From a virus: DNA of 64,000 nt. This document shows, piece by piece, positions 1-64,000 of this stretch. The DNA lies in IMG/VR virus record IMGVR_UViG_3300039191_000589, positions 32,001-96,000 of that record; one strand, given 5' to 3'. Every line of letters starts with the position of its first letter. Within the stretch, counting starts at the first letter, position 1. The notes beneath the pieces were generated by a model that saw nothing but the letters and a program-made list of their open reading frames with translations, searched no databases and was not told where the DNA came from. The translations under genes were made by a program, and so were the position numbers.

Positions 1-393
1 CCAATTGTTCAAAATAAAATAATGGCTTATGCTTATATTTTAATGCATGAAGGGTATCCTACAGTCTTTTGGAAAGATTATTATAATTATAATTTAAAAC
101 ATAAAATTAATAAATTAATTTCACTACGTAAAAAATTTGCTAAAGGTAATACTGTAAATTTATTTTCTAGTACTGAGACTTATATTGCTCAACGAACTGG
201 TGATCCAGGGGTGATATTTGCATTAAATAATGGTCTTTTACATAAAAATTTTAATATTACAACTAAATGGAAAGATGTTATATTATATGATTATATTAAT
301 GATAAAGAAATCGGGAAAACTAATAAAGAGGGTCAAATTAATATTTTAATTCCACCCCAAGATTATATTATAGTAGCACCAAAAGAGGTTTAA
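1..393 (+). CDS. Alpha-amylase (GH13) C-terminal part, truncated at window start
   Basis: Frame is open from base 1; AYAYILMHEGYPTVFWKDYY resembles the last conserved region of bacterial/archaeal alpha-amylases, followed by a beta-sandwich-like C-domain. Confidence 0.7.
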   Translation, partial: PIVQNKIMAYAYILMHEGYPTVFWKDYYNYNLKHKINKLISLRKKFAKGNTVNLFSSTETYIAQRTGDPGVIFALNNGLLHKNFNITTKWKDVILYDYINDKEIGKTNKEGQINILIPPQDYIIVAPKEV

Positions 394-455
394 ATAATAA
401 ATATAATTATAAACATTTTATTATTTTTTATATATCTTATGGAAGGAGTATAAAA

Positions 456-599
456 ATGAAAAAAAATGAAGTAAAAAGAATATTAGAAAAGAAAAATAAA
501 TATGATAAAAAAAATAATATTCCTGAAAATAATGCTCCAACTACTAGTAATAAATATTTTGTTGAATTAGTTTCTTATATATTACAGGAGGTTGATTAA
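456..599 (+). CDS. Small hypothetical protein (47 aa), not in ORF track
   Basis: AAGGAG SD, then MKKNEVKRILEKK...YILQEVD*; stop abuts the next gene's ATG at 601. Confidence 0.6.
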   Translation: MKKNEVKRILEKKNKYDKKNNIPENNAPTTSNKYFVELVSYILQEVD

Positions 600-600
600 T

Positions 601-1506
601 ATGTCTAGTAAATTTTTAATTGTTGATGGTAATTCTTTATCTTGTAGAGCAGCTTTTGCCCATAATCCAAATTGGGGACCTGATTTGCATACCTCAAATG
701 GGAGAAAAACAGGGGCAACATATAGATTTATTAATATGTTTGATAGTCTTTTAAGAAAAGTAAGACCTACTCATATTATTGTAGGGTGGGATGTTAGTAG
801 TGAAACATTTCGTAAATCATTAGATGAAAATTATAAAGCTAATCGTAAACAATATGACAAAGATTTATATGAACAATTTAAAGATATTAAATCTATTTTA
901 GAAGCAATTGGTATTCATAATGTTGGTATAAGGGGTTATGAAGCTGATGATGTTTTAGGTACTTATGCAGAAAAATCTAAAGCACATAAAACTTTTATTG
1001 CTAGTGGTGATAAAGATATTTTTCAACTAGTTGATGGTAGCACTACTGTTTTATATCCTAAAAGTGGGTTTAGTAAAATGAAATTAGTTACACCTGAATA
1101 TATTATAAACGAATATGATATAGATCCTAGAAAATTTATTGATTTAAAAATGTTAATGGGTGATAATTCAGATAATATTCCTGGAATTAAAGGTTGCGGA
1201 CCAAAAACTGCTAAAAAGTTATTAAATTATTATAAAAATGCTGAGGAAGTAGCTGATAATGCTGAAACCATTGACGAAATAAAAGGAGTTACTAAAACAG
1301 CTAAAAAAGGTGCCATAGAATGGAAAAAAGATTTTGAAAAAATTAAGAAATTAGTTACTATTAGAAAAGATGTTGATGTTCCATATGATTTTGAAGAATG
1401 TAGAGTTAATTATGATTGGGATAATGCTAAAAATATTTTTGAAAAATTAGAATTTAAAAAACACCTTAATAAATTAAAGAAAGGTGGATTTTATGGCCAA
1501 AGGTAA
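601..1506 (+). CDS. 5'-3' exonuclease / flap endonuclease (PolI N-terminal domain-like)
   Basis: LIVDGNSL, YKANR, GYEADDVLGT, SGDKD, LMGDNSDNIPGIKGCGPKTA (H3TH) motifs; GGAGG SD favours the ATG at 601. Confidence 0.93.
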   Translation: MSSKFLIVDGNSLSCRAAFAHNPNWGPDLHTSNGRKTGATYRFINMFDSLLRKVRPTHIIVGWDVSSETFRKSLDENYKANRKQYDKDLYEQFKDIKSILEAIGIHNVGIRGYEADDVLGTYAEKSKAHKTFIASGDKDIFQLVDGSTTVLYPKSGFSKMKLVTPEYIINEYDIDPRKFIDLKMLMGDNSDNIPGIKGCGPKTAKKLLNYYKNAEEVADNAETIDEIKGVTKTAKKGAIEWKKDFEKIKKLVTIRKDVDVPYDFEECRVNYDWDNAKNIFEKLEFKKHLNKLKKGGFYGQR

Positions 1507-2092
1507 ATTATTTAATGAATCAAAAATTGTTAATTCTCAATCAAAACAACAAAAAAGTAAAATTGATAAAAATAAAAAAAATGATAAACCTAAAAATGAT
1601 TTAAATAATAAATCTAAAGATAATAATGATAATAATAACAATGATAATAATGAGTCTAAAAATAAAGACTTAAAAGAAAAAGAATATAAAGATAAAATTG
1701 ATATTAATATTGATAAAAATAAAAAAAGACCTAAAAAAAATAATTCATATTTAAATACTGTTGAAGATTTTAAAAAAAATCAACAAAATAAATCAAATAA
1801 AATAAATAATAATGATAATAATCAAAATACTAATAAAGATGTTATTAATAAAGAAAAAAATAAAACTACAAATAAAAAAAATAATTCATTAAAACAAAAT
1901 AGAATAGAAAAGATGGTTAATAATGAAAAAAATAAAATAAATGATTTAGAAATAGAAATTCAATTACATTTAAAATTAATAAAAGATACAGGTGATAGAT
2001 CAAAGAAGGAATTATACCAAACTAAAATTGATAGATTCAGAGAAGATTTAGAATATCATAAAAAGAGATTGTATTTTTTAGAAAAAATGTAA
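1493..2092 (+). CDS. Hypothetical K/N-rich low-complexity protein with C-terminal coiled coil
   Basis: ORF track; start moved to the ATG after AAGGTGG. Confidence 0.6.
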   Translation: MAKGKLFNESKIVNSQSKQQKSKIDKNKKNDKPKNDLNNKSKDNNDNNNNDNNESKNKDLKEKEYKDKIDINIDKNKKRPKKNNSYLNTVEDFKKNQQNKSNKINNNDNNQNTNKDVINKEKNKTTNKKNNSLKQNRIEKMVNNEKNKINDLEIEIQLHLKLIKDTGDRSKKELYQTKIDRFREDLEYHKKRLYFLEKM

Positions 2093-2101
2093 TTATTTAA
2101 T

Positions 2102-2128
2102 ACTCAGAGCAATTGCTCTGAGTTTTTT
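2102..2128 (+). terminator. Intrinsic terminator
   Basis: Perfect 22-bp palindrome ACTCAGAGCAATTGCTCTGAGT followed by T-run. Confidence 0.85.
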
Positions 2129-2190
2129 ATTATATAAAAGAATATTTTTTTTATTAGTATAATAGAAATATAATAAAGAGGTGTTAATAT

Positions 2191-2886
2191 ATGGCTGAAG
2201 GTAAGGTACATAAACATTTAAAACAAGTTGCGTTAAGATGGCTTAAATTTAAAGTAACTGATCTTGTAGGAGCCGAAGTAAAATTCCATAATGCTTATTC
2301 AGTGGCTGATGCGGCAGGAGTAAATTTAAAAAGAAAAGAAGTTAGAATAATTGAGGTTAAATCATCAAAAGCAGATTTAAAAAGAGATGATAAATTATTT
2401 AAAAAACCAACTTCCTATTACTATCATGCTCATTATTCATATATCATGTGTCCTGAAGGGGTATTGGATAAAAATGATATACCTAAATATTTTGGTTTAT
2501 TATATGTTGATGATTATGATAATGTTGAAGTTATTAAAAATCCAACAAAAAATAAAGGTAGATTAAAAACATATTTTAAAACAACTTTAAGAAGAACTGC
2601 AAGAGCTTTAACTAATGATAAAATATTTAGTAAAGAAAACATTGAATCATATGATAGAACAAATGGCCACTATAAACGAAAGGCTAAATTATGGTTAATT
2701 AGAACTCGTTGTCCTGATTGTAAGAAACATCCAAAAATATTAATTCATGAAGATAATACTAATATTGTAGAATGTCCTAAATGTGGTACTGAAATAGACT
2801 TAGATAAAGCTAAAGTTAATAAAGTGAGTGGTTATAATAAAAAATTTATTAAACAAGCTAATAATCTAATAGATGGTGATAATTAA
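2191..2886 (+). CDS. MmcB-like PD-(D/E)xK nuclease with C-terminal zinc ribbon
   Basis: HKHLK..ALRWL, AEV, ADAAG, IIEVKSSKADLKRD, YIMCPEG..IP.YFGLL; CPDC/CPKC pairs. Confidence 0.7.
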   Translation: MAEGKVHKHLKQVALRWLKFKVTDLVGAEVKFHNAYSVADAAGVNLKRKEVRIIEVKSSKADLKRDDKLFKKPTSYYYHAHYSYIMCPEGVLDKNDIPKYFGLLYVDDYDNVEVIKNPTKNKGRLKTYFKTTLRRTARALTNDKIFSKENIESYDRTNGHYKRKAKLWLIRTRCPDCKKHPKILIHEDNTNIVECPKCGTEIDLDKAKVNKVSGYNKKFIKQANNLIDGDN

Positions 2887-3311
2887 TGAAAAGATTAATA
2901 AAAAAAGCATCAAATGTATGGGTTGGAGAACCTGAAGTAAGGTTAGATGAAGGTCCATCAGGATGGGAAGCAGGAGCTTATGATGTTACATGTATGAAAC
3001 AAGGGGAAATAAAAATAGATGCTCTTAAGGGTATTCCTGGGGCTAATGGAGAGAATCGACAATGGCATAAACGTGATGGAAAAGAATATTTTGGTAATTA
3101 TTCAAAAGAAGAATGGGAAGAATTTAAAAATGATTTAGAACAAAATGGAATGAAATATCCTATTTTTATTACAGTTGATAAAGATGGCACTATTTTAATG
3201 AGTGAAGGAAATCATAGAATGGAAGCGGCTAAACAATTAGAATGGGATTCAGTTCCTGTTGAAATTAAATATTTTGGAAATTCCCAACAAGATGTTCATA
3301 AATTTGATTAA
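2886..3311 (+). CDS. ParB/Srx-like domain protein with MKRLIKKA leader
   Basis: LEQNGMKYPIFI...EGNHRMEAAKQL...VPV ParB-N motif; paralog of 9156..9602. Confidence 0.75.
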   Translation: MKRLIKKASNVWVGEPEVRLDEGPSGWEAGAYDVTCMKQGEIKIDALKGIPGANGENRQWHKRDGKEYFGNYSKEEWEEFKNDLEQNGMKYPIFITVDKDGTILMSEGNHRMEAAKQLEWDSVPVEIKYFGNSQQDVHKFD

Positions 3312-3325
3312 GGAGGAAATTAGTA

Positions 3326-3820
3326 ATGAATAAACTAAAACAATTACAAGATACTATTAAACATAAAAATAATGTTATTGAGATTGGTACTCAATTATCA
3401 CAAAAATTAATGCAGATAGGACATGAAAAATTGTCATTAAAATTATTAGAAAGAATTTATAATCATGACAATACTAAATTTTCAAATCGAGAATTTTATG
3501 GATTAGCAGACAATGTTCATGATAAAAGATCATTAAAAAATGTTAATGAAGATCAAATTGCTAAAGAAGAAAAGATGAAATTCATTAAATTTCATTGGTT
3601 TTCTAATAAACACCATCCAGAATATTATAGTGATGTTAATGATATGAAATTATTAGATATTTTAGAAATGTGTTGTGATTGGTATGCGCGAAGTAAAGAA
3701 TTTGATAATGATCCAATAGAATTTTTTAATAAAAAACAAGGTACTCGATGGAATTTTAATAAGGAAATGCAAGAAACAATAATAAAACATTTAAGAGCTT
3801 TAAAATCTTTAGATAAGTAA
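3326..3820 (+). CDS. DUF5662-like HD-fold protein
   Basis: HDNTKFS, HWFSNKHHPEY, MKLLDILEMCCDWYA motif series. Confidence 0.7.
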   Translation: MNKLKQLQDTIKHKNNVIEIGTQLSQKLMQIGHEKLSLKLLERIYNHDNTKFSNREFYGLADNVHDKRSLKNVNEDQIAKEEKMKFIKFHWFSNKHHPEYYSDVNDMKLLDILEMCCDWYARSKEFDNDPIEFFNKKQGTRWNFNKEMQETIIKHLRALKSLDK

Positions 3821-3827
3821 TTTTTTT

Positions 3828-3856
3828 AAAAGGGTGAAAACCCTTTTATTTTTTTT
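3828..3856 (+). terminator. Intrinsic terminator
   Basis: AAAAGGGT-GAAA-ACCCTTTT hairpin plus T-rich tail. Confidence 0.8.
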
Positions 3857-3865
3857 AAAAAATTA

Positions 3866-3894
3866 TTTACTTTTTTTGTTATGTATGATATAAT
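3866..3894 (+). promoter_or_regulatory. Sigma-A-type (early) promoter with extended -10
   Basis: TTTACT-17 nt-TATAAT with TG at the extended position; same design at 38469 and 49435. Confidence 0.75.
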
Positions 3895-3926
3895 ATTAAT
3901 GTAACAAAATAAAAGGAGGTAGATAA

Positions 3927-4202
3927 GTGAATAAATATAATGTTACAGTTAATAATGATTATGATATTGGTTATTATATTGTTATAGAAGATAATAATAG
4001 TGTTAAAGCATGTTATGATAATGAAATAGCTAGTTTATTAAATATATCTATTGATAAATACAAAAAAGAGTTAAAAAAATTTAATTATATAAGTAATAAT
4101 GGAGAATCTTATTTTAAAAATAAAAAAGATGCTTTAAATGCATCAAAACGAATTCAGGATATATTAATAATGAGTATATTAACTGTATCTGAAAGGAGTT
4201 AA
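3927..4202 (+). CDS. Hypothetical protein
   Basis: AAGGAGGT SD, GTG start, downstream of predicted promoter. Confidence 0.75.
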   Translation: MNKYNVTVNNDYDIGYYIVIEDNNSVKACYDNEIASLLNISIDKYKKELKKFNYISNNGESYFKNKKDALNASKRIQDILIMSILTVSERS

Positions 4203-4207
4203 TAATT

Positions 4208-4942
4208 ATGATAGCAGAAAAATTAAGAAAATTTCAACGTCAAGAACTAATAAAAAAAATAGAAGATGAAATAAAAGATCATATAGCTTACAATAATTCA
4301 AAAATTCCAAGACATAAACAGCGTATAGAATTTTTTGATGAAAAAGTTAATATATATAAAAATATATTATTAGAAAATAAATCTGTTGAAGATGTTTATA
4401 ATTTTGTTAAAGATTTTTCCCATAAAAAAAATTTTAAAAATATAATTTTAAAAAAAATTAAACAGGATTATTTTAAAAAAGCTACTAAGGAAGATTATAT
4501 AAAATGGTTAAATGGTTATTTAGAAGATCAAAATAATGATCCTACTAAATATTTTCATTATGATTTTAATGCGGATAACCATATAGATCCAACCTTTTAT
4601 ATAGCTACAAAAGATATACCTATTTTATGTTTTTATGGAGTAGGACAATTTAACCTTATAGTACCTAAAGGAATTAACGTTGAAACTAAATATGGAACTG
4701 GGCATTGTAATTTATATTTTATGGGAGATTATCAAAATGTTGGAGATGTTCCAATATATAAAGATATTATAGAAGATATAGAAGAAAAAGAAAAATCTGG
4801 ATTAGATAAAATATCCAATAATAAAAAAAGAAAAATATTTATGTTACATAATAACAAAGAAAATAAAAATATTGATAATTCTTGGTTACATTTTATATCA
4901 AAAATACCTTTTATAAAAAAATATATTAAAAAGAGAGAATAA
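4208..4942 (+). CDS. Hypothetical protein
   Basis: ORF with AAGGAG SD. Confidence 0.7.
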   Translation: MIAEKLRKFQRQELIKKIEDEIKDHIAYNNSKIPRHKQRIEFFDEKVNIYKNILLENKSVEDVYNFVKDFSHKKNFKNIILKKIKQDYFKKATKEDYIKWLNGYLEDQNNDPTKYFHYDFNADNHIDPTFYIATKDIPILCFYGVGQFNLIVPKGINVETKYGTGHCNLYFMGDYQNVGDVPIYKDIIEDIEEKEKSGLDKISNNKKRKIFMLHNNKENKNIDNSWLHFISKIPFIKKYIKKRE

Positions 4943-4969
4943 TTTTATTAATAGGAAGGGGTAAATAAT

Positions 4970-5698
4970 ATGCGTGTAATAGTAGCAGGGACAAGATCTT
5001 TTAATGATTATAATTTATTAAAAAAAGTATTGAATAATAAATTAAAAAAATATAATGATCTTACAATCTTATGTGGCTGTGCTCAAGGGGCAGATACATT
5101 AGGTAAAAGATGGACTAAAGAAAATGGATATAAAGTTGAAGAATATCCAGCAAAATGGGATGATTTTGGTAAAAAAGCTGGTTATATAAGAAATGAAAAG
5201 ATGGCAAAAAATGCAGATGCTTTAATTGCTTTTTGGGATGAAAAATCAAAAGGTACAAAGCATATGATTAATTTTGCTACAGAATATAATTTAAATATTA
5301 AAGTAATTAAATATAAAAATAAATCAAAAATTTATCTTTCAAGTCTATCTAAATCTAAAAACTTACCAGATAATGTAATTAAATTATTTATTGCTAGGCA
5401 ACCTATTAAAAATATGGGTAAATATGATTTAAAACATGTTACTGAATTAGCCCCTTCAAAAGAATTATTATATGATTATAAAGGGGATAAAATTACTTGG
5501 AAAGAATATGTTGATTTATATCGTGAAGAAATGAGATCAATAAATGCTAGAAAAATGTTAAATAAAATTATTGATTATTTAGATATGTGTAATGATATTG
5601 CTTTAATTTGCTATTGTGGTAGTTCTTCTAATTGTCATCGTAATATAGTAGGAAATTATTTTAAAGAGATAGGTAAAGAAGTTATTAATTTTGAATGA
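4970..5698 (+). CDS. SLOG (YspA/DUF2493-like) domain fused to DUF488/YeaO-like domain
   Basis: N-half VIVAGTRSFNDY, GCAQGADTLG, AGYIRNEKMA, IAFWDEKSKGT; C-half LAPSKELL, WKEYVDLYREEM, ALICYC...CHR. Confidence 0.8.
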   Translation: MRVIVAGTRSFNDYNLLKKVLNNKLKKYNDLTILCGCAQGADTLGKRWTKENGYKVEEYPAKWDDFGKKAGYIRNEKMAKNADALIAFWDEKSKGTKHMINFATEYNLNIKVIKYKNKSKIYLSSLSKSKNLPDNVIKLFIARQPIKNMGKYDLKHVTELAPSKELLYDYKGDKITWKEYVDLYREEMRSINARKMLNKIIDYLDMCNDIALICYCGSSSNCHRNIVGNYFKEIGKEVINFE

Positions 5699-5722
5699 TA
5701 TTTCTAAGAAAGGAGGGTAAAA

Positions 5723-6565
5723 ATGATAGAAAAAGAATTGGGAAAAGAGATAAGTATTAAATATGAATATGAAAATATTGAATCAATATTAAATAATTTA
5801 AAACAAGAATTAAATAAAATAAATTATAATATTCAAGAAGTTAATAATAAAATAAAAAGAATAATTAATTCTGAAAAATATATAGCGGCATTATTTTATT
5901 TATTAATTGATTATAAATCTCTTTTTAATAAATTTAAGGATGATATAATTAAAGCATGTCATAATAACCCCCTTAGTGCAGTTCAAATTCTTAGCGAATA
6001 TCAAATTATAAATTTAGATGTACTAATTAATATTAATAAAGATGAATTACAATTATTACAATCTACAGATAATTATAAAAATATTATAAAAAAATATAGA
6101 ACAAAATTAATCCATATTATATCTCAAGATCCTGAATGTGCTTATAAATTTATTAGAGAATGTAAAGATAATGTTGAAAGACAATGTTTATTAAACTCAA
6201 TTTTAAAATCAGATACGTATTCTTTTAAGCTTAGAAAATTATTATTAATTAATTTAGATAGCCATAAAAAACAACAATTAACTACTATATGTTGTGGTAA
6301 TGATTATTATATTATGAAATTAATTGAAGCCCATAGGTATTCTTATATTAAATTAAATAATATTGAAAAATGGATTATTATTGATCGTATAATAGAATTG
6401 CAAGATAATAAATTAGCTGAAATAGCATATCATAAAGGTAATTTAGATTTATCACAGGAATTAAAAGAAAAATTAGAACCATTATTAATTATGAATAAAT
6501 TAAATAAAACTAAAAAAAATAAAGAAAAATTTATTAATTATAAAATAAAATTTATTAATTTTTAA
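5723..6565 (+). CDS. Hypothetical alpha-helical protein
   Basis: ORF with AGGAGG SD. Confidence 0.65.
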   Translation: MIEKELGKEISIKYEYENIESILNNLKQELNKINYNIQEVNNKIKRIINSEKYIAALFYLLIDYKSLFNKFKDDIIKACHNNPLSAVQILSEYQIINLDVLININKDELQLLQSTDNYKNIIKKYRTKLIHIISQDPECAYKFIRECKDNVERQCLLNSILKSDTYSFKLRKLLLINLDSHKKQQLTTICCGNDYYIMKLIEAHRYSYIKLNNIEKWIIIDRIIELQDNKLAEIAYHKGNLDLSQELKEKLEPLLIMNKLNKTKKNKEKFINYKIKFINF

Positions 6566-6573
6566 ATAAAAAA

Positions 6574-6597
6574 AAGGAAGAGAATCTTCTCTTCCTT
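6574..6597. terminator. Hairpin terminator between convergent genes
   Basis: AAGGAAGAGAA-TC-TTCTCTTCCTT; the A-run on its left gives a U-tail for the minus-strand gene. Confidence 0.8.
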
Positions 6598-7036
6598 AAT
6601 CTATTATTCTTAAATGTTGATTATTTTTTACCATTGTTTCATGAATATCTTCTAACCATTGCTCCCATTTATCATTTTCCTGCCATGCAGTAATAGAATT
6701 ATTTTCTAATCCTGATTTTATATCAATTATATTTTTTGGTTTAATTTTTTTTGGGTATAAAAAATCATATCCATTAATACATTTTATACATTTGCTTTGT
6801 TTTACTTTAACTGTTAAAATAGAAATTTTATTATTATGCAACCATCCTCCATATTCTATTGCTTTCTCAATGTTATTTGTTAAAAATATTACTCCATTGT
6901 GGTCTGGCCAACATTCTTTAGGTATATCATTATTATACCTAGAATTATAAGATGGAATCAATCCTTTCTTTAAAATTGAATTAATATTATAATCTGGGGT
7001 GCCATGATAAAGAATTTTAGTGTTATTGTTACTCAT
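6596..7036 (-). CDS. Putative ADP-ribosyltransferase-fold protein (Tpt1/KptA-like)
   Basis: LYHGT...SILKKGLIP...IFLT.NIEKAIEYG pattern; GGAGG SD on the minus strand; the only convincing minus-strand gene. Confidence 0.65.
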   Translation of the reverse strand: MSNNNTKILYHGTPDYNINSILKKGLIPSYNSRYNNDIPKECWPDHNGVIFLTNNIEKAIEYGGWLHNNKISILTVKVKQSKCIKCINGYDFLYPKKIKPKNIIDIKSGLENNSITAWQENDKWEQWLEDIHETMVKNNQHLRIID

Positions 7037-7159
7037 ATAAATCCCTCCTAATATATTGTTAATATATTATATTCGACTATTATTAAAATATTACTTTAAA
7101 AAATAAAAAAATTCTTTTTATAATATATATATAATAAATAATACAGGGGGTTTACTTAT

Positions 7160-7837
7160 ATGATAGGTAAATTAATTACAATAGAAGGTATTGATGGATC
7201 TGGTAAAAAAACCCAAACTAATCTAATAAAACAATATTTAGAATCTAAAGGAAAAAAAGTTAAAGTTATTGAGTTTCCTAGGTATAAAACTGAAGTAGGT
7301 AAAGTTATAGCTAATTATTTAAAAGGTGATTATGGAAAATTAAATGAAGTACCTAATGAATTGATTTGTATTGCATATGCTTCAGATAGGGCAGGAATGT
7401 CTAGTAAAATTAGAAGATTACTTAATGATGGTTATTATGTAATTGCTGATAGGTATACATATTCTAATTTATTTACAGCTGCAAAATTACCTAAAGATCA
7501 ACAATATAATTTTATAAAATGGATTGAAAAAATGGAATTTAAGAGTTTAAATATAGTAAAACCTGATTATAATTTTTATTTATATCTTGATCCTGAAATA
7601 GCTTATAAAAGAATAAATCAAAGAGGTAAACGTGATTATCAAGATGGAAAGGATGATATTCATGAACAAGATATTAACTTTTTATCTGATGTCACTGAAT
7701 GTTATTTCAATATTGCTAAAGATAATCCAAAATGGAATATTATTAATCAAATACAAAATAATAAACAATTATCAAAAAACCAAATTTTTAATAAAATAAA
7801 AAAACATTTAGATAAAATAATTAAAGAAGGTGAATAA
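7160..7837 (+). CDS. tmk: Thymidylate kinase
   Basis: LITIEGIDGSGKKTQ P-loop, FPRY, IADRY, PD..FYL. Confidence 0.93.
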   Translation: MIGKLITIEGIDGSGKKTQTNLIKQYLESKGKKVKVIEFPRYKTEVGKVIANYLKGDYGKLNEVPNELICIAYASDRAGMSSKIRRLLNDGYYVIADRYTYSNLFTAAKLPKDQQYNFIKWIEKMEFKSLNIVKPDYNFYLYLDPEIAYKRINQRGKRDYQDGKDDIHEQDINFLSDVTECYFNIAKDNPKWNIINQIQNNKQLSKNQIFNKIKKHLDKIIKEGE

Positions 7838-8238
7838 TGATGTTTTTAGAAATAATTTATCAAATGTTTCATTGGGCATGTAAAATGATTTTTATTATAA
7901 GTTTTTTAAGTGTATTATATGAATTAATGTACCCTGTTAAAGAAGAAGGAGTAATAGAATTAACTAAAGATGGAAATCAATATAAAGTTTGTTTTATGGA
8001 AATAAGGTGGGATAAAAAATTGCAAAAAGTACCATTATTAATATTAGGGGATAAATCTTTAAATGTTACTTTTATTAAATTTCCAACTTTACATCCCGTA
8101 ATAAAAGAACAACATAAATATAAAATTTTAAATAAAAATGAATATACTGTTATTAAAAGGTTTCCTGATCAAATTAATGAAAACATAAAAGCATTATTTT
8201 TTATATCAGCCATTTCAGGATTATTATTAATATTTTAA
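7837..8238 (+). CDS. Hypothetical membrane protein
   Basis: Hydrophobic N- and C-terminal segments. Confidence 0.6.
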   Translation: MMFLEIIYQMFHWACKMIFIISFLSVLYELMYPVKEEGVIELTKDGNQYKVCFMEIRWDKKLQKVPLLILGDKSLNVTFIKFPTLHPVIKEQHKYKILNKNEYTVIKRFPDQINENIKALFFISAISGLLLIF

Positions 8239-8267
8239 AGCCACTTTAAGGTGGCTTTTTTTATTTT
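8237..8267 (+). terminator. Intrinsic terminator
   Basis: AAAGCCAC-TTTAAG-GTGGCTTT plus T-run. Confidence 0.8.
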
Positions 8268-8325
8268 TAATTATAATTATATTTTATAAGGATATTTAAT
8301 TAATAAAGATTATAGGAGTGATTTA

Positions 8326-8928
8326 ATGAAAAGGTTAATAAAAAAGTCAAAACATGGTATTGAAAATAGAGATGAAGCATTAACTTACATAGATGGAGAA
8401 ATATATACTGGCCCTAACCATCCTAGGATGATTGATGAATTTTTAAAAGAAAACAAAAAACAAGGGAGAAAAATAATAGAAGATTTTATAGGCAATTTCG
8501 GTCTTGATGATGAAGAAGCTCAAATACTATTAGATAAATTTGAAGATTTAGGAAGAGTTCCATCAAATGTATTATCAGCTTATAATGAATTTGAAAGATC
8601 ATCTGATTATTATCAAGAATTAGGTGATGTTCCATTAGGATTTGGACATATTGTAGAAGATGATAATGCGATATATATTGAAAAAGATTCAATTCAAAAT
8701 GTTGATTTTAATACTATAATTAATGAAATAAAAAATAATTATCCTGATTATAATGTTTATGATGATAGTAGTTATTCTAATTATGGTGGTACTCCTGAAG
8801 ATTATACTAAAGTTGCCAGCAAACAATTAATAAAACAAGCTGCTTATGTATATTGTCGTAATTGTAATTGGAGCCAAGATGATTTTTGGAGTGAATCATA
8901 TAATCCATTGAGGTATTTATTAAATTGA
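8326..8928 (+). CDS. MKRLIKKS-leader protein, 'RDxAxTYxDGE' paralog family; probably continues through TGA into 8935..9144
   Basis: Paralogous to 11629 and 33221; internal second leader KQLIKQA precedes a CRNC motif. Confidence 0.75.
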   Translation: MKRLIKKSKHGIENRDEALTYIDGEIYTGPNHPRMIDEFLKENKKQGRKIIEDFIGNFGLDDEEAQILLDKFEDLGRVPSNVLSAYNEFERSSDYYQELGDVPLGFGHIVEDDNAIYIEKDSIQNVDFNTIINEIKNNYPDYNVYDDSSYSNYGGTPEDYTKVASKQLIKQAAYVYCRNCNWSQDDFWSESYNPLRYLLN

Positions 8929-8934
8929 GAAGAT

Positions 8935-9144
8935 ATGTTATTAAATGAAGATTTAGAAGAGCAATTTACAGATGATTGTAATTTTATTGATCAATATGGA
9001 AATTTAAGTAAAAAAGAAGTAATTATAAAAGAATTAAATGATGCTATTAATAAAATTAAAAAAATGGAATATAAAAATGAAAAACAATTAAAAAAGAATG
9101 ATAATAGATGCCCACAATGTGGAGAAAAATTAACTAGAGATTAA
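8935..9144 (+). CDS. In-frame continuation of the upstream ORF (second half of a CxxC...CxxC domain)
   Basis: Same frame as 8326, separated only by TGA GAA GAT; carries CPQC. Confidence 0.5.
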   Translation: MLLNEDLEEQFTDDCNFIDQYGNLSKKEVIIKELNDAINKIKKMEYKNEKQLKKNDNRCPQCGEKLTRD

Positions 9145-9155
9145 AGGGGGATTAT

Positions 9156-9602
9156 ATGAAAAGATTAATAAAGAAAAGTGAAAATTCTCAATATACTGGA
9201 GCTAAATTAATAACAGTTGAAGATGATTATTTGGATGAAGTACCTGAAGATAAAGTTAAAGATACTCATGTTACTAGAGTATTAGAAGGGGTAATTGATG
9301 TTTTTGATATAATGGATTTTCCAGGTGCTAATGGTGAGGATAGAGATTGGCATTTTAATGGTGATCAAGCATATTTTGGTACCTATACAGAAGAAGAATG
9401 GTATGATTTTTTAGATGATATAGAACAAAATGGTATTAAAAAGAAGGTTTTTCTTAAGGTATTTCCTAATGGTGATATAAAAGTTATAGAAGGAAATCAT
9501 AGAATAAAAGCAGCATTACATCTTAATATTAGAAAAGTACCAATAATGATTAAATATTTTGGCAATTCACAAAAATTTGTAGATTATTTTGATAAACCAT
9601 AA
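9156..9602 (+). CDS. ParB/Srx-like domain protein with MKRLIKKS leader
   Basis: PGANGEDRDWH, IEQNGI, EGNHRIKAA, KYFGNSQ shared with 2886..3311. Confidence 0.75.
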   Translation: MKRLIKKSENSQYTGAKLITVEDDYLDEVPEDKVKDTHVTRVLEGVIDVFDIMDFPGANGEDRDWHFNGDQAYFGTYTEEEWYDFLDDIEQNGIKKKVFLKVFPNGDIKVIEGNHRIKAALHLNIRKVPIMIKYFGNSQKFVDYFDKP

Positions 9603-9616
9603 AAAGAGGTTTAAAA

Positions 9617-9862
9617 ATGAAAATTAAAAAAGTAATAAAAGAATTTAAAAAGTTTGATAAAGATAATGTTTTAATTAAAACTTTTACTCAAGGGTTTTGT
9701 TATGATTTTGCTTGTATTCTTAAAATGAATTTCCCTAAAGGTGAAATATATTTTATAAAGAATAGAAGGCATTATGTTTTTAAAATAAATAATAAATTTT
9801 ATGATATAACTGGTGAAGTTAATATAAAAAAAGAAGATATTTTAGAAAAAGATACTATTTAA
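9617..9862 (+). CDS. Small protein with possible Cys-His-Asp (papain/transglutaminase-like) triad
   Basis: QGFCYDFA...HYVF...FYDITG spacing. Confidence 0.45.
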   Translation: MKIKKVIKEFKKFDKDNVLIKTFTQGFCYDFACILKMNFPKGEIYFIKNRRHYVFKINNKFYDITGEVNIKKEDILEKDTI

Positions 9863-9885
9863 GCACCTATAAGGGTGCTTTTTTT
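9861..9885 (+). terminator. Intrinsic terminator
   Basis: AAGCACC-TATAAG-GGTGCTT plus T-run. Confidence 0.8.
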
Positions 9886-9958
9886 ATTGTGTATTATAAT
9901 TTTTTAGTTGAAGTTTATATTTTTTATGAAAATAAATATAATATAGGTAGGTGGTATA

Positions 9959-11611
9959 GTGTTTAATTTAGATTCTATAAAAAATGAAACTAAAGCACTA
10001 CAACAAGACATAGAAAAAATCCAAGAAAATAAAATTCAAGGAATGCCTCTTGGTGATTATATTTTTAATAAAGTTATTACAAGGGTTGATCCAGTTGAAT
10101 ATTGCGAAAGAGTTTTAAGAAATCATTTACCTAGGGAGCAAACAAAATTACATGAAAATCAAAGGATTTTAGTAAGAGCTGTAACAGATCCTAAAATTCG
10201 TAAGGTTGCAGCCTTGATGTCACGGCAGGCTGGTAAAACAGAATCAATTGCTTCTTTTACAGGTTTTTTGTTAGATAATTATCCAGGAATGAGAGTGGGT
10301 ATATTTACTCCTAGAATTCAACAGGCACAAATTGATTTAGGTCGTACTAAAGTATTTTTTCAAATGAATGAAGGATTATTAAATAATGAAATAGTAAAAG
10401 TAACAAAAGATAAACTTAAATTATCAAATGGTTCATATGCTCAAGCAGTATCTGGTTCTGATCAATCTAATATTGAGGGTTTAACTTTTGATGTAATTAT
10501 ATTAGATGAGGCTCAAAAAATTACTGATTATACTTGGTCTGAACGTATTGCTCCTATGGGTGGTGCTACAAATGCGAAAATGATTAAAATTGGAACTCCT
10601 AAAACAAAAAATCATTTCTTTGAATCAATGAAAGGTTCAGCATCAGAAGCATGGGAGTGTTTATATCGGGATTGGACTGAATGTGAACAGTTATGGGTAT
10701 TAAATCAAACCGTTTTACCTGATCATACTGATCCTGAAAGTGGAAGAGTTCGACCATATTCTACATATGTTTTAGGGTTAATGCCTAAATCCTTAAAGCA
10801 AGAATATTTTCCAAAAAATCCTGAAATATGGACAGAAGGAGAAATGTCAGTTCAGGACTTTAGAACCCAGTATATGTTAAATTTTGTAGCTTCTGCAAGT
10901 AAATTCTTTAAAACACATGAAATTGATAAATTGAAAGATGGAGATTTTCATTGGTTAGAAAGTGGTAGAAGAAATGAAACATATGTAGCTGGTATTGACT
11001 TTGCTGGTTCAAGTGCTGGAAATGCTGACTATACTCATATTTCTGTAATGCGAGTTAATGATGATGGAACAAAAGAAAAAGTGTGGGGTACAGAATTTAG
11101 AGGTAAGCGTTATCCTGAACAAATTAAAGAGATTGCTAGTATTTTTGGTGGTCCTCGTCCAAAATTTATGGTTAAAAGTATTTTTGCAGACTATACTGGT
11201 TGTGGTCGACCTGTTATCCAAACATTACAAGATGAATATGGACTACAACAATTAGAAGGTATAACTTTTAATGCTAAAGATACCTATACAAATTCTGGTA
11301 TGAATATGAAAAATATTATGTATGCTAAATTTAAACATGAATTAAATTATGATCGTGTAAAATATCCTAATCAAGAGAAATTTTTAGAAACAGCAGGTTC
11401 TGATAAAAAAGGATTTTATCATAAAATGATTGGAGAGTGGAGTGATCTTGAGATGGAGATGGGAAGAAGTATTAATAAAAGAATTGAAGCACCATCTGGA
11501 GGTCATGATGATGTATGTGATGCTGATGCTTTAGCTAATTTTGCTGCATTAAATGGTCAACAAAATCGTGGAATGCCAAAACCTAGTCAAGCTAAAATTA
11601 GTCGTTTTTAA
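9959..11611 (+). CDS. terL: Terminase large subunit
   Basis: SRQAGKT Walker A, IILDEAQ Walker B, IGTP motif III, AGIDFAG nuclease start, HDDVCDA C-terminal acidic motif. Confidence 0.93.
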   Translation: MFNLDSIKNETKALQQDIEKIQENKIQGMPLGDYIFNKVITRVDPVEYCERVLRNHLPREQTKLHENQRILVRAVTDPKIRKVAALMSRQAGKTESIASFTGFLLDNYPGMRVGIFTPRIQQAQIDLGRTKVFFQMNEGLLNNEIVKVTKDKLKLSNGSYAQAVSGSDQSNIEGLTFDVIILDEAQKITDYTWSERIAPMGGATNAKMIKIGTPKTKNHFFESMKGSASEAWECLYRDWTECEQLWVLNQTVLPDHTDPESGRVRPYSTYVLGLMPKSLKQEYFPKNPEIWTEGEMSVQDFRTQYMLNFVASASKFFKTHEIDKLKDGDFHWLESGRRNETYVAGIDFAGSSAGNADYTHISVMRVNDDGTKEKVWGTEFRGKRYPEQIKEIASIFGGPRPKFMVKSIFADYTGCGRPVIQTLQDEYGLQQLEGITFNAKDTYTNSGMNMKNIMYAKFKHELNYDRVKYPNQEKFLETAGSDKKGFYHKMIGEWSDLEMEMGRSINKRIEAPSGGHDDVCDADALANFAALNGQQNRGMPKPSQAKISRF

Positions 11612-11628
11612 ATAAAGGGAGGATAAAA

Positions 11629-12483
11629 ATGAAAAGATTATTACAAAAATCTAGTGTAGAAAAAGTTACCCCTATTGAAAAATCATATAAATCTAAAAAT
11701 CAATTAGATGATTTTATAAGAGATGATAATAAAGATAACAGTGATAATAATGATAATATTGATGATGATTTTAAAGATATTCTTAAACAAAAAGAAAGAA
11801 AATTAAGAAATAATAGTCGATTAACTAAAAAATCATATCATGGTATAGATTCTCGAGATTCAGCATTAACATATTTAGATGGGGAGTTATATGTTACTAT
11901 GACCCATCCAGTTGCAATTGAAAAGTTTTTAGGTTCAAATAGAGAAAAAGGAAAGGAAATTATAGAGAAATATTTAGAAGAAAATAATATAGGTAAAGAT
12001 AGTGAAGAAGGTCAAGATATATTAAATGAATTTGAACAAGTAGGGATATTATCTACTGATATTTTCAATGCATATTCTGAATATTCAAGAAGGAAAGGGT
12101 ATTATCAAGATTTTGGTGATATTCCTTTGGCTTTTGCCCATATTGTAAATGATGGTCTTGCAATATATATTGAAGAAGATTCATTACAAAATGTTGAATT
12201 AAATACAGTTGTAAATAAAATAAAGGGAGAATTTCCTAATTTTGATATTTATAATGATGATAGTTATCCTGAAGAAGATGGTATGCCAGAAGATTATGAT
12301 AAATTAGCAAACCAACTTGATCCTGAAAGAATAAAAAAATATAAAAATATACAAAAAAGACCACGCCCTAATTGGAAATCATTAATATTAAAGACTAAAC
12401 CCCAATATTTAGTTGATAATTATTATAAAAAAAATAAAAGATTAATTAAAGATAGGGATGATAATAATGAAAAGATTAATTAA
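11629..12483 (+). CDS. MKRLLQKS-leader protein with internal SRLTKKS leader and 'RDSALTYLDGE' domain
   Basis: Central ~160 aa align by eye with 8326..8928. Confidence 0.75.
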   Translation: MKRLLQKSSVEKVTPIEKSYKSKNQLDDFIRDDNKDNSDNNDNIDDDFKDILKQKERKLRNNSRLTKKSYHGIDSRDSALTYLDGELYVTMTHPVAIEKFLGSNREKGKEIIEKYLEENNIGKDSEEGQDILNEFEQVGILSTDIFNAYSEYSRRKGYYQDFGDIPLAFAHIVNDGLAIYIEEDSLQNVELNTVVNKIKGEFPNFDIYNDDSYPEEDGMPEDYDKLANQLDPERIKKYKNIQKRPRPNWKSLILKTKPQYLVDNYYKKNKRLIKDRDDNNEKIN

Positions 12484-12643
12484 AAAATCTTATAATTATT
12501 ATACAACTCGCGATATATTTTTATCAAAAAATAAAGTTGATTTTAATTACTTTGATGAAATAAAAAGGTTGATAAAAAAAAGAAAAAATAAAAAAGATAA
12601 AAAGGATGAATCAAATGAAAAAAAACATAAAACAAGAGTTTAA
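12467..12643 (+). CDS. Small basic protein with MKRLIKKS leader
   Basis: ATG at 12467 after AGGGA; contains a second KRLIKK. Confidence 0.55.
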   Translation: MKRLIKKSYNYYTTRDIFLSKNKVDFNYFDEIKRLIKKRKNKKDKKDESNEKKHKTRV

Positions 12644-13457
12644 TTCACAAGTATTTGATTATGGAATTAAATTAATTAACCCTTTTAATATATGGAAAAC
12701 AACTTATGGAGCAGGTATAAAAGTAGGATTATTAGATTCAGGTATTGATTATAAACATTCTAATTTAAATAAGAATTTTGTTAAAGGGGTTAACTTTACC
12801 TCTAATGATAAAGATGATTATATGGATTATAATGGTCATGGTACAATGTCAGCTGGGGTAATAAGTAGTTATAATGATATTGGATCTGTTGGTATTGCTC
12901 CTAATATTAATTTATATAATTTAAAAGTATTAGATAAGAATGCTAAAGGAAATATAGATAATATAAAAAAAGGTTTATTATGGTGTATAAGAAATAATAT
13001 TAAAATTATTGTAATGAATTTTGGTTTAAATAATAGTGATAATAGTCTTCATAGAATAATTAAAAAAGCTTATACAAAACAACTTATTATGGTTGCTCCT
13101 ACTGGAAATGAAGGTAAAGAATCAACTTGTAATTATCCAGCTCAATATAAAGAGGTAATATCAGTAACTGCAATAAATAAAAATTATGAAATACCTAGTT
13201 TTGCTACTATAGATAATGCTGAAATTTCTGCCCCCGGAACAAATATTACTACAACTTATCTTGATAATAAATTTATATCAGCTTCTGGGACATCATTGGC
13301 ATCATCTTATATTGCTGGAATAATTGCTTTATTACAAGGGGAAAACTTAGAAAACAATAAGAGATTTTTAAATCAAAATCAAATTAGAAAAAAATTGTTT
13401 AAACATTGTAGTAAAATAAAGAATTTTGATATTAAATATTTTAGTTTTGATAATTAA
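12606..13457 (+). CDS. Subtilisin-like S8 serine peptidase
   Basis: LLDSGID, NGHGT, SGTSLA catalytic triad; GN oxyanion region; no evident signal peptide. Confidence 0.92.
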   Translation: MNQMKKNIKQEFNSQVFDYGIKLINPFNIWKTTYGAGIKVGLLDSGIDYKHSNLNKNFVKGVNFTSNDKDDYMDYNGHGTMSAGVISSYNDIGSVGIAPNINLYNLKVLDKNAKGNIDNIKKGLLWCIRNNIKIIVMNFGLNNSDNSLHRIIKKAYTKQLIMVAPTGNEGKESTCNYPAQYKEVISVTAINKNYEIPSFATIDNAEISAPGTNITTTYLDNKFISASGTSLASSYIAGIIALLQGENLENNKRFLNQNQIRKKLFKHCSKIKNFDIKYFSFDN

Positions 13458-13458
13458 A

Positions 13459-13497
13459 TGTTAAAAAAAAATCATATAATCTATATAATTTATATAG
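13459..13497 (+). promoter_or_regulatory. TGTTAAAAA-motif putative promoter
   Basis: One of six intergenic copies of TGTTAAAAA followed by a TATA-rich block. Confidence 0.5.
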
Positions 13498-13527
13498 ATA
13501 TGTTAATAAATGGTGGTGAAGTATATA

Positions 13528-14760
13528 ATGGAAGTTTCAAAGATTAATAATGGATTAACAATAATAACAGATAAAGATAATTCTGCTAATACAGCAACAA
13601 TAGGATATGTTATAGCTTGTGGTTCTCATGATGAAGCTGAAGATGAAATGGGCATTGCTCATTTTACAGAACATATGCTTTTTAAGGGAACTACTAATAG
13701 AAATGCTCAAGAAATATCTAAAGATATTGAAGCAATTGGTGGTATTTTAAATGCTGAAACTTCTTATGAACATACAAAATATCATTGTACAGTTCCATCC
13801 TCAGAATGGGAAATAGCTTGTGATGTATTATCAGATATGATTTGGAATAATTTAATTCCAAAAGATGAATTTAATAGTGAAAAGCAAGTTATATTAGAAG
13901 AATTAAAAATGTATTATGATAAACCTCGTTCAAGGGCAATGCAATTATTATCTATTAATATGCATTTTAATTATAAAAATAGACAATATATTGGTGGAAC
14001 TATTGAAACAGTTAAAAAAATTAATAGAGAACAAATGATTAATTTTATAGATAAATTTTATGTTCCTAGTAATATGGTTGTTATTGCTACTGGTGATATA
14101 GAACATGATAAATTAGTTAACTTTTTTAAGAATTATTGTTTAGATATAGAAATTAAAGACGAATTAAATGATTATAAAAAGTCTGAATTTAATCCACCTA
14201 AATTAAATGGTGATCAATTAGTAGAAGAAAAAAATACTATGCAATCTCATTTATGTTGGGGGTTATTTGGGGCTCAACCTAATACTCAAGAATGTGTTAT
14301 AGGAGATGTTATTGTAACTTTATTAGGTGGTAATACATGTTCAAGGTTATATCAAATTATTCGTGAACAAAAAGGATTAGCTTATACTATTACAATGGAT
14401 AATGAAGAATTTAGTGATATTAGCATAATAAAAGGATATGTTGGTTTAAATAAAGAAAATATTAATGATGTAAAAAATATTATAAAAAAAGAAATGTTTA
14501 AATTAAAAGATGAGTTAGTAACTGATGAAGAATTAGAACGGGCTAAATCATATATTGAAGGAAATTTAAAAATAGGATTAGAAACTCCATCAGCTCAAAA
14601 TGGTTTTCTTACTCAAGCTATAATAATTAATTCAGATATTGATATAGATAATTACTTTAATAAAATTAAATCAGTAACTAAAGAAGATATTATGGATTTT
14701 GCAAGAAAATATTTTAATAAAGATAATATTACATTTTCTCAAGTAATATCTAAAGATTAG
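13528..14760 (+). CDS. M16 family zinc peptidase (pitrilysin/processing-peptidase type)
   Basis: GIAHFTEHMLFKGT (HxxEH), LNAETS, VILEE, LGG..SRLYQ.IREQKGLAY. Confidence 0.93.
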   Translation: MEVSKINNGLTIITDKDNSANTATIGYVIACGSHDEAEDEMGIAHFTEHMLFKGTTNRNAQEISKDIEAIGGILNAETSYEHTKYHCTVPSSEWEIACDVLSDMIWNNLIPKDEFNSEKQVILEELKMYYDKPRSRAMQLLSINMHFNYKNRQYIGGTIETVKKINREQMINFIDKFYVPSNMVVIATGDIEHDKLVNFFKNYCLDIEIKDELNDYKKSEFNPPKLNGDQLVEEKNTMQSHLCWGLFGAQPNTQECVIGDVIVTLLGGNTCSRLYQIIREQKGLAYTITMDNEEFSDISIIKGYVGLNKENINDVKNIIKKEMFKLKDELVTDEELERAKSYIEGNLKIGLETPSAQNGFLTQAIIINSDIDIDNYFNKIKSVTKEDIMDFARKYFNKDNITFSQVISKD

Positions 14761-14771
14761 GAGGGTAAACA

Positions 14772-15362
14772 TTGGCAATAGAAGATTTAGATATAGAAGA
14801 AATTTTTGATAGAGAGGTACCTTTTGAGCAAGATTATCAGGATGCAAAAGAAAATAATAATGTAATTTGGGATAAATATCAAGATAAAATTTTTAATACA
14901 ATAAATGGATTATCATATTGGAAGAATTTTGATAAAGATGAATTAATTCAACAATCATATTTGTATTTTTCAGAATTATGTAATAGATATAATCCTTATT
15001 ATGCAGGTAACTTTATTCCTTTTAATAAATATTTATTTAAAAATATAATAATTAAATTAAGAGCTTTTATTCAAAGATATTATTTTAAAAGAAAGCGTGA
15101 ACAGCCTACTGAAATATCAGACTATATGTTTAATTATATGAATAATAATGATGTATCTAAAAGTGATTTAAAAATACATGTTGAATATTTATATTCTTTA
15201 ATTACAAATAGACAAAAACAAATTTTAGAACTTTCATTAAAAGGATATAAACAACAAGAAATTGGTGAGATATTAGATATTTCTCAAAGTAGAGTTTCAG
15301 TTATAAAAAAGAAAACTCTACAAAAATTACAAAAAGTTATGGAAAAAAGAAAAGAAAAATAA
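14772..15362 (+). CDS. Phage RNA polymerase sigma factor (sigma-70 family, regions 2 and 4)
   Basis: DELIQQSYLYF...RYNP...FNKYL (region 2); RQKQILEL...KQQEIGEILDISQSRVS (region 4 HTH). Confidence 0.85.
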   Translation: MAIEDLDIEEIFDREVPFEQDYQDAKENNNVIWDKYQDKIFNTINGLSYWKNFDKDELIQQSYLYFSELCNRYNPYYAGNFIPFNKYLFKNIIIKLRAFIQRYYFKRKREQPTEISDYMFNYMNNNDVSKSDLKIHVEYLYSLITNRQKQILELSLKGYKQQEIGEILDISQSRVSVIKKKTLQKLQKVMEKRKEK

Positions 15363-15370
15363 TGTTAATT

Positions 15371-15410
15371 AAAGACCATTAAGAAATGTTTCTTGGTGGT
15401 CTTTATGTTT
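15371..15410 (+). terminator. Intrinsic terminator
   Basis: AAAGACCATTAAGAA...TTCTTGGTGGTCTTT hairpin (G-U pairs) after the sigma gene. Confidence 0.7.
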
Positions 15411-15581
15411 TATATAGTAATTTTGTATATTTTTTTTAAAAAAGCCATTGAATTATAATAATATAATAATGATTATAATATATTATAAGGTTCAATATAT
15501 TTATTAAATGAAATAATAAGCTATTCTTGGGGGATATTATAAAAATAAGGTTATAATTTTATAAGAGGTGATTATATTATA

Positions 15582-15683
15582 ATGGAAAATAAGAATAAAT
15601 GTCAATATTGTGATACTGAAAATAAAAGTCATAAAATTTATTGTTCATATTGTAAAGGTAATTTATATAATAAAAATAATTAA
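15582..15683 (+). CDS. 33-aa zinc-ribbon micro-protein, not in ORF track
   Basis: AAGAGGTGA SD; MENKNKCQYCDTENKSHKIYCSYCKGNLYNKNN* has two CxxC. Confidence 0.6.
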   Translation: MENKNKCQYCDTENKSHKIYCSYCKGNLYNKNN

Positions 15684-15749
15684 AAAATAATTTAGTTTTA
15701 ATATAATTTATTATAATATCCCTCAAAAAATAAGAAAGGAGGATTAATA

Positions 15750-16538
15750 ATGGCTAAGATTACTAGATCAAATGATTATAGTGGATTAGATAATAAAACA
15801 TTTAATAAGTTAGCTAAACAAATTAACAATATTAATGAAGAAAATTTAGTTGATATTGTAGAAAATGAAAAAGAGGCTAAAATATTAAAAAAAGAATTAA
15901 GTCTTGAAGGGTATAATACTAAAATTAAACCTCATAATAATAAGTTTAAAGTTATAGCTGTAAAAAATAATGATCAAATTAAAATTGATTATCGAAAAGC
16001 TAAACAAAGTAATTGTTTTGAAAAAGTTGCTTGGGGAAGGTATTGTTTTCAAAGAAAAAATAATAATAATGATTTTAGTGATTATAATTTTGATGATGGT
16101 TCAATTTGGAAAGTTGAAGAGGACGAGGAGGATAATAAATATTTAGTTAAAGAGCTTAATAATGATGGTGATATTATAAGAGCAGCCGATAATAATATAA
16201 AATCAGTAGTAAATAAAGATAATTTAAAAAATGTATTATCTTTATTATATGATATTGATAATATTAATAATACTTTAGTAAAAGATTTATTAAATAATAT
16301 AGGAGATCAATTTTATTCTATGTTAAATAATAAAATATCATCATTAATTGATAATCAATTAGAAAAAAATTATAATATTGAATCTAATGCAATAAAAAAT
16401 AATGTTAAAGGATTAATTACACAAGCAATTAATAAAAAAGAAATTAAAAATAAAAAACATTTTCAACAATTTATTAATAAATCAGTTGAAAATCAAGAAT
16501 CATTAACTAATAAGCCTAATAAAATATTTAATCAATAA
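15750..16538 (+). CDS. Hypothetical protein, likely virion/head associated
   Basis: AGGAGG SD; first gene of the head-region cluster. Confidence 0.65.
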   Translation: MAKITRSNDYSGLDNKTFNKLAKQINNINEENLVDIVENEKEAKILKKELSLEGYNTKIKPHNNKFKVIAVKNNDQIKIDYRKAKQSNCFEKVAWGRYCFQRKNNNNDFSDYNFDDGSIWKVEEDEEDNKYLVKELNNDGDIIRAADNNIKSVVNKDNLKNVLSLLYDIDNINNTLVKDLLNNIGDQFYSMLNNKISSLIDNQLEKNYNIESNAIKNNVKGLITQAINKKEIKNKKHFQQFINKSVENQESLTNKPNKIFNQ

Positions 16539-16552
16539 GAGGGGGTTTATAA

Positions 16553-17494
16553 ATGACTAGTAAGAATTCTGATGTTTTATATGATAATAGAAAGAATGTT
16601 AGTGAAGATCCAGCATATGATTATAGGAAAAATTTAAATTGGAGAATTGATGGTGGCCCTCATAATGATGAAATTGAGGATCCAGGAATTAATGAGTTTT
16701 ATAAAGGTTACCAAATTAACCCTTATGAATTTAGACGGTGGGCTAATAAAAATTTATCAAAAAAACAACTAGAAAAATTATCAGCCCAAGAAGTAATGCC
16801 AATGAAATTTACTACTGATTATTTAGCTGATAAAATTTTAACTTTATGGAATGGAGTCGATGGACCTTTACAATATTTCTTTGATGGGTTTACATTAAAA
16901 TATGATAATAAATTAAAACAAGATATAGCTAAAAAATTAGAACAAAAAGGGTATAAAATATATCCAACCTTAACTGATGATCAACCAAATGATATAAGAT
17001 CAAGAAATGGAGAACATCGCCAAGTATATAAAGAAGTAATGTCTTCTAACAATGTTGATAATATATTAAAATATGCCAAATGTGTTTCTCAACATTGTCA
17101 AGCGGTTAATTTATTAGAAGGAGAAATTAATGATTTAAAAGAAGCTGGAAATGAAATTGAAAAATCAGATGCAAGTGGATTAGCTGAATATTATAAAAAT
17201 ATATTTCCAGAAGATTATGCAGTTTCTTTAGTTAATATTATGTTAGATGATTCTTTAGATGGTGCTTCAATTAATGATGAAAGCTTAGATATTAGTTATC
17301 CCCATGATCAATATCAACACATGTCAGAAGAATCACAAAAACAAATTGAAGATTATATGTCTGGAAATGCTGACCCTTATTATAATAAAGATGGTGGCGG
17401 AGAGTTTGGGTATAATTTTGTTACAGATATGAGAAATGATACAACACGCCCTACTCAGTATGAAACTAAAGTTAGTAATAAAAAAAAAGGTTAA
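16553..17494 (+). CDS. Hypothetical protein, likely virion/head associated
   Basis: ORF with SD in the head cluster. Confidence 0.65.
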   Translation: MTSKNSDVLYDNRKNVSEDPAYDYRKNLNWRIDGGPHNDEIEDPGINEFYKGYQINPYEFRRWANKNLSKKQLEKLSAQEVMPMKFTTDYLADKILTLWNGVDGPLQYFFDGFTLKYDNKLKQDIAKKLEQKGYKIYPTLTDDQPNDIRSRNGEHRQVYKEVMSSNNVDNILKYAKCVSQHCQAVNLLEGEINDLKEAGNEIEKSDASGLAEYYKNIFPEDYAVSLVNIMLDDSLDGASINDESLDISYPHDQYQHMSEESQKQIEDYMSGNADPYYNKDGGGEFGYNFVTDMRNDTTRPTQYETKVSNKKKG

Positions 17495-17538
17495 TAAAAA
17501 AATCTAATGAAATTGAAAATATCCCTTTATATGAAGTA

Positions 17539-17898
17539 ATGAATGCTATTTCACAAGCTAGTAAAAATGTTTCAGGTTTATTAGGAGAAAAATTAGTTCA
17601 ACCTCCAGTATTGGTAGATACTATACGAGAACAAGAATTTAGTAATATACAAGAAGATAATTCTAGTTTTGAAAATGTAGTAGATACAATTAATGTAGTT
17701 CGGGTTCATGAAATTTGGGAGGTTTATTTAGGCGATATTGATGATAAAAAAGATATAGAAACTATTTTTATAGTCATTTCAGGAGACAATAAAATTAAGC
17801 AAAAATATGAAAAAGGAGATTGGAATAATATTGAATATCAAGGTTTTTATTCTACCCTTGAAGAAGCTAAAAATAATATTAAAGGTTATTTAGACTAA
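17539..17898 (+). CDS. Hypothetical protein
   Basis: ORF track; weak SD. Confidence 0.55.
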   Translation: MNAISQASKNVSGLLGEKLVQPPVLVDTIREQEFSNIQEDNSSFENVVDTINVVRVHEIWEVYLGDIDDKKDIETIFIVISGDNKIKQKYEKGDWNNIEYQGFYSTLEEAKNNIKGYLD

Positions 17899-17919
17899 TA
17901 CAAATAGGAGTGAAATAAT

Positions 17920-20900
17920 ATGAGTGAAAAATTTTCTACAACTAGTTCATTGTTATTTAAAGAGAATAATAATAATAATGATAATTTACCTGATTGGATG
18001 AAAGATCTTGATATAGATTTACAAAAACAAGCTAATAAAAATAAAAATATACCAGATTTACCAACTAAAGAAGAAGGAGTTTTTGCTTCTGAAAAACAAA
18101 AAATTAATAGAGATAGCAAAAATGGAACTCCTCGACAAATGGAGGCATCATTAAGTAATGGTAGAATGGTAACAGGAGCTAAAATTAATTTAGCTACATT
18201 TTTATCAGGTAAATATTATAAAGTACAACCTGATATAAATGGTAATCAAATTCATTTAAAAACAAAAATTGAAGAAATTCCTGCTAAATTTAATTTTAAA
18301 TTTACTGCAAGTAGTGGAAAAATAAAAAAAGCACAAACTTTCTCTGTGTTTTTTAATAATGAAACCGCTGAGTATCCTTTTAGTAAAGCTGGTTTTGATG
18401 AATGTATTGATGATATTAATAATGAAGACATTAAAAGTGTTGAAGGTGAAGTTGGAGAAGGGGTTAATAAAACCTATCTTATTAGTAAAGAAGAAATTGT
18501 AAGACGATTTAATGGGGAATTAAGAAAAGCTACTGATAAAATTAATGAATTATTAGAAAATGATATGATTGTTGGGGTAGGAAGTAATACTTTTGCTTCT
18601 TTATATAATGTAGATCAATTATTTCCTAATGAACCTAAAGAAAAACCTCAACAAAAAGAAGGTTCTTTTGATTTTGCACCAAATAGAGAACATGTTGCAG
18701 CTAAACCTCATAAAACTGCTAATGTATTATCAATTGAAGCTAGTAAAATGTTATCTAATTTCTTTTCTGATTTTGCTATTAAAAATCATTTTCGAGAAGG
18801 AAAAGAATTATTTATTGAAGCTAGTGTTTTAAGTAATAATGGAGTAAAAAGAACATGTAATTTTTGTTTTGGTATTGATAATGAAAAAGTAAAATCATTA
18901 AAAGTAGCTGAATTAAATGGTGAAAGAATGACTGTGGAACAATTATTAAGTAAATTAAATATTAATAATAGTGTTTTAGATAAATACCTTACTAAAAATA
19001 ATAGTAATTCTAAAAGAATTTATCAAGGACGTGTATTAACAGCTCGAAGAATTAAAAATAAATTATTAGGAATTGTAAAAAAACAAAATATAAAAGATAT
19101 TATTCATAATTGGACAGATCGTGATTTAATTACTAAAATTAATAGCACAACATATACTACTCAACATAGTTTTGAAGAATTATTAGCTAATATTGAAGTT
19201 GATACATTATCAAATAAAGAACAACAAGAAATAAAGGCATATAAAAAGAAATTTGGTGAAGGTTTAGATATGAATAGAAATGATGTTGAAGATACTGGGG
19301 TAAGAGATTATGATCAAGTTAAACCTTCACGAGAATTAAGATTAGCTAATTTAAAGCAATTTTTATCAACTAAATTTAAAAACTTTAAAATTGAAAACTT
19401 TATTAATGATAATGGTATAAAAGAAGCTAAAATAATTATTAAACAAGGATATAAATTAGATACTTGTGAAGCTGATTTATATTTTATTAATCCTGAAAAT
19501 GGAGTAAAAAATAAAGTAAAAGCAAAAGCATATTTTTATAAAAATCATATTGATAATGTTTTAGTTCAATTAGGTAATAAACAAGTTTCTATTGATAAAG
19601 CTAGAACATTATTTAAACAAAGTGAATTATTATCTAACTATTTAGAAGATAATTCTATTAATAAAACAGCTGGATCAATTATTATTACTGAAAATAAAAT
19701 TAAAGATAAACTATCTAATTATGTTAATAATGAAGAAATTGATAATATTATTAATGAATGGTATAATGAAGGTTATATTAAAGAAATTAATTCTGGAATA
19801 TATGCTTCAAATTATTCTTTTGAAAACTTATTAAATAAAACTGAAGCTCAATTATTATCAAATAAAGATAGAACAGAAATAAAATTAGCTAAACAATATT
19901 TTGGGGAACAAATTAAAATTGGTCGTAAAGAAATTGATGATACTGGCGTAAGAGAAGCTAATGAAAAATTATCAAATGTTAATGTATTAAATAAGGTTAA
20001 TAAGTTTTTATCAAAACATTTTGATAATTTTAAACCTCAAGATTTTGAAGTTAATGGAGAAAATGTAACTTACACAATTAATTTATTTGATGAAGAAACT
20101 GGATTATCAACTAATATTGATTTTGATTTTATTATTAATGATAATGAAATAACTAATTGTTTAGCCAATTTAAATGGTGAACAAATTAAAATTAATAATA
20201 TTAAAAGAGCATTTTCAACAAATGAAATTTTAAATAAATATTTAAATCAAAACAATAATAAAAAGACAAACGCACCAATGATTATTACAACTAAACAATT
20301 ACAGGGTAAATTAAATAAAATTGCTAATATACCATTGCAAGAAATTAAACAAATGGTTAATAAATGGCATAAAACAGGAAAAATTAAAAAAATGGGATCC
20401 AATGTTTTTGCAAGTAATTATACCTTAGAGCAATTATTATCAATGTCTAATATTAGACCATTATCTGATAAAGAAATTGCTCAGAGGATTAATAAGAGTA
20501 AAAGAGATCGCGGTTTAGAAGTTAATGCTCAGCATATTAATGATCAAGATACAAGACAACCTATTGAACAATGGTCATCTCAAAGAATGGTAACTCATGC
20601 TAAATCTGAATTAAATAAAATCTTTGAAGATTATAACATATTAGATGCAAAAGTTAATAATGATTCTTATGTTATTACTGCTCGTGTTGTTAATCCTAAT
20701 AATGGAATAAATCAAAAATTATATTGTAAATTAAAAGTTTTAGGTGATAAATTAGGAAAATTAATAGCAATTAGTGATGGTAAAAATACTGTTAGTCCAG
20801 ATCAATTAAGTAAATTAGATGTTTCTAATGAAGCTTTAAGAGAATTTAATAACATTAATAAAGCTACTAAGCGAAACTATAAAAATGTTATTTCTAAAAG

Positions 20901-21363
20901 AAAATTAAATAATAAATTAATGGCTGTTATAGATAACAATAAAATTAATGATATAGTTAAACATTTAGTTAAAAATTCTGTTTTAAAGCCTCTTAATACT
21001 AATAAATTTGCATCTGATTATTCTTTAAATGAGATTGTAGCTTATTTAGATAAATCTAGCAAAACTAATTTAAATGCCGGTAAAAAACAACAACAATACG
21101 CTCAAAGAGATGAAAGCAAATTAAAAATAGATTATCGTGTAAATAAAGATGATAATTCAAGACAAATTGAATCTAAAGAGGAAAAATTACATTCTAATAT
21201 GATTAAAGTTTGTAGTAAAATTAAAAATAAAGCTAAAGAAGCCTGTAAAAAGAAAATTATTACTAAAAATAAATTAGAACAATTAGAATTACAATTAGAT
21301 AATGCTAAAAACAAAAAAGACATTGATAAAGTTTGGAAAGAATTAAAAAGATATTTTAAATAA
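17920..21363 (+). CDS. Large protein built from about five ~200-aa internal repeats, likely virion component
   Basis: Recurring FASLYNVDQLF / YTTQHSFEELL / YASNYSFENLL / FASNYTLEQLL / FASDYSLNEIV and DTGVR-like motifs. Confidence 0.7.
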   Translation: MSEKFSTTSSLLFKENNNNNDNLPDWMKDLDIDLQKQANKNKNIPDLPTKEEGVFASEKQKINRDSKNGTPRQMEASLSNGRMVTGAKINLATFLSGKYYKVQPDINGNQIHLKTKIEEIPAKFNFKFTASSGKIKKAQTFSVFFNNETAEYPFSKAGFDECIDDINNEDIKSVEGEVGEGVNKTYLISKEEIVRRFNGELRKATDKINELLENDMIVGVGSNTFASLYNVDQLFPNEPKEKPQQKEGSFDFAPNREHVAAKPHKTANVLSIEASKMLSNFFSDFAIKNHFREGKELFIEASVLSNNGVKRTCNFCFGIDNEKVKSLKVAELNGERMTVEQLLSKLNINNSVLDKYLTKNNSNSKRIYQGRVLTARRIKNKLLGIVKKQNIKDIIHNWTDRDLITKINSTTYTTQHSFEELLANIEVDTLSNKEQQEIKAYKKKFGEGLDMNRNDVEDTGVRDYDQVKPSRELRLANLKQFLSTKFKNFKIENFINDNGIKEAKIIIKQGYKLDTCEADLYFINPENGVKNKVKAKAYFYKNHIDNVLVQLGNKQVSIDKARTLFKQSELLSNYLEDNSINKTAGSIIITENKIKDKLSNYVNNEEIDNIINEWYNEGYIKEINSGIYASNYSFENLLNKTEAQLLSNKDRTEIKLAKQYFGEQIKIGRKEIDDTGVREANEKLSNVNVLNKVNKFLSKHFDNFKPQDFEVNGENVTYTINLFDEETGLSTNIDFDFIINDNEITNCLANLNGEQIKINNIKRAFSTNEILNKYLNQNNNKKTNAPMIITTKQLQGKLNKIANIPLQEIKQMVNKWHKTGKIKKMGSNVFASNYTLEQLLSMSNIRPLSDKEIAQRINKSKRDRGLEVNAQHINDQDTRQPIEQWSSQRMVTHAKSELNKIFEDYNILDAKVNNDSYVITARVVNPNNGINQKLYCKLKVLGDKLGKLIAISDGKNTVSPDQLSKLDVSNEALREFNNINKATKRNYKNVISKRKLNNKLMAVIDNNKINDIVKHLVKNSVLKPLNTNKFASDYSLNEIVAYLDKSSKTNLNAGKKQQQYAQRDESKLKIDYRVNKDDNSRQIESKEEKLHSNMIKVCSKIKNKAKEACKKKIITKNKLEQLELQLDNAKNKKDIDKVWKELKRYFK

Positions 21364-21371
21364 TAAAGGGG

Positions 21372-21770
21372 TTGATTTTATTGAGTAAAGATGATTTTAA
21401 AATTAAACAACCTAAATTGATGGGTTCTTCTAATGAACAACATGCTAATCCTTCTGGAGTAGATTATGATGATTTAGCTAGTGCATTAGGGGTATGTGAA
21501 GAAGATGATAGTGGTAATAATGATGAAGAAGATGAAGAAAATATAAATAAAAAAGAAACAAAAGGTGAAGTAAAAGATTTAAGAAAAAATAGTAATAGAT
21601 ATTATATGAAAACAGATTTAAAAAATAATGATGAAAATGATGATGAAGAAGAAGATAATAAAACAACTTTATTACAACCAGGAGTAGAAATGAGTTTTAG
21701 CACGGATAATTTTTCAAGAAGACCTGAACATTCATCACCATATACTCAAGGTCCTACTTGGAGTGATTAA
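21372..21770 (+). CDS. Acidic hypothetical protein
   Basis: ORF track; D/E/N-rich. Confidence 0.6.
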   Translation: MILLSKDDFKIKQPKLMGSSNEQHANPSGVDYDDLASALGVCEEDDSGNNDEEDEENINKKETKGEVKDLRKNSNRYYMKTDLKNNDENDDEEEDNKTTLLQPGVEMSFSTDNFSRRPEHSSPYTQGPTWSD

Positions 21771-21784
21771 TAAGGGGTGATATA

Positions 21785-22189
21785 ATGAAAAGTAGATTAA
21801 AAAGAAATCACATAAAAAATCGTATAATGAATAAAACTGCTGCTTCAAAAGCATATATAGATCTTCACTCTATTGTATTACAAAGTGGGGATTATATTGC
21901 TTTTGAGGCAAGAATTACTAATAATGAACCTTGGTTTAATATACGTCATGAAACACAATATAGTTCAAGTTCATTTTATAATGGAAATGATTTTGATAGA
22001 GCATGTGAAGTATATGGTGAAATATTAATAGCTTTTAAGGGAACTGTTGGCACTGAAGAAATGAAAGAAATTAGAAATAATATTGAACAAGAAATTGAAA
22101 TTTTAATGGAAGATCATAAATTAATTAATAGAGACAATCATAATCAGCTTAATAAAAACCCTTATTTTTTAGGAATAAATAATTTTTAG
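21785..22189 (+). CDS. Hypothetical protein with basic MKSRL...NKTA leader
   Basis: SD AGGGGTGA; leader variant shared with the next gene. Confidence 0.65.
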   Translation: MKSRLKRNHIKNRIMNKTAASKAYIDLHSIVLQSGDYIAFEARITNNEPWFNIRHETQYSSSSFYNGNDFDRACEVYGEILIAFKGTVGTEEMKEIRNNIEQEIEILMEDHKLINRDNHNQLNKNPYFLGINNF

Positions 22190-22201
22190 GAGGGTCATAT
22201 A

Positions 22202-22432
22202 GTGAAATCAAGATTACGTAAAAATAATAGTAAATTAAAGAAAAATAAAAAAGTAGCTTTAGAAATTACTGGTCCTGTTGGTCTTATTTTTCCTGATTTT
22301 CAAGATAAAGTTGATAATAAAGATGAAATTAAAGATAGAACCTATGGTCCTTCTTTTGAACATGAATGGTCGTTTGAAGATCCTATTAAAGATCCAGAAT
22401 GGAATATGATTGAACAATATTATGGAGAATAA
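22202..22432 (+). CDS. Small protein with basic MKSRL...KKVA leader
   Basis: AGGAGG SD; basic N-terminus then acidic body. Confidence 0.65.
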   Translation: MKSRLRKNNSKLKKNKKVALEITGPVGLIFPDFQDKVDNKDEIKDRTYGPSFEHEWSFEDPIKDPEWNMIEQYYGE

Positions 22433-22508
22433 AATATAAAAATATTATAAAACATTATTTTATTTTTATATTCTATATGAAAAGAAAAAACGAAATGGAG
22501 GGTTTAAT

Positions 22509-23825
22509 GTGCAAGTTTCTAATAATAAAGAATTACCTAAATGGTTAAATAACTTCGTTGATGCTTTTGAAGATGGCGATAATGAAACTAAGGTTGCTAA
22601 AGGTGATAATAGAGAAGATAATAATATTGAGGATAAAAATAATCAAGATAGTCAACAAGAAAAATATAGTGAGGTCAATATTGATGATTTAGATGAGGTT
22701 GTATGGAAAGATGAAACTTTTTATGTTATGTTTGATGGTGATGTTGCTACAATACTTAATAAATTTGGTAATACTGTAACAACTCTTCAAGGTACTTCAA
22801 CAATAGAGGAGGTTAATGAAGAATTAAATGGTAAAGAAGTAGTAACTTCTAAAGAAAATAATCCTTTTGAAGAAGAAATTGAAAAAGTTTCTCCTTATCG
22901 TGAAGAAATTGAAGGGTTTGATGAACAACAACCTAATAACAACAATAATAATCAAATGACTAACCAACAACCTAATAACAACAATAATAATCAACAACAA
23001 CAGCCTAATAATAACAATAATAACCAACAACCTAATAATAACAATAATAATCAACAACCTACAGGATTTGATGGTCAACCAGTTCAACAAGCTGAAAAAA
23101 TAATTGCTAAGCAAAATGAAAAATTTGAAAAGCAAAGTGAAAAAATTAAACAAAAAGATAAAGAAATTAAAAAATTAAATGAAAAAGTTGCTAACTTACA
23201 AAATGATTTATCAGATTTAAAGAAAACAATTGAAGCATTAATTCCTCAAGATTATGCTCGTAATAATCCTGGAAATATTTTTGATATAGATTCAGGACAA
23301 TTTGATAAACAACGAAAAGAAGAAGGGGAAGAAGTAGAAAAAACATTAAGAGATATAGAGCAAGAAGTTGATCTTACCACTCCTGAAGGTAGAGCTGATT
23401 TCGTTGATAAAGTAGATAAAGATGTTAGAAAGAAAGATACTGAAAAAGAGGATTATAATGATTATAAAGATATTGAAGATGCTGAAATTAATTTTAATGA
23501 TATTGATTTAGAAGATGATAATTCAAGAACATTACAAGAAAATGATGATGTTGATAATGAAGTTGATATAGATATTGATTCATTGGATGAAGGAGAAGAA
23601 GTTGTTTTAGATAAAACAGCTAATAAAAAAATGCAAATTGAAAGATTATCAAATAAGAAAAAAATTAAGTTATTTAATAATAATATTTGTCCTAATTGTG
23701 ATAGTGAAGAAGAAACCTTGACTAAGCATAATTCAACTGGTAATTTTGAAGGTAAATATTGTGAAGGTTGTGGTTCAGAATTTGCTATTAATACCAAAAC
23801 TAATGAAGTTTATTGTAAACAATAA
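22509..23825 (+). CDS. Acidic protein with Q/N repeats, coiled coil and C-terminal zinc ribbon
   Basis: QQPNNNNNN repeats; CPNC...CEGC; YARNNPG motif shared with 58277. Confidence 0.7.
   Translation: MQVSNNKELPKWLNNFVDAFEDGDNETKVAKGDNREDNNIEDKNNQDSQQEKYSEVNIDDLDEVVWKDETFYVMFDGDVATILNKFGNTVTTLQGTSTIEEVNEELNGKEVVTSKENNPFEEEIEKVSPYREEIEGFDEQQPNNNNNNQMTNQQPNNNNNNQQQQPNNNNNNQQPNNNNNNQQPTGFDGQPVQQAEKIIAKQNEKFEKQSEKIKQKDKEIKKLNEKVANLQNDLSDLKKTIEALIPQDYARNNPGNIFDIDSGQFDKQRKEEGEEVEKTLRDIEQEVDLTTPEGRADFVDKVDKDVRKKDTEKEDYNDYKDIEDAEINFNDIDLEDDNSRTLQENDDVDNEVDIDIDSLDEGEEVVLDKTANKKMQIERLSNKKKIKLFNNNICPNCDSEEETLTKHNSTGNFEGKYCEGCGSEFAINTKTNEVYCKQ
22926..23060 (+). repeat. Coding tandem repeat (CAACAACCTAATAAYAACAATAATAAY)-like, four full copies
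   Basis: Encodes QQPNNNNNN x4 plus a partial unit. Confidence 0.9.
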
Positions 23826-23840
23826 AAGGAGGTTATTTAA

Positions 23841-24110
23841 ATGGAAGATTTAAGAAATAATGATACAAACCCTTTAAAGGGGAGTTTTGTTACAGCTGGT
23901 TATAGTGTTGAAGAAGAAAAGGTTAAGGAAATGTTAACTTTTATGGGTGTAGACCCTGATGAAGAAATAATTGCTGATGCTATAGGATATTTAAGTTCAA
24001 ATAGTATGGAAATAGATATGAATAATTTACATCAATTTTTACAGACTAAACAAATAATGAGTTCTAAACATACTAATAAAGTTCATGATTTTAGAAAAAA
24101 AAACAAATAA
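23841..24110 (+). CDS. Hypothetical protein
   Basis: AAGGAGGT SD. Confidence 0.7.
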   Translation: MEDLRNNDTNPLKGSFVTAGYSVEEEKVKEMLTFMGVDPDEEIIADAIGYLSSNSMEIDMNNLHQFLQTKQIMSSKHTNKVHDFRKKNK

Positions 24111-24190
24111 CCAAACAAAATAATGATAATGATAGTAATATAATTAAAATTAATAAACCAATTCCTGATGAACAATTATTTAATTCAACT

Positions 24191-24379
24191 ATGAAAAATT
24201 TATGTTATAAAGAAGTTTCTAATAGTTTTTTAGTTAAAAATATACAAGGGATTGAAATTAATATTACTCGAAGAAATAATCAAGTTAAATCTATTACTGG
24301 CTATAAAAACAATGAGATTATAGAAATACCAAAAGAAATTATCGAACAAATAAAAAAAGATATAAATCAAGCTTTGTAG
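24191..24379 (+). CDS. Hypothetical protein
   Basis: ORF track; no clear SD, true start may be upstream. Confidence 0.4.
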   Translation: MKNLCYKEVSNSFLVKNIQGIEINITRRNNQVKSITGYKNNEIIEIPKEIIEQIKKDINQAL

Positions 24380-24380
24380 T

Positions 24381-24410
24381 AAAAAGAGGGGATTATCCCC
24401 TCTTTTTATT
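24381..24410 (+). terminator. Intrinsic terminator
   Basis: AAAAAGAGGGGA-TTA-TCCCCTCTTTTT. Confidence 0.85.
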
Positions 24411-24476
24411 TATCTATAAAAAAAGTAAAAAAATTTTATTATTTTTTATATGTTATATATATGGAGGTGAAAATGA

Positions 24477-27400
24477 TTGAGTAGAATAATTACTAACAAT
24501 AACAGTAATAACAATAGTAATAATTCTCAACAAGGAACAATTAATCGAAGATATGCAAATCATGGAAACAATGGTAGTATGATGAAATCAGCTATAACTG
24601 ATAAAAATTCACTACCAAATAATGTACAAAATCAAATAAATAAGAAAAAAGGCCCTAGAGCTAGAACAGCTAACGTTAACCGAAATAATACTAATCAAAA
24701 TAATAATGGTGGTATGCAAAAACAAGGTGCAGTACCACGTGGTGGATACAACGGGTATGGTGGTGGTATGGCTAGTGGATCAAGTGCTAACATAAAACAA
24801 TCTAGTCCAGAGTTTTATCATCCATTATTTCAAAATTTAAATATGATGTTACCACGTGATAGAAGGGAAAGAAATGAGTGGTGTAGACACTTTTACCGGG
24901 TTGAACCAATTATTGCTACAGCTTTAGATTTACATACTGAATTTCCTATTTCTGATTTTGATAATGTTGCTTCTGATCCATATATTAAAAAATTCTTTGA
25001 TCATATGGCTTTTGATAAATTAAATATGGTTAATTTACTTCTTGATATAGGATTAGAATATTGGAAAATAGGTGATGTATTTCCATTTGGGCAAATAAAT
25101 GAATCAGAAGGTATGTGGGAAAAGTTTGTATTATTAAATCCTGATTATATAGATATTCAATCATCAGTATTAGCGGAGGATCCAGTAATGGAATTAATTC
25201 CTGATGCTGAAATACAATCAATTGTTAATTCAGGTCCAAATGGAAAATATGGTGATATATATGATCAATTACCTGATGATGTAATTAGGCAAGTAAAAAT
25301 GGGGAAAAACATTAAATTGGATAGTAGATTAGTTTCACAAATTTCACATAAAGCTGCTCAGTATGAAACTTGGGGAACTCCAGTTATGATGCGTTGTTTT
25401 AAAACATTAATTTATAAAGATAAATTACGACAAGCACAAGATGCAATTGCTAATAGACATATTACTCCTTTAAGGGTAGCGAAGATTGGTCAACCAGGAG
25501 AACCAATGCCTTCGCAGGATGATTTAGATGCTTTTAGAGATACTTTAATGCAAGCTGATCAAGATCCTAATTTCTTTTTAGTATATCATTATGGATTACA
25601 ATTTGAATATGTTGGTTCTAATGGTAAAATTCTTCCACTAAACCAAGAATTTGATTTTATTCAAAAAGAACTAATGAATGGATTAGGAATAAATCAAGCA
25701 ATGTTAAATGGTGAAGGTCCTACGTATTCAAATGCACAAGTTGGATATGATACTTTAGCACGTCGTTATATGGCTTATAGGTTGCGTTTAGAATCATGGA
25801 TTAAAAATAAGGTATATAAACCAATAGCTGAAATTCAAGGTTTTTATGAATCAAAGAATGGCGAAATAAGTGCTAGTAATATGACTCCTAAGCAAAGAAA
25901 AATTTCAGCTCAACGAGGTGATATGGAATTAGTTATTCCAGATATTACATGGCGTGAACAAGATTTAACTACTAATCAAAGTGCAATGAATTTTATCCAA
26001 CAATTACAACAAAAAGGTTTAATTTCTATGCAAACAGTATTACCAATGTTAAACCTTGATCCTGAAACTGAAAAGAAACAACTTGAAGAAGAAAGAGGAA
26101 CAGTATTTGATCCAGATGCACCTAAGACAGGTCCTTTACCAAATCAAGGTAGTGGTTCTGGAAATCCAAAACCAGGCGATAAAAAACCATCAACTCCAGA
26201 TAAATCTGATAGTGGTGGAGATTCCGGTGGAGATTCAGATACTACTAAAGAAACAAGTATACAAGATTTTTTCAGTAAAACAGGAAGAATAAAAACTTCG
26301 TCATATAATAAAAAAAATAATAAAGAAAAACAATCAGTAGAAGCAACAATAAATTGGCGAAATACTATGGAACAAATTGGATTAAATAGTCAATTTAAAA
26401 AATATTTAATTTCAATAAATCAAGAAGTAGAAGATTATTATAATGAATTATTAAATAATATTGAAGTTGATATGGAGGAAGATCTAGATGAATTTTCAGA
26501 AAATGTTACAGCAGTATTAGATTATTATACTGAACCAATTGTAAAAATAGGAAAAGAAAAAATAGCAAATACAATTAATGAGGATATTGTTGAAGAGGAA
26601 GAGTTTATTAATCACTATAAAAATAATGATTTAAATGATTTTGAAAAAACTTTAAAGGATGCTTTAAATAATTGTTTTGGTGAATTAAATAATAAAAAAT
26701 TATTTGAAGAAATTAGTGAAATTATTTTTGGTTTTTGTTTGAAATTATTTAGATATTCTCAATTATTAGAATGTCTTAATCATAATATTAAAACCGTTTC
26801 ACTATCCAGTAATTATAATAGTTGTCCTATTTGTAGAACTAAAAGTAAATTTAATCATAATGTAGGTGATTTGATTGATAATATTGATGAGTTTCATGAA
26901 TCATGTAAATTAGTAATTAAACCTAATATAAAAGAAAGTGTTGAAGAATTATCTATTAAAAATACTAATATTAAATTTATTAATATACCAAAATCAATCA
27001 AAAATGAAATTGAACCACTAATTAATAAGATAAAAATGTCAACACCAGAATTATTAAGTGATAAAACAATTAAATTTGTTAATAATATAAGTGATTTAGA
27101 TGAATTTAATACTTTATTAAATAATAATCATCCTAAAGATAGAGTTAATCAAATTATTAATGATGTTCAAGGGAGTGTTGTTTCATTTGAGTATAATAAT
27201 GAGATATTTATTTCAAATGAACATTTAGAAAATATTAAAAATATTATTCTTAAATCAATATTAAAGGATAAATTAATGTTAAATAATGATTTAGGTTTTT
27301 GGAGAAAAGAATATAATAATAAGAAAAAATCAAAATATATTGGTAATGGAGTATCAATCTATGCTAAACCTTTTATAAATTATTTAGCTGAAGAAGATTT

Positions 27401-27527
27401 TAAAACATATTTTATTGAAAGTGCTATATATTATATTTTAAATCCACAATTATTAAAATCTATTGATAAAAATAATTATAAACAGCTTAAGGAAAATGTA
27501 TTTAATAATATAGAGTTTAGGGTGTGA
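24477..27527 (+). CDS. Portal protein fused to a MuF-like head morphogenesis domain and a C-terminal zincin-like domain
   Basis: Core ~aa105-545 has portal-like features (FYRVEPIIATALDLHTEFP, LLNPDYI, WGTPVM, GINQAMLNGEG); G/P/S linker; CPIC...HESC; location upstream of protease and capsid genes. Confidence 0.75.
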   Translation: MSRIITNNNSNNNSNNSQQGTINRRYANHGNNGSMMKSAITDKNSLPNNVQNQINKKKGPRARTANVNRNNTNQNNNGGMQKQGAVPRGGYNGYGGGMASGSSANIKQSSPEFYHPLFQNLNMMLPRDRRERNEWCRHFYRVEPIIATALDLHTEFPISDFDNVASDPYIKKFFDHMAFDKLNMVNLLLDIGLEYWKIGDVFPFGQINESEGMWEKFVLLNPDYIDIQSSVLAEDPVMELIPDAEIQSIVNSGPNGKYGDIYDQLPDDVIRQVKMGKNIKLDSRLVSQISHKAAQYETWGTPVMMRCFKTLIYKDKLRQAQDAIANRHITPLRVAKIGQPGEPMPSQDDLDAFRDTLMQADQDPNFFLVYHYGLQFEYVGSNGKILPLNQEFDFIQKELMNGLGINQAMLNGEGPTYSNAQVGYDTLARRYMAYRLRLESWIKNKVYKPIAEIQGFYESKNGEISASNMTPKQRKISAQRGDMELVIPDITWREQDLTTNQSAMNFIQQLQQKGLISMQTVLPMLNLDPETEKKQLEEERGTVFDPDAPKTGPLPNQGSGSGNPKPGDKKPSTPDKSDSGGDSGGDSDTTKETSIQDFFSKTGRIKTSSYNKKNNKEKQSVEATINWRNTMEQIGLNSQFKKYLISINQEVEDYYNELLNNIEVDMEEDLDEFSENVTAVLDYYTEPIVKIGKEKIANTINEDIVEEEEFINHYKNNDLNDFEKTLKDALNNCFGELNNKKLFEEISEIIFGFCLKLFRYSQLLECLNHNIKTVSLSSNYNSCPICRTKSKFNHNVGDLIDNIDEFHESCKLVIKPNIKESVEELSIKNTNIKFINIPKSIKNEIEPLINKIKMSTPELLSDKTIKFVNNISDLDEFNTLLNNNHPKDRVNQIINDVQGSVVSFEYNNEIFISNEHLENIKNIILKSILKDKLMLNNDLGFWRKEYNNKKKSKYIGNGVSIYAKPFINYLAEEDFKTYFIESAIYYILNPQLLKSIDKNNYKQLKENVFNNIEFRV

Positions 27528-27531
27528 TTAT

Positions 27532-27876
27532 ATGAATATAGGAATTATTTGTAATATAAATGATAATAAACCTATTGGAGTTATTGGAATTGAAGATAGT
27601 GGTGGAGAAGTTGATTTTATTACTCAATCAGAAAAACTTAATAGTGCTATAAGTATAATTTTAGAGCAAGATAAAATTAAAATGCCAATTAAAGAAGGTT
27701 TAGAACAAAACGAAATTATTAGAAATAAATATGTTACTTCAAATACTCCTCATTATTTATCTGGAATTAATTATAATTTACCTCGTCCTTGGAGAATATT
27801 AGGGGTGAGGTATCTAAAGGGAACCTTACAAGATCAATTAAAGAAAATGTATGATGAAATAAATCAATTAGAATAA
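27532..27876 (+). CDS. Hypothetical protein
   Basis: ORF coupled to the portal gene. Confidence 0.65.
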   Translation: MNIGIICNINDNKPIGVIGIEDSGGEVDFITQSEKLNSAISIILEQDKIKMPIKEGLEQNEIIRNKYVTSNTPHYLSGINYNLPRPWRILGVRYLKGTLQDQLKKMYDEINQLE

Positions 27877-27890
27877 GAGGGGGTGTTTTA

Positions 27891-28232
27891 ATGAAAAGAC
27901 TAATAAAAAAAGAGGGTAATAATGTATCTCCAAAAATGCATGAAGAAGTTGAAAAACATATAGAAGATTCTAATAAAGGTAAAAATAGATCAAGAGAATT
28001 ATATTCTCAACAAGAATATATTACAGCCAAAAGAATTTTAGCGGAAATACCTGTTACTCCAACCAATGAAAGGATTTATGAATTAGTTGAAGATATAAAA
28101 AAAGGAGAGTTTAAAGATATTTCTACTGTTGCTCAAGCGAAAAAGAATTGGTCTGATTGGGTAAAAAGAACCACTACAATTTTAAAAGATCGTGGAGTAA
28201 TTGGAACACAAGTTAATAATAATATAGAATAA
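27891..28232 (+). CDS. Hypothetical protein with MKRLIKKE leader
   Basis: SD GAGGGGG; leader motif. Confidence 0.7.
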   Translation: MKRLIKKEGNNVSPKMHEEVEKHIEDSNKGKNRSRELYSQQEYITAKRILAEIPVTPTNERIYELVEDIKKGEFKDISTVAQAKKNWSDWVKRTTTILKDRGVIGTQVNNNIE

Positions 28233-28253
28233 TATAAATGGAGGCTGGTTTTT

Positions 28254-28793
28254 ATGAGTAAAGTTAAAATTAAAAATAATATGAAAAATACTACATTAAC
28301 ATTAGGAAATAAAAAGGTTGGTTTTAATAAAACAATTAATTTAACTAATGAGGAATTTAATAAATATATTACATTAGATATGATTAATAATAATGATGTT
28401 ATTTTAATGGAAAAAATTCCTAATAAACTTGATGAGCTAAATAATTCTACTGGTGATGTTGATACAATTGATGAGGTAAAAGAAATAATTGATAATATTA
28501 ATAATAGTATTGATTCATTAGAAACAACAACTAGTTCACTTCAAAGTACAACTGGTGATTTATCCACTGAAAATTCTAATTTATCTAATGAAATTAATAC
28601 AATTAATGAGGATTTATCCTCTATTAAAACTGATATTACTAATTTACAAACTGATGTATCTTCATTACAAGATAATTTATCACAATTAACTACCGACGTA
28701 AGTACAAATAGTGATGATATTTCCACAATTGAGACAGATTTAATAAATTTAGAAGATAGAATAACACAATTAGAAAATAATACAACTGCATAA
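28254..28793 (+). CDS. Heptad-repeat coiled-coil protein (fibre/whisker-like)
   Basis: Regular 7-residue I/L periodicity over the C-terminal ~110 aa. Confidence 0.65.
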   Translation: MSKVKIKNNMKNTTLTLGNKKVGFNKTINLTNEEFNKYITLDMINNNDVILMEKIPNKLDELNNSTGDVDTIDEVKEIIDNINNSIDSLETTTSSLQSTTGDLSTENSNLSNEINTINEDLSSIKTDITNLQTDVSSLQDNLSQLTTDVSTNSDDISTIETDLINLEDRITQLENNTTA

Positions 28794-28799
28794 TTTATT

Positions 28800-28830
28800 A
28801 ATAGAAGGGTTTTTTCCCTTCTATTTTTTT
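28800..28830 (+). terminator. Intrinsic terminator
   Basis: AATAGAAGGG-TTTTTT-CCCTTCTATT plus T-run. Confidence 0.8.
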
Positions 28831-28901
28831 ATTTTATTATATTTTTTTATCTTATGTTTATTTAAAATATGAACAATAATATTATTTAAGGTGGTGAAGG
28901 T

Positions 28902-29825
28902 ATGTTAATTAAAACTGATACACAATTTAAAATTAATGATTATTATACCAACAAAGATGAAATAACTTTTGTTACTAATAAAGAGCCTGATTTTAATTTA
29001 TTAAAACAATCAGATACATTGAAGGTTAATAAAAAAGTAAAAAAAATTATGAAAACAGCAAAAAAGGTTAAAATTGCTCCTAAAGAAAGTGATTTTATTT
29101 ATGTAAGAAATAGAGCTGTTTCAGCAGGGAATGTAATTGATAAAAAAAATGGTGAAACACAATTAATTCCAATTGATGAATTTTATAAGTTTTTTGAGAA
29201 ATATGCTAATAAAGTAAGAGGGGCAAATGATAATGGAGATTTCTTTTCCCATGAAGAGTTAAAAAGAACTTATAAAACGTTTATAGGTAAATCTGCTTTT
29301 GTTGATCATCAAAATGATAATGTAGAAGATGCTCGTGGTATTATTTTAGATGCAGTATATAATGAAAAAGGTAGGTTTGTTGAACTATTAAAAGCAGTAG
29401 ATAAAAAAGCATATCCTGAATTAGCAAGAGGAATCGAATTGGGATATATTACAGATACTTCAATGGGATGTCGTTGTGGTTATTCTATATGTTCAATTTG
29501 TCAAAATGAAGCTACAACTGAGGATGAATTTTGTGAACATGTTTTATATTATAAAGGTACTTCATATAATGGATTGCCGGTTTTTGAGGATAATAGAGAA
29601 ATTGAATTTTTTGAAGATTCATTTGTTACTCAAGGTGCTGATGAAGATGCTAAAATTATGGAGAAGGTTGCTAAAATACAAAAAAATACTACTATTAAAA
29701 AACATAATAAAAGTTCACATAATAATAAACTAATGCAAAAAATTGCTAATGAACAAAATAAAAGAACTCGAAAAGGTAGAGTTAATACAATGTCAAATAA
29801 ATTAAATAATTTACCTTGGACTTAA
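28902..29825 (+). CDS. Prohead (capsid maturation) protease, HK97/assemblin-like fold with Cys-rich insertion
   Basis: NDNGDFF, FVDH (His), TDTSMG (Ser), CSIC...CEH, FFEDSFVTQGAD; lies between portal and capsid genes. Confidence 0.8.
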   Translation: MLIKTDTQFKINDYYTNKDEITFVTNKEPDFNLLKQSDTLKVNKKVKKIMKTAKKVKIAPKESDFIYVRNRAVSAGNVIDKKNGETQLIPIDEFYKFFEKYANKVRGANDNGDFFSHEELKRTYKTFIGKSAFVDHQNDNVEDARGIILDAVYNEKGRFVELLKAVDKKAYPELARGIELGYITDTSMGCRCGYSICSICQNEATTEDEFCEHVLYYKGTSYNGLPVFEDNREIEFFEDSFVTQGADEDAKIMEKVAKIQKNTTIKKHNKSSHNNKLMQKIANEQNKRTRKGRVNTMSNKLNNLPWT

Positions 29826-29886
29826 CTTATATTTTATATATTTTATTTTATTTAAATATTAAAGAATTGAAATTAGGAGGAAAAAT

Positions 29887-30438
29887 ATGAAACGGTTAAT
29901 AAGAAAAGCATTAATGGATCCTGAAACATTTGAAAATGCGATTGAACAATTAGGTACCCAAGGGAGAGATATTTTAAAAGAAATTGAAGAATTTAAATAT
30001 AAATTAGATCAAGTTACTAGGATTACTCAAAATGATGAACAATTAACTAATAAATTAGAAAATAAAAAAAATGCTGTAGATAAAGCTGCTAATCAATTAT
30101 ATACAATTATATTTGATTTGGAAAATTTAGATATAACTCAATTATATCATCAATATGATGAAAATGTAAATGATCAAATGCCTCATAATCCATCTGATAC
30201 ACCAGAACAGCCTGGGGATATGAATACTAATGATGAAGAAAATGAACGCGAATATGACTCACCTGATGACACTGAGGATATTGAGACGCCTGATAATCCT
30301 AATAGTGATAATAATGAAGATGAAAATAATGAAGATAACGAAGATAATGAAAGTGGAGATAATGAAAATAATGATGATGGTGAAGAAGAAAATAATGAAG
30401 AAAATGAAAATAATGAAGAAAATGAAGAAAATAACTAA
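29887..30438 (+). CDS. MKRLIRKA-leader helical protein with long acidic N/E/D tail
   Basis: AGGAGG SD; between protease and scaffold-like gene. Confidence 0.7.
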   Translation: MKRLIRKALMDPETFENAIEQLGTQGRDILKEIEEFKYKLDQVTRITQNDEQLTNKLENKKNAVDKAANQLYTIIFDLENLDITQLYHQYDENVNDQMPHNPSDTPEQPGDMNTNDEENEREYDSPDDTEDIETPDNPNSDNNEDENNEDNEDNESGDNENNDDGEEENNEENENNEENEENN

Positions 30439-30467
30439 TATTTTTAAAAGAAAGGAGTATTAAGATT

Positions 30468-31469
30468 ATGAAGAATAAAAAATTGGGTATTAAAGTTATT
30501 GATAAAATTAATAATGATCAAAAAACATCAACGAAAAAAAATGGATATAAAATAAAACTTTCCAACAATTCTCGGCTAAAGAAAAAGGAAAGTAAACAAG
30601 AATATGTTGATGATATTCAAACTCAAGTTTCTCCTTTAAGCCCACAAATATCTAAAAATGAACAAAATAAAGATCAAAAAGATAAAGAGGTTAGTAAGGA
30701 TGAAATTGAAGAAATTAAAACAAAAAGAAAAGTTAATCAATTAAAACAAGAACAAAATAAAAAGCAATCAGATAAATTAAAAGGTGATTTAGCCGATGAA
30801 TTAATTGATATTGCCGTTATGAAAGATATGATTGCCGAAGAAGATGTTGAAATAGAAAAACAAAAAATAATTGCAATGAATGATGAAGAATATAAGAAAT
30901 ATAAAGAAAAAGTTGTAAATTATGAAGTTAATGGAGAAGTAACTAGTAAGGAAGATGAGTTTGAAGATAAAGAAGAATTAAGTGAGGCTGAAAAAATGCT
31001 ACAAAGAGTTAAAGGAACTGGAGGAAATATTGGAGATTTTTCTAAAGGTCCATCAAAATCATCAATGCCATCTCCTTCATCAATGCCTCAGCAATCACAA
31101 TCTAATGATAATAATAAAAGATCATTAAGTGAAGCAAAAAATAAAAATTTAAGTAATAGTATTACATTTGATAATCAACAAGCTCCTCCTTCTTTTAAGG
31201 ATGGGGTTGCTGCAAATTTATCAAAACAATTTAACCAACAAAACAATCAAACATCTAACCAACAAAGTAATCAAATGTCTAACCAGCAAAAAACTGCTAA
31301 TAAACAAACAAAAGAAGCTAAAAAAGAGTTACCTGGATTTGAAGATTTACAGGGATTAACTAAACCATTACAAATCTCTGATAAATCATCATCTAAATAT
31401 CCATCAAATAGTAATATTAAACAATTAATTGAAAATTTAGATTGGACAACAATGTCTAAAGTTCATTAA
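30468..31469 (+). CDS. Putative scaffold protein
   Basis: Charged, low-complexity, upstream of capsid genes; C-terminal NLDWT resembles the protease C-terminal NLPWT. Confidence 0.5.
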   Translation: MKNKKLGIKVIDKINNDQKTSTKKNGYKIKLSNNSRLKKKESKQEYVDDIQTQVSPLSPQISKNEQNKDQKDKEVSKDEIEEIKTKRKVNQLKQEQNKKQSDKLKGDLADELIDIAVMKDMIAEEDVEIEKQKIIAMNDEEYKKYKEKVVNYEVNGEVTSKEDEFEDKEELSEAEKMLQRVKGTGGNIGDFSKGPSKSSMPSPSSMPQQSQSNDNNKRSLSEAKNKNLSNSITFDNQQAPPSFKDGVAANLSKQFNQQNNQTSNQQSNQMSNQQKTANKQTKEAKKELPGFEDLQGLTKPLQISDKSSSKYPSNSNIKQLIENLDWTTMSKVH

Positions 31470-31600
31470 AATTTTAAAAAAACTGTTATATTTAGTTTTA
31501 AAAATAGTATATAATAATTGAAATGATATTTTGTTGCAATAGTTGTAAATCAGCAACATAAAAAAATATAAATATATTTTCATTTGGAGGTGCAAATTAA

Positions 31601-32113
31601 ATGGCTGGAGGACACAAAGAGTTTGGACCAACTTATAATACTACTACGTGGGTCCGATTAGGAATTGAAGGAGATTTAAATGGTAATCATCCTGTAGATG
31701 TTACTGAAGCTCAAAATGTAGATGGAGAATTAGCTGGAAAATTTGCTGCAATAGGTGCTAATGGAGTTAAGCTTGGAACAGATGGTGGAACTGATGTAGT
31801 TGGATTATATAGAGAAGATTTAGGAGATATGATGAGTGCTTCTGAGAAAGCTACTTTTTATTTCCGCGGTGGAGAATATTATGTTTCTGAGCATAGATTA
31901 GGAACTGCTTTAGCAGATTTCTCTGAAGGTGATGAAATTACTAGTAATGCTAATGGAGAAATTATTCCAGTTGGACAATCTGCTGCTGCAACACCTAAAG
32001 TACTTGGTACTGTTGTTCACGCTGGCGAATATGATTCTGGTAATATGTATGAACATGTTGCACCAGGCAATTTAGAAGGCGGAAGTTATTTAGGCTTTAT
32101 TATGCATGTTTAA
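31601..32113 (+). CDS. Capsid decoration/cement-like protein
   Basis: Gly-rich beta-type protein directly upstream of the major capsid gene, same TTTGGAGGTGCAA SD context. Confidence 0.65.
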   Translation: MAGGHKEFGPTYNTTTWVRLGIEGDLNGNHPVDVTEAQNVDGELAGKFAAIGANGVKLGTDGGTDVVGLYREDLGDMMSASEKATFYFRGGEYYVSEHRLGTALADFSEGDEITSNANGEIIPVGQSAAATPKVLGTVVHAGEYDSGNMYEHVAPGNLEGGSYLGFIMHV

Positions 32114-32162
32114 TCAAACAAAATTATATTAAAATAATGAAAATCTTTTGGAGGTGCAATAA

Positions 32163-33101
32163 ATGAATCTTGACAAAACTGCATTAACGAATAGTAATGC
32201 ATTTAGTAATATAGCTAATGGAGATGGTGGTGCTGCTCAAGGTGGCGGCGAAGGAATGTCGGATGAACAAAAAGAATATTTAATTGCAAAGGCGTTAGAA
32301 ACTGAAGAAGGACGAAGTGCTTTAGCACAAGCAATGGCTAATCCAATTAGAACTTCTTTGGATTATCAAGGTGTAGGAAGAAAATTATTAGTGGTAGATC
32401 CATTACCACAAGGTGCACTACCTGTTTATGATAAAGATGTAGATGCAAAAGCATTTACAATTAGTAAACGTGGTAAAGCTCCTGATCAAATTATTGAAGG
32501 AGACAGAATTCAAGTACCAACTTTTGAAGTTGTTTCTTATCCACAAGTTAGATTTAGTCAAGTTAAAGAAAGACGATTTAATGTTATTGATCGTGCTCAA
32601 CAACGTGCTAAATCTGATATTATGGCTGTTGAAGATGAAAACATCTTTAATTTAATTGATTCTGCAGCTACTTCTGTTAATCCTAAAACAGTTTCAACAG
32701 GTGGATTAACAAGAGACGCTTTAACTCAAGCATTTAAAGAAATTGAAAAGCATGATTTAGTAGTTACTAAGATTGTAATGAATGCTACTACATTTGCTGA
32801 TATTAGAGCTTGGGGACGAGACGAATTTGATCCAGTTACTCAACATGAAGTATTACAAACTGGTTTATTCGGACATATCTGGACTGCTGATATTTTAATT
32901 AGTAAGAAAGTTCCTCAAGATACAGTTTACGTATTAGCTGATCCTGAATTTGTTGGGGTAATGCCTATTCGTCAAGATATTCAAGTTATTCCTGCTGATA
33001 AACCTGAAGAATTACGACTTGGTTGGGTTATTTATGAGGAAATTGGATTATCTGTTGTTAATGGTATGGCTGTTGCAAAGATTGAAATAACTAATACTTA
33101 A
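32163..33101 (+). CDS. Major capsid protein (HK97-fold)
   Basis: LAQAMANPIR..LDYQGVGRKLLVVDPLPQG, EDENIFNLID, IVMN, terminal GWVIYEEIGLSVVN..AVAKI; strong SD; followed by terminator. Confidence 0.85.
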   Translation: MNLDKTALTNSNAFSNIANGDGGAAQGGGEGMSDEQKEYLIAKALETEEGRSALAQAMANPIRTSLDYQGVGRKLLVVDPLPQGALPVYDKDVDAKAFTISKRGKAPDQIIEGDRIQVPTFEVVSYPQVRFSQVKERRFNVIDRAQQRAKSDIMAVEDENIFNLIDSAATSVNPKTVSTGGLTRDALTQAFKEIEKHDLVVTKIVMNATTFADIRAWGRDEFDPVTQHEVLQTGLFGHIWTADILISKKVPQDTVYVLADPEFVGVMPIRQDIQVIPADKPEELRLGWVIYEEIGLSVVNGMAVAKIEITNT

Positions 33102-33170
33102 TAAATAATTATTATATTTTAAAATTATATTATATCGGATTAATATTTATATTATATATTATATTATATC

Positions 33171-33200
33171 TAAAGGATGGGGGTTATACCTCATCCTTTA
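33171..33200 (+). terminator. Intrinsic terminator after capsid operon
   Basis: TAAAGGATGGGG-GTTATA-CCTCATCCTTTA (one G-U pair). Confidence 0.75.
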
Positions 33201-33220
33201 ATTAGTATAGGGGGAGTATA

Positions 33221-33646
33221 ATGAAAAGGTTAATAAAAAAATCATTATTAGATGATGATATTGAACCAGATTTTAATTTTGATCCTGAAAATTTGGATTT
33301 TAAAGAATACTTAATTAATTTAGATGGGATAATAGAGGATGAAAGAGATAGTGCTATTACTTATATTGATGGTGAGTTTTTTGAAGGGAATAGTCATGGA
33401 TATGGTATTAATCAATATTTTGATAATAATAAAAGTTTTTTAGAAAATTATCAGGAATTAGAAAATAACCATGAAATAGCATATTTAAATAAATTTACTC
33501 ATAATAATAAAATATACATTGTTATTGATTCAAATACATTTGATATGAATTTAAATAAATTACTTAAAGAAATAAAAAAAGAATATACTAATATAGAAGA
33601 AATATATCAAGCAAATTCTAGTAGAACAAACTTTAAAAAATTATAA
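33221..33646 (+). CDS. MKRLIKKS-leader protein, 'RDSAITYIDGE' paralog family
   Basis: Shares RDxAxTYxDGE...H and IYI...IK.EY with 8326 and 11629. Confidence 0.75.
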   Translation: MKRLIKKSLLDDDIEPDFNFDPENLDFKEYLINLDGIIEDERDSAITYIDGEFFEGNSHGYGINQYFDNNKSFLENYQELENNHEIAYLNKFTHNNKIYIVIDSNTFDMNLNKLLKEIKKEYTNIEEIYQANSSRTNFKKL

Positions 33647-33670
33647 TTAAATAAAAATAAAATAATAAAA

Positions 33671-33706
33671 AATGACCACTTACATAGGTGGTTATTTTTT
33701 ATTTTT
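33671..33706 (+). terminator. Intrinsic terminator
   Basis: AATGACCACTTA-CA-TAGGTGGTTATT plus T-run. Confidence 0.7.
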
Positions 33707-33848
33707 AATGGTATTATTAATTTTAATATGTTAATATTTAAGTTATATTTAATATTTGAAAAAGAAAATTAAATAAATAGAATATTTTTTTTTATTATTC
33801 TATATGTAAAAGAGTTAAAAATTCTTAAAAAGGAGGGAATAAAATTAA

Positions 33849-34904
33849 ATGAGATTAGTATCCATTAATTCTTTAAAACCAGATATGGAACTGGCTGAGC
33901 CTATCAAGAGTAATGGTAGGAGGTTATTAAGTGCTGGATGTAGTAATTTAAATAGATATAAAGATAGACTGGAAAATTTAGGAATACATTATGTTTATAT
34001 TGATGATGAAATATCAAAAGATATTGAAGTTAATAGTGTTATAAATAATAAAACTAAAGATGAAAGTAAAAAAATGATAAAAGAAACTTTTAAAAATGTT
34101 TCTATTGGTAAAAAAATGGATAGCCAAGCTGTAAAAGATGGAGTTACAAATATGGTAAAAGATATATTCAATAATGATGAGGTTTTAGCTAATCTAATTG
34201 ATCTTAAAAATGATAATGATTATACTTTTGGACATTCAATTAATGTAGGAGCTATTTCATTAGTAATTGGAAAGGCATTAGGATATAATCGTAAAAAACT
34301 AATTAAATTAGGTACAGGTGCTTGTTTACATGATATAGGGAAAACCAAAATTCCTGATGAGATATTAAATAAACCAGGTAAATTAACTGATAAAGAATAT
34401 GAAATAATGAAACAACATCCTAAATTAGGATATGATATTTTAAAAAAATATCCTAATACTACAGCAACTTCTTTAGCTGCTGTAGTAGGACATCATGAAA
34501 AAGTAAATGGAAAGGGCTATCCACAAAATAAAGAGGGGAATGACATATATGTATATGGAAGAATAGTGGCGATTGCCGACGTTTTTGACGCATTAACTAG
34601 TGACAGATGTTATCGTGATCGATGGCCAGTTCATAAAGCATTAGATTTAATTATTTCCGAAGCAGGTGAACACTTTGATTCTAAATTGGTAGAAACTTTT
34701 ATTAGGAATGTTGCAGCTTATCCTAATGGAACAATAGTACAATTAAGTAATGGCTATAAAGCAATAGTAAAGAAACAAAATAAAAATTTCCCACAACGGC
34801 CTATAGTTAAAATATTAGAAGATAACAATGGCAATAAAAAATCTAAAGAGATTAATTTAATGAATGCTTTAGATATAACAATCGTAGATACAAAAAATGT
34901 ATAA
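33849..34904 (+). CDS. HD-GYP cyclic dinucleotide phosphodiesterase
   Basis: YTFGHSINV, LHDIGK, HHEKVNGKGYP, IADVFDALTSDRCYR, N-terminal MRLVSINSLKP typical of Firmicute HD-GYP proteins. Confidence 0.93.
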   Translation: MRLVSINSLKPDMELAEPIKSNGRRLLSAGCSNLNRYKDRLENLGIHYVYIDDEISKDIEVNSVINNKTKDESKKMIKETFKNVSIGKKMDSQAVKDGVTNMVKDIFNNDEVLANLIDLKNDNDYTFGHSINVGAISLVIGKALGYNRKKLIKLGTGACLHDIGKTKIPDEILNKPGKLTDKEYEIMKQHPKLGYDILKKYPNTTATSLAAVVGHHEKVNGKGYPQNKEGNDIYVYGRIVAIADVFDALTSDRCYRDRWPVHKALDLIISEAGEHFDSKLVETFIRNVAAYPNGTIVQLSNGYKAIVKKQNKNFPQRPIVKILEDNNGNKKSKEINLMNALDITIVDTKNV

Positions 34905-34980
34905 AAAAAATTAAAAAAATGACATTTTTTTAATATTATCTATATATAAAGTAGTAACAATAAGAAGGGAGGAGAATGAT

Positions 34981-35382
34981 GTGGTTGATAATGAAAAAAT
35001 AATATCAGAACTTAATAAGATTATAAGGCCTTTAAGTAGAAATGTTTCTAGTAAAGAAAAAAGTAATATTAAAACTATTATTCAATTATGTTTAAGATAT
35101 AATTTTAAATACCAATTTGTTTCAAATTATGCTTTTATTTATTCAATTATTGATCAATGGTATTTTGATTATACTAACAATCAAGTAGTTAAATTATTTC
35201 ATAAAAATAAATTTCACTCTATTAATCAATATCATTTTCAAAAAAAATTTTCTAATATAAAACAAACTATTAAATATATTAAACAACATGATGATTTTTA
35301 TTATACCCCTAATCAACACAATAAACACGATAAAATTTATAAAAAAATTACTCAAGCAAATAAAAAAATTAAAAAGAAGTAA
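34981..35382 (+). CDS. Hypothetical basic protein
   Basis: GGAGG SD. Confidence 0.65.
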   Translation: MVDNEKIISELNKIIRPLSRNVSSKEKSNIKTIIQLCLRYNFKYQFVSNYAFIYSIIDQWYFDYTNNQVVKLFHKNKFHSINQYHFQKKFSNIKQTIKYIKQHDDFYYTPNQHNKHDKIYKKITQANKKIKKK

Positions 35383-35388
35383 TTTTTT

Positions 35389-35428
35389 TGTTAAAAACAA
35401 TTTTTTATTTTTTTTATATAATTATAAG
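35389..35428 (+). promoter_or_regulatory. TGTTAAAAA-motif putative promoter
   Basis: Recurrent intergenic motif upstream of the dUTPase gene. Confidence 0.5.
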
Positions 35429-35463
35429 TAAACAATCAACAATAAAATGAAAGGATTGATAAT

Positions 35464-36297
35464 ATGAGTCAACTAAAACAACAAGCTGAACAACGTTATA
35501 AGATGGATGCTAATTGCCCTTATCATGAAGCAAAATGTAATATGGAGGATTGTGAATGTGCAAAATATAAAGCATATAAAAAAATAAATGAACCTGGAGT
35601 AATTGAAGAAACTTTAAAAGAGATTGGATTTAATGTAAAAGATGAAAATTGGAATTCATGGGATTTATTAATGGGAATGCAAAAGAATTTTGCAAGTAAA
35701 TTTCATAAAGTTGATAATTTTTCTGTTGATGAAATAGACCATTGGGTTGATAAATACTTAGTCTGCATTGAGGACGAAATTAGAGAAGTTAGAGAACATA
35801 TTGATATTGTTCATAATAAGAAAAAAGAAAATTTAAAAGAACTACAAAAAGAAATTATTGATATTCTTCATTTTTTAATGGATTTATATATAGTAGGTGA
35901 AGCAACTTCAAGTGATATTAAAAGAGCATACTTAGATTTATATGCGTCTGAAGTTAAAGATATTGATGATCTAATTAAATTTGCTTGGAATAATCAAGAA
36001 TTTGAATTAAAACATAAATTACATTATGATTATAAGGATAATTTTGATTTAGCTATGTTAGATTTAAGTAGTACATTATTAGATTATAATGGATTAGTAC
36101 GACAACATATTTCTTGGAAACATTGGAAACAACCATCTGATGAAATTGATAAAAAATCATTATATAAAGCTTTTGCTAAAACTTTCAAATCATTAATTGA
36201 TTTATTTTTATTGGTTTTAGATAGCCCTGATGAAATTAAAGATATTTATGTTACTAAAAATATTGAAAATATTTGGCGGCAAAAATTCGATTATTAA
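35464..36297 (+). CDS. Dimeric-type (all-alpha) dUTPase / NTP pyrophosphatase with duplicated architecture
   Basis: DEIRE, KEIIDILHF, WKHWK, YVTKNIENIWRQKFDY motifs. Confidence 0.8.
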   Translation: MSQLKQQAEQRYKMDANCPYHEAKCNMEDCECAKYKAYKKINEPGVIEETLKEIGFNVKDENWNSWDLLMGMQKNFASKFHKVDNFSVDEIDHWVDKYLVCIEDEIREVREHIDIVHNKKKENLKELQKEIIDILHFLMDLYIVGEATSSDIKRAYLDLYASEVKDIDDLIKFAWNNQEFELKHKLHYDYKDNFDLAMLDLSSTLLDYNGLVRQHISWKHWKQPSDEIDKKSLYKAFAKTFKSLIDLFLLVLDSPDEIKDIYVTKNIENIWRQKFDY

Positions 36298-36302
36298 ATA
36301 TG

Positions 36303-36334
36303 TAAGGGGGCCATTAAGGCTCCTTATTTTTTTT
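36303..36334 (+). terminator. Intrinsic terminator
   Basis: TAAGGGGGCC-ATTAA-GGCTCCTTA (imperfect stem) plus T-run. Confidence 0.75.
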
Positions 36335-36375
36335 GTTAAAAAATAATAATATTTTTATTTATATTTAAATATAAA
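36334..36375 (+). promoter_or_regulatory. TGTTAAAAA-motif putative promoter
   Basis: Directly after terminator, upstream of the DinG-like helicase. Confidence 0.5.
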
Positions 36376-36398
36376 CCTATTTAATAAAGGAGGATAAA

Positions 36399-38042
36399 AT
36401 GTTAAAATTAAATAAATTTCCTTATCCTGAAATGAGGGATATACAAAAAACTACATTGAAAAAATTAAAAGATAATTGGGATGATTATCGTTATTTTGTT
36501 TTAGAATTACCAACAGGAGCAGGTAAATCAGCTATTGGTAAAACAATCTGTGGATCATATAATAATGGTTTTCTTATTACTGCAACTAAACAATTACAAG
36601 ATCAATATATTAATGATTTTGGCCATTTAGGAGATATTAAATCAATTAAAGGAAAAGCAAATTATGTTTGTAATTATAATCCCGATTTAAATTGTGAAAT
36701 TGGACCATGTGAGGTGGATGATTCTCTTAAAAAAGAGTGTAAGAAATATAATCGTTGTGAATATTATAAAGCTAGAGATGCTGCTTTACAGGCTAATGCC
36801 GCTTTAACTTCTTATCAATATTTTCTACGGGCTACTGAGTGTGCTGGATTTTGGAAGCCAAGAAATGTAGTTGTATTTGATGAATGTCATTTATTAGAGC
36901 AACAAATAGTGCAATGGGCTGAAATTGAAATTAAACCAAGAGAATTAGATGAAAAATTTAGCATTTTTGATGGAATGAATTTCTCTAAAATGACCTCATT
37001 AAGTATACCACCTGAAGAAGCTGGTTATCAAGAAAATAAACGTTGGATTAAAGACATATATACATTAATTAAAAAAAGAAGAAAAGAAATTGAACGAGAA
37101 ATTAAAGCTACAATGAGTAATTCTGAATTAAATCAAATGAATCAAGATGAAATTGATGAAGTATTATTATATCATGAAGATTATTATGAAATTGATAAAC
37201 TTTATAAACGATTAGATGTATTTTTTAATACTCGTGATTGTGATTGGATAATTGAACCTGAAGATGATGGATTAGTTATTACTCCAATTAAAGTTAATGA
37301 ATTATTTCAAAAATTTGTAGATAAACAAGCAATTGATAAAATTATTTTTATGTCAGCAACAGTTATTGATCTTCCGGGGTTTTGCAAGGAATTAGGATTA
37401 TCTAAAGAACAAACTGGATTAATACAAATGGATCCTATTTTCCCACCTAAAAAATCACCTATTGTATATTACCCAACAGGAAAAATGAATTATAAACAAT
37501 TAAACAAAACTATTCCAAAAATAAATAATAATGTAGAAAAGATATTAAAATATCATAAAGATCAAAAAGGCATTATCCATACAGGCAATTATAGGATTGC
37601 TAGAGCCATTTGTAATGATGTTAATAGTAATAGGTTAATAATGAAACAAGATGATGAGAGCAATGAACAGTTGCTTTCTAGACACATTAATTCTAATGAT
37701 CCAACAGTGTTAGTATCACCATCATTATATACTGGTGCCGATCTAAAAGAAGAACTTAGTAGATTTCAAATAGCTGTTAAATTACCTTGGAGTTCTTTAA
37801 AAGATAAAAGAGTTAAGGCAAAATTAGATAATAATAATAATAGTTGGTATGCTGCTCAAATGTTTAGATCTTTTATACAATCTTGTGGACGTAGTACTAG
37901 ATCTCATAATGATTGGTCAACAACTTATGTTTTAGATAGTAGTTTTAAATATTGGATTAACAGATATAAAAAATGGTTTTCTCAAAAATTTTTAGAGAGA
38001 ATAGTATGGAATAAGGATAATTTTTTAAATAAAAAGGAGTGA
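36399..38042 (+). CDS. DinG/XPD-family SF2 helicase with Fe-S cysteine cluster
   Basis: LPTGAGKS, KGKANYVC plus Cys cluster, VFDECH, MSAT, QSCGRSTRSHND. Confidence 0.9.
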   Translation: MLKLNKFPYPEMRDIQKTTLKKLKDNWDDYRYFVLELPTGAGKSAIGKTICGSYNNGFLITATKQLQDQYINDFGHLGDIKSIKGKANYVCNYNPDLNCEIGPCEVDDSLKKECKKYNRCEYYKARDAALQANAALTSYQYFLRATECAGFWKPRNVVVFDECHLLEQQIVQWAEIEIKPRELDEKFSIFDGMNFSKMTSLSIPPEEAGYQENKRWIKDIYTLIKKRRKEIEREIKATMSNSELNQMNQDEIDEVLLYHEDYYEIDKLYKRLDVFFNTRDCDWIIEPEDDGLVITPIKVNELFQKFVDKQAIDKIIFMSATVIDLPGFCKELGLSKEQTGLIQMDPIFPPKKSPIVYYPTGKMNYKQLNKTIPKINNNVEKILKYHKDQKGIIHTGNYRIARAICNDVNSNRLIMKQDDESNEQLLSRHINSNDPTVLVSPSLYTGADLKEELSRFQIAVKLPWSSLKDKRVKAKLDNNNNSWYAAQMFRSFIQSCGRSTRSHNDWSTTYVLDSSFKYWINRYKKWFSQKFLERIVWNKDNFLNKKE

Positions 38043-38290
38043 TTATAATTCATTGTAAAACCTTAAGAGAATTAAAAGAATGGAAAAGGGATATTAAGGA
38101 TAAAATTGAAGAGTTTGATTTTGATAATTATAATACTAGAGTAAAATTACAAAGTCAATTATTATCTATTAAAAATGCTATAAGTAAAATTGAAATAAAA
38201 AAAGAAAGTAAAAAAGCTAAAATACAAACTTTACAAAGATTAATCTTGGGTTTAATAATACTTGGTTATTTATGGTATGCTTTAGAATAA
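38039..38290 (+). CDS. Small protein with C-terminal transmembrane helix
   Basis: LILGLIILGYLWYAL tail; AAGGAG SD. Confidence 0.6.
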   Translation: MIIIHCKTLRELKEWKRDIKDKIEEFDFDNYNTRVKLQSQLLSIKNAISKIEIKKESKKAKIQTLQRLILGLIILGYLWYALE

Positions 38291-38292
38291 AA

Positions 38293-38346
38293 TAGAGCTT
38301 GCTCTAGAGGTTAAATCGACAGCTTGTCTGGAGATTTAACCTCTAG
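38293..38346. other. Long stem-loop with overlapping alternative hairpin
   Basis: Perfect 14-bp inverted repeat CTAGAGGTTAAATC/GATTTAACCTCTAG (38304-38317, 38333-38346); overlapping TAGAGC-TT-GCTCTA. Confidence 0.8.
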
Positions 38347-38373
38347 TTTAATCCTTAAATTAATTAAATTTTT

Positions 38374-38414
38374 TGTTAAAAAAATCATTTCTTTTATATA
38401 TTTATTATAGTATA
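38374..38414 (+). promoter_or_regulatory. TGTTAAAAA-motif putative promoter
   Basis: Recurrent motif upstream of pcrA. Confidence 0.45.
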
Positions 38415-38468
38415 TTTATGGCTGCACTTTTTGAATCATAAGAAAATAAAATTATTTTAAAAATATTA

Positions 38469-38497
38469 TTTACAACATACTAAATTTATGATATAAT
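38469..38497 (+). promoter_or_regulatory. Sigma-A-type promoter with extended -10
   Basis: TTTACA-17 nt-TATAAT with TG. Confidence 0.75.
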
Positions 38498-38537
38498 ATA
38501 AATACAAGGTAAGATAATAAAAGAGGGGGTAGGTAAT

Positions 38538-40460
38538 ATGTCAAAATTAAATTTACAAAAGAATTTAAATAAAGAACAATATAAAGCTGTTACAAATATT
38601 AATGGGGTTGTTCAGGTAAATTCTGTTGCTGGGTCAGGGAAAACAAGAGTTTTAACTTATAGAATTGCTCATATGATTAAACAAGGAATTAATCCCTCTA
38701 ATATTTTAGTTACTACTTTTACAAAAAAATCTGCAAAAGAAATGAAAGAAAGATTATCAAAATTACTTCCTAAAAAATATGTTAGTTCATTAATTATGGG
38801 GACTTTTCATTCTATTGGTTATAAAATATTAAAACATGAATATAAAAAATTAGATCACCCTTTAAAAGGATTTGATTTATTATATGGTAGTCCTCAAACT
38901 TGGTTAATTAAAGATATTTTAAAAGATTTTGATATTGAAACAACTAAAACTTATAATGCTTCATATTTTAAAGGTAAAATAAAAAAATTAAAACAAAAAT
39001 TAAAATCACCTGAAAGTCAACTGGCTCATTTATTAGGTGGTGATTTAAGTGATCAAGAAAAAGAATTATTAGAAGTTTATGATGAATATGAAAAAAGAAA
39101 AACTAAAAAAGGTAAAATTGATTTTTCAGATATGCTATATAAATTATATAATTTAATGTTAGAATATCCTGAAATTAAAAAATCTTATCAAGAAAGATTT
39201 AAATATATATTAGTTGATGAAGCTCAAGATAATAATTATTCTCAATATGAATTAATTAAATTATTAGGAAAGCCAGAAAATAACATTTTTATTGTTGGAG
39301 ATGATGATCAAAGTATATATGGTTTTCGTGGAGCAAGACCTGATAAATTTATTGATTTTGAAAATAATTTTGATGATAATATAACAATGATTAATTTAGA
39401 AACTAATTATCGTTCAGTTCTTTATGTTATTAATAGTGCAAATAAATTAATTAAAAATAATAATCATCGTATTAGAAAAGAAGCAAAATCTTCTAAAAAA
39501 GGATCTAAAAAACAAAGACCATATTATATTAAAGCTGATGATGAAGATCATGAAGCTGAAATTGTTGCCGATTCTATTCAAGAATTACAAAATCATGGTG
39601 AATCATTAGAAGATACAGCTATTTTATTTAGAACTAATGCCCAAGCTAGAGCTTTAGAAGATGCTTTAATATCTAAAGGAATTCCTTATGTAGTATTTAA
39701 TTCTATTTCATTTTATGAAAGATCAGAAATTAAAGATTTAATTGCTTATTTAAGATTAGCTTATAATACTGATAATGATAATGCATTAGAAAGAGTTATT
39801 AATAAACCTTCTCGATATTTAGGGAAAAAATTTATGCAGAAATTAACTAAAGAATCTATGAAAAGAAATATAAGTTTATATGAGGCATTAGAATATATTG
39901 AAGTTAAAAATTATCAAAGAAGAGGGGCAAATAAGTTTAGAGATTGCATTGAAGAAATTCAAGTATGTATGAAAAAAAGTAATAATGTTGGTCAACTTTT
40001 TAAAGATATTAGAGAAATTATTGAGTATGATGAATATATTAATAAGAAAAATGGTGGTGAAGAAGATAATGATAAATTAGAAAACCTTAAATCTTTAACA
40101 TGTGCTGGTGAACGTTTTAATAAAGTTAGAGATTTTTTAAAACATGTAAGTGTAATTTTACAAGCAAAGCATAATGATGTCGATGCAGTAAAGTTAATGA
40201 CAGTTCATAAATCAAAAGGATTAGAATTTAATAATGTTTTTTTAGTGGGAATGTCTGATGGAGTATTACCTCATAACCATGCCATAGAGGGTACAGAGGA
40301 AGATATTGAAGAGGAACGTAGATTAACCTATGTAGCAATAACAAGGGCCAAGAAGTTCATTCTAGCAACCTCTCCACGTGAATATCAAGGTAATAGATCT
40401 ACTACATCACAATTTATATATGATGCTGATTTTAAAAGATTTGATTTAGATAAAGAATGA
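38538..40460 (+). CDS. pcrA: UvrD/PcrA-family SF1 helicase
   Basis: VAGSGKT, TFTKKSA.EM.ER, LVDEAQD, VGDDDQSIYGFRGA, LETNYRS, MTVHKSKGLEF, EERRLTYVAITRA. Confidence 0.93.
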   Translation: MSKLNLQKNLNKEQYKAVTNINGVVQVNSVAGSGKTRVLTYRIAHMIKQGINPSNILVTTFTKKSAKEMKERLSKLLPKKYVSSLIMGTFHSIGYKILKHEYKKLDHPLKGFDLLYGSPQTWLIKDILKDFDIETTKTYNASYFKGKIKKLKQKLKSPESQLAHLLGGDLSDQEKELLEVYDEYEKRKTKKGKIDFSDMLYKLYNLMLEYPEIKKSYQERFKYILVDEAQDNNYSQYELIKLLGKPENNIFIVGDDDQSIYGFRGARPDKFIDFENNFDDNITMINLETNYRSVLYVINSANKLIKNNNHRIRKEAKSSKKGSKKQRPYYIKADDEDHEAEIVADSIQELQNHGESLEDTAILFRTNAQARALEDALISKGIPYVVFNSISFYERSEIKDLIAYLRLAYNTDNDNALERVINKPSRYLGKKFMQKLTKESMKRNISLYEALEYIEVKNYQRRGANKFRDCIEEIQVCMKKSNNVGQLFKDIREIIEYDEYINKKNGGEEDNDKLENLKSLTCAGERFNKVRDFLKHVSVILQAKHNDVDAVKLMTVHKSKGLEFNNVFLVGMSDGVLPHNHAIEGTEEDIEEERRLTYVAITRAKKFILATSPREYQGNRSTTSQFIYDADFKRFDLDKE

Positions 40461-40791
40461 ATATTATACAATTAATAATATTGAAACAAAACAATCTTTA
40501 GAAAAATCAACCTTAGAGAGGTTATTAGATGATTCTAATTATTATCTAGTAATTAGTATTAATAATAATTTAAAAATAGAAATATTAAAAAAAGAATACA
40601 ATAAAATTTTATATTATTTAAAAAAATATAAAAATATTAAAATTAAACAAAAATTTGAATCAATTTTTTATTTAAAAAGAAATAATAAAATTATATATTG
40701 TAATGATCATTATTATACTAATTGTAAACAAAATTGTGATGAATATAAAGATTGTATTTATTGTGTAATAGGTAAATTAAATAATGATTAA
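40450..40791 (+). CDS. Unannotated open frame lacking an in-frame ATG (AUA start or frameshifted start), Cys-rich C-terminus
   Basis: 113 sense codons from ATA at 40450 to TAA at 40789-40791; an out-of-frame ATG lies at 40457. Confidence 0.45.
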   Translation: MKNEYYTINNIETKQSLEKSTLERLLDDSNYYLVISINNNLKIEILKKEYNKILYYLKKYKNIKIKQKFESIFYLKRNNKIIYCNDHYYTNCKQNCDEYKDCIYCVIGKLNND

Positions 40792-40816
40792 TTTTATAAT
40801 TAGGAGGTGATTAATA

Positions 40817-41155
40817 ATAAAACACAAAAAATATAATATTACACAATGGGGATTAGAAGAAATATCAACAGGATTATTAATAGAAAGCCATCAAATAATA
40901 ATTAATAATAATAATGATAAAATTAGAGTTGAAAAAGAAATATATGATTTTTTTAATAATTTTGATTCTTTTAAAAAATTAAAAGTGTTCTATCAATGTA
41001 AAACAGGAAGTAAAAAGTTTCAATATAAAGGGGAAATTATTAAATGTACTAATCCTAAAACAATTATTTTAGAAACTGATCATTGTTTATCATGTAATTT
41101 TTATAATAATTGTAGTATTAAAATGCAATATAATTTAATAGAAGGAGGAAGATAA
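40817..41155 (+). CDS. Unannotated 112-aa ORF with probable AUA start
   Basis: Strong AGGAGGTGA SD at 40802-40810 followed by ATA AAA CAC...; frame stays open until the SD of the next gene. Confidence 0.6.
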   Translation: MKHKKYNITQWGLEEISTGLLIESHQIIINNNNDKIRVEKEIYDFFNNFDSFKKLKVFYQCKTGSKKFQYKGEIIKCTNPKTIILETDHCLSCNFYNNCSIKMQYNLIEGGR

Positions 41156-41158
41156 ATA

Positions 41159-41707
41159 ATGAAAAAATATTTTAGTGTTGATTGCGAGTTTTCAGGATTA
41201 AATCATAGAAAAAACTGTTTATTATCAATAGGAATTGTTGAAATAATAAAAGAAGATGGTTTATTTAAACCATTACATAATAAAAAATTATATTTAGAAC
41301 TTAAACCAACAGGAGATATTGACCCTGAATCAATGAAAATTAATAAATTAAATATACAACACTTATCCAAATATGGTATTAATAAAGATAATGCAATTAG
41401 GGAGATAAAAAAATTTTTAAATTTAAATAAAGATGATACAGCTATTTTTATTGGATATTGTAATGTATTAGATAAAATTTTTATTGATCAATTATTTCAA
41501 GATTGTAATAAAAAATCACCATTTCACTATGAAACTATAGAAATTTCCTCTTTAGCTATTGGAAAATTAGGATTAGAATGGGGATTTACTGAAGAAGAAT
41601 TATTAAATAAATTAAATTTAAGTGATTTACCTTCAAATAAAAAACATAAAGCCGATGAAGATGCCTTTTTACAGGCAAAAGAATTTTGTAAAATTATGAA
41701 TTATTAA
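41159..41707 (+). CDS. DEDDh 3'-5' exonuclease
   Basis: SVDCEFSG, LLSIG, N.LDK.FI, HKADEDA. Confidence 0.88.
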   Translation: MKKYFSVDCEFSGLNHRKNCLLSIGIVEIIKEDGLFKPLHNKKLYLELKPTGDIDPESMKINKLNIQHLSKYGINKDNAIREIKKFLNLNKDDTAIFIGYCNVLDKIFIDQLFQDCNKKSPFHYETIEISSLAIGKLGLEWGFTEEELLNKLNLSDLPSNKKHKADEDAFLQAKEFCKIMNY

Positions 41708-41731
41708 AAAAAATAATACATTTTTTTCACT

Positions 41732-41760
41732 TAACCAGCTTATTGCTGGTTATTTTTTTT
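41732..41760 (+). terminator. Intrinsic terminator
   Basis: TAACCAGC-TTATT-GCTGGTTA plus T8. Confidence 0.85.
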
Positions 41761-41849
41761 ATCTTATTTAATAATAATATAGAAAAAAATATAATATAAA
41801 AAAAATTATATTTCTAAAATAGAACATACGAAAGAAGGGGGATAAAAAA

Positions 41850-42092
41850 TTGATTTATAATTCTCAATATTTTAAAACAATCAAACAAGCTGGTTATGAA
41901 TATTCTAAAGATAGTTTAGGGTATTATTTTACAAAAGGTGATAAGAAATTTAGTATTATGAAATCTGGTCCTTTATTTAAATGCTATTATAATATTAATA
42001 ATAATGGACAATGGATACTTCAAGATAACAAAAGTGATTTTTTCGATTTTGAGCAATGTTTAATTTGGATTTTACAAAAAATTAATAATTAA
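41850..42092 (+). CDS. Hypothetical protein
   Basis: GGGGGA SD, TTG start. Confidence 0.6.
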   Translation: MIYNSQYFKTIKQAGYEYSKDSLGYYFTKGDKKFSIMKSGPLFKCYYNINNNGQWILQDNKSDFFDFEQCLIWILQKINN

Positions 42093-42105
42093 GGAGGGAG
42101 GTAAA

Positions 42106-43182
42106 ATGACATTACAAAAAATTAAATTAAGACAAATTGATTCTCCATTAGATAGTTATGTTGATTTTGAACAACAAATGATTGCTATGTTAGGTGAAGA
42201 AAGAATAGAAAGATTTACTGCAACTGAGGGACAACAAACATTTACATTAGATCAAGAATATGCTATTGGTCAAAATTCATTAAAAGTATTTGTAAATGGT
42301 ATTTTACAAAAGCCAGATAATGAAAATGGGTATATGGAAATTAATAGCCAAATGATTCAATTTACAGAGCCGCTATTTAAAGATGATTTAGTTATTGTGG
42401 TTCATAATGTTGCTAAATCAAAAGCATATGAAATGGCTTTAGAACGAGTAAAGGCATATAATGTTGAACGAACAACATATTTTATTGATGATACTAACAA
42501 TACTCAATTGGAATTTGAAACTCCAGTAAGATATAACACTGGTGAAAGACATTTAAAGATTTATGTAAATGGTATATTATTATCTGTAGGTACTAATTTT
42601 GATTATGTTGAAACTTCTGAAAATACATTTACGTTAAATGAGTCTTTAACTACTGGAGATACTCTAACTGTTGAAGTTATTAGTGGAGGTAAGTTGGCAT
42701 ATTCATGCTACCGTTATCCATATTATATAGATTCTAATAAAGAAGGAAAAACAACATTTACATTACCAAGAACTTATTATGTTGGAGATAATAATTTAAA
42801 AGTATATTTAGATGGAGTATTATTAAGAGAAGGTGAAGGTGAAGATTATGTAGAGGTTAACTCTAATACTGTTGAAATGAATTATGCTCCTTCATTAGGT
42901 AGTACTTTAGAATTTGAAAATACTAGTTTTGCTGTTGACATTTTTGATATTATTAGAAAAGATGAACTTATTAGTTCTACTAATAGTAATTTAGATAAAG
43001 TAACTTTTAATACTTCACAAGAATATCCTATGGGAGAATTTCTTTTAAGGGTTTATTTAAATGGAGTATTATTAAGAGAAGGAGCCGGTGAAGATTATAC
43101 AGAGGTTGATAATACTACTTTCCAAATGAATTATGCTTTATCTGAAGGAGATATAATTGAATATGAAATTGTAACTTATTAA
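42106..43182 (+). CDS. Virion protein with four tandem beta-rich repeats
   Basis: Four copies of L(K/R)(V/I)(F/Y)(V/L)(N/D)G(I/V)L...Y.E. Confidence 0.7.
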   Translation: MTLQKIKLRQIDSPLDSYVDFEQQMIAMLGEERIERFTATEGQQTFTLDQEYAIGQNSLKVFVNGILQKPDNENGYMEINSQMIQFTEPLFKDDLVIVVHNVAKSKAYEMALERVKAYNVERTTYFIDDTNNTQLEFETPVRYNTGERHLKIYVNGILLSVGTNFDYVETSENTFTLNESLTTGDTLTVEVISGGKLAYSCYRYPYYIDSNKEGKTTFTLPRTYYVGDNNLKVYLDGVLLREGEGEDYVEVNSNTVEMNYAPSLGSTLEFENTSFAVDIFDIIRKDELISSTNSNLDKVTFNTSQEYPMGEFLLRVYLNGVLLREGAGEDYTEVDNTTFQMNYALSEGDIIEYEIVTY

Positions 43183-43247
43183 AAAATATTTAATTTTTTT
43201 GGTTAACTTTTATATTATAATTATAAAGATAGTAAAGGAGGATTATT

Positions 43248-43520
43248 TTGCAAGTAATTCCACCAAATCAATTACCTGAAGAAGTTAAACAAATAGAATT
43301 ACAAAATGGTGATGTTGCTACACTTCATCAAGCAATTGAAACTAGGGTTCCTGAGGTTAATCCTGATGAAGATATTATTGTTTATAGATATAAAGTTCCC
43401 TGTCCTGTATGTAATGATGAAGTGTTAGCGCACAGTTATGATGGTAAATATTTTAGTAATATTCAAGTTAATTGTAGATATTGTGGTGTATTTTTTAAAC
43501 CAGTTGTAAAAAGATTTTAA
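43248..43520 (+). CDS. Zinc-ribbon protein
   Basis: CPVC...CRYC; AGGAGG SD. Confidence 0.65.
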   Translation: MQVIPPNQLPEEVKQIELQNGDVATLHQAIETRVPEVNPDEDIIVYRYKVPCPVCNDEVLAHSYDGKYFSNIQVNCRYCGVFFKPVVKRF

Positions 43521-43596
43521 AGTTTTATTATATCTCAAAGAATTATTTTTATATATTAAATGACTAAGAAAATAATAAATTAAGGAGTGTGTTTAT

Positions 43597-43779
43597 ATGA
43601 AAATAGTTAATGTTACAGTTGTAGATGATAATGGTGATGAACAAGTTTTGGATGTTAATGATGGGTTTGCATTATTAGCATGTCAAGAAAGTGGAGAAGA
43701 TAGAGTTTTAACACAAACTACTAGTAATCCAGCAATTATGTTACAAGCTGCTAGAATGGTATTAAATGAACAAGAATAA
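43597..43779 (+). CDS. Small acidic hypothetical protein
   Basis: AAGGAG SD, followed by terminator. Confidence 0.65.
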   Translation: MKIVNVTVVDDNGDEQVLDVNDGFALLACQESGEDRVLTQTTSNPAIMLQAARMVLNEQE

Positions 43780-43789
43780 ATATAAAAAT

Positions 43790-43817
43790 AATCCCTCACA
43801 ATTATTGTGGGGGTTTT
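43790..43817 (+). terminator. Intrinsic terminator
   Basis: AATCCCTCACAAT-T-ATTGTGGGGGTT hairpin. Confidence 0.7.
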
Positions 43818-43821
43818 AATT

Positions 43822-43860
43822 TGTTAAAAAAATATATAGATTTTTATAATATATACATAT
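43822..43860 (+). promoter_or_regulatory. TGTTAAAAA-motif putative promoter
   Basis: Directly after terminator. Confidence 0.5.
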
Positions 43861-43883
43861 AATAATATAAAAGGAGTGAAATA

Positions 43884-44243
43884 ATGTTTATAGTTACAAC
43901 TTTTGAAAAAATGGATAAAGTTAATTCTCCTTTAAAAAGTGAAAAAAAACAATGGGATCTTGGTAGTATTAGAACTATTGGGATGTTTGAAAAATTTGAA
44001 GATGCTGAGAAAATTGTTAAAAATAATCATTGTGATATTTGTGAAACTATTTATAATTTTGCAATAGTTGAAAAAATTCAAACTAATCAATTATAACCTT
44101 ATTTTATTTTTAGAAAATTATATAAAGTAAAAAATATAATGAAAGAAAAAAATGGTGAAAAATATTATAATCCTGATTTAACATATGAGGAAATTGATAT
44201 TCCTAATGATTTTATTAAATCTTTAATAGCACCAATAGGATAA
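43884..44243 (+). pseudogene. Hypothetical gene interrupted by in-frame TAA at 44094-44096
   Basis: Frame continues for 48 further sense codons (PYFIFRKLY...LIAPIG*). Confidence 0.5.
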
Positions 44244-44319
44244 TAAAAATAGATCTTTATTTATTTTTTTATATTAAATTAATAAAAATTATTGAAATAA
44301 AATATAGGGGGAAATTAAA

Positions 44320-44553
44320 ATGGGTAAATGTACTTGGTGTAATTGTCCTGATGAAGAACATGATTATTATGTAGAATGTCCTTTAATTGATGGTAAATTA
44401 TTATGTGATGTATGTTGTAAATATAATATTATGGCTGATGATGCTGTTGATTTTGTTAAGGGAGTTACTAATAAAGATATTACTAGAGGAGAAATAATTG
44501 ATACTTGTAGAAATTGTGTAAAGAAAATAAAAGAAGTGACTAAGAATGGTTAA
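44320..44553 (+). CDS. Cys-rich small protein
   Basis: CTWCNC, CP, CDVCC, CRNC. Confidence 0.65.
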   Translation: MGKCTWCNCPDEEHDYYVECPLIDGKLLCDVCCKYNIMADDAVDFVKGVTNKDITRGEIIDTCRNCVKKIKEVTKNG

Positions 44554-44851
44554 TAAATATAATTTTGATGATTTAAATAATATAAATAGTATTAATCAAA
44601 ATAATGATTATAATAAAATAAAAGATATTGATATGGAAATATCAGTTGAATTGGGTAAAACTACAATGTCCATTGATAATATACTTAATTTACAAAAAAA
44701 ATCAGTAATTGAATTAGATAAACTAATTGGTGATGATGTTGAAATTAAAGCTAATGATAAAATTATAGCTAAAGGTGAAGTAGTAACATTTGATGATAAA
44801 TTTGGAGTAAGAATTACTAAAATTTTAAAGGGTGACTCTTATGTCTACTAG
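44546..44851 (+). CDS. fliN: Flagellar motor switch FliN-like (SpoA domain) protein
   Basis: DIDMEISVELGKT...SVIELDKLIGDDVEIKAN..IIAKGEVV...FGVRITKI matches the FliN consensus. Confidence 0.88.
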   Translation: MVNKYNFDDLNNINSINQNNDYNKIKDIDMEISVELGKTTMSIDNILNLQKKSVIELDKLIGDDVEIKANDKIIAKGEVVTFDDKFGVRITKILKGDSYVY

Positions 44852-45149
44852 TTATATTGATTGTGCTGGAATTCAAGATGCTATTTTAAATATTATTAAA
44901 CAATATAAAAGTATTTATGATTTTAATTTTGATATTAATCAAGATTTTATATCAGATACAACTAATATTGAAATTAAATTAAAAATAAGAGAATCAGAAT
45001 ATACAATGGATGTAATGAATTTAGGTAAGATAAATGAAAGAATATTTTCTAAATTAAAAAATATTTATAAATTTAATATTAAAATAATTATAGATTTTAA
45101 AAAGAAAAATGATTTTAAATATAAAACAGTTATATGGGAGTATCATTAA
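44841..45149 (+). CDS. Hypothetical protein
   Basis: Overlaps the fliN stop; ATG after GGTGA. Confidence 0.6.
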   Translation: MSTSYIDCAGIQDAILNIIKQYKSIYDFNFDINQDFISDTTNIEIKLKIRESEYTMDVMNLGKINERIFSKLKNIYKFNIKIIIDFKKKNDFKYKTVIWEYH

Positions 45150-45163
45150 GATACTCTTTTTTT
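45138..45163 (+). terminator. Intrinsic terminator
   Basis: GAGTATC-ATTAA-GATACTC plus T7. Confidence 0.75.
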
Positions 45164-45170
45164 ATTTAAA

Positions 45171-45210
45171 TGTTAAAAAAAATATTTGCTATATTTATAA
45201 TATTATATAG
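45171..45210 (+). promoter_or_regulatory. TGTTAAAAA-motif putative promoter
   Basis: Directly after terminator. Confidence 0.5.
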
Positions 45211-45247
45211 ATAAAACTAATAAACCAATAGGAGGATCAAATAATAT

Positions 45248-45532
45248 ATGTTTGCAAATGTAAATAAATATTATCCTAAATTTGATGATTATGAAATTAA
45301 TTTTAATAAAGTAAAAGAAGAAATAGATAAGCATTTTGAAAGGCACGATGATTGTGATGATATAGTTATTATTAATCAATTAGATTATATGATTAGTATT
45401 AAAGATAATGGTAAAGTAATATTCTTTTATGAGGATAATGTTGAATATGATATAATTAAAGAAAATGTTTTAAAAATTAAAAAATGTTTTACAAAATATA
45501 ATTCTGAATTTAATTACAAGAAAAACCCATAA
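45248..45532 (+). CDS. Hypothetical protein
   Basis: AGGAGG SD. Confidence 0.65.
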   Translation: MFANVNKYYPKFDDYEINFNKVKEEIDKHFERHDDCDDIVIINQLDYMISIKDNGKVIFFYEDNVEYDIIKENVLKIKKCFTKYNSEFNYKKNP

Positions 45533-45547
45533 GGAGGAATTTAATTA

Positions 45548-45781
45548 ATGACAAAAAAATTTAAAGATATGAAGAATAATAAAACAACGATTGAAATTGA
45601 AATTAAAATTGAAGGTGATCCAATAACAGTAGCTTTTGAAAAAGATCCAAATAAAAAATTTATTAAAATTAATTTTTTAGAAGCATTAGAAGATATAGTT
45701 GATACTAAAATGCTAGAAAAATCACAAATAATAAAAAATAACCAACAATTAAAAATTACTTATGATAGAAAATATTGTTAA
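45548..45781 (+). CDS. Hypothetical protein
   Basis: AAGGAGG SD. Confidence 0.65.
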   Translation: MTKKFKDMKNNKTTIEIEIKIEGDPITVAFEKDPNKKFIKINFLEALEDIVDTKMLEKSQIIKNNQQLKITYDRKYC

Positions 45782-45799
45782 CTAAAGAGGAGGATTATA

Positions 45800-46675
45800 A
45801 TGAAGATTCAAAGTTTATCAATTGATGTTCCAGCATCTTGTCCAAATGATTGTCGTTTTTGTGTTGCACATATGCATCGTGAAGATTATATAAATCACAT
45901 TGAAGATAATCATAGATTTAGACATCTTTATAAAGATGACTATAAAAAAAGATTATTATTTGCTAAAGATAATGGATGTAATACTATTGTTCTCACAGGT
46001 AATGGAGAGCCTTTAGCAAATCGTAATTTTCTTCAAAATTTTGCTGAATGGAATTCTAATTTACCTGACCCTTTTTATTGGATAGAATTACAAACATCAG
46101 GTGTTTTATTAGATGATGAATATTTAAGATTTTTAAGAAATGAAATAGGGGTTAGTACTATTAGTTTATCTTTATCAAGCATTTTTAATAGTGATAAAAA
46201 CGCAGAATATAATCAAACACCACAAAAATTAAAAGTTGATATTGATGAAATATGTAGTGAAATTAAAAGGTATGATTTTAATTTAAGGCTTTCACTAAAT
46301 ATGACTGATGTATATAATAACGTTCCTGTTAAAGAAATTTTTAATAGAGCTAAAGAATTAAAAGCTGATCAAATTACTTTTCGAGAATTATATATATCTA
46401 ATAAAAATAGTAATTGCAAACAAAATAAATGGATAAAAAAACATCGTTGTAATCCTGAAAAAATTGTTGAAATTGAAAAGTATATTGAAGATAATGGTAT
46501 TGAATTACAAATTCTTCCTTTTGGTGCTATTAAATATTCTGTTCATAATATATCTACTGTATTAGATATTGATTGTATGTCAACTCAAGTAAAAGATGTG
46601 GTAAAATATTTAATATTAAGACCTAATGGTAAATTATATAGTTCTTGGGCAGATAAAGGTAGTTTAATTTTTTAA
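45800..46675 (+). CDS. Radical SAM protein
   Basis: CPNDCRFC (CxxxCxxC), LTGNGEPL, IELQTSG. Confidence 0.88.
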   Translation: MKIQSLSIDVPASCPNDCRFCVAHMHREDYINHIEDNHRFRHLYKDDYKKRLLFAKDNGCNTIVLTGNGEPLANRNFLQNFAEWNSNLPDPFYWIELQTSGVLLDDEYLRFLRNEIGVSTISLSLSSIFNSDKNAEYNQTPQKLKVDIDEICSEIKRYDFNLRLSLNMTDVYNNVPVKEIFNRAKELKADQITFRELYISNKNSNCKQNKWIKKHRCNPEKIVEIEKYIEDNGIELQILPFGAIKYSVHNISTVLDIDCMSTQVKDVVKYLILRPNGKLYSSWADKGSLIF

Positions 46676-46693
46676 TAAAAAGGAGAGAAAAAA

Positions 46694-47467
46694 ATGATAG
46701 AAAGAATAGATAGTGGAGATATTGATGATGGAGGGGTTAAAGAAAATGACTTAGATAAAGAAATTATAAAAAATGATCATATTAATATTAATGCTAATAT
46801 TGATATAGATAAAATTAATATACCTAAAGGATTATATTTGGAAAATGTTTCAATAATAAAATATGGTTTTGCTTCAGCAATAGATGGTTATTCTTATATT
46901 TCAAATAGATATTTACCATACCCTTTAGAAGTAAGTAAAATACATTTTGCTGTGGAACCGAAAAATAATTGTCGAAATGTAAGGGTTTATGATAATCTTA
47001 ATTTATTTAATAATTTAAGGGAAACTTTTAATGGATTTGATTATAGTAATATGATAACTTCTCAACCTAATAATCCTAATGCTACAGTTGGAATAGATAA
47101 TAAATTAAATAATTTCTCATTACCAAATGAAAGTGATACATATAATATAGTAATTTCAATTTATAATTCAAATGGTGAAATTGTAACTTCGGTAGGAACT
47201 ATAGTTGATCATAGTTATAATAATTTAAAAAATAGAAAGTATACAATAGATATTTCACCTCTAATATTAATGCCTGATATTTATTATTTTTTAATAAATA
47301 TAACTGATAAAAGTTTTAAACTTGTATGTTCAAAGGATAAAAAATTAGATTTATTACCTAATACAGGTGTTTATCCTACTGTTGATTTAAATGTTCCTAA
47401 TCAATTAGATTTCACTTTAATAGAAGATTTTTATGTAAAACAACCTTGGATATTATTAACTAATTAG
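46694..47467 (+). CDS. Hypothetical protein, possibly virion-associated
   Basis: AAGGAG SD; beta-rich. Confidence 0.6.
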   Translation: MIERIDSGDIDDGGVKENDLDKEIIKNDHININANIDIDKINIPKGLYLENVSIIKYGFASAIDGYSYISNRYLPYPLEVSKIHFAVEPKNNCRNVRVYDNLNLFNNLRETFNGFDYSNMITSQPNNPNATVGIDNKLNNFSLPNESDTYNIVISIYNSNGEIVTSVGTIVDHSYNNLKNRKYTIDISPLILMPDIYYFLINITDKSFKLVCSKDKKLDLLPNTGVYPTVDLNVPNQLDFTLIEDFYVKQPWILLTN

Positions 47468-47478
47468 AAGGTGATAAA

Positions 47479-47832
47479 ATGGATGATAATCAAATTAAAA
47501 AACAATTAAAAGAAAATAATCAGTTATTAGAAAAATTATTACAAAAACAAGATACTTTATTAAAAACTTTAAATAATCAACAAAGTATTATTACTAATAT
47601 GGGAAATATTATTGATAGACAGTCTCAGTTATTAAATCAAATGCATAGACAATCACAACAAAATTCTAAAAAAATATCTGATATGGAAATTATGAATAGT
47701 AATATAAGTAATACTATCAATGATTTAAATCAATTTAATAATACTTTTCAAAGACAATTACAAGTTATTGAGCAAAAAATTGATAATATAAAAATTTATA
47801 AAGTACCAGAAGGACAACAACAATATTTTTAA
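47479..47832 (+). CDS. Q/N-rich coiled-coil protein
   Basis: Heptad L/I periodicity. Confidence 0.6.
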   Translation: MDDNQIKKQLKENNQLLEKLLQKQDTLLKTLNNQQSIITNMGNIIDRQSQLLNQMHRQSQQNSKKISDMEIMNSNISNTINDLNQFNNTFQRQLQVIEQKIDNIKIYKVPEGQQQYF

Positions 47833-47849
47833 GATAAGGAGGAAAAATA

Positions 47850-48518
47850 ATGGCAGGGTGGGGAGAATTAATTTTTGGATCAATGTATAGTGGTAAATCT
47901 GAGGAATTAATTAGAAGATTAAAAAGAGCTCAATATGGTGGTCAACAATATAAATTATTTAAACCAGAATTAGATAATAGATATAGTAATAATAAAGTTG
48001 TTACTCATGAAAATAATGATATTACACAAAATGTAAATGATGTTTTAGAATCACATTTAGATAGTAAAGTAAAGAAACATTTAGTACAAAGAATAACTGA
48101 AAATTTATCAGGATCATTAGTAGCACATTCAGTAAAAAATGCTGAGGAAATTTTAGATTTAACTAGGGATAATATTGATGTTGTTGGCATAGATGAAGTT
48201 CAATTTTTTGATGAAGATTTAATTAAAGTAATTGATAAACTAATAAAAAAAGATATTAGAGTAATTATGGCTGGATTAGATTTATACTCTTCTGAAGAAC
48301 CTTTTGGTATTGTTCCTAAATTAGCTTGTAAAACAAAATATGTTGATAAATTACATGCTGTATGTGTTGATTGTGGAGAAAATGCTTACATTTCTCATAA
48401 AATTGATAATAATAATGATAATAAAAAATCTAATATAGATGTGGGAAGTACTGGAAAATATATTCCATTATGTAAAACATGTAGAGAAAAGAGATTAAAA
48501 AATGAAAAGACTACTTAA
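47850..48518 (+). CDS. tdk: Thymidine kinase (type II)
   Basis: GSMYSGKSEELIRR, FKP.LDNRY, IDEVQFF, AGLD, KLHAVC..CG, Y.PLCKTC. Confidence 0.93.
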   Translation: MAGWGELIFGSMYSGKSEELIRRLKRAQYGGQQYKLFKPELDNRYSNNKVVTHENNDITQNVNDVLESHLDSKVKKHLVQRITENLSGSLVAHSVKNAEEILDLTRDNIDVVGIDEVQFFDEDLIKVIDKLIKKDIRVIMAGLDLYSSEEPFGIVPKLACKTKYVDKLHAVCVDCGENAYISHKIDNNNDNKKSNIDVGSTGKYIPLCKTCREKRLKNEKTT

Positions 48519-48990
48519 AAATTGTTCAACAAAATGGTATCATTTAACTAATAATTCTAATTTTAACCCTTCACAATCATATAATAATAACCAACAAGAA
48601 TTTGGTTCAGGATTATATATTACTCCTGAACATGATGTAAAAACATGGGATAATTTATTAAATAGAGAATGGGCATTTCCAATAGATATTTCTCAATTAA
48701 ATATTATTAATGAAAGTGATTTTCCTTCAAAACATAAAATGGTTAATGACATATTAGATTCAGGATATACTAAAAAAGATGTAAAAAATATGCAACCTAG
48801 TAATACTTTTAATAGAGATCCAATGGATATTGCTACTAAAAGATTATGGGCCCAAATAAATGGATATGATGCTGTAAAACCTTTTTTAGATAAACAAGAA
48901 GGAGAACAAATAGTAATCTTTAATTTATCTAAAATATCTATTGATGACCCTTTAAAAACTGATGAAGTTAGAAAAAATATTAAGGAGTGA
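48502..48990 (+). CDS. ADP-ribosyltransferase-fold-like protein with MKRLLKN leader variant
   Basis: WYHLT...F...FGSGLYIT...GYDAV...EQIVIF pattern. Confidence 0.55.
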   Translation: MKRLLKNCSTKWYHLTNNSNFNPSQSYNNNQQEFGSGLYITPEHDVKTWDNLLNREWAFPIDISQLNIINESDFPSKHKMVNDILDSGYTKKDVKNMQPSNTFNRDPMDIATKRLWAQINGYDAVKPFLDKQEGEQIVIFNLSKISIDDPLKTDEVRKNIKE

Positions 48991-48994
48991 TTAA

Positions 48995-49390
48995 ATGAAT
49001 ATTGGTTTTATAGGTTATAGTGCAAGTAAATTTGATAGTGATAAAGCTTATAAAATTATTAGAAATATTTTTAAAAATAAAATTGACCCTTTAGATAAGG
49101 ATATAAAAATAGTTTCAGGAGCTACGAATTTAGGAATTCCTAAAATAGTATATGAAATTGCAGATAAAAAAAATTATTATACTATTGGAATAATGTGTTC
49201 TAAGGGGTTTAATTATGAAATGTTTGATGTTAATAAATTATATGTCGAAGGTAATGAATGGGGAGAAGAAAGTGAATTATTTTTAGATACCATCGATATT
49301 CTTTTTAAAGTTGGTGGCGGAGAACAATCTAAAAAAGAATTAAATAAAGCTAAAAAAAGAGGAATTAAAACATTTGAATATGATTTATAA
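48995..49390 (+). CDS. SLOG-superfamily protein
   Basis: IGFIGYS, IVSGATNLGIP, WGEESE.F, VGGGEQS..E. Confidence 0.65.
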   Translation: MNIGFIGYSASKFDSDKAYKIIRNIFKNKIDPLDKDIKIVSGATNLGIPKIVYEIADKKNYYTIGIMCSKGFNYEMFDVNKLYVEGNEWGEESELFLDTIDILFKVGGGEQSKKELNKAKKRGIKTFEYDL

Positions 49391-49415
49391 TAACCACATT
49401 TGTGGTTATTTTTTT
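49389..49415 (+). terminator. Intrinsic terminator
   Basis: AATAACCACA-TT-TGTGGTTATT plus T-run. Confidence 0.8.
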
Positions 49416-49434
49416 ATTTTTTATTAAAAAAATA

Positions 49435-49463
49435 TTTACAAAATAAAATTTACATGATATAAT
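49435..49463 (+). promoter_or_regulatory. Sigma-A-type promoter with extended -10
   Basis: TTTACA-17 nt-TATAAT with TG. Confidence 0.75.
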
Positions 49464-49493
49464 ATTATTGTAACATAAAAAGGAGGAGATAAT

Positions 49494-49949
49494 ATGAAAT
49501 TTGATGATTTAATTAATAATGTTATTGAATATCCTAACGAAGAATTATTAAATGGAATTGAAAATAATACTATGTATCGTTATGTATCAAATTTCTTTGT
49601 TAATGGAATAATTAATTATGTAGATATTTATTATGCAATTACTATTAAAAGGTATGTAGGTGGGTGTAAATTAAATTTTGATACTACCATAACTAATGAA
49701 TTGGACCAACAAGGAAGATACCATACTGAATATAATAAATTATCAGATGATGTTTTAGTTTTAGCAGGAACTGAAAATGAATTGTGGATGTTTTGGTCAG
49801 ATCGTGATGTAAGTGATTGTAAAATTTTTAGGACTAATAAAGATATTACAAAAGAACAATTTAAGAAATTATTTATTAATTGGATTAAAGAAAAAGGCTA
49901 TGATCATTATTATGAATTACCCATTCCAAATGGATGGTGTAAAATATAA
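49494..49949 (+). CDS. Hypothetical protein (monocistronic, early-type promoter)
   Basis: AAGGAGG SD; own promoter and terminator. Confidence 0.7.
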   Translation: MKFDDLINNVIEYPNEELLNGIENNTMYRYVSNFFVNGIINYVDIYYAITIKRYVGGCKLNFDTTITNELDQQGRYHTEYNKLSDDVLVLAGTENELWMFWSDRDVSDCKIFRTNKDITKEQFKKLFINWIKEKGYDHYYELPIPNGWCKI

Positions 49950-49987
49950 TATATAATAATAAGGTATAAACTATAAAATAACCATTT

Positions 49988-50018
49988 AAGATCACCCAAT
50001 AAAGGGTGGTCTTTTTTT
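49988..50018 (+). terminator. Intrinsic terminator
   Basis: AAGATCACCC-AATAAA-GGGTGGTCTT plus T-run. Confidence 0.8.
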
Positions 50019-50137
50019 ATTATAGGGAGGTTATTTAAAAAAAATTTAAATTTTAGTAATAAATTAGTAATAATTAAGAAACAATCGAATAGATATATAC
50101 TAAATAAGGTAAAAAAATGAAAAGAGGTGTTAAAAAA

Positions 50138-50452
50138 GTGTTTTGTGAAGATTGTTTGGTTAATGTTATTATTCCTAAGTTAAAAGATAATGATTTGCTT
50201 ATCATGGAATACTTATACAATCATGGAATTACACTTCCCCAAACAAGTAAAATGCAAGATGAAATCATTGAAGAAACTGGATTATCAAATTTTAAAGGAT
50301 GGAAAGCTGTATATAGTTTAAGATGTTATAATTTAGTTAAAAAAATTCAAAAAGGCCGTGCAAATTATTATTACCTAACAAAAGATGGTAAAAGAGCATT
50401 GAGCATTTTTTCTGAGCAAATTGCTAATGAGCATGCTGAACAAGAGGTTTAA
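50138..50452 (+). CDS. Winged-helix DNA-binding protein (TubR-like)
   Basis: EIIEETGLS...AVYSL...LVKK.QKGRANYYYLTKDG wHTH pattern; upstream of tubulin; GTG start after AGAGGTG. Confidence 0.7.
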   Translation: MFCEDCLVNVIIPKLKDNDLLIMEYLYNHGITLPQTSKMQDEIIEETGLSNFKGWKAVYSLRCYNLVKKIQKGRANYYYLTKDGKRALSIFSEQIANEHAEQEV

Positions 50453-50490
50453 TAATTTATTTTAATAAATCATTTAAGGAGGAAGATAAT

Positions 50491-51687
50491 ATGCTTAAAT
50501 TTGGAATGTTGTGCTTAGGTCAAGGTGGAGGAAATATTGGTGAATATGCTTATACGAAGAACTTTGAGGTGGTAGTAGCTAATACTGCTAAAGTGGATTT
50601 AAAACAGTTAAAGTATATTCCTGAAAATGATCGTATTCATTTAGGTGGACATGGTGCTGGTAGAGATAGACAAGTTGGTGTTGATGCTTTTATTGAAAAT
50701 GCTGAAGAAATTTATGAAAAATGCCTTAATAAGTTTGAAGATTGTGATGCTGTATTTGCCGTTGGAACTGGTGGAGGTGGTACTGGATCAGGAGCATTAC
50801 CTGCAGCACTTGAAATGTTATCTAGTACATTTAAATATGTAGGCTGTATAATTGGATTACCAGCTAAAAATGAAGCACCTAGGGCCCAAATGAACACTGT
50901 AGAATGCTTTTCAGAATTATCTCAATTAAATGAATTAGGATCAGTATTTATTGTAGATAATGAGGAAACAAAAAAGATGAACCCTAATACTTCACGGAGA
51001 GATATTTATCGACTTACTAATCGCCGACTTATAGATTGTCTTAACGAACTTAATCAATTAACGGATAAAATGTCTTATGTTGACAATTTTGATGCTAATG
51101 ATTTATTAAGTATTATTCAAGAACGTGGCTATACTCATATCACTAAAACTAGTTATTATCCTACCAATAGTGAAAATAAATATAATATTTCTGAGAAAAT
51201 TAGAAAAAGTTGGGAAAAAAGCTATCAACCTAAATTTGATCTTAGCACTGTTGTAAAAGGAGCTTTAATTGGGATAATCCCTGAAGAAATATCTATTGAA
51301 GTTGAAAGTGATTTAATCTTTAAGGATAATGGTCTCCCTTATGATTTCAAAGATATATATTTTCGTCCTAATCCTAATGAATTAGAAAAAAAGGCTGGCA
51401 AATCTAAAAATACCTTTTATACTTTATTGTCTGGATTAAAGTTTCCTCAGTCTAGATTGGATCAAATTAAAAATGATATTAATAAGGTTGAAGATAAGTT
51501 AGTTAATAATTATAAAAATTCAGTAAACCAAAAAATTAAAAGTCAAAGTTATAATAGTAAATTTTCCCAAAGTGGATCCCCAATGTCTCATAAATTAAAC
51601 AATTTAAGATCAAATAATAATAATGATGATGGAAAAAAGAAAAAAATGAACGTAATGGATCAACTATCAAAATATCGTGAAAAATAA
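50491..51687 (+). CDS. Tubulin/FtsZ-family GTPase (TubZ/RepX-like)
   Basis: LGQGGGNI, GAGRD, GGGTGSG signature, VDNE, NFDAND (T7-like). Confidence 0.9.
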   Translation: MLKFGMLCLGQGGGNIGEYAYTKNFEVVVANTAKVDLKQLKYIPENDRIHLGGHGAGRDRQVGVDAFIENAEEIYEKCLNKFEDCDAVFAVGTGGGGTGSGALPAALEMLSSTFKYVGCIIGLPAKNEAPRAQMNTVECFSELSQLNELGSVFIVDNEETKKMNPNTSRRDIYRLTNRRLIDCLNELNQLTDKMSYVDNFDANDLLSIIQERGYTHITKTSYYPTNSENKYNISEKIRKSWEKSYQPKFDLSTVVKGALIGIIPEEISIEVESDLIFKDNGLPYDFKDIYFRPNPNELEKKAGKSKNTFYTLLSGLKFPQSRLDQIKNDINKVEDKLVNNYKNSVNQKIKSQSYNSKFSQSGSPMSHKLNNLRSNNNNDDGKKKKMNVMDQLSKYREK

Positions 51688-51721
51688 AGTAGAAAAGGGG
51701 GTATAATCCCCCTTTTTACTT
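51688..51721 (+). terminator. Intrinsic terminator after tubulin gene
   Basis: AGTAGAAAAGGGGG-TATAAT-CCCCCTTTTTACT. Confidence 0.8.
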
Positions 51722-51771
51722 AATAAGTATTAAATAAATATTGGCTAAAAATTAACAACGGAGGTTGTATT

Positions 51772-52188
51772 ATGAATCAGAAAAAAATAATTATAATTTT
51801 ATTATTATTGTGTTTATTTGTAAATTGTTCAATTGCATTAGGTAATAATGGAAATAATAAAAAAACTAATAATAAACAACAATCTAAAATCAGTATTCCT
51901 GATTCTGTTCCAGATGAATATATTGATGAATATATTAGACAGTCTAAAGCCCTTAGAAAAGCAATTGATTATCTTGATTTTATTGTTGAGTTAATTCGTT
52001 TAGCTGCCGCTGCTTATTTAGGACTACATGTAACAATTATAGGTTATCAAATTTACCGTTTAGATAATGGAATAGAACATTCTAAACAAAATTTTAAAAA
52101 AGCTGCTTATGGCTTATTCTTTGTATTTTGGGGCCAAGCATTGGCAAATTGGTTTATGGCAAAATTATTTGATATACTTTTTGGATAG
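51772..52188 (+). CDS. VirB2/TrbC-like pilin
   Basis: Signal-peptide-like N-terminus; two hydrophobic helices split by a basic loop (SKQNFKKAAYG). Confidence 0.65.
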   Translation: MNQKKIIIILLLLCLFVNCSIALGNNGNNKKTNNKQQSKISIPDSVPDEYIDEYIRQSKALRKAIDYLDFIVELIRLAAAAYLGLHVTIIGYQIYRLDNGIEHSKQNFKKAAYGLFFVFWGQALANWFMAKLFDILFG

Positions 52189-52200
52189 GAGGCGGCAGTA

Positions 52201-52353
52201 ATGCTTAACAATTGGGATGAGTTATTATATGAAATCTCAACTATTCTTTTTGGATTATGTTGTGGGCTAATGGGGTTTGTTGTAACTTATTATTTATTAG
52301 GTTGGATAGGTGATTTTATCATAAAAGTAATTTTAAGGGGGTTACTAACATGA
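52201..52353 (+). CDS. 50-aa membrane micro-protein, not in ORF track
   Basis: AGGAGG SD; MLNNWDELLYEISTILFGLCCGLMGFVVTYYLLGWIGDFIIKVILRGLLT*. Confidence 0.7.
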   Translation: MLNNWDELLYEISTILFGLCCGLMGFVVTYYLLGWIGDFIIKVILRGLLT

Positions 52354-52475
52354 TTTTTAATATTTTAAGAATTACTTTCTCTTTTACAGTGGGAGTTTAT
52401 TGTTTTCAATTTGCAATTAAAAAATTTCATAATTTTTTTAGAAGTAATAGGGATGAACACTATAAAATTTATTAA
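52350..52475 (+). CDS. 41-aa membrane micro-protein, not in ORF track
   Basis: ATGA overlap with the previous ORF, AGGGGG SD; MIFNILRITFSFTVGVYCFQFAIKK... Confidence 0.6.
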   Translation: MIFNILRITFSFTVGVYCFQFAIKKFHNFFRSNRDEHYKIY

Positions 52476-52490
52476 AGAGAGGGGTTAAAT

Positions 52491-53399
52491 ATGCCTGATA
52501 AAGCATTAAAATTATTAGAAAAAATATCAGGAGTGTTAGATAAATTTTGGACATTTATTACTAACATTCCTGAAAAAGCTTATGATTCTTTAGCTTATAT
52601 TATGAAAGAAATGGTTGATTTATTAATTAAATTTCCTAGAATTACATCATTTCCTGAAATTATTGAAGTGTGGCAAGTAGTATTAGTATTATCACTATCT
52701 ATGTTAGGATTAGTATTTATTTATATAGCAGTGCGTAATAGAATATCTTTGAATAGTAATATTATTAGATCAATTGAAATCAAACAAGTTATTGCTAGAA
52801 CTTTTTATATGGGCTTTTTCATTATTTTGAGTAGAACCTTTGTAGATTGGCTTATTATGTTAAACAATGTATTAATTAATGTATTAATGCATCATTTTGA
52901 TATTCGAAAAGTAATAGATCACATTGGTAATTCTCATTTTGGGAAAGATATAATAGCAACCGCAATAATAGGGTATCAAATATACCTAGTTGTGTGGATT
53001 ATGATTCAATATTGGTTAAGAGTTACGGAAGTATTAGTGATGTATGTTTCTAGCCCTGTTATGTATTTATTATGGGTTAATCCAGAGTGGGGAGGGTACT
53101 TATCTAGCTGGTTAAAACGAATTAGCTCATTAATTTTTACACAATTAGCTCAAATACTAATATTAATTATTCATGGGCATTTAGTTTTTAAATTTTTTGT
53201 TTCAGGATCAATTTCAAGTTTAGCTTTAGGGGTAGCTGGATTAATTTTAATGAAAAAAACTCCAGCCTTTTTTAAAATGTTTATTGCCCAAACAAATTCA
53301 TTGCAAATTATGACGGGGACTTATGATAAAATTTCTAATTCTAATACTGTTAAAAAAATTAAAAATAAAATGTCAGGGGGTAATGATGACGATGAGTAA
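52491..53399 (+). CDS. VirB6/TrbL-like polytopic membrane protein
   Basis: Five to six hydrophobic segments; R.TE...Y.SSP...LW...WLK pattern; operon context. Confidence 0.7.
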   Translation: MPDKALKLLEKISGVLDKFWTFITNIPEKAYDSLAYIMKEMVDLLIKFPRITSFPEIIEVWQVVLVLSLSMLGLVFIYIAVRNRISLNSNIIRSIEIKQVIARTFYMGFFIILSRTFVDWLIMLNNVLINVLMHHFDIRKVIDHIGNSHFGKDIIATAIIGYQIYLVVWIMIQYWLRVTEVLVMYVSSPVMYLLWVNPEWGGYLSSWLKRISSLIFTQLAQILILIIHGHLVFKFFVSGSISSLALGVAGLILMKKTPAFFKMFIAQTNSLQIMTGTYDKISNSNTVKKIKNKMSGGNDDDE

Positions 53400-53685
53400 A
53401 GATAAATTATCAACTTGGATTCCGCGAAATTTAAATGAGGAAGATAAAATTGATTTAGGTTTTGGTATTAAATTAACTTGGTCCAATTTACCTTTAATTC
53501 TAGGAGGAGGAACAATGGGGTATCTTTTATCTACAAAATACAATGATTTCTTAATGAAAACAGCAATTATTTTAATGTGTGTAGTTCCTCCTTATGTATT
53601 TTGGAAAATAGCTCTTAATGAACAGAATCCAATTGATGTAATGTGGAATATGATAATTTTTATAAGAAAATTATTAAGGGGGTAA
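53323..53685 (+). CDS. PrgI/VirB3-like membrane protein (true start probably 53386-53392)
   Basis: IPRNLNEEDKI..G..LTW followed by two transmembrane helices; directly upstream of virB4. Confidence 0.7.
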   Translation: MIKFLILILLKKLKIKCQGVMMTMSKDKLSTWIPRNLNEEDKIDLGFGIKLTWSNLPLILGGGTMGYLLSTKYNDFLMKTAIILMCVVPPYVFWKIALNEQNPIDVMWNMIIFIRKLLRG

Positions 53686-53689
53686 TAAT

Positions 53690-55381
53690 ATGGTGACGGT
53701 TAATACTAATATTCATAATGGTAATCAAATTGGTATAATAGAAATTGAACCAACTAATATTTTAATGAAAGATGAAGATTATAAAATTCAAATAATGGAA
53801 AATTTCAAAAAACTAGTAAATTCAATTAATACTTCAATTCAAATATTGTGTAGCAGTGATAATTTTAGTAGTAATAAATTTAGTATTGAAGGGTATGACG
53901 AATATAATACTTTAATTAATAATAAAATTAATAACGTTGTAAAAAAGAAATTTAAAATAATAGTAAATAATGATGATGAGAGTATATTGAGAAATAATTT
54001 AAAGACTATTAAAAGACATTTAAAATCTTGTAGCATACAATGTAGCGATTATAAAATTACTACTTATGATAATATTTGTAGTGATGAATTAAATGTGGAC
54101 TATATGCAAATTAATGATCAATATGTTAAAACGTTTTATGTAACTGATTATCCTCATAGTTGTTCTTTTGGGTGGTTAAAAGATATATATAATAGTGAAT
54201 TAAATGTAGATATTAGTTTCTTTATTCATCCTGTATCAAAATCTGATGCTGAAGAATATTTAACAAAAAAATTAAATCAAAACACCTCTAATTCTTCATT
54301 AGAAGATGAAAAAGATGTAGTAAATGATAAATATGATGAACGAATTAATAGTGCCATTAAAATGAGAAAACAATTAAGAAAAAACAAATGTAAATTCTTT
54401 TTTACATCCTTTTATATAACATTAAAGGCTGATAATATCAACCAATTAAACCGCGAGAGTGAATATCTGAGGACATTAATGTCAGGTTTAAATGTTAATA
54501 TTAAAAATAGTTATTTACGCCAAGAGGATGCATATAAGTGCACTAGAGCCTTTGGGAGAGATGTATTAGAAAAATATTATAATTTAACTACTAAACAATT
54601 AGGGTGCTTTTTTCCATTTACCAATTCAAATATTATTGATAAGAAAGGAATATTGGTTGGGGATAATATTGTGAACTCCAGTTTGGTTTTTTTAGATCCT
54701 TTTAAATACGATTCTTATTTAATGTTTATCATTGGAAAAGTAGGTGGGGGAAAGAGTTATTTATCAAAATTATTATGTTTAAGATTACTACAAAAAGGAG
54801 TAAAAATTGATATTTTTGATAAAGAGGGGGAATATTTACAATTAAAAGAACTAACCAATTCACCAAATTTACGGGTTCATAATTATAATAATTATTCTGA
54901 TTACCTTCCTATGTTAGAAAGATATGTGTATGATATGGATAATAATAATGAATTACAAAAAAGGATGTTATTTATAGATGAATTTTGGCAATTTGTTGAT
55001 AACACTAATAAAGAATTTTTAGAGTATGTTAAATATATTACTCTTACTTCACGAAAAAAACATCAAGCATTATGTGCTATTAGCCAAGAAATAGAACATT
55101 TATTAGAAACCCCAGAAACTTATACTATTATAAAACAAGCAAGTATTAAAGCTCTTATGAAGTCAGAACCAAGTGAGGCTAGAATGATAAAAGAGGAATT
55201 AAATTTAACTGAGTCTGAGGTTAATTTTTTAATTTCCGCTGATAATGAAGGTTTATTATTAGCTGATAATAAACAGGTTCAATTTAAAGCTTTATCTACA
55301 GATAAAGAAGATAAAATTATTACTACTGATCCTTCACAAATTTTACAATTAAGAGAGGAGGGTAAACGTGGGATTATTTAA
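53690..55381 (+). CDS. virB4: VirB4-like ATPase
   Basis: GKVGGGKS Walker A, FDKEGEY, FIDEFW Walker B, SRK...ISQ; N-terminal IEPTN and YP...GWL motifs typical of Gram-positive VirB4. Confidence 0.82.
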   Translation: MVTVNTNIHNGNQIGIIEIEPTNILMKDEDYKIQIMENFKKLVNSINTSIQILCSSDNFSSNKFSIEGYDEYNTLINNKINNVVKKKFKIIVNNDDESILRNNLKTIKRHLKSCSIQCSDYKITTYDNICSDELNVDYMQINDQYVKTFYVTDYPHSCSFGWLKDIYNSELNVDISFFIHPVSKSDAEEYLTKKLNQNTSNSSLEDEKDVVNDKYDERINSAIKMRKQLRKNKCKFFFTSFYITLKADNINQLNRESEYLRTLMSGLNVNIKNSYLRQEDAYKCTRAFGRDVLEKYYNLTTKQLGCFFPFTNSNIIDKKGILVGDNIVNSSLVFLDPFKYDSYLMFIIGKVGGGKSYLSKLLCLRLLQKGVKIDIFDKEGEYLQLKELTNSPNLRVHNYNNYSDYLPMLERYVYDMDNNNELQKRMLFIDEFWQFVDNTNKEFLEYVKYITLTSRKKHQALCAISQEIEHLLETPETYTIIKQASIKALMKSEPSEARMIKEELNLTESEVNFLISADNEGLLLADNKQVQFKALSTDKEDKIITTDPSQILQLREEGKRGII

Positions 55382-57683
55382 TAATTTTAAACAACAAAAA
55401 GGAGAAAAATTTAATTCAGAGTGTTTTAAAATTAATTTTGATATTAACCGAAAATCAATTGAAGAATACCAAATGATGTTAAGTAATATCTATGGTTTAC
55501 AGTTTATTAATAAACATGAATATACCCCTAAATTTACTTTTGGAATTATTGTTGAAGAAGATCAATATGATTTTTATGCTGTTTGTCCTGAGGAATATAG
55601 TAATATCATTAAAGAACAACATAAGATAATACACCCACATATTAGATATTCTTCTTTTAATGACCCTCTGAAACAATTTGAAAATTATTTAAGTAATGGT
55701 AAAATGCATTATATTAGTGGATACAGGTTAATGTTAAATGATAATACTGATAAATCGATACAAACACCTAACAAATCAAGATTTTTATTAAATATTATAT
55801 CAAATATGATGGATGATAAATATAATGATAAAAGTATTTTTGAGATTACTTTTAAACCTATAAATAATAACAATAATATTAATAATAATAAAATATTAAA
55901 TACATTAGATACAACTGTAAAAGGATTAAGTTATGCTATGGATTTTTTCTTTAATAGTAATTTAAGTGATCCTTATAAGAATAAAGAGAAAACAAAGATT
56001 AAAGATAATAAAAAAGATAACAGCAATAAATTTACTGCAAAATTTAATGTTGATATAAAAATTATATGTAAATCTAAAAGTAAACAAAGATCTTTAGATA
56101 AAGTTAAAAGTGTTAGTGCATCATTTTCTAATCTTAATAAAAATTCTAAATTTAATGCTATTAAGTTAAAACATGATGATATTATTAATCGTCAATATAA
56201 TCATAAAAATATATTAACTGTTGAAGAAATTTCTCAATTTATGCATTTGCCTCATGATATAGGTGAAGAAAATTATACTAGACTATATGATGATAGAGTA
56301 CCAAGCAAAGGAATAGTATATGGTGATAGCAATGGTAAAGATGTAGCTTTTCCAATGGAAAAAATTAGCCCTGAAAATTATAGTAAAAAGTATAAAGAAA
56401 TAGAAAAATATATTGATGATTTTTCTAAACCATTAGTAATTACAGGGCGTCAAGGTAATGGTAAATCAGAATGGATAGTAAATTTAGCAATAGCTGTAGC
56501 AAAATGTGGGATTTCAGTAATCATAGTAGACCCTAAAGTAGATACTCAAAAAAGATTTATAGAGAGTTTACCTAAAAGTGAAATGGATAGGTTAGATTAT
56601 TTAAATTATGGTGATTTAAGGCATCCTCCAGCTATGAATTTATTTCGACAAAGAAAAGATAATGATCCTATAGAAAATTCATTAATTACATCATCTTTTA
56701 TTGCTTTAATGAAAAAACACTCACGCCACTGGGGATTTAAAATGCAAAGAATGCTCCAAAGAGCTTGTGAGGCTGTATTATTAAATCAAACAAGTACATT
56801 AAATGAATTAGATTTACTTTTAAATGATCCATTATTTAGAGAGCATATTATAGAAGTAATGGAAGGTAAACTAAATGATAATGATCAAAAAAATAAAGCC
56901 CATATAAGAAAATTATTAAGATATTGGAAAAAATTTCATAATGATGATCAAAAGGATATTGATAAAAAAATCGAACCAGCTATGAATGTTATTGGACCAT
57001 TTATAGATAATCAAATTATTAAGACAATAGTTGGCCAAGAAGAATGTTATGATTTTAGAGAAGCTGCTGATAATGGGAGAATAACTATTGTAAATATTCC
57101 AGAAGGTTCGTTAGAAGAAAATACTAAAATATTATCATCAATTATCAATAAAAGAATTTGGTTAGATATGCAATCACGAGCTGATAGTGAATTAAAGGAT
57201 CGTTATCCAACATTTTGGGTTATGGATGAAGCTCATGAAATTTTAGATGAGGAATTTACTGGTATATTAACAAAGGCACGTGCATATCGATTAGGAGTGG
57301 CATTAATTACACAAGGATTAACTAATTTTAGAAGTAGGGGAATGGATAATATGAAAGACTTAATAGAAACTAATTGTCAAAAGAAAATAACTTTTAATAT
57401 ATCATCGTCTGAAAGTAGGCAATTAGCTGAAGAATTTGCTCCTTTGACTCTTAAGGATTTATCTAATTGTCCTAAATATCATTTTTATGCTAAAACATTT
57501 TTAAAATCAGGGGAAATATCTGACCCATTTTTTGTTCACGCACCTTTACCAGCTAACAAAGAAAGGGATTATAATAAGTTTATTGAAAATCATAAAAAGG
57601 GGAGAAAAACAATGGAGGAAATTGAAATAGAGATTGAAGAGAGGATGGATCATATTAGAACAATGAATAAATTAAAGCAATAA
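55368..57683 (+). CDS. virD4: VirD4/TraG-like coupling ATPase
   Basis: GRQGNGKS, IVDPK, MDEAH, ARAYRLG...TQ; no evident N-terminal transmembrane segment. Confidence 0.75.
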   Translation: MGLFNNFKQQKGEKFNSECFKINFDINRKSIEEYQMMLSNIYGLQFINKHEYTPKFTFGIIVEEDQYDFYAVCPEEYSNIIKEQHKIIHPHIRYSSFNDPLKQFENYLSNGKMHYISGYRLMLNDNTDKSIQTPNKSRFLLNIISNMMDDKYNDKSIFEITFKPINNNNNINNNKILNTLDTTVKGLSYAMDFFFNSNLSDPYKNKEKTKIKDNKKDNSNKFTAKFNVDIKIICKSKSKQRSLDKVKSVSASFSNLNKNSKFNAIKLKHDDIINRQYNHKNILTVEEISQFMHLPHDIGEENYTRLYDDRVPSKGIVYGDSNGKDVAFPMEKISPENYSKKYKEIEKYIDDFSKPLVITGRQGNGKSEWIVNLAIAVAKCGISVIIVDPKVDTQKRFIESLPKSEMDRLDYLNYGDLRHPPAMNLFRQRKDNDPIENSLITSSFIALMKKHSRHWGFKMQRMLQRACEAVLLNQTSTLNELDLLLNDPLFREHIIEVMEGKLNDNDQKNKAHIRKLLRYWKKFHNDDQKDIDKKIEPAMNVIGPFIDNQIIKTIVGQEECYDFREAADNGRITIVNIPEGSLEENTKILSSIINKRIWLDMQSRADSELKDRYPTFWVMDEAHEILDEEFTGILTKARAYRLGVALITQGLTNFRSRGMDNMKDLIETNCQKKITFNISSSESRQLAEEFAPLTLKDLSNCPKYHFYAKTFLKSGEISDPFFVHAPLPANKERDYNKFIENHKKGRKTMEEIEIEIEERMDHIRTMNKLKQ

Positions 57684-57687
57684 TTAG

Positions 57688-57719
57688 TAACCAGCTTAGT
57701 GGCTGGTTATTTTTTTTTT
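57688..57719 (+). terminator. Intrinsic terminator closing the T4SS-like operon
   Basis: TAACCAGC-TTAGTG-GCTGGTTA plus T10. Confidence 0.85.
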
Positions 57720-57841
57720 AAAAAAAAATAGAAATAGTGTTATATTATTTAATATAAAAATTATATATTTTATAGAAGATAACATGATGTTGTGCTCTCT
57801 CAATAAAAATAGACAAAATATCAAAAGAAGGAGAGATTGAT

Positions 57842-58261
57842 GTGTATAGAATTAAGACTAAAGAGAATTTAAATTTATTAATTCAAGATATTGGGGTTAC
57901 CTTAAAAGCTGACACAGATACTTGGAGATATATTAATGAGGATGTGTTAGATAATTCCACAGATTTTAAGAATATTAAACATTTAGTTAATATAGAACAG
58001 ATAGATAGCCGGAAAGAAGAAGATATTCCTACTAATGATGAAGAAAATGAGGATGTTACTGAAGTAAATGAAGGGGCTTATGTAATTGATGGTGATTCAC
58101 CGAAAAACCCTGATGATGCTTTTGTAGCAAACCCTAATGAAGAAGGAAATCCCGTTACTGATGATACAATTGAAGAAAATGATGAAACTGATAATATTGA
58201 TAATAAAGAGACTGATAAAGATACAACTAAAGAAGAAAATAATGATAGTGAAGAAAATTAA
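57842..58261 (+). CDS. Hypothetical protein with acidic tail
   Basis: AAGGAG SD, GTG start. Confidence 0.65.
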   Translation: MYRIKTKENLNLLIQDIGVTLKADTDTWRYINEDVLDNSTDFKNIKHLVNIEQIDSRKEEDIPTNDEENEDVTEVNEGAYVIDGDSPKNPDDAFVANPNEEGNPVTDDTIEENDETDNIDNKETDKDTTKEENNDSEEN

Positions 58262-58276
58262 TAGGAGGTTAATCAT

Positions 58277-59239
58277 ATGTCTAAAAGATTAGGGTGGTTA
58301 GAAGAGTTTGCTCAACAGCAAGCTAAAAAAATGCAAAAACAAGCTAGTGTTGAAAATAAAGAAGCTACGACTGTAAAAGAAGGAGATAAAATTATTGTTG
58401 ATACTGATGTAGCACCTAAAGCTGATCAGGATGATGAAATAACTTATCAAAATAATCCATATAAAGTAGTGGATGCTGATTTTGAAGATGATCATGGTCC
58501 TGGTTTAGTATTAAGAGCATTATCTATCGAGGCTGATGAGGATGAAGATGATGATGTAGAAATTGAAGTTGAAGATGATGACGTTGATATAGATGATGTT
58601 GATTTCGGTGATTTAGAAGATGATCTTGATGAATTAGATAATTATGAAACTGAAGAAGTTGAAGTTGATGATACTGAAGATATTGAAATTGATGAATTAG
58701 GTCCTGAGGAAGATAATGAATTTTTAGACGAAGATTTAGAAGTAGTTGATGAAGAACCTGGTGATGATTTAGGTTTGGATGAAGACAATGAATTTATCGA
58801 TGAAGATTTAGAAGTTATTGATGAAGGGCCTACTGGTGACCAATTAGAAGATAATTGGACTGGTGATGTTGGTGAAGGTAAAGAAGATGCTCAAGAATAT
58901 GCCCGAAATAATCCTGGCCACCAATATCATATTGAAACTCAAGATAGAGATGTTAAGGATTTCAATGATGCTGCTGATAAAACTCAACAGCAAATTGAAG
59001 AAGAAAGAAATACTGATCGAACTACAGTAGATGGATATTATTCTCATAATAATATTTTAAATGATATTGTAGAAGAAGCTATAGATACTGAACAAGAAAC
59101 TAGTAAAATGGTAAATAAAACAATGGAAGAACCAAGTGAAGTTAATCAAGAACCAATAGGGCAAGATCCAGAAGATGAAGTTAAAACTGACAAAGGTTTA
59201 AATATTAGAAATACTGTTTTAGATAATATATTAAATTAA
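58277..59239 (+). CDS. Highly acidic protein, distant paralog of 22509..23825
   Basis: YARNNPG motif; duplicated EDNEF(L/I)DEDLEV(V/I)DE. Confidence 0.7.
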   Translation: MSKRLGWLEEFAQQQAKKMQKQASVENKEATTVKEGDKIIVDTDVAPKADQDDEITYQNNPYKVVDADFEDDHGPGLVLRALSIEADEDEDDDVEIEVEDDDVDIDDVDFGDLEDDLDELDNYETEEVEVDDTEDIEIDELGPEEDNEFLDEDLEVVDEEPGDDLGLDEDNEFIDEDLEVIDEGPTGDQLEDNWTGDVGEGKEDAQEYARNNPGHQYHIETQDRDVKDFNDAADKTQQQIEEERNTDRTTVDGYYSHNNILNDIVEEAIDTEQETSKMVNKTMEEPSEVNQEPIGQDPEDEVKTDKGLNIRNTVLDNILN

Positions 59240-59300
59240 AAGGTATTTAAAAATAAATCGGTAAAATTATAAAATAAAATTTGTAGGGAGGATTTTAATA

Positions 59301-59843
59301 ATGAAAAAAAGAGCTAAATTAAATAAAAAAGTATTAAGTTTAGGTAAGAAAGTTGCAAAGGCTGTTGAATTAGAAACTGAGGAGATTTTACAGGATGCTG
59401 AGGAACTTATTAAAAAACACGTTCCAGCACGATATGTAAAAAAAGCATTAGCAAAATTAGAAAATAAAATTGATTCTGAAGGTATAGAGGCTTTATTTGA
59501 TAAAGCAGTAACACGTGAAGCTCTTAGAAAAACAGCAGATAAAACTGCTTCTGCTGAAGAAATTAATGAGGCACTTGATACATTTGCTGACGCTATTGTA
59601 GCGGAAATGGAAGAAGTATTAGAACATGCTGATAATTATATGACTAATAAAGTTAAAACAGCTAAAAGTGAGAAACTCCAATATGAAATTGAATCAAAAT
59701 TAAAGAAAACAGTTGAGGCTAAATTAAAAGAAAAAGGTATTTATTCTAAATTTTCTAGAGTTGTTGAAAAGCCTAAAACTAAAAATACAGAAGCACAAAA
59801 GAAAGAAGCTAATTCTTTCTTAGAAAAAATGAAACAATTATAA
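59301..59843 (+). CDS. Helical K/E/A-rich protein with internal duplication and several KTA/KVA sites
   Basis: AVELETEEILQDAE / AIVAEMEEVLEHAD repeat. Confidence 0.65.
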   Translation: MKKRAKLNKKVLSLGKKVAKAVELETEEILQDAEELIKKHVPARYVKKALAKLENKIDSEGIEALFDKAVTREALRKTADKTASAEEINEALDTFADAIVAEMEEVLEHADNYMTNKVKTAKSEKLQYEIESKLKKTVEAKLKEKGIYSKFSRVVEKPKTKNTEAQKKEANSFLEKMKQL

Positions 59844-59863
59844 TATAAAATTAATTTTTAATC

Positions 59864-59899
59864 AGAACAGGGGACCAAATTATTGGTCCTCTGTTTTTT
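59864..59899 (+). terminator. Intrinsic terminator
   Basis: AGAACAGGGGACCAA-ATTA-TTGGTCCTCTGTTTT. Confidence 0.8.
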
Positions 59900-59935
59900 A
59901 TTTTATAATTGATATTTAATTAGGAGGTGTATTTA

Positions 59936-61087
59936 ATGGATAAATTAAATAATTTATATCATAGAGGAGACAGCGTATTTTTATATATTAAATTTAAACC
60001 ACAAAATGATAATGAGAATATAGAAACTATAGAAAATGCTGAAGTAAGAATATTACAAGATCAAGGTGAAACTATTAAAGAAATATTAAAATGGACAAAA
60101 ATGGATAATCTTAGTGAAGATGAATATTATTATAATTATCAAATACCTTATGATGGCGATATTGGTGAATACCAAGTAATATATAATGGTAATGTAAATG
60201 GTAAAACTGCTCATATAGTAAAAACATTTCATGTAATTCCTAATTCTGAAAAATATGAAAATGCTATTAAATTATATGGTTATGCTTATGATTTTAGAAC
60301 TGATAATCCTTTGGTTGATGTATCATTAAAATTAAAAAATAGAAATAATAATGAAATTGTTTATCAAAGTTTAACTAATCAAGATGGATATTGGGAGGCT
60401 TATGTTTATCCTAATGAATATGAATTTATTTTTAGCAAAGAAGGGTTTGATGATAGAAAAGTAGCTGCTCAAATTGGAAATGAATCTAATGAAATTCAAT
60501 TTAATAATATTAGTTTAAAACCAATTAATGCTGAAAAAAAAGGGAATGGAATGTATGAAATATCTGATCAATATGTTACTAAAAAAGGAACTCCTTTAAG
60601 TGGATTAAAAGTAGAAATTGCTAATATTTTTGATCCTAAAACTATCATAGCTAAAGATGCTACTGATGATAATGGTGAATGGATTTGCTATTTAGATCCA
60701 GGTGATTATTTAATTAATGTTCAAGGAGAATCAATGGGGATTACATTTGATAAAACAATTAAAGTTAAAATAGATGATGAAGGTGAATATGATTTTGTTG
60801 ATTTATCTAATAATGTTGCAGTTGCAAGTAATTCTGAGTATATAGGTCGAGGAGATGGAGAAATAACAGTAACTGATAAAGTTCAAAATAAACAGGGTGA
60901 TGGAATTATTGATGTTCAAATAAATGCTTTTAATAAAGGGGATAAATTAATAGAGGAAAATATTATTGCTCGTGATTATACAAACACTAATGGTGAATGG
61001 ACATTAAAATTAGACCCAGGTAAATATATAATAGAATTTTATCATCCTAATTTCAAAACAATTACCAATGAACGCATAGTAGAATAG
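59936..61087 (+). CDS. Virion protein with three prealbumin/carboxypeptidase-regulatory-like beta-sandwich repeats
   Basis: TNQDGYW...PNEY, TDDNGEW...LDPGDY, TNTNGEW...LDPGKY. Confidence 0.7.
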   Translation: MDKLNNLYHRGDSVFLYIKFKPQNDNENIETIENAEVRILQDQGETIKEILKWTKMDNLSEDEYYYNYQIPYDGDIGEYQVIYNGNVNGKTAHIVKTFHVIPNSEKYENAIKLYGYAYDFRTDNPLVDVSLKLKNRNNNEIVYQSLTNQDGYWEAYVYPNEYEFIFSKEGFDDRKVAAQIGNESNEIQFNNISLKPINAEKKGNGMYEISDQYVTKKGTPLSGLKVEIANIFDPKTIIAKDATDDNGEWICYLDPGDYLINVQGESMGITFDKTIKVKIDDEGEYDFVDLSNNVAVASNSEYIGRGDGEITVTDKVQNKQGDGIIDVQINAFNKGDKLIEENIIARDYTNTNGEWTLKLDPGKYIIEFYHPNFKTITNERIVE

Positions 61088-61191
61088 TTTTTTTGATATA
61101 TTTAAAAGTTAATTGATTGCTTATTAAAAAGTATATAAAAAATAGAAGTACAATTGATTAATATCCTAAAAAATAAAGAGGTGAATTGTAT

Positions 61192-63393
61192 ATGGCAATT
61201 TTTAGAGGTAATAAAATTAGAGGTGGACAGATACAAGATAAAACAGTTGATGGTGCTAAAATAATTAATGATGCATTAACTGATACTCATATTGCAAGTG
61301 ATGCAGCAATTAGTGAGAGTAAGTTAGATATTGATTGGCATGCTCATACTGAGGTTTTACAGGATAAAAAAGTTGTTGATTATGTACAGGCTGATAATTT
61401 AACAGTAGAAGGTCAAGTAATTAATTTAGAAACATTAATACCAGAAATTAGTGATGTTCCTAATGTTACATCAGATGGAACTGATGAAGGTATTATTGTT
61501 GATAATCCTAAAAATGTAATAAGATATGGAAGAAGTTCTGATGGAGAACCTATTATGACTCAAATCGATGGTGTTGACTATGAGGTTAAAGGTAAAGTAA
61601 CTTATAATTCAACTAATGGAAATTATAATTTAGAATTCTACACTAATTCTGGAACTGATGGAGCAGAAGTTGCATATGATCTTAGCTCAGTTCATAATAA
61701 AACTGGTGCTAGTTTAACAGATAGTGGTGATGGTTTAACATTTAATTTCCCTGATGATGAATTACAAAGTGGAACAGTAACATTATATGATAATGGTGTT
61801 GAGGTAACTTCTGGATTTACTATTGATCATGCTAATGGTACTGTAACATTTGATACTTCTCCTGGTACACCTGTTACTGCTGATTATGATTATGCTGGAC
61901 CAGTAGATATTGATATTCAATATGCTCGTAGATTTAACTTAAATACAATTGGAGAAATGTTTGCTGCTAATGAAAAATTTGTTCACAATGCAGCTGATAT
62001 TACTTCTACTCTTAATATTGAACAGGTTGCTAAAGACTTATATGGGTCTACTTATTCTTTAGATAGGGATGGAGATGCTAATTTAAGTACTTCATTAGCT
62101 GATCAAATTGCTAATGAAACATCTCGAGCTCAATCAGCAGAACAAGCAAATGCTCAAGCAATTTCTGATGAAGAAAGTGCACGTCAGAATGCTGATGCCA
62201 ATTTACAAAACCAATTAGATACATTAAATGGTGATGCTACTGTTACGGGTTCTGTTGATAGTAAGATTAAGAGTCAAGTATTAGATCCTTTATCTTCAGA
62301 TGCAGCTGGTAATGGAGCAGCAATGGTTGCAATTGAACCTGTTTCTGGAATGGACACTGCCACTACTGTTCAAGATGCAATTGAATACTTAAAGAATAAT
62401 GGATCAGATGCAGTAACTACTTTAGAAGGCGATTTAAGTTCTACTGAAGCAGATAATAGTGGTGCTACTTTAGTTGGTGTAGATGGATCATTTGGGTATG
62501 ATGGTGGAACTACTGTAGAGGCTGTTTTACAAGATCATGAAACTAGATTAGATGTAATTGAAGGAGATGCTTCTACTGAAGGATCTATTGATAATAAGAT
62601 TAAAACTCAAGTTACTGATCCTTTAGCTGACGATAATGCAGACGGATCTGGTCAAGCTGGTGCTACTTTAGTTGCAGTTGATGCTAATGAAGCATTTAAT
62701 GGGGCTAATGTAGAGGCAGTATTAGTTGATCATGAAAGTAGAATTACTGATCTAGAAAATGGATTAGGAAATGGTACTGATAGATCAGAAACAACTAATG
62801 GATATTTCACTGCTGTTTCATTTGATACTATTGATGCTAGATTAGAAGATAGTGAATCTATTGTAGATGCTGAATTAGATAGAATTGATGATCGATATAA
62901 TACAGATAAAAATAGAGCAGCTACAACAAATGGAGTATTTGCCGCAGCTGATAAAGCTACATTAGATGCAAGATTTGAAGATATTGAAAATGAAGTTGAT
63001 GCTAAGAGTAATGAAATAGAAACAGCTCGTGGAAGTGCTGATGATTTAAATGGTAGATTATCTGTTTCTTTAAATGATGATGGTACATTAGTAAATGGAG
63101 AACAAATTCACTCTCACAAAAAGTATACTTATACTATGACAAGTAATCAAACACAAGTTATTTTACCAAATGGAGAGTACTTTAATATTAGTGGTGCTAC
63201 TGGATCTGGATCAGTTGCAACAGATACAGTTCAGGTATATGTAAATGGTATTTTACAAGCTAATGGAATTAACTTTACAGAGCTTGAAGATACTGAAGAT
63301 ACTACTAAAGGTGTTGGAGTAGACTTTGGTACTGAAGAATTAGTAAGTGGAGATGTTGTAGTAATTGAATGGGTTGAAAATAACGAACAATAA
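61192..63393 (+). CDS. Tail fibre/virion structural protein
   Basis: G/A/T/D-rich; repeated GA.LV.V and VEAVL.DHE.R; C-terminal VYVNGILQ module as in 42106. Confidence 0.7.
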   Translation: MAIFRGNKIRGGQIQDKTVDGAKIINDALTDTHIASDAAISESKLDIDWHAHTEVLQDKKVVDYVQADNLTVEGQVINLETLIPEISDVPNVTSDGTDEGIIVDNPKNVIRYGRSSDGEPIMTQIDGVDYEVKGKVTYNSTNGNYNLEFYTNSGTDGAEVAYDLSSVHNKTGASLTDSGDGLTFNFPDDELQSGTVTLYDNGVEVTSGFTIDHANGTVTFDTSPGTPVTADYDYAGPVDIDIQYARRFNLNTIGEMFAANEKFVHNAADITSTLNIEQVAKDLYGSTYSLDRDGDANLSTSLADQIANETSRAQSAEQANAQAISDEESARQNADANLQNQLDTLNGDATVTGSVDSKIKSQVLDPLSSDAAGNGAAMVAIEPVSGMDTATTVQDAIEYLKNNGSDAVTTLEGDLSSTEADNSGATLVGVDGSFGYDGGTTVEAVLQDHETRLDVIEGDASTEGSIDNKIKTQVTDPLADDNADGSGQAGATLVAVDANEAFNGANVEAVLVDHESRITDLENGLGNGTDRSETTNGYFTAVSFDTIDARLEDSESIVDAELDRIDDRYNTDKNRAATTNGVFAAADKATLDARFEDIENEVDAKSNEIETARGSADDLNGRLSVSLNDDGTLVNGEQIHSHKKYTYTMTSNQTQVILPNGEYFNISGATGSGSVATDTVQVYVNGILQANGINFTELEDTEDTTKGVGVDFGTEELVSGDVVVIEWVENNEQ

Positions 63394-63418
63394 TAATAAA
63401 TAATAAAAATATTTAATC

Positions 63419-63448
63419 AATCCCCTGTGGCATCACAGGGGATTATTT
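63419..63448 (+). terminator. Intrinsic terminator
   Basis: AATCCCCTGTG-GCAT-CACAGGGGATT. Confidence 0.8.
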
Positions 63449-63480
63449 AATTCTAATTAAATAATTAAAATATTTTCTAT

Positions 63481-63506
63481 ATATACTAGGATTAATCCTA
63501 GTATAT
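63481..63506. repeat. Perfect 26-bp palindrome
   Basis: ATATACTAGGATTAATCCTAGTATAT. Confidence 0.85.
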
Positions 63507-63611
63507 TTTTATGTACTATTCTATTTTTAACTTCATAAGGAAATGAATATTAAAAAATTAAAAATATATTTAAAATATTGAATCAATAAAACATAGGAGG
63601 TGTTTTTATAA

Positions 63612-64000
63612 ATGATTAATTATGGTTTAAGTTTTAATGGAACAAGTAGTTTTATAGATTTAGGTGATATTAATACTCCATCTAATACTAATAATGTAGT
63701 AGTAATTAAAGCAAGAGTTAAATTTAATTCTTTAATTGGGCACCAAGCAATTTTTAATGATGGTGGATATAAACAGGGTATTGAATTTGGTTTATATAAT
63801 GGAGAATTACATTTAGCAGTTGAAAATAGTGATAGTCATAGAAGTATTGGTTATGATGTTTCAAATTTAAAATCTAACAAATGGTATGAATTAGAAGGGA
63901 TAGCAGATGGATCAAGTGGACAAATGTATCTTAAGGTTGATGGTAATGTAGTTAAGTCTGATATATCATTAAATTCTTTTACTAGTTTTGATGGGACTGA
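63612..64000 (+). CDS. LamG/concanavalin-A-like domain protein, truncated at window end; not in ORF track
   Basis: AGGAGGTG SD; MINYGLSFNGTSSFIDLG...KWYEL...MYLKVDG; frame open to the end. Confidence 0.75.
   Translation, partial: MINYGLSFNGTSSFIDLGDINTPSNTNNVVVIKARVKFNSLIGHQAIFNDGGYKQGIEFGLYNGELHLAVENSDSHRSIGYDVSNLKSNKWYELEGIADGSSGQMYLKVDGNVVKSDISLNSFTSFDGT

Follow-up and report, generated by a model that had tools for sequence, protein, structure and literature searches.

Two genes of a giant-phage contig, 8326 and 11629, each begin with the same short basic peptide, and the peptide recurs within each protein at the start of a further module. What does this repeated leader do? We addressed this in a window of 64,000 nt (positions 32,001 to 96,000 of IMG/VR virus record IMGVR_UViG_3300039191_000589). 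The source is a phage-G-like megaphage, a giant phage akin to Bacillus phage G: TerL is 61.5% identical to phage G gp1 and the window has the same gene order as phage G. Head genes start at 9959 (TerL), 24477 (portal), 28902 (prohead protease) and 32163 (major capsid protein, MCP).

Leaders and units in genes 8326 and 11629

The leader, (M)-K-R-L-I-K-K-[S/A], is short, basic and K/R-rich and has no Glu. The initial annotation had picked out five strings in the two genes (MKRLIKKS, DYTKVA, KQLIKQA, SRLTKKS and DYDKLA), and each is found in its place among the following features, given in window coordinates.

8326..8349, + strand: N-terminal leader MKRLIKKS of gene 8326
8350..8817, + strand: putative cargo unit 1, an RD-x-A-x-x-Y-I-D-G-E ... 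F-A/G-H domain, ending DYTKVA (8800-8817)
8818..8841, + strand: S-KQLIKQA, a degenerate internal leader joining unit and zinc ribbon (KQLIKQA at 8821-8841)
8842..9144, + strand: zinc-ribbon module CRNC ... CPQC (CRNC at 8854-8865), interrupted by an in-frame TGA
11629..11652, + strand: N-terminal leader MKRLLQKS of gene 11629
11653..11814, + strand: acidic N-terminal extension, predicted by AlphaFold2 to be mostly disordered with one helix (residues 46-61)
11815..11835, + strand: internal leader SRLTKKS immediately before the unit (residues 63-67 at pLDDT <50)
11836..12309, + strand: putative cargo unit 2, a paralog of 8350-8817, ending DYDKLA (12292-12309)
12310..12483, + strand: basic, low-confidence tail of 11629 with an extra KRLIKD copy (12436-12453)
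12467..12643, + strand: mini-ORF with MKRLIKKS, the first ~20 residues of a unit (SYNYYTTRD...) and then KRLIKKR (12563-12583)
33221..33646, + strand: third, shorter paralog with MKRLIKKS, a 33-residue acidic linker and RDSAITYIDGE..., lacking an internal leader

The homology claimed for the domains of the two genes is borne out by BLASTP, which aligns residues 3 to ~182 of 8326 with residues 64 to ~249 of 11629 at 46% identity (E 5e-59); the alignment begins exactly at RL(I/T)KKS. The paralogous stretches span residues 3-170 of 8326 and 64-235 of 11629. The mini-ORF has the same KKS-x6-RD spacing as 8326, and from its sequence we read it as a decayed unit from a former array.

The weakest part of the initial annotation was to take KQLIKQA for a leader in front of a Cys-containing domain. 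Homologs carry a canonical leader at this joint (KRLIKKS, NKRLLKTS or KLIKKS), so that part stands. The domain does not, however, lie wholly inside 8326. It is split by the TGA at 8926-8928 into the end of ORF 8326 and ORF 8935-9144 in the same frame, with the second CxxC in the latter. TGA acts as a true stop elsewhere on the contig, and the module is one uninterrupted ORF in the homologs P0010, P0037, P0092 and P0138.

Predicted structures with the proposed sites inside folded domains would have spoken against the initial annotation; AlphaFold2 sets the leaders outside the confidently folded parts, as predicted unstructured segments (pLDDT <50) beside a confident domain. For gene 8326 pLDDT is <50 at residues 1-8 and 10-13 and ~90 for residues 14-165, while the zinc-ribbon part is of low confidence. 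For gene 11629 it is <50 at residues 11-35 of the extension, 70-79 in helix 46-61 and >90 across residues 80-230.

The leader across the head-gene region

The pattern ATGAARMGNYTNHTNMRNAAR matches the window eight times (at 2886, 8326, 9156, 11629, 12467, 27891, 29887 and 33221) against 0.02 matches expected from 100 shuffles. At least nine otherwise unrelated proteins are headed by the leader, and their genes surround those for terminase, portal, prohead protease and capsid. Strict matches are confined to this head-gene region, with no others across the 110-kb contig; a looser leader, MKRLLKNC, stands beyond it at 48502. Further occurrences are as follows.

2886-3311: leader-bearing ParB_N-like paralog of 9156, a ATGAARMGNYTNHTNMRNAAR match
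9156..9602, + strand: ParB_N-like protein with leader MKRLIKKS (Pfam ParB_N; PHROG ParB-like nuclease families)
17477..17505, + strand: slippery A9 run closing the gp5-like ORF, where the -1 frame reads on as KKRLIKKS with no start codon
27891..28232, + strand: gp17-like protein with leader MKRLIKKE, ortholog of phage G gp17
29887..30438, + strand: scaffold-like protein with leader MKRLIRKA-LM and an acidic tail, ortholog of phage G gp20, directly 3' of the prohead protease

The Pfam ParB_N matches of the 9156 protein and its paralog have E values of 4.8e-05 and 1.7e-04. Because the -1 frame at the A9 run continues into KKRLIKKS, a leader also lies at a frameshift joint; phage G and the related phage stretch L002 have the same run, with a conserved downstream peptide that is likewise startless.

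Synonymous codons vary among leader copies, and the upstream DNA is unconserved except for the RBS. The differing codons place selection at the peptide level. No leader motif was found on the MCP, so that if the prohead protease reads the leader, leader-bearing proteins are not its sole type of substrate.

In phage G the motif is retained by the orthologs of these proteins (gp17, gp20, gp13, gp9 and gp10). There gp17 has (L)KRLIKKSNH, gp13 has MKRLISK and gp20 has MSKKISRLKKTALM (..SRLKKTA). A loose leader pattern matches phage G 13 times (control 1) and G001 12 times (control 3). A homolog of the unit family is not detectable in phage G, which therefore has the leader without the unit: the two are separable.

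Arrays, joints and fusions in relatives

The unit is a ~150-residue domain in which a set of His, Asp and Glu residues is conserved (H-D..N-R-D-x-A-x-x-Y-I-D-G-E ... N-H ... F-A-H). It has no Pfam, PHROG or PADLOC match; a profile search against PDB gives a best E of 0.5, and Foldseek finds nothing at E <=1e-3 in PDB and BFVD. Best scores are Z 4.1 with VIA-align and 0.79 in the ESM Atlas. We take the unit to be a confidently predicted domain without a known fold match.

A profile search collects 207 representatives of the family, many of them tandem arrays of up to ~7 units. The concatenation of leader and domain suspected from the two window genes is plain here, in polypeptides whose 2 to ~7 units are joined through the leader (P0002, P0005-P0016 and ORFs of L002). 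Two such L002 ORFs, 9083-10489 and 10486-11442, hold three units in one and two in the other; since their joints have no Met, internal initiation cannot separate the units.

Among 51 N-terminal units the start is almost uniformly MKRLIKK[SA]xH[DG], and 89 internal units give the joint consensus Y.K[IVL]A-(0-3)-[KR]LKK.[AS].HD. K-[IVL]-A closes every unit, and behind the basic core no position is better conserved than the small residue (A/S). Over the 14 residues that precede a unit the motif reaches a density of 0.040 per residue, against 0.0033 elsewhere, a 12-fold difference. Some joints are degenerate, like KQLIKQA in 8326, and a strict regular expression matches ~43% of internal joints against 59% of N-termini. 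In a lineage variant the motif is D-[LM]-R-K, and proteins with this form at the N-terminus also have it at their internal joints: where the N-terminus is of DL type, 46 internal motifs are DLR-type against 3 RL-type, a count drawn from few related lineages. This suggests that both positions share one co-evolving reader. A unit subfamily that includes 33221 lacks the motif (there, an internal leader), so the fold of the unit does not need it.

The leader also joins units to unlike modules. In P0010, P0037, P0092 and P0138 it connects a unit to a zinc ribbon, with the joint reading Y.K[IV]A-K(R)LIKKS-xYVHCHNCGW...CPECG..ELDID. P0045 has a gp17-like module behind two units with MRRLIKKS at the joint, and P0100 has a scaffold-like gp20 module (58% identical to the 29887 protein), likewise behind two units. 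ART-like modules are joined by the motif in P0131, P0017, P0101 and P0127, and P0099 fuses a ParB-like module, SNRLIQS and a unit. In the window the counterparts are separate tagged genes (27891 gp17-like, 29887 gp20-like, 9156 ParB-like). Modules thus interchange between stand-alone leader-bearing genes and fused forms, the outcome that the initial annotation had sought in comparison with homologs.

A putative head address and cutting signal

The head-gene region also encodes three proteases.

28902..29825, + strand: head maturation (prohead) protease (phrog_18299, E 8e-18; 56% identical to phage G gp19)
12606..13457, + strand: S8 subtilase of intracellular-serine-protease type (Pfam Peptidase_S8, E 4e-39)
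13510..14760, + strand: M16 zinc peptidase (Pfam M16 and M16_C), beside TerL

Of these the prohead protease would most likely be the processing enzyme. The S8 subtilase is the second candidate; its nearest relatives are without a leader, and it is missing from the corresponding position in the phage G and L002 stretches examined. The M16 peptidase is the third candidate, or may clear peptides. It carries HFTEH, where HxxEH was sought, and is syntenic in three of three phages, adjoining TerL in the window, in phage G (gp2) and in L002 (16333-17583).

With a probability of roughly 55%, we read genes 8326 (with 8935) and 11629 as modular head cargo whose leader is a targeting and processing signal akin to the capsid targeting sequence (CTS) of phage T4. 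Its sequence and placement suggest that the leader is a capsid-addressing and cutting code. We infer capsid targeting, cleavage and its position, the enzyme and ejection along the following lines. The leader would direct a protein to the prohead during assembly, as the T4 CTS does, and would then be recognised by the maturation protease, most likely that at 28902-29825. The cut would fall at or just after the small residue that closes the motif, with a possible extra cut behind the terminal K-[IVL]-A of each unit. In this way precursors of several modules would be freed as single modules within the head and delivered alongside the DNA. Release of units by processing at K-x-A/S sites, as first proposed, is consistent with the joints and the predicted structures; K-x-[AS] by itself is too short for diagnostic use, the proteome being lysine-rich. 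Counting against the reading as a whole are the motif-free MCP, the presence of the leader without the unit in phage G, the degenerate joints and the looser leader at 48502; the 2025 paper (PMC12484599) says nothing of the leader proteins being processed. We hold more tentatively, at somewhat less than even odds, that a single code of 7-8 residues, R-L-[IK]-K-K-[S/A] (variant D-[LM]-R-K-x-A), serves phage-G-like megaphages as both prohead address and cut mark for the maturation protease.

In T4, unrelated internal proteins and Alt are brought to the head by CTS propeptides of 10-19 residues, which gp21 then cleaves off; the gp21 cleavage logo contains Glu (LIE) (PMC9026906). Like the CTS of IPI-III and Alt, the megaphage leader is a short N-terminal peptide common to unrelated proteins encoded with or near head genes; ART-like cargo (compare Alt) and a nearby prohead protease are further likenesses. 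Unlike it, the leader is basic, lacks Glu, is unrelated in sequence, belongs to a lineage with an HK97-type capsid (the phage G group) and repeats internally at module joints, which is undescribed for the T4 CTS. The analogy would be one of function only, not membership. CTS targeting and removal are known from experiment, the megaphage leader from its sequence.

In phiKZ and SPN3US the propeptides are long and the cleavage motif ends in Glu after a small residue, whereas the megaphage joints have basic residues followed by A/S and no conserved Glu; neither a shared leader of 8 residues nor tandem arrays of leader and unit are known to us from phiKZ-like phages. As a likeness, such giant phages package many paralogous cargo proteins, and their prohead protease trims them (SPN3US gp245; PMC10052503, PMC7411985). 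With viral polyproteins the megaphage arrays share several modules in one ORF, a conserved joint motif and nearby proteases, and relatives encode their modules as separate genes too. RNA viruses and retroviruses are characterised by polyproteins; in tailed phages the common cases, to our knowledge, are limited to nested or fused protease-scaffold-capsid genes. The megaphage modules differ in being accessory cargo, not core replication or structural proteins, and their cleavage is presumed. In Staphylococcus phage 80alpha, the capsid and scaffold proteins have an N-terminal leader cut by the host protease Prp in mimicry of ribosomal protein L27. This too is a short peptide common to different head proteins of a Firmicutes phage, with a dedicated protease, but the 80alpha motif is hydrophobic, ends in FFA, is limited to major structural proteins and has no internal repeats.

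The leader might instead stay uncleaved, as a short linear motif or basic tether that binds a partner in the head interior (scaffold, inner capsid face, portal or DNA), with repeats raising avidity or spacing and arrays acting as intact multi-domain proteins. The motif is indeed strongly basic and predicted to be unstructured, and several copies can stand inside a single linker (the DLR repeats in P0016 and P0054), as is typical of binding motifs. Encapsulins give a precedent: their cargo-loading peptides, usually C-terminal and uncleaved, are likewise short and portable and send varied cargo into an HK97-fold shell, although their consensus differs and they have no DNA-packaging phage context. 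We nevertheless think a tether unlikely, at about half the weight of the cleaved signal. Free switching of modules between separate and fused forms is easier to tolerate if joints are cut; P0100 fuses units to a scaffold-like protein that should exit the head; the invariant small residue and the preceding K-[IVL]-A resemble protease subsites; and three proteases are encoded close by.

It is still less probable that the leader is read outside the capsid and sets timing or level, not location; ClpXP might take it for an N-terminal degron or a recognition tag, or the M16 peptidase for a presequence. M16 enzymes, such as the mitochondrial processing peptidase (MPP), remove basic N-terminal presequences, and the M16 peptidase is kept beside TerL in all three phages; compared with presequences of the M16/MPP type, where MPP has arginine position rules, the leader is basic but only 8 residues long. 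M-basic-hydrophobic N-termini are similar to one class of ClpX tags. Phage G encodes both ClpP and ClpX, and both are present in particle preparations (PMC12484599). Strict copies, however, occur only in the head-gene region, some on scaffold-like and gp17-like head-module proteins, and internal joints, having no free N-terminus, have no need to keep a degron.

That the motif is no independent signal, just the edge of the RD-YIDG domain at its N-terminal side or a nucleotide or translation feature (an A-rich start or recombination scar), is very improbable and largely refuted: it does abut the domain directly in 8326 and most single-unit homologs, and AAA-rich codons after ATG favour initiation, but it also stands in front of folds unrelated to each other (ParB_N-like, ART-like, zinc ribbon, gp17-like and gp20-like), is dispensable for the folding of some units, is left unstructured by AlphaFold2, varies in its codons and upstream DNA and lacks a start codon in its internal copies.

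If one code does serve as both head address and cut mark, any effector could join the ejected arsenal of these phages, either on its own, encoded by a tagged gene, or as one more link of a cleavable cargo polyprotein. Such plug-and-play packaging would be of a kind not described for tailed phages.

A common leader in the head-gene region

The window, positions 32001–96000 of a 110-kb viral contig, is AT-rich (21–31% GC) and carries nearly all of its genes on the + strand. Along its full length the large terminase is 61.5% identical to gp1 of Bacillus phage G, and the genes downstream follow the phage G order: TerL, M16 peptidase, sigma-like regulator, gp4-like, gp5-like, gp6-like and gp7-like genes, continuing to the portal. 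This identity, the shared order and the portal, protease and capsid genes show that the findings below lie among the head genes of a phage-G-like megaphage.

Head genes of the window
9959–11611, large terminase (TerL)
24477–27527, portal
28902–29825, head maturation (prohead) protease
32163–33101, HK97-type major capsid protein

Several proteins of this region begin with a short basic leader, M-K-R-L-I-K-K-[S/A], which also recurs at internal module joints. A back-translated M-K-R-L-x-x-K pattern matched the window eight times, against 0.02 matches expected from 100 shuffles, and a six-frame scan found no strict copies elsewhere in the whole contig.

Leader matches in the pattern scan
2886, 8326, 9156, 11629, 12467, 27891, 29887 and 33221 (start positions)

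The bodies behind the leader are mutually unrelated: two ParB_N-like proteins, the unit family described below, a gp17-like protein and an acidic-tailed protein directly after the prohead protease. Since a ribosome-binding site is the sole element common to the DNA upstream of the copies, and since the codons for Arg, Leu and Ser/Ala vary among them, selection acts on the amino-acid sequence of the leader. The major capsid protein has no leader motif. Two further ORFs begin with looser copies: an ART-like ORF that lies shortly before the window, and ORF 48502. The former, at 30575–31027 of the contig and 1.4 kb before the window, encodes a small protein (..YHGT..) with the leader (I)KRLIRES; the latter (48502–48990) starts MKRLLKNC and has no Pfam match. 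Another ART-like ORF, 6596–7036 on the − strand, is without the leader, and its Pfam support is weak (PARP, E 0.003).

Phage G carries the same leader. Its gp17 has (L)KRLIKKSNH (counterpart, 27891 in the window), its gp20 has MSKKISRLKKTALM (counterpart, 29887, MKRLIRKALM), its gp13 has MKRLISK, and gp9 and gp10 bear variants of the motif. A loose DNA pattern for the leader gave 13 matches in phage G versus 1 in the control, and 12 versus 3 in the relative G001.

Units, arrays and joints

Three genes of the window encode a putative cargo domain of ∼150 residues (RD-x-A-x-x-Y-I-D-G-E ... F-A/G-H), here termed the unit.

Unit genes of the window
8326–8928, unit gene; residues 3 to ∼182 align with residues 64 to ∼249 of the 11629 product
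11629–12483, unit gene; residues 64 to ∼249 align with the 8326 product
33221–33646, third, shorter paralog; leader, 33-residue acidic linker, then RDSAITYIDGE

The initial annotation had proposed that leader-plus-domain units were concatenated and are released by processing at K-x-A/S sites. Every string that it quoted was found in its place, and the 8326 and 11629 domains are indeed paralogs (BLASTP, 46% identity, E 5e-59), with an alignment that starts exactly at RLIKKS/RLTKKS and a conserved body that ends at DYTKVA/DYDKLA. AlphaFold2 models of the read-through product 8326–9144 (pLDDT <50 for residues 1–8 and 10–13, ∼90 for 14–165, low from ∼170) and of the 11629 product (residues 1–45 mostly disordered, a helix at 46–61, pLDDT <50 for SRLTK at 63–67, unit >90) have low confidence at both tags, so that no proposed cleavage site is predicted to lie within a confidently folded domain.

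A word-based search found few relatives of the unit, among them the homologous representative P0002, in which two tandem units meet at DDYKKIA-KKRLKTS-KHGIENRD. The relative L002, a 416-kb IMG/VR contig, has two multi-unit genes upstream of its terminase, one of three units (joint ...KYSF-KRLKKRIS-YHGIGNRD) and one of two (joint ...VASYNH-LKRLGK-HGISNRD), neither with a Met at the joint. A profile built from ten units extended the family to 207 cluster representatives (E ≤1e-3), many of them multi-unit (e.g. P0005, 951 residues; P0007 to P0009, ∼1,050 residues). N-terminal units (n = 51) start almost uniformly with M-K-R-L-I-K-K-[S/A]-x-H-[D/G], and internal units (n = 89) follow a joint with the consensus ...Y-x-K-[IVL]-A, 0–3 residues, then [KR]-L-K-K-x-[A/S]-x-H-D-x-x-N-R-D. 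Counted with a strict regular expression, the motif reaches a density of 0.040 per residue over the 14 residues that precede a unit, versus 0.0033 elsewhere; the best-conserved leader positions are the Leu, both basic residues and the next small residue, and units end in K-[IVL]-A.

A short-unit subfamily that includes 33221 has a different linker from which the motif is absent, and therefore the unit fold does not need the motif. Some lineages use a D-[LM]-R-K variant, and proteins with the variant at the N-terminus hold 46 variant versus 3 standard internal motifs. This sharing of the variant suggests that a single co-evolving partner reads N-terminal and internal copies alike, although the lineages are few and related and the pattern is supportive only.

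The unit itself gave nothing significant in Pfam, PHROGs, PADLOC, a PDB profile search, Foldseek (PDB and BFVD), VIA-align wide or ESM Atlas. Its invariant His, Asp and Glu positions allow the conjecture of a metal-dependent activity. A tblastn search with 11629 found no match in deposited phages, and phage G itself is without the family. Many arrays open with another domain of ∼120–170 residues (N-termini of P0007, P0009, P0014, P0020, P0027 and P0028; L002, 12266–13510), with the pattern ..KPNKFH.AL.DYL..ELK.NNI.C.K...IIDC.NG.IYLRG..RF.G.RESDA..CA and a leader of its own (M-x-x-RLKK-[ILV]-A, or the variant MxDLRK); no counterpart was recognised in the window.

Unlike modules joined by the tag

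The weakest point of the initial annotation, that KQLIKQA in 8326 precedes a new Cys-containing domain, is borne out by P0010, P0037, P0092 and P0138, whose closing part is a unit followed by K(R)LIKKS and a zinc ribbon (xYVHCHNCGW ... CPECG..ELDID). Other modules are joined to units as well: a gp17-like module behind units in P0045 (joint KKIARRKS-MRRLIKKS), a scaffold-like gp20 module behind units in P0100 (58% identical to 29887 of the window, its joint bearing the motif three times), ART-like modules behind units in P0131 (with LKRLIKRA), P0017, P0101 and P0127, and a ParB-like module ahead of a unit in P0099. Both the window and phage G encode as separate leader-bearing genes the modules that these relatives fuse. 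This interchange of stand-alone and fused forms, the comparison that the initial annotation had called for, favours the proposed concatenation. A word-index search of shorter proteins, weak for a query of 80 residues, gave no candidates for a stand-alone zinc ribbon.

In the window the zinc-ribbon module (8854–9144, CRNC ... CPQC) is split by one in-frame TGA (8926–8928) between ORFs 8326 and 8935; in the four homologs it is one uninterrupted ORF. Read-through could occur at this TGA; alternatively, it could reflect a recent nonsense mutation or an error in sequencing. An alternative genetic code with TGA as sense was rejected: all other TGA-terminated ORFs extend by ≤17 codons, which leaves only the 8326/8935 TGA as special and TGA as a normal stop in the contig.

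The two Lys codons of the leader are nearly always AAA AAA, giving runs of A7–A9 at gene starts and joints (e.g. 2886–2906, 12467–12487 and 33221–33241). By their nature such runs are prone to slippage, and they may make frameshifting and the fusion or fission of genes more likely at just these places. In the stretch 16553–17898 the gp5-like ORF ends in an A9 run (17477–17488), as do its counterparts in phage G (L001, ∼5830–5850) and L002 (∼20005–20020). The −1 frame after the run has no start codon and encodes a conserved peptide (..IENIPLYEVMNAISQASKNV, ..IEDIPVYLVLDALSKASHNV and ..IGNIPLAQALDALNYGVRNI) that continues into the gp6-like ORF, and the leader (KRLIKKS, RLKKK or KRLADS) lies exactly at the shift site. 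The arrangement suggests conserved −1 programmed frameshifting, or else transcriptional slippage; it is unannotated in the phage G record. Within the same head-gene region of phage G a second A-run shift occurs at gp22/gp23 (L008, 7566–9235), with gp23 annotated as a joined CDS whose frameshift falls on ..GGTAAAAAAGTAG.. in the final part of gp22.

Shortly before the S8 protease gene, three leader copies fall within 150 bp (12436–12643). ORF 11629 has KRLIKD near its end, a mini-ORF at 12467 opens with MKRLIKKS, and the same mini-ORF contains KRLIKKR on an A8 run at ∼12573–12581. About 20 residues from the start of a unit survive in the mini-ORF, which resembles a decayed unit left over from a longer array, and that array was perhaps disrupted upon acquisition of the S8 gene.

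Proposed targeting and processing, and alternatives

In T4, unrelated internal proteins and the ADP-ribosyltransferase Alt enter the prohead core by means of N-terminal propeptides of 10–19 residues, which the prohead protease gp21 afterwards cuts off (PMC9026906). This capsid targeting sequence (CTS) is the closest precedent for the leader, and the principle of a short common head-targeting propeptide is already known there. By analogy the leader would be a dual signal, addressing a protein to the prohead and marking the place of a protease cut, and multi-unit genes would encode cargo polyproteins. We give this reading a probability of ∼0.55. Several features fit it: the tag is restricted to the region of the head genes, occurs on scaffold-like, ART-like and nuclease-like proteins, is unstructured, and is kept at internal joints that have neither a free N-terminus nor a start codon.

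The small residue after the basic core and the K-[IVL]-A unit ends would fit K-x-A/S sites, a pattern that is undiagnostic in a lysine-rich proteome. An uncleaved binding tether is the next explanation to consider, tentatively and at clearly lower probability. That the motif is a signal read outside the capsid seems unlikely, and that it is not an independent signal is very improbable.

On precedent, the candidate cutter under the targeting-and-processing reading is most likely the prohead protease; a genome search found no ortholog of it in G001. Two other candidate enzymes, both peptidases, are encoded nearby.

Peptidase genes of the window
12606–14760, S8 subtilase and M16 peptidase genes

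The M16 zinc peptidase, with HxxEH intact, comes immediately after TerL in the window, in phage G (L001, 1980–3212) and in L002 (16333–17583). The S8 subtilase is ∼40% identical to intracellular serine proteases of Bacillales and was not seen at the equivalent position in the phage G and L002 stretches examined. Released leader or scaffold peptides are possible substrates of either. The S8 protease was also considered as a leader-bearing protein, by a +1 shift from the mini-ORF at 12467, and this was not supported, since its closest relatives, P0153 and P0154, begin directly at the protease body.

Literature searches found no occurrence of MKRLIKK, MKRLIK or KRLIKKS, and the phage G literature examined makes no mention of the motif. 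What appears to be new is the motif, its lineage and, most of all, the way it recurs between the modules of shuffled multi-module proteins.

To our knowledge, the loading of dozens of accessory proteins into giant-phage heads is understood mainly in T4 and the phiKZ group. If the dual-signal reading is true, sequence alone would reveal which proteins uncultivated megaphages package and eject, by way of a portable address-and-cut code of the phage G lineage. Here these proteins would include ART-like members, ParB-like nuclease-like members and a large family with no recognised fold. The code would also account for the free fusing and splitting of these genes between phages, and the leader would be a handle for packaging foreign proteins, like the T4 CTS. 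Phage G, which is cultivated, has the same leader on gp13, gp17, gp20 and others.

Follow-up and report, generated by a model that had tools for sequence, protein, structure and literature searches.

Analysis of a 64,000-nucleotide window of a viral contig identified two terminator-bounded units on the plus strand between positions 50117 and 57711: a gene for a TubR-like winged-helix protein followed by one for a TubZ-type tubulin GTPase, and then a seven-gene operon. By sequence comparison, the operon encodes homologues of VirB2, VirB6, VirB3 and VirB4 together with a coupling-protein-like ATPase that carries a soluble DUF8128 N-domain. This arrangement agrees with the original prediction of a tubulin pair beside a minimal type IV secretion system (T4SS)-like operon. 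We propose, with a probability of roughly one half, that the module is the local copy of a reduced, Gram-positive-type T4SS core that is ancestral to the phage-G lineage and would drive DNA across the host membrane.

Sequence similarity identifies the contig as a piece of a megaphage akin to Bacillus phage G; the portal that it encodes is 46% identical to the phage G portal. A large terminase (9959–11611), the portal (24477–27527) and two helicases were found in the window, consistent with the earlier placement of the block inside a virion-encoding phage genome. The GC content of the phage is 24.7%, and the operon has the same GC content and composition as the remainder of the contig. The IMG/VR record is a linear 110-kb fragment with an estimated completeness of ~26%, so the finding of no integrase or relaxase is valid for the fragment alone.

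The seven genes form a single terminator-bounded operon in the order VirB2/T4SS-pilin-like, two micro-proteins, TrbL/VirB6-like, PrgI/VirB3-like, VirB4 and a 771-aa ATPase (these and the hairpins and tubulin-pair genes described below are all on the plus strand). The intergenic spacings are 12, −4, 15, −17, 4 and −14 nt (−17 with the ATG at 53383), indicating tight coupling of the genes, and a GGAGG ribosome-binding site lies upstream of the ATG at 51772. Terminator-like hairpins are located at 49988–50013 (10-bp stem and T run), where the upstream gene ends and which forms the left edge of the TubR-TubZ unit, at 51697–51711, between TubZ and the secretion operon, and at 57686–57711 (11-bp stem, then a T run), at the end of the operon. 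The region contains eight hairpins, compared with 2.1 ± 1.5 in shuffled sequence, and no minus-strand ORF longer than 65 aa lies beneath the block. Hairpins and spacing both match the predicted series of coupled genes, from pilin-like to VirD4-like, between terminators.

We compared the window with the cultured Bacillus phage G (JN638751) and with three uncultured contigs of 156–476 kb (L003, L004 and L006; L003 is labelled 'provirus' in IMG/VR). The operon and the genes downstream of it occur in all four relatives, at 28–40% protein identity to the window. The phage G counterparts of the operon are gp150–156, with identities of 28% for the VirB6-like protein, 32% for VirB4 and 40% for the second ATPase. 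Phage G gp146 and gp149–gp156 follow the same order (pilin-like, micro-proteins, VirB6-like, VirB3-like, VirB4, DUF8128-coupling-like ATPase), and phage G also shares with the window the downstream gp159 and gp160, the upstream thymidine kinase and TubR-TubZ. Synteny in related phages, which had been suggested as a check, is kept in all four, as are the downstream p139, gp159-like and gp160-like genes. Unlike the window, the four relatives carry at the head of the operon a divergent Replic_Relax gene (MOBC-type relaxase-like; gp146 in phage G; matches of 4e-25 to 6e-22) and a gene for a putative metallopeptidase of the PhageMetallopep family (gp149 in phage G). The window is the most divergent member, the other four being 54–76% identical to one another over the operon genes. 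Five phage genomes conserve the operon together with its flanks, the nucleotide-binding motifs are intact and, on these comparisons, the T4SS-like block is an old feature of the phage-G lineage. Phage G gp155 and gp156 have been described as TraC-like and TraD-like, missing from the virion proteome and of 'entirely unknown' function (PMC12484599).

The pilin-like, VirB6-like and PrgI-like assignments hold through the homologues in the relatives. The first gene of the operon (51772–52188) encodes a 138-aa VirB2/T4SS-pilin-like protein, p138, with a signal-peptide-like N-terminus and two hydrophobic helices (residues 6, 72 and 115 mark the hydropathy peaks). The match of p138 itself to Pfam T4SS_pilin is 0.098; BLASTP links it at 2e-8 to its L003 and L006 homologues, for which the matches are 1e-5 to 1.5e-4 to T4SS_pilin and 2e-3 to TrbC. 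The best values reached by homologues in the relatives are 3.7e-6 for T4SS_pilin and 6e-4 for TrbC. The TrbL/VirB6-like polytopic membrane protein p302 (52491–53399, 302 aa) has at least five hydrophobic segments and no Pfam match of its own. Its BLASTP matches to the four relatives range from 6e-32 to 4e-44, homologues in the relatives match Pfam TrbL_4 at 5.6e-12, and in the ESM Atlas p302 groups with TrbL/VirB6 clusters (score 0.94, TM 0.73). The PrgI/VirB3-like small membrane protein p120 (~100 aa, 53383–53685; the longest ORF runs from 53323) matches Pfam PrgI at 0.078, compared with 2.4e-5 for the copies in the relatives, and phage G gp154 by BLASTP at 3e-5. Its gene lies directly upstream of that for VirB4, with the stop codon 4 nt from the VirB4 start, an adjacency also seen in known systems.

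Two membrane micro-proteins had been predicted between the pilin-like and VirB6-like genes, and this description fits one of them well. Micro-protein 1 (p50, 50 aa, 52201–52353) has one clear transmembrane helix (hydropathy 2.1) and homologues in phage G (gp151, 0.002) and L003 (1.7e-4), with which it shares a CG..GF..TY helix motif. Micro-protein 2 (p41, 41 aa, 52350–52475), which starts 4 nt inside the stop of the upstream gene, is marginally hydrophobic (peak 1.55); its N-terminus is weakly hydrophobic and its tail basic. It corresponds in position and build to ORFs of 47–51 aa in L003, L004 and L006 but has no significant sequence match, and is therefore the least certain gene of the operon.

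The VirB4-family ATPase (53690–55381) is short, as predicted, at 563 aa, and contains both a Walker A motif (GGGKS) and a Walker B motif (IDE). It matches PDB 4ag5 at 2e-10 as a single sequence and at 1e-25 as a family profile, against 1e-6 for HerA; it groups clearly with VirB4 and not with HerA/FtsK. Matches to NCBIfam VirB4_plasma (6.5e-47) and to the CD1110 family (4.5e-41) are both below the equivalog cut-offs, and the closest VirB4 families are conjugative (CD1110, of Clostridioides elements, and the Mbov_0397 ICE family). The protein shares 32–36% identity with phage G gp155 and with the copies in related contigs, and an exhaustive search with it returned 2766 proteins at E ≤ 1e-3, of which those sampled have TraG P-loop/AAA_10 domains.

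The last gene (55368–57683) encodes the 771-aa ATPase, which comprises a DUF8128 N-domain (residues ~1–335) and a coupling-protein-like P-loop motor that contains a helical insert (residues ~434–555). Its sole hydrophobic peak, at residues 369–387, comes right after the Walker A motif and is therefore read as part of the P-loop core, so that the protein lacks an N-terminal anchor; no obvious membrane anchor had been seen earlier in the VirD4-like protein. By fold, coupling proteins are tied with VirB4 and HerA as matches to the motor, and DndH is also inseparable. By sequence there are weak matches to DotL (2.7e-5), TrwB (2.6e-3) and SXT_TraD (2.6e-6), and the best match in a defence library is MADS mad8 (1e-13). 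The protein leans weakly to the coupling proteins. Thus, of the two ATPases for which a grouping with HerA/FtsK would have counted against the original prediction, VirB4 stands clear of that group and the second shows only this slight preference; the gene-by-gene identifications are otherwise correct, as judged from Pfam, PDB, NCBIfam and the homologues in the relatives.

Parts that would be expected around such a core were sought in the whole 110-kb contig, extending the earlier failure to recognise a relaxase, a wall hydrolase or a VirB8-like gene in the block. The contig has no match to the relaxase families PF13814, PF03432, PF02486 and PF03389, and a profile of the Replic_Relax proteins of the relatives found nothing in its six frames; DNA processing consequently cannot be argued for the window phage itself. 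There is no match to PF12642 for a VirB8-like (TcpC/PrgL) scaffold, and each operon ORF has another role or is shorter than 51 aa. Among wall hydrolases the search covered the M23 peptidases, of which the contig contains none; it also has no homologue of the PhageMetallopep gene of the relatives, and no operon ORF is left over to serve as a wall hydrolase.

Gram-positive conjugative T4SSs, such as pCF10 Prg/Pcf, ICEBs1 Con and pCW3 Tcp, resemble the window in having VirB4, TrbL/VirB6, PrgI/VirB3 and T4SS-pilin-like components in the usual order. The window differs from them in lacking a VirB8-like protein, a wall hydrolase and a relaxase, in the soluble DUF8128 domain that replaces the transmembrane helices of the coupling-like ATPase, in its short VirB4 and in its carrier, a virion-forming megaphage. 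The archaeal Ced system (CedA, CedA1, CedA2 and CedB) is a similarly reduced set that functions with no relaxase, a likeness by part list alone; it differs in being archaeal, in importing DNA and in using a single ATPase. A coupling-like ATPase free of transmembrane segments and a VirB6-like protein, both carried by a virion-forming phage, place the window with the modules originally named phage translocation operons, except that the adjacent MobC/Replic_Relax-type gene is absent from the contig. The 'DNA translocation operon' of the Bacillus thuringiensis phage 0305phi8-36 encodes a VirD4-like ATPase without transmembrane segments, a VirB6-like protein, a MobC-like relaxase and an MreB-like protein; its deletion caused no growth defect (PMC3357382). 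As described, it has in common with the window the ATPase, the VirB6-like protein and a nearby cytoskeletal gene; it differs in the relaxase and in the actin fold of the MreB-like protein, and no VirB4, VirB3 or VirB2 homologues are reported. This phage grows lytically on a host that forms spores and, in culture, can do without the operon. In the Bacillus phage SPP1, gp31.1, gp31.2 and gp32 have been proposed to form a non-essential translocon (Godinho et al., 2018; PMC6316719); by description, gp31, gp31.1, gp31.2 and gp32 place an anchor-less TrwB/VirB4/FtsK-like ATPase beside small membrane proteins, as in the window, but the set is far smaller, the phage is 44 kb and no VirB4/VirB6/VirB3 trio is reported. 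Related modules are thus already published for phage G, 0305phi8-36 and SPP1, and the window adds a further member.

In the mechanism that we propose, the membrane proteins would assemble during infection into a channel across the cytoplasmic membrane of the host. DNA would be pushed through it by VirB4 together with the anchor-less ATPase, docking being mediated by partner proteins. The divergent Replic_Relax gene that adjoins the operon in the relatives suggests that the substrate is DNA. This would most probably be DNA of the phage, and in the relatives the adjacent nuclease would process it. The transfer would be a virion-independent step, important in nature and not in laboratory culture. 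Because the operon has no part to cut or span a thick wall, the most likely destination would be a membrane-separated compartment, such as a sister cell at the septum or a forespore, and not a free neighbouring cell; beyond the missing parts, the argument for septum or forespore draws only on the Bacillota hosts of the known carriers. A repurposed DNA or protein translocation machine, one of two alternatives offered in the original prediction, fits the operon and is supported by the homology.

Type IV systems include exporters of protein only, and the operon could instead secrete proteins or effectors or remodel the envelope, exporting phage proteins or blocking the entry of competing DNA (by superinfection exclusion, or by hindering host competence or the transfer of ICEs) while moving no phage DNA. 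The 110 kb without a detectable relaxase would suit this reading, as would the description of such proteins as non-virion and dispensable in culture (PMC12484599; PMC3357382; PMC6316719); we consider it unlikely, given a Replic_Relax gene adjoining the operon in four of four relatives, the conjugative nature of the nearest VirB4 families and the lack of a conserved candidate effector within the operon. Slightly more doubtful is the other alternative originally offered, a conjugative phage-plasmid, here a TubR-TubZ-partitioned plasmid prophage whose genome would be mated to neighbours without virions. A near-complete inner-membrane T4SS core, a pilin-like protein with a signal peptide, a TubZ closest to those of plasmids and plasmid prophages (pXO1 RepX, c-st), the Replic_Relax gene of the relatives and the provirus tag of L003 are compatible with it, and Pathria et al. 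(2012) proposed propagation by translocation (PMC3357382). Yet the contig has no detected relaxase, VirB8-like protein or M23 peptidase and the operon no spare ORF for a wall hydrolase, so that the parts for crossing two Gram-positive walls are missing; the genome to be transferred would be ~400–500 kb; a search of 185,579 species, each represented by one genome, yielded no relative; and phage G, which has the same TubR-TubZ and module, has not once been observed to lysogenise in 50 years (PMC12484599). Spread without virions gained no positive support.

An early-made channel might also draw DNA inward, as Ced does, whether the rest of a long genome or environmental DNA as a source of nucleotides. 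The operon resembles Ced in its set of parts (a VirB6-like protein, small membrane proteins, a pilin-like protein and a VirB4-like ATPase, with no need of a relaxase), and the largest phage genomes known are among the carriers; but modules in the 44-kb SPP1 and in SPO1 do not suit a long-genome problem (PMC6316719; PMC3357382), the relaxase-like nuclease of the relatives is typical of donors, and import appears very improbable. A phage is an unusual place for conjugation-type genes, which could suggest a foreign block, but this reading is effectively refuted already. Against an ICE or plasmid insertion stand the absence from the contig of a tyrosine integrase, the one recombinase family covered by the search, the absence of flanking direct or att-like repeats beyond AT-rich chance matches, a GC content equal to that of the contig, and conservation throughout the lineage. 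Chimeric junctions are rejected because four independent assemblies, the finished phage G genome and three metagenomic contigs, all place this operon between the same neighbouring phage genes.

The TubR-TubZ pair would be a separate unit, ancestrally nearby, that probably positions phage DNA. The TubR-like winged-helix protein (111 aa, 50117–50452; its start had been placed at 50138 and is here corrected) matches the Pfam S10_plectin winged helix at 6.6e-7, above cut-off, and in phage G, L008 and L010 its homologues immediately precede TubZ (1e-13 to 9e-18). TubZ (398 aa, 50491–51687) matches Pfam Tubulin at 6.4e-14; its best solved match is RepX/TubZ of pXO1 (PDB 4ei7; 2.3e-21 over residues 2–336), it matches the phage c-st TubZ in the PDB at 9e-15, and it shares 39–45% identity with its counterparts in phage G and related contigs. 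The type III TubZRC systems of pBtoxis, pXO1 (RepX) and the Clostridium phage c-st likewise place TubZ after a small winged-helix gene; the window differs from them in that no convincing array of tubC centromere iterons was found in 49300–52300 or 44000–64000, where there are only AT-rich low-score repeats, and in belonging to a phage lineage with a cultured member that has no known lysogeny. In the three relatives searched, TubR-TubZ lies 5–15 kb upstream of the operon on the same strand. The pair would touch the operon in the window only through the absence of intervening genes, the 5–15 kb that separate the two units in the relatives having been lost.

The window covers bases 32001-96000 of an IMG/VR virus record of 110,097 bp, which has a GC content of 24.7%, lacks a terminal repeat and is classed as linear. 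CheckV places its completeness at ~26%, so genome-wide absences cannot be inferred from this fragment. Almost all genes lie on the + strand. Two helicases are encoded in the window, along with the large terminase (9959-11611) and the portal (24477-27527). The portal matches its Bacillus phage G counterpart at 46% identity across 92% of the protein. The window is therefore part of a phage-G-like megaphage with a low-GC host.

Positions 50117-57711 comprise a two-gene unit (TubR-TubZ) and a seven-gene operon with the content of a type IV secretion system (T4SS; 51772-57683, + strand), divided by terminator-like hairpins (49988-50013, 51697-51711 and 57686-57711). Eight terminator-like sites were found, compared with 2.1 ± 1.5 in shuffled sequence. 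The intergenic gaps within the operon are 12, -4, 15, -17, 4 and -14 nt, and the first operon gene is preceded by a GGAGG site. ORF calling reproduced the ORF list of the original prediction for this interval; its gene calls were right, and its observation of a minimal T4SS-like operon beside a tubulin pair is confirmed. An Rfam search of 44000-64000 gave no match.

The 563-aa operon product (53690-55381) is a VirB4 protein. It matched the Thermoanaerobacter VirB4 structure at 2e-10 as a single sequence and at 1e-25 as a 13-sequence profile; the same profile matched TrwK at 1e-7 and HerA at only 1e-6. Two NCBIfam models of Gram-positive/mollicute conjugative VirB4 proteins were matched at 6.5e-47 and 4.5e-41. 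An exhaustive search recovered about ten close relatives and then, after a clear gap, thousands of proteins; among these distant matches, those sampled have the VirB4-type TraG P-loop and AAA_10 domains. The PHROGs family that this protein matches (phrog_2666, 1e-63) is labelled 'terminase large subunit', an identity that we rejected in view of the true terminase at 9959-11611; the label looks wrong and could misguide automated phage annotation.

The three membrane proteins of the operon are too divergent for direct Pfam matches. They are tied by BLASTP (2e-8 to 4e-44) to homologues in related phages that match T4SS_pilin (3.7e-6) and TrbC, TrbL_4 (5.6e-12), and PrgI (2.4e-5). As an independent line of evidence, the 302-aa protein falls within TrbL/VirB6 clusters in the ESM Atlas. 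Hydropathy fits the assignments, with a start resembling a signal peptide followed by two helices in the pilin-like protein and five or more segments in the VirB6-like one; the 50-aa micro-protein has one clear helix, and the 41-aa ORF is marginal. A word-index search with the VirB6-like protein returned only the protein itself, and the quality of its AF2 model, based on an alignment of 5 rows, did not suffice for structure search (pLDDT 48.8).

The second ATPase (771 aa; 55368-57683) contains Walker A and B motifs and lacks a membrane helix. Residues ~1-335 correspond to DUF8128 (PF26449), as judged from the precomputed domains of homologues and from the ESM Atlas. Matches to coupling-protein models were ~1e-3 (TrwB_AAD_bind and TraG-D_C) and 2.6e-6 (SXT_TraD), two bridging homologues bear clear coupling-protein domains, and DotL ranked first in a broadened profile search (2.7e-5). 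In a profile-profile comparison the end of the N-domain and the Walker A region aligned with VirB4 (E 4e-6). The sequence evidence thus leans weakly towards coupling proteins, and 'DUF8128 plus coupling-protein-like ATPase' is the defensible name. The original prediction of a VirD4-like protein without an obvious anchor holds as regards the anchor, and the VirD4 name is too firm given the weak coupling-protein evidence. The motor domain matched PADLOC mad8, a component of MADS defence, better than any conjugation model (1.1e-13); this match may reflect a shared HerA/coupling-protein-like ATPase family, and we set aside a MADS identity, taking the match as general P-loop motor similarity. The GenBank name of the phage G homologue gp156, 'MsbA-like permease', also looks wrong, the window protein having no membrane segment. 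An ATPase profile found no relative among one genome per bacterial species. Large Clostridium plasmids encode only a distant relative of the second ATPase (24% identity over 60% of the length) adjoining a TrbC/VirB2 gene, and the operon cassette is absent from those plasmids.

The same cassette is present in phage G as gp150-156, with like order and sizes. Alignment-based scans recovered it in two further IMG/VR contigs (175 and 156 kb) and a metagenomic contig (476 kb), giving four relatives in all; a megablast of the block against phage records and a single-protein scan of viral contigs gave no match. The relatives keep the flanking genes as well as the operon. Downstream, they share with the window a small protein, an acidic gp159-like protein and a gp160-like protein with Ig-like domains. 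The cassette and its flanks are thus common to phage G and three contigs, no tyrosine integrase was found in the contig and no flanking repeats around the operon block, and composition is uniform across contig and block. Together these results rule out both chimeric junctions and a self-contained ICE of recent insertion, two of the alternatives that the original prediction had raised. In the phage-G lineage the module is ancestral and under selection, and the window copy is its most divergent member to date.

Several features around the cassette vary. The interval that separates the second ATPase gene from the next conserved one (12474-12890 in the stretch L002; 12400-14250 in the related contigs L003, L004 and L006) holds an HNH endonuclease in phage G, while others have either a 257-aa ORF or one of 114 aa on the minus strand; it is only 158 bp long in the window. 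In phage G, L003 and L006 the gp159-like gene is a single fused gene; in L004 and the window it is split. The two window genes, 58277-59239 and 59301-59843, match respectively the N-terminal and C-terminal portions of the undivided gp159 of phage G. The product of 58277-59239 is extremely acidic and begins MSKRL, and a 72-bp tandem repeat lies at 58690-58826. The gp160-like protein (59927-61087; 40% identity to phage G gp160) has three transthyretin/Ig-like domains (CarboxypepD_reg 1.8e-17, SdrD_B and SpaA) and is therefore probably a virion decoration or fibre protein; if so, it would mark the return of structural genes past the operon.

The unit preceding the operon encodes a 111-aa winged-helix protein (50117-50452; Pfam S10_plectin 6.6e-7) and a 398-aa TubZ-type tubulin (50491-51687; Pfam Tubulin 6.4e-14). 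The best solved relative of the latter is RepX/TubZ of pXO1 (2.3e-21, nearly full length), followed by phage c-st TubZ (9e-15). We found no centromere-type iteron array for this unit. The TubR-TubZ pair is common to the window, phage G and two IMG/VR contigs, and the thymidine kinase upstream is also shared with phage G. In these relatives the pair lies 5-15 kb ahead of the operon on the same strand, so the adjacency in the window results from the absence of intervening DNA. That interval encodes a 743-aa VWA-domain protein (2048-4279 of L004; also in L006) or an AAA ATPase (1593-2702 of L003), neither of which is present in the window. In phage G an intact TubR-TubZ pair lies at 78380-79816 (1183-2619 of the phage G stretch L009), directly ahead of gp139. 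The section of the GenBank feature table examined lists no CDS for it, which agrees with the unnumbered 'ps43' described in PMC12484599.

Each of the four relatives has, directly upstream on the opposite strand, a gene for a 270-aa product that matches Pfam Replic_Relax (4e-25 to 6e-22; gp146 in phage G, annotated as similar to SPO1 27.3), and its operon starts with a PhageMetallopep-family gene. Searches of the 110-kb contig by tblastn, six-frame profile and Pfam model found no counterpart of either. Models of MOBQ/V-type, Rep_trans and MobA/MobL relaxases, of TcpC (VirB8-like) and of M23 peptidases likewise had no match in the contig. These searches bear out, at the locus, the lack of a relaxase, a wall hydrolase and a VirB8-like gene noted originally; with three quarters of the genome unseen, the absence applies to the locus and not to the phage. 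The ORF at 49494-49949 bears only a faint resemblance (E 0.26) to the HTH region of gp146 from phage G and was rejected as a candidate, having no support from the relaxase-like family profile or Pfam. Always kept are the VirB2-, VirB6-, VirB3- and VirB4-like proteins, the DUF8128-coupling-like ATPase and TubRZ nearby, while the locus can be without the relaxase-like gene and the metallopeptidase, which narrows the set of things that any mechanism must explain.

Modules of this kind are already partly in the literature, and the window copy is an unusually reduced member. [quoted passage not shown] Pathria et al. [quoted passage not shown] Its deletion in 0305phi8-36 caused no growth defect. A translocon comprising the non-essential gp31.1/31.2/32 has been proposed for SPP1 (Godinho et al. 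2018; PMC6316719). The parts seen of a large comparative study of jumbo phages do not mention the module.

What the data establish is the composition of the module, its operon structure, its conservation over deep divergence with motifs intact, and the non-virion status of gp155/156 in phage G. Judging from the roles of homologous parts in conjugation, the VirB6-, VirB3- and VirB2-like proteins would, together with the micro-proteins, build a channel through the infected cell's cytoplasmic membrane; VirB4 would energise it, and the anchor-less ATPase would dock via partners and feed substrate into it. The Replic_Relax neighbour in the relatives argues that the substrate is DNA, and we give a probability of about 0.5 to a DNA translocon serving a virion-independent step. 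That the channel exports protein or acts in exclusion seems doubtful, and import is quite improbable.

Gram-positive mating systems also require a VirB8-like scaffold and a wall hydrolase. Since both are absent here, passage across the membrane alone, to a sister cell at the septum or into a forespore, is on a speculative view considered likelier than mating of free cells. Conjugative spread of the classical kind by a plasmid prophage, close to the phage-plasmid originally suggested, is unlikely. An artefact or an ICE is, given the shared context, exceedingly improbable. A bolder form of the DNA translocon reading, which we hold very tentatively, is that phage-G-like megaphages have a second, virion-independent route for genomes of 400-500 kb, in which a TubR/TubZ filament would bring the phage DNA to a type IV translocon built by the phage and so across the membrane to an adjoining cell or forespore. 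If true, the phage could spread or persist in settings that defeat the diffusion or adsorption of its very large particles.

Mobile DNA is usually seen as travelling either through conjugation-type machines or in virions. Here a lineage of the largest known phages retains a reduced conjugation core under selection, related modules in print being of unknown function (phage G) or dispensable in the laboratory (0305phi8-36 and SPP1). The value of the window is mainly comparative; the cultured phage G offers a system for testing virion-independent DNA movement. The phage-G-like 175-kb contig that includes L003 is classed by IMG/VR as 'provirus'. If it has real host flanks, integration would be hinted at for the first time in the lineage; equally well, the class could be an artefact of the classifier when faced with a giant phage rich in genes.
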